Assembly: GCA_002269645.1 (NCBI GenBank)
Contig: NIVC01000259.1
Span: 1-41,743 of the forward strand
Length of the DNA stretch: 41,743 bases
Direction of reading: 5' to 3'
Origin: Macrostomum lignano
Lineage: Eukaryota
Shown: piece by piece, positions 1 to 41,743 of the stretch
How the letters are laid out: every line of letters begins with the position of its first letter
How positions within the stretch are numbered: position 1 is the stretch's first letter
Notes under the pieces: generated by a model
The model's database searches: none
What the model saw: the letters and a program-made list of their open reading frames with translations, nothing else
Told to the model about the DNA's origin: nothing
Made by a program: the position numbers and the translations under genes

Positions 1-178
1 AGTGAAGTTCTGGTGTCTCGAGTTTAAGTCAGCTTACTTCAGTACAATATTTGCTGGTGGTGCTAGATTTTTCAGCTTATAAATATAAGCCATTCCTACT
101 ATGTTAGCTTAGCTTAACAAAAGTACCTCAATTGAAGATCAACCGCTTATTTTCTGTCTCTACCGCAATCCCCTTCAG

Positions 179-978
<800 letters not shown>

Positions 979-1880
979 CGACTGACAATTTTTTAAGTCT
1001 GAGCATTTTCATTATATATTTTTAATTTGGACTATAGTCTCTTTATTTATATTCTGCGCTGTGATCTGTTGAAACAATAAATTTTGTGTTTATCGGGAAT
1101 TCCACAATATATTTGTTGTATTATATATATCATCGGCTTTGTGTATTCAATATTGTATTGAAATATACATGTACACGCAGCAAAATTATAGTTTTATTGA
1201 TTTTATACGTAAAACAGACTGTGCTGGCTTTGCTCAAAATTACAAAAATGTTGCCGTTTTTATTTTGTGGTTTATTTCACTTTAGAGCTTGATTTCTTGC
1301 TACAAAGTTCAAGAAAGTTCAGCACATTCAATAGCTATTGAAATAAATTCGTCCAGATGTGTTGATAGATAAGTTCGTGTAGAATTGTTTTCTAACTTAC
1401 ATAAACCGTATGTACGTGTACTTTACTGCTGTTAGTGCAATTCAGTGGCAGGTCAGATCAGAAAAATCGATTTAGCAGCTGATTAAACTTATTACAGTAC
1501 ATTTTTACATTTATAACAAACAAGGTGCTAGCTTTACCTTAAATTTTTTACCATCCTATCCGCAAAGTGTTTTAATTAACATAAAATTAATCTCCGCATA
1601 GCTGATTATGCAAGATTTAACAATTTAAATTGGGATATATTTAGATTCGAAATGTATACATCAAAGATTCAAATAAGTTTATTTACACGAAATTTAAGCA
1701 CGATAACTCAAATTCTAAATGAGAACTGCCGATTTTTTTAAACTGAAAGCGTGATATTCGAACTAAATTGTTTTTTAGAGATAGCTTCAGAACCGAGGAA
1801 CAACACTGGTGAAAATTACCTTTAATATACGTTTTAACCTTTTTCAAAAGTTGCGTAAAGCCTCCTAGTCCTACCTTATC

Positions 1881-4800
1881 ATGACTGACTTTGGTAAGTC
1901 ACAGTTATTTTTGTGATAAAGAAGAGCATGACTATTTTGTTACTTTTCCTTTTTATCATTGATGTTATTGTCTTCGTGTCTATTGAATTATAATTTTAAC
2001 ATCAAAATTGTCTTAGTTGATCAGTCCATATTGGAATGCCATGGGGGAAGTTAGTACTACTAAGTAGTATTTTTTATTTCTGATTAAGTAATTACAAAGC
2101 TAAGTACACTGTGTACAGATTGGTCAATTGTTTCTCTGGATCTGAAGCTTTTTGATCATTCAAATATGAACTAGGAAAACAAGACTAATAATGTTGAACT
2201 AATTTTGTTTATTTTTTGTTTAGGCTACCTTACTATAAGTTATATTTATAAGTTTTTAGGATATCATTATATTATACCATATTTTATTTTTTTAGGTATA
2301 CTATAGCTACTGGGTATAGTAACTAAACAATATAGATTAATATACCTAATTTAGTTAAAGCAAAAAGCTTTTAACTTTTTAGATATAATCAAAAAGATAT
2401 ATCAATACATAATCAAATGATATATAGTTTGTTTCAAATGAGCCTTTTTATATTGTGTTCATATTTAAAATTTTCTTGTTTTGAATGTTTTTAAAAAAAA
2501 CATTTTTATATTATTATGCTAGAACTATTACTATTCAATTCTGAGTGCTAAATATAATGTCTACTAACATTTTTATATATGACTATATGCTTGACCTTAG
2601 CCTTACTTAGGATGATAATAAGACTAGCTATTATCAACTATATTGATATGTATTTCTATATTTTATATAGATTAACAAATTTAAAGCAATGGTTCAAGTA
2701 TATAATTTTTTTGCTAATATAGCCTATATAGTCTATAGGCTATAAACATATTAGTATAAATATGTACATAGCTTTCTAATATAATAATAAGGCCAATATC
2801 AATGAATGATTAGCAACAATAATATAATTCATTAAGATTCAGTACCCTATTTCCTATATCATATAGTTATTAGGATTTTACCATAGATAAGCTATATATA
2901 GCATGCATTTGCAACACTTAGCCAATCTAGATGATCTAGCTAAGTGGCAAGGTAGCCAAGGCAAGGATATTGCAAAACTGATTAACCAAGCACCAAAATT
3001 ATAAGGAAAAAATAGAACAGAATATCAAAAATGAAATTAAAAAAACTAGATAAAACATTGAAAGAATAAAAAAAAATAATAAAAACTTACATAAGCAATA
3101 AAAAAGCAAAAAATACAAAAGAGAATTGGAGTTATAGTTAGTTAAAGACAAATATTTAAATTGCATAAAAGGCAAAGCTATATCACAAAGTGGCTCTCCA
3201 GATACAACTATGTCACATTTTGTGAAAATCTATATCTCAACTAGGCATGTAAAATTTAGAAGGTTGCGCATGTATAATATATAACCTTTAATTAGTATAG
3301 TATCTTTACCTCAAACTTAATGCTGTCTGGCATTCTGAAACTTGTAAAAAATCTCAGGTTGTGTCAAAAGATGCTTTAAAACTAAATAAGTTTAATGTTA
3401 TCTATACCTTCCCAGTGGCAGACAGTCAGGGTTTAGTTAGAGTTTATTATGTATAAGCATAAACTTCGTTTTATCAAAAACCTATGCCCTATGGCATCCC
3501 CTTCAATTCCCATTATTGATATGCATACCCATGTCTTTGTAAGCTACCTAGAAGGCCCCTAATAGAGCAAATATTGAGCTTCTGTAGAGCAGTTGAAAAA
3601 TAATTGCAACAATTGGCAAAACGTACATAACTGCCATCTTTGGCCTGTTTTCGCTTCGTTTGGGGCTTCTATGACTTGTAAAATTAAGTCCTCCCTACCA
3701 CTGGTTTCACTTGGCGCACGCAGACCAGGACAGGACGCCAAGACGGGAAGACAAAAAAGAGAAGAAAAAGCGCGAAAAAGAGAAACGAGACCACGGCTAC
3801 CACCAATTCGAGGACGACTCAGCCAGCATCGACGCTGTGGTGCTGCAGCCGCACTCGTCATATGGCGATTCGGCAGCTTCCGGCTCCGCAGCTGCCGCCG
3901 CACCGGCGGGCTCCTCAGCGGCTTCGTCTGGCCAGCAGGCCAATCCTGCCGGCACTCTGTCGCCCAAAGCCAAGAAGACCAAGAGCTTCAAGCTGCCAAC
4001 AAAGAAGAGCATATTGAAGAAAGGTTCGACGGATAAAGATGATAAAAAGCAGAAGAAGCTTCGGCGCAAGAATCTCAAAGACGAGGTGGAACAGCTGACC
4101 CCCAATCGGCCGGTCTTTGGGGTGCCTCTCGCGCTGGCCGTTCAGCGTTCGAAGAGTCACGACGGAGTGGCGCTGCCGGCCTGCTTTAGGTGGGCACCTG
4201 AGATCCTTCATCAGAAATGCTCAGATTGGGCAGCTGAGACCCTTCATCATAGATGCCACTGGAGCCGCTTCTAACATCCCAGACCCTCAGGCTGAAGACC
4301 CTGGAACCCTTCCAGCATCCCAGATCCCCAAACTAAGCCGAGGCTCTGACTTTCCCAACCGTAATTTCCTGCCCAAAACTCGCTCCCACAGGGAATGCAT
4401 CGACTTCGTTGAAGCCAACGCCCTCTCCTGCGAAGGCATCTACCGAGTGTCCGGCGTCAAATCCAAGGTGCAGGCCATCATCCGGGCCTACAATCTGCAC
4501 CTCTCTGTTGAACTATCCGACTACGATCCATTCGTAGTAGCCAGCGTCGTCAAGAACTTCATCCGGGAGCTGCCGGAATGCGTGCTCACCGAAAAATTGC
4601 TGCCGGAGTTTGAAGGGTCCTGGAGCATCCGGGATCCGAAGCAGAAGGTTGAAACATTCCAACGGTTGCTATCCTCTCTGCCGGCGCCCAACTATATGCT
4701 GCTGGCCTACACCCTGCTGCACATGTCGCACGTGGTGGCGCATCAGGCCCAGAATAAGATGAGCTTGCAGAACGTGAGCATAGTGCTCAGTCCCACTATG

Positions 4801-7800
4801 CAAATATCGCACAAGGTGTTGCACGTGTTCTTCTCTCACCTAGATGAATTGTTCTCCGGTGTTGTTATTAAACGCTACGTGGCACCGCTGAGACCGCAGG
4901 CGCGTATGGAGATTCCGGAGACGCTTGAGGATGTGGAGGCTGAGCTGGCTAAACAGGTGATTATAATTTGGCTGCTAAATGGAAGTGAGTAGTCGGCCAG
5001 TGGCTTATCTGAATTACTGGAATAAAATCGTACCAAATCTGAATGACTGACAGACTGGAAGTAGGTAGTGGTCTATCTGAATGACCGGAAGTGGGTAGTA
5101 GCCCACCTAACTCACCGGAAGTGGGTGGTAGTGGCCTATCTGAATGACCGGAAGTGGGTAGTGGCCTATCTGAATGACCGGAAGTGGGTAGTGGCCTATC
5201 TGAATAACCGGAAGTAGGTAGTGGCCTATCTGAATGACCGGAAGTAGGTAGTGGCCTATCTGAATGGCCGCAAGAGGGTAGTGGCCTATCTGACTGACCG
5301 GAAATGGGTAGTGGCCTATCTGACTCACCGGAAGTAGGTAGTGGCCTATCTGACTGACCGGAAGTGGGCTGTATTTGCTCCCCTGAAGGCCGTAAAGTAG
5401 GATTCAGATCCTTAGACATTATAGAGCTATCTAATTGAATAAGCCGCTAAACGTGCCAGGAGTCCCTGCTAGAATGGCTGCACCAAGAGCTGAGCGCCCT
5501 GAAGTCGGACGGCCTGGACTCGCAGGACAAATCCAACTTGATCTGGGAGGTACAACGGGTTGTCACGGCGCTTAAACGGAAGAAGAGTCTGATTGAAATG
5601 GACGACATCGAGGGTGAGTAGTTTCACATAGCGCTGTATCTAGGGGAAGTGCCTTCCATAGCACTGATAAAATCCCCTCCCTGAAGCTTATCTATTGTTA
5701 AAATGGCCCCTTTCCGAAGCTTATCTATTGTTAAAATGGCCCCTTTCTGAAGCTTATCTATTGTTAAAATGGCCCCTTTCTGAAGCTTATCTTTTGTTAA
5801 AATGGCCCCTTTCTGAAGCTTATCTTTTGTTAAAATGGCCCCTTTCTGAAGCTTATCTTTTGTTAAAATGGCCCCTTTCTGAAGCTTATCTATTGTTAAA
5901 ATGGCCCCTTTCTAAAGCTTATCTATTGTTAAAATGGCCCCTTTCTGAAGCTTATCTATTGTTAAAATGGCCCCAATCTATTTTTTAAATTGTCTCTCCT
6001 TCGCGAAACTTGTTAAAATCAAGCCGTATGAAGGTAAAGCCGTGAGGCTGCAACACAGAACTGAGCACTCCAGGTAGTTTAAACCAATCGCCCGCAGCCA
6101 TCGAAAGCGAGCTGCTCAAGCAGGAGACATCGCTAAACCGGCTACACGCCACCCTGACCGGCTGTCCAACCGACGATCAGGAGACGCAGGACCAGCTGTG
6201 GGAGGTGCAGCGCACCATCACTATGCTCAAACGGAAGCTGAGAAAAACTGCCGGCGCGCCCAGGCCCAGCCTGCCAGGCGGCCCGGCCTCGGGAGCGACA
6301 GCCAGCGTCGCAGGCGCCGGCAGCATCCGCGGCAGCGCGTCGGCCGATCACGTGAACAGCGCCGCCGGCGGCATCGCCAAATCGCCGTCGTTCCCAACTC
6401 CTGGCAGCGGCATCCGACCGGACATGACCGCTCTGGAGGAGAATCTCGAACTCAATCTGGCTCTGCGGCGGGTTAATGTACAGGTGATGCCAACTTTGGA
6501 AACATATAACAGAGCAGAGTAAAGCTTGGCAGCTGTCCAAAAATTGTCCAAGCACACAGAAACCCATGCTGGGAATCTGGATATTGCTAAACGTTAACAG
6601 CGTCACCTTGATGAAGGTCCAGAACAGGGGTCGGCAAACTTTTTACCTCCGAGCCCAGTTAGAAAACCCAGCGCATGACTACTGCGGGTCAGAGGGGGAG
6701 AGAGGAGAGGGAATAGAAAGTGAGATGAGAGATAGGAGAAAGAAGAGGCGAGGCGAGGCGAAGAGAGGAGAAGATAGGAGAGGATGGAGGAGAGGAGAGG
6801 AGAGGCGAGAGAGGAGAGAAAGGAAGAAAAGAGAGGAGATAAGAGAGAAGAGGAGAGCATAGCAGAGAAGGAGAGGAGAGGGAAGGGAAGGAATGGAGAG
6901 AGGAGATAAAAAAGAGAAGAGAGAGTAGATTAGAGAGAAGAGTGCCAGATTGCTATTTTGAAGTTTCAAAGGACCCGAGGGCCGGATAGAGAAGCTTCGC
7001 GCTTGTGGGCCGGCGTTTGCCGACCCCTGGTCTAGAAGCTTCCCCTAGGTGATGGGCAGTGTTGCACACGCAGTGATAAAATATGACGACTTAAGCAAGG
7101 TCGCATTGTTGAATTTCTCAATCATTCGCGCTTGAAGGTGCACCAGCCAAGTGGCACCGCGGAGACGCCGCAGCTCCCTCAAGCGCCGGAGCAAGTTCAG
7201 CAAACCCAGCCGTCATCAGTACAGCAGCCGCTGCCTCAGCCGCAATCTCAGCAGCCGCAGACTCTGCCTCAGCCTCAACCTCAGCAGCAGCCTCCGCCGC
7301 AGCCTTCGCCGCCGGAGCCGCCACAGGAGCCGCCGCAACCGTACGAAGCTCCGCCGCCAGAGCCGGGGCCGCTCAACCGGCTGGACAGCCTGCGCGAGAG
7401 CAGCCGCTGCGGCGACTCGTCCATCGCCGACACGGACACAGACGTGGAGCTGTACGCGCTGACCAGGAACCCGCCGCCTTTGGAGCTTCAGGAAGACGAG
7501 CCGGACGAATCCGGGACGGAGGAGGGCGACGGCGAGTACGAAGAAGACGAAGCCGAGGAAGAGGAGGAGGAAGCTGACGATGACGATGGTCAAGCGCGTC
7601 AGGTGAATCCCTGGCTTCTTGGAAACCCACATGCTGCTCGCGCACACTGTCACTTACGTGATATGGATGCCAGGGTGTCTATAGGAATGCCAGGGTGTCT
7701 CTATAGGAATTCCAGGGTGTCTCAGTCTAGGGATGCCAGGTTGTCTATAGGAATGCCAGGGTGTCTCTAGGGATGCCAGGGTGTCTATAGGAATGCCAGG

Positions 7801-8928
7801 GTGTCTCTAGGGATGCCAGGGTGTCTATAGGAATGCCAGGGTGTCTATAGGAATGCCAGGGTGTCTATAGGAATGCCAGGGTGTCTATAGGAATGCCAGG
7901 GTGTCTCAGTCTAGGGATGCCAGGGTGTCTATAGGAATGCCAGGGTGTCTCTAGGGATGCCAGGGTGTCTATAGGAATGCCAGGGTGTCTATAGGAATGC
8001 CAGGGTGTCTATAGGAATGCCAGGGTGTCTCTAGGGATGCCAGGGTGTCTATAGGAATGCCAGCGTGTCTATAGGGATGCCAGGGTGTCTATAAGAATGC
8101 CAGGGTGTCTATAGGAATGCCAGGGTGTCTATAGAAATGCCAGAGTGTCTCTATAGGAATTCCAAGGTGTCTCTATAGGAATGCCAAGGTGTCTCTAGGA
8201 ATTCCAGGGTGTCTATATAGGGATGTCAGGGTGTCTCTAAAGTAATGGCAGGGTGTCTATAGGGATGAATTTCAAGGGTCTGTGTGTACCGGGGTCTCCA
8301 AGTAAGTTTAATAAGCACACTAAACGAGTAACAGGGTTTTTTTACTTCCGAGGGTCTCTACATGTAGATGAGTTTCGAGAAGCCTAGATGAGTTTAAAGT
8401 CACTAGAAAAGCTTCATAAATGATTTTTTTAATAAACTACTGCAGGACCTGGACCAGCTGGCCTACAGGCTGGAGGAAGAGGAGAACCAGCTGCTGTGCG
8501 CCTCTGAGGTAGAAGAGGAGACGGCGGACCTCCTAGCCGTGGTGGAGGACCTCCGCCGCCTCCGCCTAGAGGAGGAGGAGCTGGCGCAGCTGTCCGACGA
8601 ACTCGGCATGCGGGTGGCCCGCGAGCGCCAGGAGATGGACCGGCTGCGCGCCGAGATCGATCGATGGGCCAACCGGGACCAGCGGCCGGCCGGCGGCCCG
8701 GACAACTGTCCGGACACTTCGTCAAGCGCGTCCAGCGATTCAGAAGACGAATCCGACTCAGCGCTGCTGGAGCAGTGGCATTTCTTCCGCGAGGACAATC
8801 ACCGGCTGGTGAAGGAGAACGCGGACCTGGCTGAGCGGCTGCAGAAAGAGCGAATGCTGTGCGCCGAGTACCGGGTGCAGCTGCGAGTGCAGGCCGCCTA
8901 CGGACCGCTAATCTCCATCGGGCTTTGA
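1881..8928 (+). CDS. RALBP1: RalA-binding protein 1 / RLIP76 (RhoGAP, Ral-binding coiled coil, C-terminal coiled coil), about 843 aa
   Basis: join(1881..1893,3724..4189,4392..4956,5460..5613,6098..6483,7138..7602,8446..8928) = 2532 nt. All introns are GT-AG with consistent phases 1,2,0,1,0,0. RhoGAP region: PVFGVPL...LPACFRECIDFVE...CEGIYRVSGVKSKV (Arg finger present)...NVSIVLSPTMQIS. Ral-binding motif WEVQR..T.LKRK. C-terminal RQEMDRLRAEI and EYRVQLR. The 13-nt first coding exon (ATGACTGACTTTG|gtaagt) is the least certain part. Confidence 0.93.
5001..5368. repeat. 30-bp minisatellite in a RALBP1 intron, about 11 units
   Basis: Unit GTAGTGGCCTATCTGAATGACCGGAAGTGG with minor variants and degenerate edges. 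Confidence 0.95.
5683..5985. repeat. 33-bp minisatellite in a RALBP1 intron, about 9 units
   Basis: Unit GAAGCTTATCTATTGTTAAAATGGCCCCTTTCT. Confidence 0.95.
6625..7029. mobile_element. Non-autonomous hAT-type MITE with an internal GA-rich tract
   Basis: Perfect 15-bp TIRs: CAGGGGTCGGCAAAC (6625-6639) and GTTTGCCGACCCCTG (7015-7029). 8-bp target-site duplication GTCCAGAA / GTCTAGAA (7/8 match, nnnTAnnn type as in Charlie/Buster). Confidence 0.88.
7663..8270. repeat. About 20-bp minisatellite in the last RALBP1 intron
   Basis: Unit GGAATGCCAGGGTGTCTATA, with variant GGGATGCCAGGGTGTCTCTA; roughly 30 units. Confidence 0.95.
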
Positions 8929-10153
8929 GTTCAAATGCTTTGATCTTGCTGTTCTCTCTGTGCAATTATTTTCATTGTTAAATGTAAATGCTGTTTATTA
9001 CCAATGACTACTGGGCGATCTAGTTGTTAATCTCTCTTGAATTAAGTCGGTTTTCAGTTTCAGCAATTGTTGCACCAAATCCATATCAAGCAGATGGCCG
9101 CTGCACTGGCTCGGAGAAGGCCGGTGGTTTTTGCATTAGCGAGGTATACCCAATACCTTTATCTTTTTGACTTTGTGTTTGTGTTTTGTCAGAGATGCGC
9201 TATGTTAATTTCATATCCTAAGTAAAGTACATGTCCTATGCCTAAAATAATTGAAAAATGGCACAAATCGACTGATTGGTTTTTTATGAATCTGTTTTAA
9301 CATTTTGTTATAGGTATAAATTAAGCTAAAAGTTAAAAATTGGGTCTGCCTGCTTTCAAAAGTAAGGAATTTTTGGTACAACCTGCCTTCTAAAATTTTC
9401 CTAAAACACAGCTTCCCATCCTTGAGCGAAATCCCAATCAGCGAATCACAACTGTATTTTGAGCGTTTTCTCCGTTTTCAATTAGAAAATTGCAAATTTT
9501 GCACGGTTTGCGAGTGCAAGCGGCCTTCTGTTTTGGTTGTCCAAATTAATATTCCTTTCATACTACTATTAACTACTGCCAGAGTATAAAATAACCGCGA
9601 ACAGATAGGGACTGTATCGATTGGAATATACAGTGTACAAAAATTGTTCATTACTCAATAAAGAGAATAGGCTCTCTGATGACGATTATAATTAATATTA
9701 TTACTAATACCTTATATTCATTGTTCTTAAATAGTGAAGGTACGCGTATTGTCGCTGACTCAATATTTTCAATGAATTATTTCATATACCAAAGCAAGGA
9801 TTTTGCTGTAGAGTTGTACTTTGCTTACTTTACTAGTTAAATAAGGCGCTTTAATAGCGTTCTAATAGTTAACGGGTATTTATTGTAACTAATAAAACAT
9901 ACAATTGAAAAATGATCACATTAATGCACAAGTAGCTGTCAGAGAATCCAATATTTATATCAGAAATGCTCACAGGGAAACTTACCCAAAGGGAGCTTAA
10001 ATAAGCATTACCGTATTTATTTAATACGTCGCAAATTTTGCTTGCTGCTTTGCCAAGTGTCAACTAAAGGCAATCACCGTACCGCGTTATACAGCGTTAA
10101 CCGCGTTTACAAATTAACTAATATGTTAGCTACTTGTAGTAGTGCAAAAACCA

Positions 10154-11205
10154 CTATATCAGCGAGACGCCGCCACCAGCGCTTCGACCGCCGCGTACGC
10201 CGCCGCCGCTGCTTTGCGTCGGCAGGCGCTCCAGCTGGGCCCGAGTGCTATGCAGTTGCATTTCCAGCTGGGCCAGCTGAGATGACACGGCAGCAGCGGC
10301 GGCAGACGGCCGGCCGCGCACGGAGCTCAGCTGGCTAAGCAGCTCCATGATTGGATCGCCGGCCAACGGCCAGGCCAGCCGTTCGATGAACCCGCTGGCT
10401 CCTCCGCCTCCGCCTTCGCCACCGCCTCCGCCCCCGCCAGCTGCGGCAGCCAAAACAGCGGATGCCGAGCCCAGACCGCGCCCTCGACCAGCGCCAGACC
10501 TGACTGGCACGCAGGACACCCGGCTTAGGCTGGGCAAGCCGCGTCTAGACGCGTCTCGGTTGCTGCGCAGGCCGGCGGTAGACAAAAGCGACGAGTCGTC
10601 CGGGCCGAGGGCGCCCTAAAAATGCGATGAGCGCCAACACACAGATGGTCCATTGAGAATGGATGGGTATAGAATAAGGTCAACTGAGGACAAAAGAGAG
10701 AACAATGGCTCACGCGCACGTGATCAAGCTGCAGGTGATGTGCCAGATTCCTGGTCTGATGATTCGGTGCCCCGCTCGGACACGCGGCGCACACTGGACA
10801 GATGACCTGCTGATGTTGCTGGTGTCCAGACGACGCATCGGCGTGCTCCCCGGCCACGTGTTCGGCCAGGTCTGACTGCGAGTAGCCAAGGTTGCCGCAG
10901 TAAGGACAGGTGAAAGCGACTGCCCCAGTATCGGCAGCTGAGCCGGACTCGCCGCCAAAGTACAGCAGCATATCGGCGCGAGTCAGAATGCACTGCATCG
11001 GGTGCTCGGCCCTGTGCTGAATCGCTCCTCCAGCGGCCATGATGTCCGCCTCCATCGGGGCGAATTGTTCCTCGGCGCAGAAATTTCTCGAATCATAGCA
11101 GGGGCCGCACAGATCGAAATCGAAACAGCGGAGGCATTTGTAGCGCCGGCCGCGGAAGGCTTGCTGGTCGCAGCCGTCGCAGCTGACGCCGTCGTGTCGG
11201 GACAT
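10154..11205 (-). CDS. KCMF1: E3 ubiquitin ligase KCMF1 (ZZ zinc finger plus Di19-type zinc-binding region), about 317 aa
   Basis: complement(join(10154..10615,10714..11205)), phase 0 intron (cgc|gtgagc...tttag|ggc). MSRHDGVSCDGC...FRGRRYKCLRCFDFDLCGPCY...HPMQCILTR...FTCPYCG...VICPVCAA and DPIMELLSQLSSVR match the remembered KCMF1 sequence. Confidence 0.93.
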
Positions 11206-11291
11206 CCGCCGGCCAGCCAGAGGGCAATCGACATTTGTAGACGATGGGTCGATTTGGCTATTGACAGGCTTTCGGTCAGGGTATGTACGGA

Positions 11292-12020
11292 TTGCTACCC
11301 TATCTACCCTTAGATGACCATTGCTACCCCTGATCTACCTTAGTAGACAAGTGCTACCCCTATCTACCATTAGTGCACCAGTGCTACCCCTATCTACCAT
11401 TAGTGCACCAGAGCTAGCCCCTATCTACCATTAGTGCACCAGAGCTAGCCCCTATCTACCCATAGTGCACCAGAGCTAGCCCCTATCTACCCATAGTGCA
11501 CCAGAGCTAGCCCCTATCTACCCATAGTGCACCAGAGCTAGCCCCTATCTACCCATAGTGCACCAGAGCTAGCCCCTATCTACCCATAGTGCACCAGAGC
11601 TAGCCCCTATCTACCCATAGTGCACCAGAGCTAGCCCCTATCTACCCATAGTGCACCAGAGCTAGCCCCTATCTACCCATAGTGCACCAGAGCTAGCCCC
11701 TATCTACCCATAGTGCACCAGAGCTAGCCCCTATCTACCCATAGTGCACCAGAGCTAGCCCCTATCTACCCATAGTGCACCAGAGCTAGCCCCTATCTAC
11801 CCATAGTGCACCAGAGCTAGCCCCTATCTACCCATAGTGCACCAGAGCTAGCCCCTATCTACCCATAGTGCACCAGAGCTAGCCCCTATCTACCCATAGT
11901 GCACCAGAGCTAGCCCCTATCTACCCATAGTGCACCAGAGCTAGCCCCTATCTACCCATAGTGCACCAGAGCTAGCCCCTATCTACCCATAGTGCACCAG
12001 AGCTAGCCCCTATCTACCCT
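11292..12020. repeat. 31-bp minisatellite upstream of the KCMF1 ATG, about 23 units
   Basis: Unit GTGCACCAGAGCTAGCCCCTATCTACCCATA, almost invariant in the core. Confidence 0.97.
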
Positions 12021-12770
12021 TCAGCGGAACAGTACTTTTAACTCATTATCTTGAGCAGTTAAACATTAAGACAGTTCTGTAACATCTGCTCAGCTCAATT
12101 ATTTATGGGAAACATAAATAAATAAATAACACAGAGCCATACTTTACAGCAAGCATGCGCGATAAAGCACTAATTTTGAATTATATATTGTTTCAGATGA
12201 ATTATAGCCTACTTAAATATACGAAATAATACTAGTACAAATGCAACAGAAATTAAAGAGAAATAATCGCGCAACATATACAGTAATTATCGATGGAATA
12301 CAAAATATTATTATTAGTTTTCATAGTTCATAAATGCGGACTATGCCTGCTCCATTCCCGTACCGCAAGTTGTAAACTATCCAGATTAACAAAATAGTAC
12401 TCGTAATTATATCAGGTGCTAGTTTGTGTTACTATTTGTATAATATAATAAAATTGATAAACAATGTGCACATACAAACAAATTGAAGCAGACAGACACA
12501 GAAGCGACAAACTATCGCGAGCAAACTAACGAGCCTAAATAATAATAAAATAAACAATGCAAAATCAATTATACTAATGGGAAGGGGTGGTGAAAAATAA
12601 ACCAACACGAGTTAATAGGGGGGTTCTTAGCAGACTAAGTCGGGTTTTTTTAAAGCGCATTGGTTAGATGACGAGGCATTTCTGTAATTTAGAAGTTACT
12701 CCTGCTGCTTACCTCACAACATCTGTTTGAAAATTAGCTTAAATAAAAGGGATTGGAGCACAAGCTAGGT

Positions 12771-12890
12771 ATGGGGTTGGAAAACTTCTTTACCTAAAGG
12801 GCCAGATAGAAAATTTAGCGCATGACTGGGAATAAAGGACCCGAAAGGGCCGAATAGAGAGGCTTCGCGGGGCCGGAGTTTTGCCAGGTC
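12771..12890 (+). mobile_element. Degenerate short copy of the hAT MITE at 6625-7029
   Basis: Aligns by eye with both ends of that element (GGGGTTGGAAAACTT...AGCGCATGACT...AAGGACCCGA..GGGCCG.ATAGAGA.GCTTCGCG..GGCCGG.GTTTTGCC) and lacks the GA tract. Confidence 0.7.
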
Positions 12891-12970
12891 AATGCTAATT
12901 GGCAAACAGTTCAAAGAGCTTAGTCAGTCTGGCTCCAAGTCCCAAGCATTAGCTGTATATATATCATGCA

Positions 12971-15900
12971 TCAGTCGTCGCCCAGCCTAGGCCGCTTGCT
13001 GTCCGGCGGCTGCGACTGCTCACAGCAGTAGCGGCTAATCGATTCCGGCACCTGCAGCAGCTGCGGCCTAGTAGTTAAATTCTCTAGAAAATTCACGTAC
13101 TCATTGCGACCCTCAGCCTGGCTGTTCACATACAGCCGCATCCGAAGCGAGGGTAGCTGGCCGCCTGGCAAATTCGCGTCATCGTCGTCAAAAGAAGAAT
13201 CGTCTGGCCCAGCAGCGGCCGTGTCAGACTTTGGCACGGTGGAGGCGGCGTTAGCAACAGCGGTGGTGGTGGCTGCCTCGCTCGACTCTCCGTTATCCTC
13301 TTTAGCATCATCGTTGTCGCGTTGAAGCTCCTCGGATAGTAGCTGTTCGAATAAGCTGCTGCTGGCGCCGCTGCTGCTGCTGGCGCAGGCGCCACCGCCG
13401 CTACTCTGGCGCGAGGGCAGCACGGATGGCGCCGACTGTCTGCTAGTGGCTACGGCGGCCATTGTGCGCTGCACCTGTCATAAATCCATTATTGATGACT
13501 TGCTATTTTTAATATTTCCAATCTATTTTGGCTAGGATTCCTTGCTCTCACCTCTGGCCGGCCCGGGTTCGACTCCCGGTCAGGGAACCAGTGCGAGGTG
13601 AGCTTCTACATGTCATTACGCTACAAGCGATTCGCTTACACATTCTTTGCTTGCTACTCTTCAGTAGGCAATCTCAAATAATTAGTTTTGATCTCTATAG
13701 TCTAGTTTAAGGATCTGGCAACTTACTAGTTGCCTAATTTGAGTATCATACGGGTACTGTCTAACAATAGGTGTCGTTTATCAACAGCCAACGCACCTGC
13801 TTGCGCTGCAATTCCTCCTGAGCAGAACTGAGCATCTGAACGCTGTAATCCTGCAGCACCTTGGGCATGGTGTTAGGATTTAGCGGGCAAATCTTTTTGT
13901 GCTCCTTTAATTGGTGCAATGGTCCGACATTGTTGCAGCCGAGGGCGCGCCAAGGACAAGCCACAATATAGTCGTCTATAATATTTTGCACAAGAAAGTC
14001 GTGGTGCAGTTGGCCCACTGTTACTGGCTTGCGATCGCTCGGACAGATGGCATTCTTCTGTAGCCAATCGAATATGCAGCGCTTGCAGAAGCTGTGGCCA
14101 CATGGGGCGCGCCATGGCTCTTTGAATACCTCTTGACAGATGCAGCAGTACAAATGGGGACTGACAGCATCAGGATTTAAGAAGTACCTGTGAGAATTTT
14201 AAAGGTTTGACATACTAATATTCAATGTTGTAATAAAGATGGAACACGAGTTTTCAAAGCTAGGATCTTATCCTAATCCTACCTATCTTTAGCTCTATGT
14301 CTATCACTCAGGTGCTTCAGTGGACAGCCTGTCTCTGCCCCCCAGGTGTTTCAGCGGACAGTCCATCTGTCATCTGGTATTTAACACTATGATCAGTTTT
14401 GCCCAAAAAAATTTTTACAAATATATTTTGTACATAAATTTTGTACTTAATGACTTCCACGTCCAATGTGTCATTCCTTAGCTTTTTTCTCTATTACTTT
14501 TATATAAAAACAATTCTAATAATAAAGCAAAATATAGCTAAGACCTTCATAATATATATACTTTTTTGACTAAGGAGGCCTAAACCCAATAATAAATTTA
14601 ATATTTTATCAAATTTCAAATAAATTTAAATATAAAAGTTGGAACAGATTAGTGATGGACAAAATGTGGATTTTTGCAAGTTTCTGAAACCAAATCCAAA
14701 TGTACAAAAAATTCTGAATCCAAATCTAAATATCCAAATGTGCTTCTGAAAGTAAGCAAAAAGTAGAAGGTAAATGACAAGAATAACTATGACACTTTAA
14801 TTCTAATTACTAATGCTAATGTTGCATTTGTGCAATTTGAGTACTTTACTGTAAGTCTATACATTTGTATTTAGAAAAAAAACCAACAAATGATTATATT
14901 GAAGCAATGATTGCCAAAAATGTTTTTGAGACTTTAGGTTCAAAACCTCAAAGGTCCTAAAGTTTAGTAACTTTATTTGATATAACTTTATTAAAATATG
15001 TTACTGCAAAAAAACAATTATGACATAAAATGTTACATTTTTATTTTTTTAATACACTTTATTATTTCAAAATTTTTTATTTACATTGGATTTTTTTGGA
15101 TTTCTTGTTTTTTCATATTCATAAACATATTTGGAAATATTCAGAAAATAAAATTGTCAAATACAAAACATTCCTATTTCTAAAAAAACTAAGACATTTT
15201 TTGGATTAGATTCTAAATTTGAATACTTGGATCTATAATTAGAACAGAGTTAAGAATTGAAAAATAAATTACTAAATTGGCTAAACCTACACTAATGGAA
15301 TTTTCAAATGACTTTTTGGTATTCTTTCATTTTATGATAACATGGCACTGTCTCTATGGGAGTTGGGATTTTTTATACGATCTCCCATAGAAGACAAAAA
15401 AGTTAAGTTAAAGCCATGAAAACTGAGAACCAATTTTAGACACCCCCTCATTTTTGTCTTACGATCCCCCCACAGTGGCGCAACCAAGGGGGGGCCGGGG
15501 GGCGGTCGCCCCCCCTTAGGCGGGGGACCGAAAAAAAATCAAAGGGGGGACCAAGCGAATTTTTGCCAAAAACAGAGCCACCCCTCCGCCGCCCCCCCCT
15601 CCCGGGACTTTACCCTCAGAATCCGCCCCCCCCCTTGAAAAATTTCTGGTTGCGCTACTGTACCCCCAGTTAAATGGACATATGTTTTATATTTTAGGAT
15701 GATTTTAAGATGAAAGTGAATTCAATTTTGTCTTGCAATCACTTACATATAATTTTACTATTTAAATGATTGTATGGCATAAGTGAATATAAGCTACATG
15801 CTTATATAACTATGCTGCGCCTATATTTCAATGACTTGCAATGACAATTTATATGAAACTGGACCCGCTTAGGGATTAAAACAAAGGAATGCCTACTTTT

Positions 15901-16680
15901 TATATTAGAACTTATTCTTTTTACTGGATTTTATTAATTCAAAAGCCTTTTATTAAAAAGAAAAAATATTATATTGTTTATTATTATTCCAATGAAGAGT
16001 AGGCCTAGATCATACACCAGTATATGCTTACAAAAGTTTTTATAGAAGTATTTTTTAGTATATAGCCATAGGTCTAATTGTCTTGCAAAATTTTTCATTT
16101 GTAAAAAAATGTATGGCAAGTTACTAGACTAGATAATTGAAGTCAAATCCATATACTAAAAATGAGCTGTTTGTACCTATGTATGTTTGCTTTCCTATGT
16201 ACTAAGAATGAGTTGTTTCTAGCCTCTAGGCCCTAATTATAGGCCTAAACATTACAAAATTATATATTCAATATCTTGATTAGACTTAAGTGAACTGGAG
16301 TAATCCGGAGTTAAAGTGTTTTGCTCAAGGACACAAATTGTTCTAGTAGGATTGGGAAACAACAAACTCCCAACCTTCAAGTCAAGAGTCCAACACTCTA
16401 ACCATAAGGCTGCAACCCAGCATGTAATGGTAACAAAGGCCTAAGGCCCCTAGGTCCTGACTCCCCAGTCAATAAGTAAGTATGCTTCTAGGCATATAGG
16501 TGGTACTGGTAGATAGACCTACTTAACAGCTTCAGTATAAAACAGAACTGTAACATAGGCTCTAAAAGTTAAAGTTCTAAAACGAAATACTTACGTTTCT
16601 TCTTCTATTTCGGGTTCTGCTGGAACTTCAGGTGCTTTGCCTTTAGCATTCTTGGCACTCTGTCTTCGCCGACCTACCAT
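12971..16680 (-). CDS. TRAF/RNF151-like RING-HC E3 ligase (RING plus TRAF-type Zn finger, no MATH domain), about 326 aa
   Basis: complement(join(12971..13474,13797..14187,16595..16680)) = 981 nt, phases 2 and 0 consistent. MVGRRRQSAKNAKGK...YCCICQEVFKEPWRAPCGHSFCKRCIFDWLQKNAICPSD (C3HC3D RING), then CPWRALGC...HKKICP. The frame stays open to an acceptor near 16689, so an extra 5' exon is possible. Confidence 0.85.
13530..13590 (+). pseudogene. 5'-truncated tRNA-Glu(CTC)-derived fragment ending in CCA
   Basis: GGCTAGGATTC...CTCTCAC...GGCCCGGGTTCGACTCCCGGTCAGGGAA-CCA matches the 3' two-thirds of metazoan tRNA-Glu. Anticodon CTC at 13547-13549. The T-arm is intact, the anticodon stem is mismatched and the 5' acceptor strand is missing. 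Confidence 0.8.
14309..14378. repeat. Two-unit satellite seed, same family as the 19165-19690 array
   Basis: CAGGTGCTTCAGTGGACAGCCTGTCTCTGCCCCCCAGGTGTTTCAGCGGACAGTCCATC. Confidence 0.8.
15473..15660. mobile_element. GC-rich hAT-like MITE in intron 1 of the RING gene
   Basis: 14-bp TIRs CAGTGGCGCAACCA / TGGTTGCGCTACTG (1 mismatch). 8-bp flanks TCCCCCCA / TACCCCCA (7/8 match). Confidence 0.8.
16290..16412 (-). mobile_element. Degenerate tRNA/CORE-SINE copy
   Basis: TGAACTG...AAGTGTTTTGCTCAAGGACACAAATTGTT...CCAACCTTCAAGTC..GAGT....ACTCTAAC aligns with the SINE at 31092-31512. Confidence 0.7.
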
Positions 16681-17229
16681 CTCTGTTTCTGATAGCGATG
16701 AGCTCTGTCCCCCAATTTTGGTCGGGTCTAGGTCTATGCTAGTTTATGAATTTAGTGTACTAGGAAAAAATGCAAAGCAGCTGCTAGTTCTTAGAGCCTG
16801 TACAAGTTCCTTAGAATTAAAATGCTTTGTTTTATACTTATAAGCCTATGCCAAGCCTCTGTATGCCAAGTTTCATTCGTCTATTTTATAACAGCTCAAA
16901 TTATTCACGTTAAAACGCTTGAATTTAATTATCTTGAAAAAATTAAACAATTTTAATGACTTTGATTTAATTTTAAACTCTTTCAAATAAATTATTCCTT
17001 TAGAAGTATATACCAACCTCAAACTAAATTTCCTATTCGGAATTTTTTATGGAAGCTTCCATTTCTGAAATCGTTTTAAGCAAGGACGACCGAAGGACCG
17101 AAAACCTCGTTTCCTGGAAAATTTTTAAGGCAGGCTTTTCCGAAATTTAATAGGGCACATGTCTCCACTTTTGATGTTAGGCTTATTCTGCTGGCCCCTA
17201 AGCCTGCTGGCCCCATCACGTTTAATTGA

Positions 17230-17870
17230 AACGTTCCTACACTCATATACAATGACATATCATTTCCTACCAAGTGTATTTTATAACGAAGTGTTCCTTA
17301 GTGGTCCTTGTGGTTGCAGGCCTGCATGCATGCCAATCCCAGCTGCTCGCAGTTGATATCGGGGAAATGATGCTGCACTGTTGACGCAGGATCGTTCTCA
17401 GTGGACAATTATTCGACTGGAATTCTACCAGACACAGACATGACCTGATCCTTGGGAGCCGATCAGGTTTGGTATTGGTTCCGACTGACCCCCCATGCCA
17501 AAGCCACGTGTTGCATGATGTAAGTGTAAACCCATCCTGGGGGTTGCGGTGTTAGGACAGGAATAGGGTGCATGCGGTGATGCGCTGATTCCTGTTCGCA
17601 GGCAAATTTCATGCGGAATCCATCGACCAAGATGATTGGGCAACTTTGCCGAGTTGATGAAGGCCGCGGTTAATGGTCATGGCAGAGACATCGAAGTACT
17701 CTGCCATTCACGTGTCGCTGTGCTTCAATGAGCAGAGTCAGATGCTGAAGATTTAGCTCAGGAGCGCGACCAGACCGCTCCTTGTCTTCAAAGCCTTCTT
17801 GAACGGCACGCAAACCCAGGCACGGCAGGCTTGCTCGCTCAGACAGTCCTCGCCAGGAGGTGTCGGCATG
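17230..17870 (-). mobile_element. Decayed mariner (Tc1/mariner) transposase relic
   Basis: Frameshifted minus-strand fragments FEDKERSGRAPEL (compare DKPRSGRP), AEYFDVSAMTINRGLHQLGKV (HTH-like), GRWIPHE (compare WVPHEL) and QVM..VW (compare KVMLCVWW) occur in canonical order. TIRs were not identified. Confidence 0.72.
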
Positions 17871-19164
17871 ACATTATGATAGTGGAAACATTAAAACAAA
17901 AATTCCTATGTTATTTTGGAAATTGGAATTGTTAATACTGATTTTTGGCGCCTCAGGCACTCATTTTGTCGCGCCGAAGTAAAACTCTTAATTCCATAAC
18001 GGGTCACAAGGTGGGGCGGGCGCAGGTGGGGGAGGCAAAACATTGGCGCATGTCGCTCCACAGGTTTTACTGGGAGGGACATGTCCCTGGATCCCTGTTC
18101 CCCTCCGGTGGCGACGCGCCCTGGTCTTTATACATGTAGCTTGCGATACTCCTCAGTGTGTCTCCAAGAAAAGAAAAGTAATAACAGAAAAGCAGAAAAG
18201 TACGCTCGTAGAGAGGCACCAGTAAGAGACGTTTAAGCATGTTGGGCAGCTATGGTATCAGATACGTGAAGGTTGAGCAATTCCAATTGGATATATATCC
18301 AAGTTGACATCACTTTTATACAACCCACAAGGAGCATTCCAGAATTTCTCGAGGGAAGGCTTTAAAAGTTTTAAGAAAATAATTAAATATAGTATTAAAC
18401 ACATAGCCTTTATTTGCTGGTATGGTCAGGCATGCAGATGTTGGACCAATAACTACAAAGTGGCTACTTACTTTTTGGCTATAGCTACATGTGTACATGT
18501 ATGATCCTAATTTTCATATTACAACTACACCTGCGGAGAGAGTTCTTTTCCCTCGTTCTAAACGTGAGCCTCTGCACTTGCATGCCCCTACCTGGCTTGC
18601 ATTTTGTACATGTGTACACATGTAACTGTGTTGAAGTCAGCCTGTTTAGACAATGCCAATTTCTTTACAGAAAGAATTGGCACAATATCGATTTTCTATA
18701 CTCCAGATGCATACTGTCAAAGCTTAGCGTACGAGCGTACATGTAATTAATTTAAATGACTCAGAAGCGAATAATTGCCTTGCAAGAACCTGTAGAGATG
18801 ACCTATGACCCTAAAGTAGCTGAATAGCTGATTGAGCAAAAATGAACGGAAAAAAGACAAGTAGCGACTCTCATCAATGTTAAGAATAGAGTCGAGGCTC
18901 TTATCAAAAATAATACTGCATACTTGCGCGAATTTACTTGGACCCAAATAGCAGCAGACAGCTGCGGCGAGTCCACAGTTCACAAGATTGCTTACAGTGC
19001 GGATGCTTGCCTATAGCACAGATAATGATAGTAGCATTTTAATGATAACACCTTGAACTGTCAGGGTTGCAAGCGGCAAATTAATGTCTGCATGGGCCTG
19101 GAGCAAAAAAGCTATTTCTAATTTTTTATCGGAAGAAAGCCCTAAGCCATAATTCGTACGCCAA

Positions 19165-19690
19165 GTGCTTCAGTGGACAGCCTGTCTCTATCTCCACGTG
19201 CTTCAGTGGACAGTCCATCTCTATCCCCATGTGCTTCAGTGGGCAGCCAGTCTCTATTCCCAGGTGCTTCAGTGGGCAGCCAGTCTCTATCCTGAGGTGC
19301 TTCAGTACGTGGGCAGCCAGTCTCTATCCCCAGGTGCTTCAGTGGACAGCCAGTCTATCCCCACGTGCTTCAGTGGACAGTCCATGTCTATCCCCAGGTG
19401 CTTCAGTGGACAGCCAGTCTCTATCCTGAGGTGCTTCAGTGGGCAGCCAGTCTCTATCCCCAGGTGCTTCAGTGGACAGCCTGTCTCTATCCTGAGGTGC
19501 TTCAGTGGACAGCCTGTCTCTATCCCCAGGTGCTTCAGTGGACAGCCTGTCTCTATCCTGAGGTGCTTCAGTGGACAGCCTGTCTCTATCCCCAGGTGCT
19601 TCAGTGGACAGCCTGTCTCTATCCCCAGGTGCTTCAGTGGACAGCCTGTCTCTATCCCCAGGTGCTTCAGTGGACAGCCTGTCTATTCCT
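19165..19690. repeat. 33-bp minisatellite, about 16 units
   Basis: Unit GTGCTTCAGTGGACAGCCTGTCTCTATCCCCAG, more variable at its 5' end. Confidence 0.95.
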
Positions 19691-20805
19691 TCTACCTCTG
19701 TGGATGTCAGTGGTGACTGGACAACAATTCAAATAATTTCGATTTAGTATTATTATTAGAAATTGTGTGGAATAATTAAAAGTACCAAAAGAAATTAATA
19801 GTCTCAACAGCTACTGAGTCTCGGGCACCCAAATGCCCTTTTAATTCCGCGCTTCACTCCATTCCGCTGCAGCAGGGTGCCTATTAAATGTGTCTGTAGT
19901 CGGGCATGAGACCGCAGCTCAAACGCTTTACAATCTCTGTGCCGTTCGATCTATTTTTCTCTCACAGTCGACCCAGAGAGCAATATTGCTAAATCTCATG
20001 CTCAACCGTTTAGACCGGTCTCTTTCTCTACCGCGCAGCCTGTTTCGGTCCTTACGGCTACATAGCGACAGAGCTTGTCCGATTGTGCAGCGCACGTACG
20101 CCGTTGCATTGCGTGCTGCAGTCTATAATGGCATACCTATATAGACAGACAGGTATGTGAGATCTGTTGTTATGAAGCCTCTGCGGGCGGAGGCCAATGC
20201 AATGCACTGTGAGTTTCAGCTAGCAGAGAGAGAGAGAGAAGGAATGAGGACTAAAGGATTGAATCAGTGCATATGGAGTCGTTGCAAAAGCTGGTCTTAC
20301 CAGATAGCTGCGATTCAATTGGCTGGATCTCGCTCACAGAGCGGTGCGTGTTAGACTCTCAGCTTGTTCACCCAACCAGCTGCATTCCCTCTTCACTGTC
20401 TGTTTCTCTGTCAGGAAGCACCGAGCTGCGTCATTGGCTAGCAGGGGCTGGAGCGAGGCGACGAGTATAGGGGTGGTAAGAAGACGCGTCACGTAGACTC
20501 GGATAAAAGTCCAGCTTGTGGCAGTGTTGAAGGACAGAGGCTGGGCATAGAAGTGAGAAATTTCGACCTAGGTTTTTCAGCTTGGAACGCGATTACCTGT
20601 AACTTCGGTGATTCGAGCGCAGACCGCAAGTGAAACAACACGATCGTACGTTGCTCGCTGAGGGGCCTGTGCTCAGCTGTGTTCAGCTACTGCGGTCTGT
20701 TGAGTAATTATTGCCATATCGCACAGCAACATTAGCCGAAGTACACACTGCAAAATTCAGTAGCTGAGCCCTCTAAAAACGCCTATAGAAAAGAGCAGCC
20801 ATAAG

Positions 20806-21265
20806 GTGAGTTTCATTAGTCTGGAACCTGTTATCTCTCCGAAAACAGCTTTTGAAGTAGACGATTAAACAAGCGAAAAAAACTTCCAATAGCGTCACAG
20901 ACTTCAACCGAGCCTCATTTTATTCAATGGCTGTGTGGGAATAATAATATTCCAGTTTGAAAGACTTCTAATATACGAGACGCAATGAAAAATCAAATGT
21001 TTAAGAAAAATGCGCAAATTTATTAATAAAGTTAGACTGTACATCGAACTTTTGACAGGATATTTAAACCCAGGACCGCTAGAAGTGAATAGACTGGACT
21101 CTTTGTTTCTTAGAAATGTTCGAATGTCACATTTTCCGAGAAATGTGAGAATGTATCAGATATGTTATACGAGTTTTAGTATGCATTCTGGGACCGTGTT
21201 CCAGAACAGTTTGACTTCAAGTGCAGGCTAACCAAAAGTCAGGCTGGATTCTTTCCCTTGCTCAG
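20806..21265 (+). other. Probable 5'-UTR intron of the TTLL2-like gene
   Basis: Donor ATAAG|GTGAGT at 20805/20806 and acceptor TTCTTTCCCTTGCTCAG| at 21265. An in-frame TAA at 20802-20804 makes the upstream exon non-coding. Confidence 0.55.
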
Positions 21266-21300
21266 ATTCGGATGCAACCAGGCGCCGGCGTCCTAGCGCG

Positions 21301-22842
21301 ATGTTGCACCAGTCTGTTGCCGAGCCGACGGAGAGCGAGGCGCGCCGCATAATTGTCCGATTCCAGACGGAGGGCGCCGGCGTGCCGGACATTGTCCGCG
21401 AGGTCTGCGAGGATCGCAACTGGGTGGAGTTCGACCCGAGCGAGCACGGGCCCAACGACTGGAATCTCTGGTGGAAGATCGGCCGCTTCCGCGCCTCGGA
21501 CTTCGAGAAGCTGCAGAGCTGGCAGCGGCTGAATCATCACCAGATGGGGAGCACCTCGCTGATCACCACGAAGGATGGCCTCCATCGAGAGATGAAAATT
21601 CTGCAGGGCACCTTCGGCAAAGCGACCATAGACTTTGTGCCCAGCACGTACCTGATGCCCCGGGAAGAGCGACAATTTCAGCAGAAGTTCGCGGAGAATC
21701 GCGAGAAGAAAGCCGCCAACTATTGGATATTTAAGCCGGCTGACCTCAGCCGCGGCCGAGGCATCTTCGTGTTTAACGACATCGGCGAGCTGCGATACAG
21801 CGAAAAGTCAGTCGTACAGGAGTACATTGCCAACCCGTACCTCATCGGCGGGTACAAGTTCGACCTCCGACTCTACGCAGTCGTGGTCTCATTCAAGCCT
21901 TTGATAGTCTACATCTGCAGAGAGGGTCTGGTCCGCTTCGGTACAGAGAAGTACGACCTAAAGAACCTGTGTAACGTGTACAGCCACATCACCAACACCA
22001 GTATCAATGTCAGCGGACCGTCCTACGATTCCGCCAAGATGGGCATCGGCGAGGGCTGCAAATGGAGTCTCAGCAATCTAAGAAACTATCTGTACAGTCA
22101 AGGTGTTAATGACCGTCTGATATTTGCGCGCGTCACGGCTATCATTGTGCTCGCACTGATGGCCCAGGCGAAATCGGCCACCGTATCCACTGGCAACTGC
22201 TACGAGCTGTACGGCTTTGACATCTTGCTGGATGCGGCGCTGAAACCCTGGCTGTTGGAAGTAAACTTCAGTCCGGCTCTAAATATCGACTGTTCAGCGG
22301 ACGCTCAGGTGAAGCGCGAGATGCTTAACGGCGTGTTCGACCTGCTGTGCTTCACTGAATCCGACAAACTGCAGAGCCGTGGCGGCCGGCAGGCGGCCGG
22401 CAAGGAGAAGCGGCTCAGCCTGCAAAGCGTGGACAGCGGCATCGCCAGCGGCAACAGCTCGGCAAAGTCACTGCGCAGACAGCGGTCGGGCGGAAACCTG
22501 TCTCGGGGCGTCACCCGCACGGACAGCCTGCGGGCCAGCGAGTCCCGCTGCAGTCTTCTCGAGTCCATTGAGGAATTGACGCAGGCCCCATCGGAGTCAT
22601 CGCAGGCCTCGATTCCGGGTCTCAGCCGTAACGCGTCCTCCTACGGCGGCTTTGAGGAATTTCTACGGAGTCGGCAGAAATCAGCGCGCCAAAAGCAGCT
22701 GTCGGAGCAGCAGCTGCACCAACAAATGCAGCACCTGTCCCGGTCGATTCCGAACTTGCCATCGATTCTAACCCCAGCGTCGCCAGATGAGGGTGAAAGT
22801 TCCAGCAGCGTGGCGCCGGATTCCACTGTCGACGAGACGGAA

Positions 22843-22888
<46 letters not shown>

Positions 22889-23640
22889 TCGTTAGGCGAA
22901 AGAGTCTCGGCCAGCCGGTCCGCATCAACAGAGCCGCCCTGCTGCGTAGCCAGCAGAACCAGCAGCGTCTCAGTTCGCTCACTCCGTCGCTACCGCCGGG
23001 GGCGGCATCGAAGCCGCCTCTGGCTTCATTTAAGCGGCCGCCTCTGGCCAAGGAGTCCCGGCTGCGCCTCCTGGCTGAGCGGGATCCACACGCGCTGCGC
23101 GAGCCGGCCGACACGGAGTCGGAGACGGCCGAATCGGAGGCAGATTCGGATTCGGTCAAGGCGACCAGGAGGGTGGGGGCTCAGCGCGGCTTTGGTGGCA
23201 GCGGACCCCGCCGAGTCCCTCAGAGTGCAAGGCGCTTGCGCAGCAGCGGCCGGATCGGCAGCAGCGGCAACAAGCATCGGCAAAAGCAGCAAGAGCAGGA
23301 GCAGGACGTGCAGGAGGCTTTGGACACTGGCGAGCAGGAGCGACTTCGTCAAGAAGCTGAGTGGAAGGCGCGGAGCAGTCCCTACGGAGACCTGCCGATC
23401 ACGCGGCACTGGAAGCGACCGCCGAAGCAGTTCGGCGCCTTCCGCTTGGCTTTCCCGTTCAACCGAGCCACCGAGAGCGCCTGTCGGGACGTCAAGGCGT
23501 CCGAACGGTTCGTTGTGAAGGAAGTGCAGCGGCTGCTCAAGCACAGACAGCGCGAGTTGGACGAGGGCCGCATCATCGAGTCGGCGGCAGTGTGCGACGC
23601 TGAGGAGATCTGGCCGCCAGTGCGCGGGTCTTTCGTCTGA
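21301..23640 (+). CDS. TTLL2: Tubulin tyrosine ligase-like 2 (tubulin glutamylase family), 779 aa in one coding exon
   Basis: DWNLWW, WQRLNHH, YWIFKPADLSRGRGIFVF, VQEYIANPYLIGGYKFDLRLY, EGLVRFGTEKYDL, HITNTSIN, IGEGCKWSL and ELYGFDILLDAALKPWLLEVNFSPAL.IDC are TTL ATP-grasp motifs. The GCKW and LxxDC features are closest to TTLL2. Confidence 0.9.
22846..22887 (+). repeat. Pure (CAG)14 encoding polyQ in the TTLL2 tail
   Basis: 42 nt of uninterrupted CAG. Confidence 0.97.
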
Positions 23641-25610
23641 GCACGAAATTGGAATGCTATTTTTCACTTTATAAGTACTTTTTTGCCTACTCAGTAGCCA
23701 GGTGTGTTACAGTATAGTTATTTTATTTTGCTAATCCGCTGCACTCAGTGTAGCAATGTTATATCAATAGTAGCTGTACTTTAGGCTAAGAGTGCACGCT
23801 TTAGTCGCAATGATTCCCGCGAGTACAATGTAGTGTCTTACTATGTTACATAGTAATATGAATAGCGATGCCTACCGCTTTTTTTGTGGGTGAACTGCTC
23901 TTTTTCAAAAATTAAGCAGATTGAGAAGCGGGAATGGATGCATCGATCTGGATTTTTTGTGCGAGAATTAATGCATTAAGATTGAGGCAAGAACAGGGTA
24001 AAAAAGAAGATGAATTCGGTGTGGAGGCCCGGAAGTCGGAGACTGAGTAGGCATCGACTAAGGACATCGAAAACTAAAAGATGCATACTTTAATACATTT
24101 TCTTGCACTTAAGCCTTGTATACTTGAACAGACTTTTTGCGAAAGAATACTTGAAATGAAAAAATCCGTTCTTCCATGTGTTGCATAAAAACTGGTTCGT
24201 TTCTGCGTGTTTTGCATTTCTATTGCTTCTACGCTGACAGAAGACGGCTATAATTGCCTGATTATTTTCCGCTGTTCCTGCGCTTTCTGCAGAATTCCTC
24301 AAGGCTACAGAAGCCGTACTTATTCAGATATGAAAGTGTATCCCGGATCCCCAACTATTTTTGCACTTTTTTCACTGAGGCTCTTTAATAAACTTTGCAA
24401 AGCCACGTCGCTTGCACGCTTCTCCGGAATGAAGCGACCGATCTTCCTGGTCAGAACAGTGCTCAATGACCAGACGAAATTCCGTTTCAGCTTTAACTCT
24501 TGGTCATAATTTAAGGTTTTTAGCTCGCATAGTAACGCCTAGCGTTCCATAACACCCAGCATCTGTGCATCTCGGATGATGAATGAACCGCTTCAAATTG
24601 AAATTCAACCCCGCATGCAGCACTTCAAGTGTGTCTAAGCAAAAAATTGAGTCTTTATATTCTGAAGATACTATAGAGAATGAGAGAATAGAGAAAAGCC
24701 ACCATACCAAGCCCCAGTGCGGGTGCTTAAGGTTGCTGGAGTTCAATGGTCTTAAGCTACATGCCTCAGGACTTTTTGTGCGCATGGAGGCGTCAAAGAG
24801 GTAGGACGCATAGCATGGGAACAGCTGAGCTCTTTCTCACTGCTCCATGCAGCCCTATTTCGCATTCACTGCAGTCAGTTTTGAGCAAGTGTAAGAAAGG
24901 CTACTTTTAATGTTATAGAAAATTTCCCACCCGACGCAGTAGATTGACAGCTAAAAAAAGACTCAATCGAGCAATGCCTGCTTTTAGCTGCTAATTTTCA
25001 GCCTTTTTGTCTGCATGGAGCTGAACAGTCTTTTAATTTCTGTTTCAAGCTCTGGCAGAGCAGCCAAAGTAGGCATAACAAGGGCATTTATAGTTCAATC
25101 GGGAATAGGCAGGCAGTCAGTCTATTCACGCGGGTCGCTTGTGACTCGCGTCTCGCAGCAATTCAGAACTCACTAGAAGAGTGATGCTAGCGGGCAAAAA
25201 GTGCTGCAGCACTGCGAGACCTGCCCAAGTGGCGGCTGGGCTCGACTAAGCCAGTAGTGCCTAGTGCAACCAGTCACAATTGACACGTAAGCTTCATCTT
25301 TTGCTTCTACATCATCGCCCTTTTTGTTGTCTCTGGAGCTTCGAGTCTGCGCTCTTGACGTCACCCTCGCATACTTATTTGTCTCTCCCCTCTCAGACAG
25401 GCCTCACGCGGGGTTTGCGATTTTGCAGTAGCTATTCGAGCTTTAGCTGCCGAATCTAATTAATAAAACAAATTAGCCTTACTGTAACGCAGCGGGTCGC
25501 GTGCTGGGTCGAAAATTTACGAAACTGAAGGTACTGCTAATTCACACCTATAGTAAACAGGTATGTGGACGGGTCTCGACTGCAGAATAGAGACGCGATA
25601 CTGCTATGAT

Positions 25611-26145
25611 AACAGATAATGCTAATTGCTAATGCCATAGACTAACTGATAATGCTAATTGCTAATGTCATAGACTAACTGATAATGCTAATTGCTAATG
25701 CCATAGACTAACTGATAATGCTAATTGCTAATGTCATAGACTAACTGATAATGCTAATTGCTAATGTCATAGACTAACTGATAATGCTAATTGCTAATGC
25801 CATAGACTAACTGATAATGCTAATTGCTAATGTCATAGACTAACTGATAATGCTAATTGCTAATGTCATAGACTAACTGATAATGCTAATTGCTAATGCC
25901 ATAGACTAACTGATAATGCTAATTGCTAATGCCATAGACTAACTGATAATGCTAATTGCTAATGCCATAGACTAACTGATAATGCTAATTGCTAATGCCA
26001 TAGACTAACTGATAATGCTAATTGCTAATGCCATAGACTAACTGATAATGCTAATTGCTAATGCCATAGACTAACTGATAATGCTAATTGCTAATGCCAT
26101 AGACTAACTGATAATGCTAATTGCTAATGCCATAGACTAACTGAT
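25611..26145. repeat. 33-bp minisatellite, about 16 units
   Basis: Unit ACTAACTGATAATGCTAATTGCTAATG(C/T)CATAG. Confidence 0.97.
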
Positions 26146-27737
26146 AGACCAACATGGACTATCACTAAGAGCCATATTGCTCTTAAATTTTCAAACAATG
26201 CCTAGGAAATTTACTATTTTAGGATAAAAAGGGAAAAATTATCCGACTAGAATTAAAAACGAAATTTTCTGCTATTGTCTTATCGCACAATACACCTGCA
26301 GCTTCTACTATTGATGCTATACGTTTCCGTTGACTATATTTCTACCTTTTGTTAGGCTGTTTGCTTTTAAGGACGTTACTTGCATGATGAGGCATACAGC
26401 AAGCCCGACAGAGTCTCATTGCTGCTACCTCGATAGATTGGCTTCCTTTAGAGGGGGGGGGGAGGGTGCTCGGATTATGAGTGCACGATCTAAATCAACT
26501 ACTCTTTACTTCATTCAAATTGGTGCGCGGCCGTCAGCGTGGCAGCGTGGCCAGAGTGGCAAATATTTTATACAGGCACACCATAGAAAGCCATAGACAA
26601 CATAAATAAATCTGGTTTTAACTGCCAGCAATTTGGGCAATTTGAGTATAATGTTCGTGAAATAAACCGAATTGATAGAAAAAGAAATTGCATGGTGAGG
26701 TCAGTTCTTAGTCTAATGGTGAATATGAATTCTGCAACGCAAAAAATTCGACACAGTAAAAGGTATAGTTTCCTAGCGTTGAAACTTAAGCTAGCTATTA
26801 TTCTACTTACGAATATTGGACGTTTGAAGGCCGAATGTACGAGAGTAGAGAAATGTCCATGGTCTCTTGGTGTCATCTGTTGAACGTCCAGAAGCTCCGC
26901 CTGGGTGAAGGCCAGTGACCAACGAAGTTAGAGCTGATGCAGACGCATGTGGTCGTCGTGCTGATGAAAGTTGGAGGCTTGGCAAGGCTGCACTGAGGCG
27001 CAGTGCTGTCGACCTTCTGGCAGAATCATTGAATATCTCGACGTTCCAGAGGGCTGGCGACTTGATTATTGATTAAGAAAGTTTGCAGCAAAAAGTTGTG
27101 AATTCCGTGTGCCTGCGTTGCTACGTTCCGGCGCAGCAAAGTTTTTGTTGGGTCAAATTCTAATCCTTACAAGCTCTTGCTTTGAATACGGTAGTGAAGG
27201 TGTGCCAAGCTATAGTCGTAGTTAAAATTAATAATTGGTACAGCTGCAGAGCAAGTAAGGAATAAGCATTATGCAAACAGTCTGGCTCTGTTTTCTCAGC
27301 CAAAATTGGAGGGAAAGTAAAGCCTGCCAATATGTTGAACCAACGCCGGCAATGGAAGCATGGAAGCTGTCTCAGCTGATGAAGCAGACAGACTCCTTTA
27401 TGCGGCTGCTAAGCACAAATCATGTCGCTATGTAAGCTTGGGAAGGGGCCGCCTCCTTCCTTCCTGTCGTGCTTGCAAAGAGAAATTGAATTGAAAACAG
27501 ACAGCACCGGCTTAAATAATTCAAAACTAACTGGTGCTGGCTGCAACAGGCTCCAGGGGTAGAACTTTACCATTTTTCCTCTCTGAAAATCTGATAGACC
27601 AGCGTGGAAGTCAACCAAATCAGAAGACTCCTTAGAGACACAGAGACTCCTCAATGTCGTTCGAGTGTTCTGTTTGACAGCCAGTTTTAAGTTCGAGACA
27701 AGGACAGCAACTTCTCCCTGCTTCAAGAGAACTCATT

Positions 27738-28320
27738 TCTGCAACAGTAGCTAACTCTGCAACAGTAGCTAACTCTGCAACAGTAGCTAACTCTGCAACA
27801 GTAGCTAACTCTGCAACAGTAGCTAACTCTGCAACAGTAGCTAACTCTGCAACAGTAGCTAACTCTGCAACAGTAGCTAACTCTGCAACAGTAGCTAACT
27901 CTGCAACAGTAGCTAACTCTGCAACAGTAGCTAACTCTGCAACAGTAGCTAACTCTGCAACAGTAGCTTACTCTACAACAGTAGCTAACTCTGCAACAGT
28001 AGCTAACTCTGCAACAGTAGCTAACTCTGCAACAGTAGCTAACTCTGCAACAGTAGCTAACTCTGCAACAGTAGCTAACTCTGCAACAGTAGCTTACTCT
28101 ACAACAGTAGCTAACTCTGCAACAGTAGCTAACTCTGCAACAGTAGCTAACTCTGCAACAGTAGCTAACTCTGCAACAGTAGCTAACTCTGCAACAGTAG
28201 CTAACTCTGCAACAGTAGCTTACTCTACAACAGTAGCTAACTCTGCAACAGTAGTAGCTACAAACTCAATAGCTAACTCTCATCTCTGCAACAGTAGCTT
28301 ACTCTTAACCTTGCAACAGT
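27738..28320. repeat. 18-bp minisatellite, about 30 units, with a 126-bp higher-order period
   Basis: Unit CTCTGCAACAGTAGCTAA. Linked variants recur at 27969/27975, 28095/28101 and 28221/28227. Confidence 0.97.
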
Positions 28321-30128
28321 AGTTAATTCTCAACTCTGCGACTCTGCAAGAGCGACAAGCGGCCCAAGCGACCTGTTGCGCCATTGGCGACTCCAGCTGG
28401 CAAACAACATAATTTGGTGCAGGAAGGTGCCCGGAATCCGCGCCCTGCTGCTCCTATTTTAAGACCCCAACTGACAGCGTATTTCTTTTTTGTTGTTGTT
28501 GACTATAAACTCTGCGGCAACATAATTGCAATCTAAGCAGAAATTCAGGAACAGGAAGACACAAAACTCTCGGTTGTTTAGGTCGCAAATTCTCGCCAAC
28601 TTTGCCGAGCCACACTTGAGCGCTCGGCTCCCCACAGCTCAGGTGCTTGAAGGCAAACAGAAAAACCGAGAGCAAGAGCACGACTTACCACCCAGAGGGT
28701 GAAACTGAGAGACGAGAACGGAAGAGAAAGAGAGACAGGGAGAGAGAGAGAGTGACGAGACAAGAGAGAGCATTTTCTCTCTAGGCCATAGATTCTGCAT
28801 GGCAACTAGTGCAAACACCGCGGGCCGGTTAAACAGACAGCATTGGCAGTTACGTGTTGCCACAGTAAACATGCCTCTCAGAACCACCGAAGCCTAACAA
28901 CGAAAAGCCAGTTCTGGCTGCCGCTCGCTGCTCGCACAGAAACAGATGCTAAAGTGCCAAAGACCTCTCGAAAAGCAAAAAAAGCTTGCTTTATAAAGCT
29001 AGAGAGTACTTTTTACGAGTATCGTCTGTCGAGGAGGCATTACAGTCTCGCGTTCATCAGTAGTCACTCGCTAATGAATTGATTAGCCATAGTGTGTGCT
29101 AATTGGTCAATTCAATCGAACTATTGTTTTGTCCAGCACTTAAATTCAGTATTTACCTTGCCGTGTCTGAATGGCACTTTAGTGTCTAGCAAACATCTGT
29201 ATGGAAGAGACAACCAGAAATATAAGGCAAATGTACTTCAGAGAACGGTGCACGGAGTTGGTGTCAATGCTACAACTTTCGTTTATTTGAGAAACGATGC
29301 AAGTTTTTAATTGAATTGACACAAAATAGCATAAAACGTCACAATCGTATGTACGAGTATGTTATTTATTTTCTACAAAAAAATATTCCTAAACATACTG
29401 CTTAAATTAGTAATATCAGATATAAAGATATTTCCTTCATAGTTCAGGCGGTAATCTTTTCAAAAGCCACGCTTACCTTGTAGTTAGTACGAGGCCTTTG
29501 ACGCAAAATTTGAAACCTAACTATAAAAACAGTACAGGGGATGACGGGACATGTCAACAACCTCAAAGAGTCAACTTTCGCATGTTAAAGTACTCGTAGA
29601 TTATGCTGATCCAACGATCCCAACACACAGTATAACATAATACTCGTTAGCTCCGCTCGTTAGGCCAAAGATTGCTCAAATCAGTTTTAAAATGTGTCCA
29701 AACCAACTGTACATTGAGTCAGCTATTGTCAATAATGTTATGAACCGGCCCTTAAATGCGTCTTAAAATTTGCGAACTTGATTTAAGCAATGCAAGTTTA
29801 CAAGTCAAGCAGCAGTAAGACGATAAGATAAGACGAGTATCAAAAATTTCGCAAACAATTAAGATAAGAAACAATATGCATCGGTGGCTCTAGCGTTGAG
29901 GTGTTGAAAACTGAGTAAACACCAAGTCAGTGCGCCCATTTACCCCGAGCAAGGAGACTCATGTACATCTGTTGATTCAGGCGGTGTCAAATGCTGGCCA
30001 TTCTCTACCCTTCTATTAAGCTAACCGAGAAAGCATTCCGCCTCTTTCTCAGCCTTGTTAACAGCGGCCCCGCACAAGCAGACACGCGGAACACCCGATT
30101 AACCCACAGACTTGCGAATCGCAGTGTA

Positions 30129-31116
30129 ATGCCAGCCGAAACCGAGGAGATTCCCGAGATCGACATGTCGCAGCAGTCGGAGGCCGTGGTTGCTGAGCAG
30201 CTGGTGTCGGCGCTCACCACCGTCGGCTTCTGCTATGCGGTCGGCCACGGCGTCCCGCAGGAGACGGTGGCGTCCGCCTTCGCCGAGTCGGCCGGCTTCT
30301 TCGAGCGTCCGCTGTCCGAGAAGCTGCGGCACCGTCGCGACTGGCGCAAGTCGACCTGCGGCTACATCCCGCCTCACTGGGCCAGCACCGGTGACCCGGA
30401 CGAGCCTCCCGTCGAGCGGTTCAGCCTCGACGCTCCGCCGGACGAGAAGGAGGTGCTGGACGTGTGCCACACCTGTGACGACACCGTCTGGCCCTCGAAG
30501 TCATTCCGGAAGGCTTCGCTGGACCTCATCAGCGCGGCTCAGGTAAGTTGAGTCTGATACAGTCACCATTATTCACCGTTATTCACTACTCAGCTACAGC
30601 TATTTTTCCGACGCTCCCCGCAGGACCTGACGCTGCGCCTTGTGCGTCTAATCGGCCGGGGCCTCGGCCTCAGCCCTCCCGACCAGCTGGCTGACGCCTT
30701 CGCGGGATTCGCTACGCCCGGAAACACCAGCGAGCTGCGCATGCTGCACTACCCGCCGCTGCCACCGGTGACTGACGGCACAGTCTGTGGAGACAGGTGC
30801 GGAGAGCACACTGACTATGGAATCATCACGCTGGTGTTCTGCGACTCGCAGCCCGGACTGCAGGTGAGAAGTTGCTGTTTCTACTATCGGTAATAAACAA
30901 CTCACGTCCTGAGCGCCTGATATTCGAGCAGTTTGATGTCTGATGTTCGATGTCTCCTGACACATGCTTAGTAATTGAAAAATCTCTTTATTATCTCTTT
31001 TTTGTCCCCTAAATCTCTTTATTAGGACTAAGTATTGGAGGGGGGCAATGCGGACAAAATCTTAGGGAACAGATGTACCCCTGTATGTTTGATAATAATA
31101 AATAATAATAGTAGTA

Positions 31117-31147
<31 letters not shown>

Positions 31148-32021
31148 TATTAATAATAATAATACTAACTGATAACACCTGCCCTAATGGGCAGATGTGC
31201 AACCGACAGCTCAGCCGCAGCTATTGTCCAAGGACTGGGGGGTCGCCACACGCACCCTCAATTACCCCAGCTAATGCTGGCACCCATTTTACAGCTGGGT
31301 GAACTGAAGCAATGCAGACGGAAGTATCTTGCTTAAGGACACAAATTGTTTCAGTGGGATCGGGAATCGAACCCCCGACCTTCAAGTCGTGAGTGACGCT
31401 CAGACCACTAGAAAACCTACAAGGACACAAATTGTTCCGAGTGGGATCGGAAATCGAACCCCCGACCTTCAAGTCGTGAGTTCGACTCTCTAACGACTAG
31501 AAAACCTACAAGAAAAATAAGCTTTTGATATGCAGTTACCATCGAAACGTTTTGGTCGCGTAAATCTCTTTAGACATTATTCGTTCGCATCTCTTATACA
31601 GCTTTGTTAGCCGCCTAATTCGTACTGTTTTTTCAAAGAGAATTCGCATGATCGTGAACCTAGAAAAAACACCACCATCCTCACCTGTCAGGTGCTGTCC
31701 CGGTCTGCCCGCTACCTTGACGCGAACCCGCGTCCCGGTCGCGTCCTGGTGAACATCGGCGACCTCATGCAGCGCTGGACTGGCGGTCGGCTACACTCCG
31801 CCAGGCACCGAGTGCTGGCACCGACTGACCCGAAGCTGCGCTCCCAGCCTCGCTACAGCTTGGTGTACTTCACGCAGTGCGACGACGAGTACATTGTCCG
31901 ACCGTTGCTAGGAGACCCGGACAGCTTCCCGCCGGTGAAGACCGGTGAGCACATGCGCAGGCGCTTCGAAGAGACCTTCCTGCTGGGCCAGGGCATCGAC
32001 CCGCAGCTGCCGCCGCTCTGA
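30129..32021 (+). CDS. 2-oxoglutarate/Fe(II) dioxygenase (IPNS/DIOX_N-like), copy A, 327 aa
   Basis: join(30129..30542,30624..30863,31692..32021) = 984 nt, phase-0 introns. IPEIDMS...LTTVGFCYAVGHGV (DIOX_N); LRMLHYPP, GEHTDYG (HxD), VLVNIGDLMQRWTGG.LHSARHRV (distal His), RYS (RxS). Confidence 0.92.
31092..31512 (-). mobile_element. tRNA-derived CORE-type SINE with a duplicated 5' head and an (AAT)n tail, in intron 2 of dioxygenase A
   Basis: Minus strand: tRNA-like head with B box GGTTCGATTCC (twice); CORE-like TGTGTCCTTAAGCAAGATACTT...CATTGCTTCAGTTCACCCAGCTGTAAAATGGGTG (31281-31343); simple-repeat tail at 31092-31164. Confidence 0.85.
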
Positions 32022-32387
32022 CCAGGGCCGAAACCAACGATGGAAATGCTGCCGTTACTTGAACTGTTGATTTCCACTCAATACCAATTAGAATGCTGTT
32101 TGGTACCCAGAAATTCCCACATGCACTAATAGTGTTTGAATATTTCTGTCCTTTTGTCGCGTTAATTTAGTAGATGCAATGATACAATTCATCTTTATGC
32201 ATAAATTAGCGTAACATTATTCTCAATGATTACCGTGTGTTACCATTAGGTATTTTCAGATTTGCCTCATTTTTTCTAAAAAGTAAATTTTGTTAAAGTT
32301 GCGAATTTTCTTTAGGTAAACTGCTTCTTGTTACCATGAATATACTCGGCATCATTATATTTTTTTAAATAAAAATTTCTTAAAGCC

Positions 32388-32550
32388 TTGACAAAAGCCT
32401 TAGCCCCTGATAATATTTTGCAGTGCATGGGGCGGACAAGCCTGAATTCTACAGAACAGCATCTGTACTTGGCGTATGACCTTCTTTTGTCTGAGCGCAC
32501 AGCTTATTTCTGTCACCATCGAATTATTTGGCATCAATGGAAAAAAAGAC
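32388..32550 (+). mobile_element. Possible highly decayed LINE reverse-transcriptase fragment
   Basis: KALTKALAPDNI...LYLAYDLLL...WKK loosely resembles the K-x-PGPD-x-I...LFN...KK region at the start of LINE RT domains. The similarity is weak. Confidence 0.25.
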
Positions 32551-33280
32551 TCTTCCATTTTAAATTTACCTCGTATACGCATAAAAACAGTTTGCAGTTT
32601 AGCTTGTACATGCTTTATATGCTCTCAGCTAAATCAACTAGAATTACTTTTAGCGTTCAGACTCGTGTGTTTCAAGACTTCATATTGAAATTTCATATCA
32701 ACAAAACTTCATATCCGAAACTTCATATCTCAGTTGGGATTAAGGCTATGGTTAGGGTTAGGTTTAGGCTTGCCGGGCATATGAAAGGTTCGAAGATATA
32801 AAAGGTTCCTAAAAATCAATGAAGACACACGACGGAACAACCAGAGCTTGAATTAGCTCATTTGCCGTTCTATTTTTGTCAGTAAAAGAGACGGAGAACT
32901 GTCGCATAGAGAGGAGGGAGTGGAATGTCACTCGCGCATGCTTGAAGGACCGATAAGAACAAGAAGAAACTGGCTGGAGTAGAGAAGATCGAGGGAAGGA
33001 CGCCGAAGCAGCGCTGTTGTACAGCTGGAGTGCATCCATTATTCACCCGCTATAGGACAGGTGTGCAATGCAACTCCGTCACCGCAGTCTATTCCGTCAC
33101 TGTCTGCATAGCCATTGACTAATCCGGGCCATTGACGGCAGACTCTCCGCTCCCTCCCTGCACCGCCAAGCAGCAAGGCCTCCCCTCCGCGTACAAAAGC
33201 AGAGCCCAGTGCAAAGCGGCCCCGCACAAGCAGACACGCGGAACACCCGATTAACCCACAGACTTGCGAATCGCAACGAA

Positions 33281-34586
33281 ATGCCAGCTGAAACTGAGGA
33301 GATTCCCGAGATCGACATGTCGCAGCAGTCGGAGGCCGTGGTTGCTGAGCAGCTGGTGTCGGCGCTCACCACAGTCGGCTTCTGCTACGCGGTCGGCCAC
33401 GGCGTCCCGCAGGAGACGGTGGCGTCCGCCTTCACCGAGTCGGCCGGCTTCTTCGAGCGTCCGCTGTCCGAGAAGCTGCGGCACCGTCGTGACTGGCGCA
33501 AGTCGACCTGCGGCTACATCCCGCCTCACTGGGCCAGCACCAGCGACCCGGACGAGCCTCCCGTCGAGCGGTTCAGCCTCGACGCTCCGCCAGACGAGAA
33601 GGAGGTGCTGGACGTGTGCCACACCTGTGACGACACCGTCTGGCCCTCGGAGTCGTTCCGGAAGGCTTCGCTGGACCTCATCAGCGCGGCTCAGGTAAGT
33701 TGAGTCTGACGCATCGGAATTGCAGCTTAAGCAGTGCACAGACCCTCAGACGTTTCTCACCTACTCTGCATCATTAAGTAGCTCAGAGCTGCTACCGACA
33801 ATAACAAAAATTTGCTGCTCAAAAGTCTGAACTTAAAACAGAGGAGCAGCGTCACAAGGCGCTCCTAAAACCGAGTGCAGGACGCCAGCGTCTGATCAGC
33901 ATCCAGCCACCCATCACCTCAGTAACTCTTATTGACGCTCCTCGCAGGACCTGACGCTGCGCCTGATGCGTCTGATCGGCGGGGGCCTCGGCCTCAGCCC
34001 TCCTGACCAGCTGGCCGACGCCTTCGTGGGATTCCCCACGCCGGCGAACACAAGCCAGCTGCGCATGCTGCACTACCCGCCGCTGTCCACCGATACCAAT
34101 GGGTCCGCCAGCGGCGACCGATGCGGAGAGCACACCGACTACGGTTGCATCACGCTGGTGTTCTGCGACTCGCAGCCCGGACTGCAGGTGAGCTTCCATG
34201 CTGCTTCACTTGTTTGACGCTTTCTGTGTCTGAAACATTTGCCATTGTCCTCGTCAGGTGCTGTCCAGGACTGGTCGCTACCTTGACGCGAACCCGCGTC
34301 CTGGTCGCGTCCTGGTGAACATCGGCGACCTCATGCAGCGCTGGACTGGCGGTCGGCTGCACTCCGCCAGACACCGAGTGCTGGCACCGACTGACCCGAA
34401 GCTGCGCTCCAGCCTCGCTACAGCCTGGTGTACTTCACGCACTGTGACGACGATTTCACTGTCCGACCGTTGCTAGGAGACCCGGACAGCTTCCCGCCGG
34501 TGAAGACCGGTGAGCACATGCGCAGGCGCTTCGAAGAGACCTTCCAGCTGGGCCAGGGCATCGACCCGCAGCTGCCGCCGCTCTGA
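33281..34586 (+). pseudogene. 2OG-Fe(II) dioxygenase copy B, tandem paralogue with a 1-nt deletion in exon 3 (pseudogene or sequencing error)
   Basis: join(33281..33694,33948..34187,34258..34586). Exons are 414/240/329 nt versus 414/240/330 nt in copy A. CGCTCCAGCCT near 34406-34415 replaces CGCTCCCAGCCT and shifts the frame just before RYS. Confidence 0.8.
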
Positions 34587-35209
34587 CCGAAGCGAACCAC
34601 CTGATGAAGACAGGAGTTTCTGGTTGGTAGGCGGCATCCCTACCTGCTCTATATTTAACCGTGGGTTCCGATCCAACCAAGACAATCAAATGCTGTGGGG
34701 CGTAAGGCTTGCAGATGGAGAACAATTGGTGAATTTATTTATTCTGAGTGCATTCAAAAATCTTGTCTAAAAATGCATATGAGCGTAGTTACGCTCGTAT
34801 TCTACTATTCTTAAGCGTTGCCTCCTAAAACAACCAAGTGGCTCCCAAATTGGAGACCCTCTTTGATTCATTGCAATTTTTGTCAACAATATTTACTCTT
34901 GCCAAATAAAATTGCACTTGATAATAATCAGACTCTGTTTACAATGCGTCATTGTTCCAAATGCTATCAACATATTGCAGAACAAGCAATGTAAATAGCG
35001 GTCGTGCTAAAGCCAACCATAAATGATAAGAAATCTGGACAGGAAATGACAGAGGCCAATCTCTGAGCTGAAACAATGCAGTGATAATGGGGGTCTCGGC
35101 CTGCGTCTGCTCTGTTTCTGGCCAGCGGTTTTTGTCGCGTCGCAGATTAGCATTTCAGCGCTGATCTGATAATCATTAAAAGCGAATGCATGCTGCTGAG
35201 TGCGAGGAG

Positions 35210-35280
35210 GACGCTGTGGCACAACGGTATCGCATCGTTCTCTTATCCAGGAGGACCTGGGCTCGATTCCTGGTGTAACT
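35210..35280 (+). other. tRNA-like Pol III promoter remnant (SINE head or tRNA pseudogene)
   Basis: A-box-like TGGCACAACGG and B-box-like GGCTCGATTCC at tRNA-like spacing. No clean cloverleaf. Confidence 0.4.
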
Positions 35281-36364
35281 GAGTTAATTTTAAGGCAGTG
35301 ATGGCTCTGGAGTCCTTAGCAGACTTTTAAACCTCAAGACACGGCTTGTACATCCTAGTTTACATCTGTACGAGTACACACCCAAGCTCAGATGAGGCAG
35401 CTCCATGGGAATTTCAAACAAATGTTCAGTAATGCCAAAATTAACAATAAAAAAATCATTTTCTTCTTTCTCTTCAATTTTTTCTTAAAATGTCGTTTTA
35501 CAAACGGTACACATAGAAAACATTAGACGGCAGCTAAAATTTATTTATAAATGAGCTGACGCAGAAAAACTTGGATTTAAACGGGTAAAAAAAGCAAACC
35601 ACGAAGGAAGAACAGATATAGCTGCTGCTAGGAGATTCGGTTAACAACAATTAAAAGTAAATTGATTTATCATAGATAAGTTCAAGTAATTGGGAAGCGG
35701 GCTTAGTATATAGCTCAGGCTGCTAGTAGGCCTTTATTATTCTTGTATAAAATATGTAGTAATTATTGAGATAATAAAAATAGACGATACGCAGCTAAGG
35801 AGAGCAGTACGAACTATCTAAGTTCACTAGCTAATATTTTATAGCAGTTATCATTGCCAAAACAAATAAATTACGCAAAAATTTTAAACATTTAGCAAAC
35901 AGCGAACAGTGAGAATATGGACATGGGCGAGCCGTGCAAATTTCGTTGCAAGATTGAAAGTTTGCAGGTTTTTACTTCTTTATTGAAGATAAAACACCTT
36001 CTGGACTTCCGAATTGCCAATAAAGCAAGCATGCATTTTGTCCGTGAGATGCAGTCACAAGTTTATCAAGCTGAAGTTTGAGCATTGCGCTCTGCAATGA
36101 AACTTTGCTCTAGCTTTTTCCTCTATAAACTTGTGAGTGCGCCTCGGACATGTCCGCGGAGTCAAGAAGGTGAGATATCGCAGTGCTAAAAACCAGAAAA
36201 ATTCCTTGTCTCGCCAATGCAGTTTGTGCAGAGAAAGCCGGTCTTTTGGCAAAAAATTCAGGGTTTTTGAGTGCAGCATCAATCGATTTGGTGCAGTTGA
36301 CATAAAGTGAGAACTGGGAGTTCACGGGCTGCCATAGAAAATTAAGCGGTACCAATTCAGAGGA

Positions 36365-36673
36365 ATCAGCTTTTCCTATAGTACTTTGTGTACTTGTAGG
36401 ATCTGGGGCAATCAGCGGTACCCATAGTAGTCCATGTACTTGTAGGAGCTGGGGAATCAGCGGTACCCATAGTAGTCATGTACTTGTAGGAGCTGGGGAA
36501 TCAGCGGTACCCATAGTAGTCCATGTACTTGTAGGAGCTGGGGAATCAGCGTACCCATAGTAGTCCATGTACTTGTAGGAGCTGGGAAAATCAGCGGTAC
36601 CCATAGTAGTCCATGTACTTGTATGGAGCTTGGGATCAGCGGTACCATAGTAGTCCATGTACTTGTAGGAGCT
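36365..36673. repeat. 45-bp minisatellite overlapping the CCDC181 stop codon, 6 units plus 1 degenerate
   Basis: The minus-strand unit AGCTCCTACAAGTACATGGACTACTATGGGTACCGCTGATTCCCC encodes SSYKYMDYYGYR*. Confidence 0.95.
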
Positions 36674-38816
36674 GGCTACAAGTAGAGCATTGGCCAGAGC
36701 CTGCGACTTCCTTGACCGGCGCATGGCCAGCTGGGTCACGCGGGCCCGCTGTCGCTCGCACATCTCCTCGTATAGTTTCTGCTCTTCCTTGCGACGGAGC
36801 CACCTGGCAGAGAATTAACGGGTTTTGAATGAGTACAGTCCAATGGCTCTAAATGATTCAAATTTTTGTTCACAGCCAGCCGCTTGCGAGTAAGAAAATG
36901 CAAACCAGGAAATTACCAGACAGCAAAAAGAAAATACAGTTTTGTGCTTAGTTTTCTACACCGAAATCACCCCACATTGACAACTCGTCACTGAAACCGA
37001 TGCCAGCATTCTCTGCGTATTACGTATACTTGCGCTTAATTGAATTAAGAAACCAACTCTTCTACTGTTAGTAGTCGCATTGAGTATTTCTTATCGATTT
37101 TGTCCTAAATAAAATTGAACGACGCATCCCTGAAGCTGGAGGCCGGGTAGGGTCTCCTTCAGAGATCAATTATGCATTGGATTGAGGCACATATTTGAAC
37201 CATTGGTAGGCAAGCTAAAAAACTCTGTCAGCAAGAATTAACGCGGCTCAGTGTTTCTAAGCTTCACTAAGTGAATTTTAGCTGCAACCTGTCCAACATG
37301 GGCTGGTGGATCAAAGCTGGGTCAGTACTCTCTGCTCTTGCACCTGTCACATTGGATTAAGGATTAGCAAATGCTTGTTCTGGAAAGAATTTCGAAGTGC
37401 AATAAAATAAATTCACTTACAGCTTGAAAGCCCTCCGGCACTGCCTTGAAGTGCGCGTCTCAGAGTGCTCAATCATCTCCTCGCGCTCCATCTCTTGGTA
37501 TTTCTTCTCCTTCTTCTGCTGCTTCCGCTTGCTCTGCAGCCAGTCTTCGAAGCTCGGCTTGCCATTCCGCTGGCGCTCTTGCTGCTCCTGCTCTTCCTGC
37601 TGCCGCTGCCGCCGCTCCGCCTCTTGGCGCTCCTTCTCGTCTTTCTGCTGCTCACTTTTGGCGCGCAGCCAAGCATCAAAGCCGGCGCCATTGTCTTGAC
37701 GCTGCGCGCGCTCACGCGCCTCGGCCTCCTCGCGGCGCTCCCGCTCTCGCCGCTCCCGCCGCTGCTGCTGCCGCTTGGCCCGCAGCCAGGCCTGGAATGC
37801 CAGCTCGTTGTCCCGCTCCCGCTCGTCCTGGCAACCGTTGCTACGCGCGCTGCCCGGCCGGCCGTTGCCGTTGACTGACGAGCGGCCGTTTGAGTCGCGC
37901 CGTTGCTGCCGCGGCGCCGAGCTCGGCCGGCCGCGTGGACCGCCGCCACCGCCGCTCGGCTCCCCGTTGCTTTCGCTGTCGCGGCCGCTCAGCTCCAGAT
38001 CTTCGTCGCTGTCGCTGTCGATTTGATCGGCTTCCACCTCTCGCCTATCGACGTACTTGTACTGGCCACCGTCGCTGACTATAAGCACCTTCCCTGAGCC
38101 CGGCTGGTCGCCGCCGCCGTCCGTCTCCACTGGTTGCTGGCGATCCGGCGTCGATTTCTCAGCGTCGTCGCTGTCGGTCTCCGGCCGCTGCTCGGGTGGC
38201 GTCTGAGGCGGCGAATCGTCTGAATCGGCCTCGTCCTCGGCCGGTAGCTGCGTCGGTGGTGACGGCGACGGGGCGACCTGGACGAGCTCGGCGCTGAATC
38301 GAACCCGTGACGGCCTGGCCGCGGATTCCTCTGGCGACGGTTCACGCTCCAGTTCGGCATTGAGCTGGTCGAGCCGGGCCAGGGTATCCTCGTAGTCGGG
38401 GCCGGGCTCTGCGAAGGGCACCGGTGGTCGATTTTGAAACGTATTTTTCAGGCCAATTAAATTCTCCAAAAACTGACTGCCCTCTACATCCAGCATGGAG
38501 TTCTTCAGCTTTATCTTCTGGAACTTTGAAGTTGCCTTGAAGCAAATTCAAGTAAATCGTATTTCAGCTCACCTTGCAAAGCCTTTAGAAATTCATCGTC
38601 GGCTTCCTCTGGAATTTTTATTTATTTAGGCATTAATAATCGCATCAAATCAAAGGAAATTTTGAAAGTAGGACACATAGTGGCAAAAAGAGAGCTTGAC
38701 ACACCAGTCCAATCATCAGCGCTGATTGTCTGCAGCCTGTCTAACTCCTCCATTGCTGCTAGCTGATCATCTCTCAGGCCGTACTCATCATGTTGTGGCT
38801 CATCCTGCTCAGTCAT
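36636..38816 (-). CDS. CCDC181: Coiled-coil domain-containing protein 181 (ciliary/flagellar microtubule-binding)
   Basis: complement(join(36636..36803,37421..38408,38573..38608,38705..38816)), phases 1,1,2 consistent. Repeated F-x-x-W-L-x-x-K motifs (ELAFQAWLRAK, FDAWLRAK, FEDWLQSK, AFKLWLRRK) and the C-terminal RARVTQL.MRRSRKSQ...YKYMDYY fit CCDC181. The apparent natural stop at 36636-36638 is out of frame by a 1-nt deletion in the first repeat unit. Confidence 0.8.
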
Positions 38817-41372
38817 TAGAAATTTTAGCCATTAATTAGACATTTTCATGGAGGTTTTTATTGATTGACAAAGGAAGTTTTGCTACAAATAGTTGAAGAA
38901 ATTGAGCTGAATCTTAATGGCTATAAAATATTTTGATTATATATTAACCTAACCTATCTACGGCTAGTTGGAACAGAGATATAATTCAAGCTACCCTTTA
39001 TCTTATTTGAAAATTAATATTCATAATCTCAGTACAAAGTGTCTACTAAGGACATATATAATTTGCGTTGGCTATGTCCTAGTTGTTTAAATTTTTATTG
39101 GAAGAAAAACTGTTTGCTTAAAATATACAACTCAGATTGAATAAACAAACGATTGCTTGGCATAGTAAATTGCCTAGTATCTTTGACCTCTGTGGACCTT
39201 CCAATAGATATTGTACAGATGCGATATTTTACAATAATCATCTCTACAAGCAAAGCACTTAAACCAGCATAAGTAAAACAGCATTTTTAAACGAAATTTT
39301 CAGGTGGTTATGTTGTATTTATTACCCAACTTCCATTATGCTCTCATTTTTCTAACTTAAGTAAGCAATTCATTACTATTTACATTAAATCCATCGGCTC
39401 ATATTTACTAAAATACATAAAGTGAATTCTTATTTTTAATTAGTCATTGAATAAAGAATCATAAACCTTTCTCCATATAAAATTTCTAATCATACAAAAG
39501 AGAAATATATGAATTTATGAACCACTCAAATTAAAACTCAGCGATGGTTTGTTCTCCCCTGGCCTTTGAGAATAAAAAGAGATGTTTTAATTTAAGGTTT
39601 CATTTTCATCCTTTAAAAATTGTCAGGTTAATGTTACGACGAATATATTTAGTTTGCAAATTTAAACAAACGTCCCATGACAACATACTTCACTAAGAGT
39701 TACCTATTTGTTAAAAGAAGAAATATTGGATTTGTAGCACTCCAGGTGAATTTTTTAGTAATGGAGCAATTTTAACAGCGTGATTTATTGTTTTTATGGA
39801 GTATCATGTCAATCAAATGACAATCGATTGCACGCACGAATAATTAATAAGTCTCGCTTTCGTGCGTTTAGACGTCTTGACAGCCTTTAATTAGTTAAAT
39901 TGATGGCTGTGTGGTATGGTCTACACACTAAAATAAATTAAAGAGAAGGAGAATTTCTTTATAGTAAGAAACAAAAAGGAAATAGAGGAGATTTTTGTGC
40001 TCCAAGACAGAACTTCCAATGCAGAACTTTGAGGAGTAAAACTTACACCCACTCATCAGATCGCTAGCCATCAATCTTCCTTACTGCGCCGTTCGACTTC
40101 AATTGCGAATAGTGAGCTAACTAATGAGCAGCTCCCAGAGAGCGGAAGACGAACCTGGGCAACTTCTGCTGTCAATTAAGATCTTGGAATCGATAGCGAT
40201 ATACGATCTTGAGTGGAGCGCTAGCCTATTAATCAAACAAAATGTCGTGAAGCAGGTCACTTTTATAGTGCGCCACCTGAGTCAGTTTTTTAATATTAAT
40301 AAACCTCTGTTTTTAAAAATGTCCTAGTTTAATTGGCTTAATTTTGTTGGTCTTATTTCTTTCTCAAAAAGTTACATCTTTTACTGAAAAGGCTTTTAGA
40401 TTGAATTAATTGGGAGATATTGTACTACGAGTAATATCTGCATATGTGTACTTTACGGTCTACGATTTTGCCAACCTTTCAAATAGTAATTATGAGAGTA
40501 TGAAATTGAATTTCAATTGCACTTTCTGCTGCAATCTTCCAATCTAAATAAGCGGCTATAGCTTCGATCAGAAAAATGCAATTGCTTTTGCGCTTTGGAA
40601 GATATAAGAATTGCTTCCCCCATCCGGCAAATCTCTTCCAGTAGAAATTTGCGCGCTTCGATTCGTAGGCTTGGAGCATAGTAATATAATCTAGCAGATC
40701 GAGTTGCTCAGAGCTGAAGAACAAACCCCGGCCCCTTGCATCGTCTAAAACGAGGCAAAGTGGATCGTTTTTTGCACCCCTGGGGCTGAGGGGCTGAGAG
40801 ATACAGAGACAAGTGACGCAGCGGACTGCAGCGGGAAGTGGCTGCTAGGCTGCAGTAGGCTCGATCTCAAGTCTCATCTAAGAAGGGTTGGAGTCGAATC
40901 TCGACCCACCAGCTTATCCTGCTCGGGAAGCGATCTCAGTTTTTTGCCCACGGCTTTATTTCCCGTCCGCACTGTCCCCCCCCCCCCCTCTGTTTCCCGC
41001 CTCATCTCGGTGGAGGCTGGCAAAGTCGATAAATTCGGCGCCAATGTATAGTATAGAAGGCGTGAAATTGCTTTGCTAGTGGATTTTTGCTCGCCCACCC
41101 CTCTCCATTCTGGTCCAGTGTCTTAGCGAGCATGGGTGAAACCTGAAACCTTATCCGCTTTGGGCAGGGGAAGTGCAGCCTGATGGCTGGTGTATCTGCT
41201 GCTGCTAAAAAACTATGAAAACACGGGGGTTGCTGGTTGGAAAGCAGAGATGTTCAGAATATGCAAAAGGCTGAATTTCAGCAGTGGCCGAAAGCAGAAA
41301 ATATGTAAAAAATGACTCCTCCTGTCACAAACTTGACCCACAAATCCGTGCATACTTGTTCCTGGTTGTGAG

Positions 41373-41743
41373 ATCATGACTGTGAGATCATGTCTGTGAG
41401 ATCATGTGTGTGCGATCATGTCTGTGAGATCATGTCTGTGAGATCATGTCTGTGAGATCATGTGTGTGCGATCATGTCTGTGAGATCATGTGTGTGCGAT
41501 CATGTCTGTGAGATCATTTGTGTGCGATCATGTCTGTGAGATCATGTGTGTGCGATCATGTCTGTGAGATCATTTGTGTGCGATCATGTCTGTGAGATCA
41601 TGTGTGTGCGATCATGTCTGTGAGATCATGTGTGTGCGATCATGTCTGTGAGATTTGTGTGCGATCATGTCTGTGAGATCATGTGTGTGCGATCATGTCT
41701 GTGAGATCATGTGTGTGCAATCCGATGTCTGTGAGATCATGTC
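41373..41743. repeat. 14-bp minisatellite running off the window end
   Basis: Units GAGATCATGTCTGT, GAGATCATGTGTGT and GCGATCATGTCTGT, often alternating as a 28-bp dimer. Confidence 0.95.

What the first reader, a model, noticed from the sequence alone, without database searches (positions are those of the whole stretch)
4913..6245. RALBP1 carries two tandem Ral-binding domains
Seen in sequence: after the RhoGAP domain the spliced protein reads ETLEDVEAELAKQESLLEWLHQEL...SNLIWEVQRVVTALKRKK, then immediately MDDIEAIESELLKQETSLNRLHATL...DQLWEVQRTITMLKRKLR. Established: human RLIP76 has one such two-helix Ral-binding domain (EEIRRQEFLLNCLHRDL...RLWEVQRILTALKRKL), with the His and Trp/Gln/Thr/Lys positions at the Ral interface. 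All of those residues are kept in both copies although the rest has diverged, which suggests both are under selection. Inference: a bivalent Ral effector able to bind two Ral-GTP molecules or two Ral paralogues. The repeats lie largely on separate exons.
Basis: partly seen in the sequence, partly recalled or inferred. Interest (0 to 1): 0.72.

Follow-up and report, generated by a model that had tools for sequence, protein, structure and literature searches.

The report
Flatworm RalBP1 with two Ral-binding domains
The RalBP1 gene of the flatworm Macrostomum lignano really does encode two Ral-binding helical hairpins in a row instead of the usual one, and this doubling turns out to be an old, undescribed trait shared by all the flatworms sampled rather than an oddity of this gene.

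Summary
The window is Macrostomum lignano contig NIVC01000259.1. The gene at 1881-8928 (+) is the RalBP1/RLIP76 orthologue (843 aa, seven exons, matching the GenBank protein exactly). After the RhoGAP domain it encodes two consecutive Ral-binding domains (RBDs), separated by only three non-helical residues. Pfam PF20924 matches twice, and AlphaFold2 predicts four confident helices forming two hairpins.

Both copies keep all six residues equivalent to the human Ral-binding hot spots (L409, H413, W430, R434, T437, K440). The two exons cannot be alternatives, because skipping either one shifts the reading frame. The deposited gene model is also derived from RNA-seq.

A second RBD is not common in animals: 234 of 252 RBD-containing proteins have one. 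It is present in all 23 flatworm RalBP1s examined (trematodes, cestodes, monogeneans). There its two helices are split by a 33-125-residue loop, so Pfam misses it. The duplication is therefore ancient.

Schistosomes have lost the His and Trp in RBD1 but keep RBD2 intact. Cyclophyllidean tapeworms have lost the His and Arg in RBD2. This pattern points to two Ral-competent, partly redundant sites. Whether one chain binds two Ral molecules at once is untested. I found no publication describing the arrangement. I rate it a new variant of a known protein, of moderate interest.

The parts
1881..8928 (+). RalBP1/RLIP76 orthologue of Macrostomum lignano (BOX15_Mlig007423g2/g3), start codon to stop codon, seven coding exons
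   Evidence: The spliced translation is identical to P0121, 843 aa.
1881..1893 (+). Coding exon 1 (MTDF + 1 nt), donor GTAAGT
3724..4189 (+). Coding exon 2: basic, low-complexity N-terminal region and the start of the RhoGAP domain
4392..4956 (+). Coding exon 3: most of the RhoGAP domain (arginine finger R178 in GIYRVSG), the interdomain linker, and the first 11 residues of RBD1 helix 1. It ends in phase 0 after ...AELAKQ.
   Evidence: Pfam PF00620 130.8 bits, residues 156-298
4924..5597 (+). RBD1 (residues 338-394): helix 1 at 338-364 and helix 2 at 370-394, encoded by 4924-4956 + 5460-5597 and interrupted by intron 4957-5459
   Evidence: AF2 helices, pLDDT about 90-95; PF20924; coordinates
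4957..5459 (+). Intron inside RBD1 helix 1 (AKQ|ESLL, phase 0), mostly a 30-bp x10.4 minisatellite (5053-5368). The position matches the mammalian RRQ|EFLL exon boundary inferred from isoforms.
   Evidence: isoform sequences P0051, P0059, P0105
5460..5613 (+). Coding exon 4 (154 nt, not a multiple of 3): the rest of RBD1, the 3-residue break (M395-D397), and the first residues of RBD2 helix 1
5614..6097 (+). Intron between the two RBD-bearing exons (phase 1), mostly a 33-bp x9.1 minisatellite (5674-5974)
5607..6255 (+). RBD2 (residues 398-452): helix 1 at 398-421 and helix 2 at 427-452, encoded by 5607-5613 + 6098-6255. There is no intron at the position homologous to the RBD1 intron.
   Evidence: AF2; PF20924 29.4 bits alone; match to 2kwh E 1.6e-7
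6098..6483 (+). Coding exon 5 (386 nt): RBD2, a Gly/Ala/Ser-rich spacer, and the conserved acidic-leucine motif ALEENLELNLALRRV
7138..7602 (+). Coding exon 6: Pro/Gln-rich and acidic low-complexity region
8446..8928 (+). Coding exon 7: C-terminal helical/coiled-coil-type region ending in the conserved ...AEYRVQLRVQ motif, then the stop codon
   Evidence: compare human ...ELRVQLRLL and trematode ...AELKVLLRL

Best explanation
The finding is the RalBP1 (RLIP76) gene of the free-living flatworm Macrostomum lignano. It has the normal core of the family: a RhoGAP domain followed by a Ral-binding antiparallel two-helix hairpin. It also carries a second, homologous hairpin directly behind the first.

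The second hairpin (RBD2) arose by an ancient tandem duplication of the RBD. The duplication is at least as old as the common ancestor of Macrostomorpha and Neodermata (parasitic flatworms), and every flatworm RalBP1 sampled has kept it. Both hairpins are included constitutively in the mRNA.

In M. lignano each hairpin keeps the full set of residues that carry Ral binding in the human protein, and each is predicted to fold as an independent hairpin. The most likely working model is therefore that each RalBP1 chain offers two Ral-GTP docking sites next to the RhoGAP domain. This would raise avidity for membrane patches rich in Ral-GTP, or at least provide two partly redundant sites.

Shown here: gene structure, duplication, residue conservation, predicted fold, phylum-wide orthology and reciprocal degeneration of the copies.
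Inferred: that each copy binds Ral.
Speculative: that both bind at the same time.
For: Gene model and identity:
- The spliced translation is exact.
- RhoGAP scores 130.8 bits and PF20924 matches twice.
- The best structural match of the AF2 model is human RLIP76 GAP-RBD, 2mbg (E 6e-18, 267 aligned columns, 47% identity).

Fold:
- AF2 on GAP-RBD1-RBD2 gives mean pLDDT 92.1 and pTM 0.83.
- It predicts four helices (fragment residues 213-239, 245-269, 273-296, 302-327) with a 3-residue break between the hairpins.
- The RBD1-RBD2 fragment alone gives the same four helices (pLDDT 86.6).

Hot spots:
- Human L409, H413, W430, T437 and K440 (plus R434 for RalA) are the binding determinants (PMC8124665). 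All six are identical in both M. lignano copies.

Constitutive inclusion:
- Exon lengths of 154 and 386 nt make skipping either exon frame-breaking.
- The GenBank annotation derives from a genome-guided RNA-seq transcriptome (PMC5730564).
- Three copies of the locus in the assembly have the same structure.

Antiquity and selection:
- An exhaustive profile search of 1.84 billion representative proteins ranked two-RBD proteins at the top. They are RalBP1s of trematodes, cestodes and monogeneans.
- All 23 flatworm proteins examined have RBD1 plus RBD2, with a conserved linker (KRKK-x-L-x-E-[LM]-x-D-[PI]-x-A-I-[RE]-x-E-L) and an RBD2-specific T-M-L-K-R signature.
- M. lignano RBD1 and RBD2 are sisters in only 0.7% of neighbour-joining bootstraps. 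Flatworm RBD1s form a clade in 74% and RBD2s in 49%.
- In RBD2, W is kept in 23/23, L in 23/23, T in 22/23 and K in 22/23. Contact positions vary less than the rest (entropy 0.47 vs 1.05).

Each copy appears able to do the job alone:
- Schistosomatids have lost H413 and W430 in RBD1 but keep RBD2 (intact in four of the five; S. japonicum has Q at the R434 position).
- Diphyllobothriidean cestodes lost H413 in RBD1 but keep RBD2.
- Cyclophyllidean cestodes lost H413 and R434 in RBD2 and mostly keep H and W in RBD1.

Flatworms have Ral: a 'Ras-related protein Ral-A' appears in the Fasciola proteome.
Against: - No binding data exist for any flatworm RBD.
- The hairpins are joined by only three residues (M395-D397), so two roughly 20-kDa Ral molecules may clash. 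The tools gave no coordinates or PAE, and no multimer prediction was possible.
- Many flatworm lineages have lost hot-spot residues in one copy. Two intact sites are therefore not universally needed, which fits redundancy better than obligate bivalency.
- The position equivalent to human Q417, which contacts switch 2, is S in RBD1 and T in RBD2. L429 is I in RBD1.
- Support for a single RBD2 clade is only 49% on 48 sites.
- No triclad, polyclad or catenulid sequence was recovered, so 'all flatworms' means Macrostomorpha plus Neodermata only.
- RalBP1 may already dimerise through its C-terminal coiled coil, so extra valency may add little.
Confidence: 0.6

Rival explanations
1. Only one of the two hairpins is a working Ral binder in M. 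lignano. The other is a retained duplicate that serves as a spacer, stabilises the first, or has been recruited to bind a different partner, such as another small GTPase or a coiled-coil protein.
For: One copy has degenerated at hot-spot positions in most neodermatan lineages, so one site is evidently enough. RBD2 has its own conserved signature (T-M-L-K-R, L-D-R-L-H) and, in Neodermata, a 33-125-residue loop insert, which could reflect a diverged role. The 3-residue linker may not allow double occupancy.
Against: In M. lignano and in six opisthorchiid, plagiorchiid and echinostome trematode proteins, both copies keep the hot spots; the only change there is K440R in RBD1, and the review's tighter-binding human triple mutant also carries K440R. 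Which copy degenerates differs between lineages, which is the pattern expected if both started as Ral binders. In RBD2 the Ral-contact positions are the best-conserved positions.
Confidence: 0.3
2. The two hairpins pack against each other into a closed four-helix bundle. This buries the Ral-binding faces, giving an autoinhibited module that opens on some signal.
For: The linker is very short, and pTM is fairly high (0.83 with the GAP domain, 0.66 for the pair), which suggests a defined mutual arrangement.
Against: Foldseek found no significant PDB match for the RBD1-RBD2 model: best E 0.3, TM 0.38, rmsd above 10 A, and no E below 0.001. A compact four-helix bundle would normally find many matches. 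Surface-exposed contact residues (H, W, R, T, K) are conserved as in the human open hairpin. No coordinates or PAE were available, so this is only weakly tested.
Confidence: 0.08
3. The tandem RBD is an artefact of assembly or annotation, or the two exons are alternatives that are never joined in one mRNA.
For: The Mlig_3_7 assembly is highly redundant and repeat-rich. The introns around these exons are minisatellites. One copy of the locus carries single-base deletions in exons.
Against: Three loci have identical exon-intron structure. Exon lengths make either exon obligatory for an open frame. The annotation is transcript-derived. Orthologous double RBDs occur in more than 20 independently sequenced species. 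The copies are only 63% identical at the nucleotide level, so this is not a collapsed or expanded repeat.
Confidence: 0.02

Closest known systems
Human RLIP76/RalBP1 RhoGAP-RBD dyad (PDB 2MBG; RBD alone 2KWH; RBD-RalB complex 2KWI)
   Same: The order is the same: RhoGAP, linker, then a two-helix Ral-binding hairpin. Identity over GAP+RBD is 47%, and 2MBG is the best Foldseek match. All Ral-binding hot-spot residues are identical in both flatworm copies. The phase-0 intron inside helix 1 is shared with RBD1, inferred from mammalian isoforms. The C-terminal ...RVQLR... motif is conserved.
   Different: Human RalBP1 has one RBD, as do 234 of the 252 RBD-containing proteins examined, from sponges, cnidarians, molluscs, arthropods, tunicates and vertebrates. 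The flatworm protein has a second RBD three residues after the first.
RalBP1 of parasitic flatworms (e.g. Schistosoma mansoni Smp_176070, Clonorchis sinensis, Echinococcus granulosus, Schistocephalus solidus, Cichlidogyrus casuarinus)
   Same: They have orthologous RBD1 and RBD2, the same conserved inter-RBD linker, and the same downstream acidic-leucine motif.
   Different: In Neodermata the two helices of RBD2 are separated by a 33-125-residue low-complexity loop, against 12 residues in M. lignano. Pfam therefore reports 0-1 RBD. Their RhoGAP domains carry large inserts. One of the two RBDs has usually lost hot-spot residues, whereas M. lignano keeps both intact and compact.
Unidentified lophotrochozoan RalBP1 fragment (P0122; Logan SRR32924702 contig, locus L004)
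   Same: It has two complete, canonical RBDs in tandem, and Pfam reports two stretches (56.5 bits).
   Different: Both RBDs lie in one exon, and each is followed by a donor-like AAG|GT[CA]AGT site. RBD2 may therefore be optional. Its RBD2 is closest to its own RBD1 (33/50) rather than to flatworm RBD2, which suggests an independent, younger duplication. The organism is unknown; flanking exons are about 70-75% identical to mollusc and other spiralian sequences.
Tandem HR1 (antiparallel coiled-coil 'ACC finger') repeats of the Rho effectors PKN/PRK1 (from my own knowledge, not tested here)
   Same: The design principle is the same: several small antiparallel two-helix GTPase-binding hairpins are strung head to tail in one effector, and individual repeats differ in which GTPase they bind, or whether they bind one at all.
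   Different: It is an unrelated family that binds Rho/Rac rather than Ral. No sequence relationship was detected or claimed.

Membership tests
RalBP1 / RLIP76 | RhoGAP domain with a catalytic arginine finger | tested here: met
   PF00620 scores 130.8 bits over residues 156-298. R178 lies in the GIYRVSG motif. The AF2 model superposes on RhoGAP structures with TM 0.8-0.88 normalised to the target.
RalBP1 / RLIP76 | RLIP76-type Ral-binding domain (two-helix hairpin, Pfam PF20924) directly C-terminal to the RhoGAP domain | tested here: met
   PF20924 scores 39.3 bits with two stretches. phmmer matches 2kwh, 2kwi and 2mbg. The AF2 hairpins have pLDDT of about 88-96.
RalBP1 / RLIP76 | Conservation of the Ral-contact hot spots (human L409, H413, W430, R434, T437, K440) | tested here: met
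   All six are identical in RBD1 (L352, H356, W377, R381, T384, K387) and in RBD2 (L412, H416, W434, R438, T441, K444).
RalBP1 / RLIP76 | GTP-dependent binding to Ral GTPases | not testable with these tools
   This needs recombinant protein and Ral-GMPPNP. No multimer prediction was available.
RalBP1 / RLIP76 | C-terminal helical/coiled-coil region (the POB1/REPS-binding region in vertebrates) | tested here: inconclusive
   The last exon encodes a charged, heptad-like region ending in AEYRVQLRVQ. This aligns by eye with human ELRVQLRLL and trematode AELKVLLRL. I ran no coiled-coil predictor or partner test.
Flatworm tandem-RBD RalBP1 (group defined here) | A second RBD following RBD1 after a short conserved linker (KRKK-x-L-x-E-[LM]-x-D-[PI]-x-A-I-[RE]-x-E-L), with T-M-L-K-R in helix 2 | tested here: met
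   M. lignano reads KRKKSLIEMDDIEAIESEL ... TITMLKRKL. This aligns column for column with 22 neodermatan proteins.
Flatworm tandem-RBD RalBP1 (group defined here) | Long low-complexity loop between the two RBD2 helices | tested here: not met
   The loop is 12 residues in M. lignano against 33-125 in Neodermata. The insert is therefore a neodermatan addition, not part of the ancestral duplication.

The most novel reading that the evidence does not exclude
Flatworm RalBP1 is a true bivalent Ral-GTP reader. One chain engages two membrane-anchored Ral-GTP molecules at once, or four in a coiled-coil dimer. Recruitment of its RhoGAP and endocytic functions would then respond steeply to local Ral-GTP density. 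The reciprocal decay of RBD1 in schistosomes and RBD2 in cyclophyllidean tapeworms would record independent reversions to a monovalent effector. No natural multivalent Ral effector of this kind has been described.
Probability: 0.25. Interest if true: 0.6.

Novelty: new variant of a known kind. Interest (0 to 1): 0.45.

Why it matters
RalBP1/RLIP76 is the textbook effector that links Ral to Rho-family signalling, endocytosis and mitochondrial fission. Its domain plan (one RhoGAP, one RBD) is described as conserved across metazoans (PMC8124665).

A whole phylum carrying a second RBD offers a natural experiment on effector valency. M. lignano has two intact sites in a compact form and can be made transgenic. 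Schistosomes rely on what looks like the 'new' copy, and cyclophyllidean tapeworms on the 'old' one.

The result also corrects database annotation. Pfam detects no more than one RBD in the parasite proteins because RBD2 is split by a long loop, and in S. mansoni the one it detects is RBD2.

The practical impact is modest. It is a domain-architecture variant, not a new mechanism, until stoichiometry is measured.

Tried and rejected
1. Alternative or mutually exclusive exons. Rejected on exon phase and the transcript-based annotation.

2. Recent, lineage-specific duplication in Macrostomum. Rejected: the copies are 52% identical in amino acids and 63% in nucleotides. They are sisters in 0.7% of bootstraps, and orthologues of RBD2 exist across Neodermata.

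3. 'Common in invertebrates'. Rejected outside flatworms. 102 of 121 first-round homologues have exactly one WEVQR motif and none has two apart from M. lignano. Of 252 proteins with an RBD hit, 234 have one domain.

4. P0124 (107 aa, ENA) showed two stretches. This is a perfect 21-residue repeat (EQLWEVQRVVTQLKRKVCI twice), which looks like an assembly artefact or very recent microduplication, so I did not count it.

5. The second homologue search, with the M. lignano + P0122 double-RBD profile, found no further full double RBD. It oddly did not list the M. lignano protein itself, so I treated its sensitivity as limited.

6. Identifying the organism behind P0122. The SRA accession appears in no paper. 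BLAST of its exons gives 70-75% identity to mollusc and other unnamed spiralian sequences. Unresolved.

7. Foldseek of the RBD1-RBD2 model, used to decide between a packed bundle and two free hairpins. There was no significant hit, which is only weak evidence against a compact bundle.

8. Literature searches for 'two/tandem/second Ral-binding domain', for RalBP1 + Platyhelminthes, and for RalBP1 + Schistosoma found nothing relevant.

9. Rfam scan of the whole window: no hits.

I found only an annotation of Ral-A in Fasciola.
Full report
**What the window is**

The protein encoded at the finding is 100% identical to GenBank entries from Macrostomum lignano. The window has the same length (41,743 bp) as contig NIVC01000259.1 of assembly GCA_002269645.1, and its exon coordinates match that contig exactly. 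The gene is BOX15_Mlig007423g2/g3, annotated only as 'hypothetical protein / Rho-GAP domain-containing protein'.

**Gene model**

I rebuilt the coding sequence from the raw DNA. The exons are 1881-1893, 3724-4189, 4392-4956, 5460-5613, 6098-6483, 7138-7602 and 8446-8928, all with GT-AG introns. The 2532-nt CDS translates exactly to the 843-aa database protein P0121.

**The observation**

After the RhoGAP domain (Pfam PF00620, 130.8 bits, residues 156-298, arginine finger R178), the protein has two consecutive matches to Pfam PF20924, 'RLIP76, Ral binding domain'. Both align to the solved human RBD (2KWH/2KWI/2MBG).

The two copies are 52% identical. Their local alignment score is 114, against 25 +/- 5 for shuffled sequence. 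Nucleotide identity is only 63%, so this is not a recent repeat or an assembly duplication.

AlphaFold2 on GAP-RBD1-RBD2, using a 22-sequence alignment, gives mean pLDDT 92.1 and pTM 0.83. It predicts four helices: residues 338-364 and 370-394 (RBD1) and residues 398-421 and 427-452 (RBD2). Only three non-helical residues separate the hairpins. The best PDB match is the human RLIP76 GAP-RBD structure 2MBG. The RBD1-RBD2 fragment alone gives the same four helices.

**Ral-contact residues**

The RLIP76 review (PMC8124665) names L409 and H413 (helix 1) and W430, T437 and K440 (helix 2) as the determinants of binding to RalA and RalB. R434 contributes for RalA and L429 for RalB, and Q417 contacts switch 2.

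| Human residue | RBD1 | RBD2 |
|---|---|---|
| L409 | L352 | L412 |
| H413 | H356 | H416 |
| W430 | W377 | W434 |
| R434 | R381 | R438 |
| T437 | T384 | T441 |
| K440 | K387 | K444 |
| Q433 | Q380 | Q437 |
| L429 | I376 | L433 |
| Q417 | S | T |

**Are both copies in one mRNA?**

Exon 4 (154 nt) and exon 5 (386 nt) are not multiples of three. Joining exon 3 to exon 5 gives a stop after 12 codons. Joining exon 4 to exon 6 shifts the frame and loses the C-terminal domain. They therefore cannot be mutually exclusive or cassette exons of a functional protein.

The GenBank annotation of this assembly was produced from a genome-guided RNA-seq transcriptome, not ab initio (PMC5730564). The assembly holds three copies of the locus with identical exon-intron structure. 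One is 99.76% identical over 7 kb. Another has single-base deletions in exons 2 and 3, which explains its truncated gene model.

**Is a double RBD common?**

- Among 121 homologues from the first search (sponges, cnidarians, molluscs, annelid, ticks, insects, tunicates, vertebrates), 102 have exactly one WEVQR-type motif. Seventeen have none (truncated models or isoforms), and only the M. lignano proteins have two.
- I built an RBD profile (A1) and ran it against 1.84 billion representative proteins. It found 391 hits. Because two domains add up in score, two-RBD proteins rise to the top.
- Every multi-stretch hit was inspected. Apart from one artefact-like fragment and one unidentified contig, they are RalBP1s of parasitic flatworms: Paragonimus, Opisthorchis, Echinostoma, Calicophoron, Dicrocoelium, Schistocephalus, Cichlidogyrus and Protopolystoma.
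- A third search with a flatworm profile added Clonorchis, four Schistosoma species, Trichobilharzia, Heterobilharzia, Spirometra, Taenia, Echinococcus, Hydatigera, Hymenolepis and Mesocestoides.
- All complete models have RBD1 followed by RBD2.
- In these parasites the two helices of RBD2 are separated by a 33-125-residue low-complexity loop, against 12 residues in M. lignano. Pfam therefore reports one RBD or none. This probably explains why the architecture has gone unnoticed.
- Literature searches for two, tandem or second Ral-binding domains, and for RalBP1 in flatworms, found nothing.

**Orthology and age**

M. lignano RBD2 aligns column for column with neodermatan RBD2. The alignment includes the inter-RBD linker (M. 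lignano KRKKSLIEMDDIEAIESEL, cestode KRKKALLELTDPNAIRTEL, trematode RRRKTLCDPEVIRAEL), the T-M-L-K-R signature in helix 2, and a downstream acidic-leucine motif.

In a neighbour-joining analysis of 48 helix columns:

- flatworm RBD1s form a clade in 74% of bootstraps;
- flatworm RBD2s form a clade in 49%;
- the two M. lignano copies are sisters in 0.7%.

The duplication therefore predates the split of Macrostomorpha and Neodermata. No triclad, polyclad or catenulid sequence was recovered, so I cannot say whether it is ancestral to all Platyhelminthes.

**Origin of the copy**

The intron inside RBD1 helix 1 (AKQ|ESLL, phase 0) sits where mammalian isoforms show an exon junction (RRQ|EFLL; P0051, P0059, P0105). 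RBD1 thus carries the ancestral intron. RBD2 has no intron there (LKQETSL is continuous). Instead, an intron lies eight codons upstream. The duplicated unit included the part of helix 1 that lies upstream of the ancestral intron. A plain exon duplication is therefore not enough. Either the unit spanned the intron, which was later lost, or the template had no intron. This is inference.

**Pattern of conservation across 23 flatworm proteins**

| Position (human numbering) | RBD2 kept | RBD1 kept |
|---|---|---|
| L409 | 23/23 | 23/23 |
| W430 | 23/23 | 18/23 |
| T437 | 22/23 | 21/23 |
| K440 | 22/23 (R in the other) | K or R 23/23 |
| H413 | 15/23 | 14/23 |
| R434 | 14/23 | 8/23 |

Contact positions are less variable than the rest of the domain. 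Mean column entropy is 0.47 vs 1.05 in RBD2 and 0.76 vs 1.00 in RBD1.

The losses are lineage-specific and reciprocal:

- The five schistosomatids have C/N for His, R for Trp and H for Arg in RBD1; four keep an intact RBD2 and S. japonicum has Q at the R434 position.
- Spirometra and Schistocephalus have L for His in RBD1 but an intact RBD2.
- Cyclophyllidean cestodes have Q for both His and Arg in RBD2, and mostly keep His and Trp in RBD1.
- M. lignano keeps all six in both copies. Six trematode proteins (Clonorchis, Opisthorchis, Echinostoma, two Paragonimus, Dicrocoelium) do too, except for a conservative K440R in RBD1.

My reading is that both copies began as Ral binders, that either can carry the function alone, and that having two intact sites is maintained in some lineages but is not essential. 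The species are not independent samples, so these counts are descriptive.

**Mechanism**

- *Shown:* the gene structure, two folded-looking hairpins, intact contact residues, constitutive inclusion, and ancient, conserved duplication.
- *Inferred:* each hairpin binds Ral-GTP in the manner of 2KWI.
- *Speculative:* both are occupied at once, giving avidity for Ral-GTP-rich membrane next to the RhoGAP domain.

Three points count against simultaneous binding. The linker is only three residues. One copy has degenerated repeatedly. RalBP1 may already dimerise through its C-terminus.

The autoinhibited four-helix-bundle alternative is weakly disfavoured. The RBD1-RBD2 model finds no significant PDB analogue (best TM 0.38, E 0.3). 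I had no coordinates, PAE or multimer prediction.

Flatworms do have Ral: a Ral-A annotation appears in a Fasciola proteome. I could not count paralogues.

**A second, probably independent case**

P0122 is an ORF on a 2.4-kb genomic contig from SRA run SRR32924702 (organism unknown, with spiralian-like flanking exons). It has two canonical RBDs in one exon. Each is followed by AAG|GT[CA]AGT, so the unit seems to have been duplicated together with its splice donor, and the second RBD may be optional. Its RBD2 is closest to its own RBD1 (33/50) and not to flatworm RBD2. This suggests that RBD duplication has happened more than once.

**Verdict**

The feature is real, expressed, conserved and apparently undescribed. 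It is a phylum-level variant of a well-known effector rather than a unique or categorically new system, and its key functional claim (bivalency) remains to be measured. Interest is moderate, at 0.45.

Noticed in passing
window 5053-5368, 5674-5974, 7667-8267, 11298-12019, 19161-19684, 25610-26146, 27738-28254, 36389-36675, 41367-41743: Nearly every intron and intergenic spacer holds a different minisatellite (units of 14-44 bp, 6-29 copies, 83-98% matches). The two introns that flank the RBD exons are each mostly one such array. This agrees with the reported 15% simple/tandem-repeat content of this genome. The array lengths are identical in all three assembly copies of the locus.
   Followed up: partly
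L001 (NIVC01002052.1) at the equivalents of window 4099, 4326 and 4734: A second copy of the RalBP1 locus carries single-base deletions. Two are in coding exons (a C5>C4 run and a G), which explains its truncated 561-aa gene model (P0001). This is either a young pseudogene copy or a long-read homopolymer error. A third copy (L002) is 99.76% identical over 7 kb.
   Followed up: partly
L004 1378-1767 (Logan SRR32924702 contig): An unidentified lophotrochozoan has two canonical RBDs in one exon. Each is followed by a donor-like AAG|GTCAGT or AAG|GTAAGT, which suggests alternative 5' splice sites that would make the second RBD optional. Its RBD2 is closest to its own RBD1, so this is probably an independent duplication.
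   Followed up: partly
window about 6430-6475 (ALEENLELNLALRRV): A short acidic-leucine motif downstream of the RBDs is conserved. Trematodes have ELDEEEVLNLTLRKLP, and molluscs have a similar motif straight after their single RBD (EEELKLDLQ / EDELKLELQ). Its function is unknown to me. Its position shows that RBD2 was inserted between RBD1 and this motif.
   Followed up: no
P0344, P0346, P0353, P0350, P0257, P0175 (neodermatan RalBP1s): The RhoGAP domains of parasitic-flatworm RalBP1s are interrupted by long low-complexity inserts, so Pfam splits them into two stretches. The proteins are 1000-1350 aa, against 843 aa in M. lignano and about 650 aa in vertebrates.
   Followed up: no
window 10154-11205 (-), 12971-16680 (-), 21301-23640 (+), 29991-30551 and 33209-33703 (+), 37417-38496 (-): Neighbouring genes are a ZZ + zf-Di19 zinc-finger protein (KCMF1-like), a RING-finger protein, and an apparently intron-less 779-aa tubulin-tyrosine-ligase-family ORF. 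There are also two nearly identical tandem first exons of a DIOX_N (2OG-oxygenase-type) gene, and a CCDC34-like coiled-coil protein. Rfam found no RNA family hits in the window.
   Followed up: partly
window 6699-6942: A 240-bp purine-only (AG-rich) low-complexity tract lies inside the intron between exons 5 and 6.
   Followed up: no
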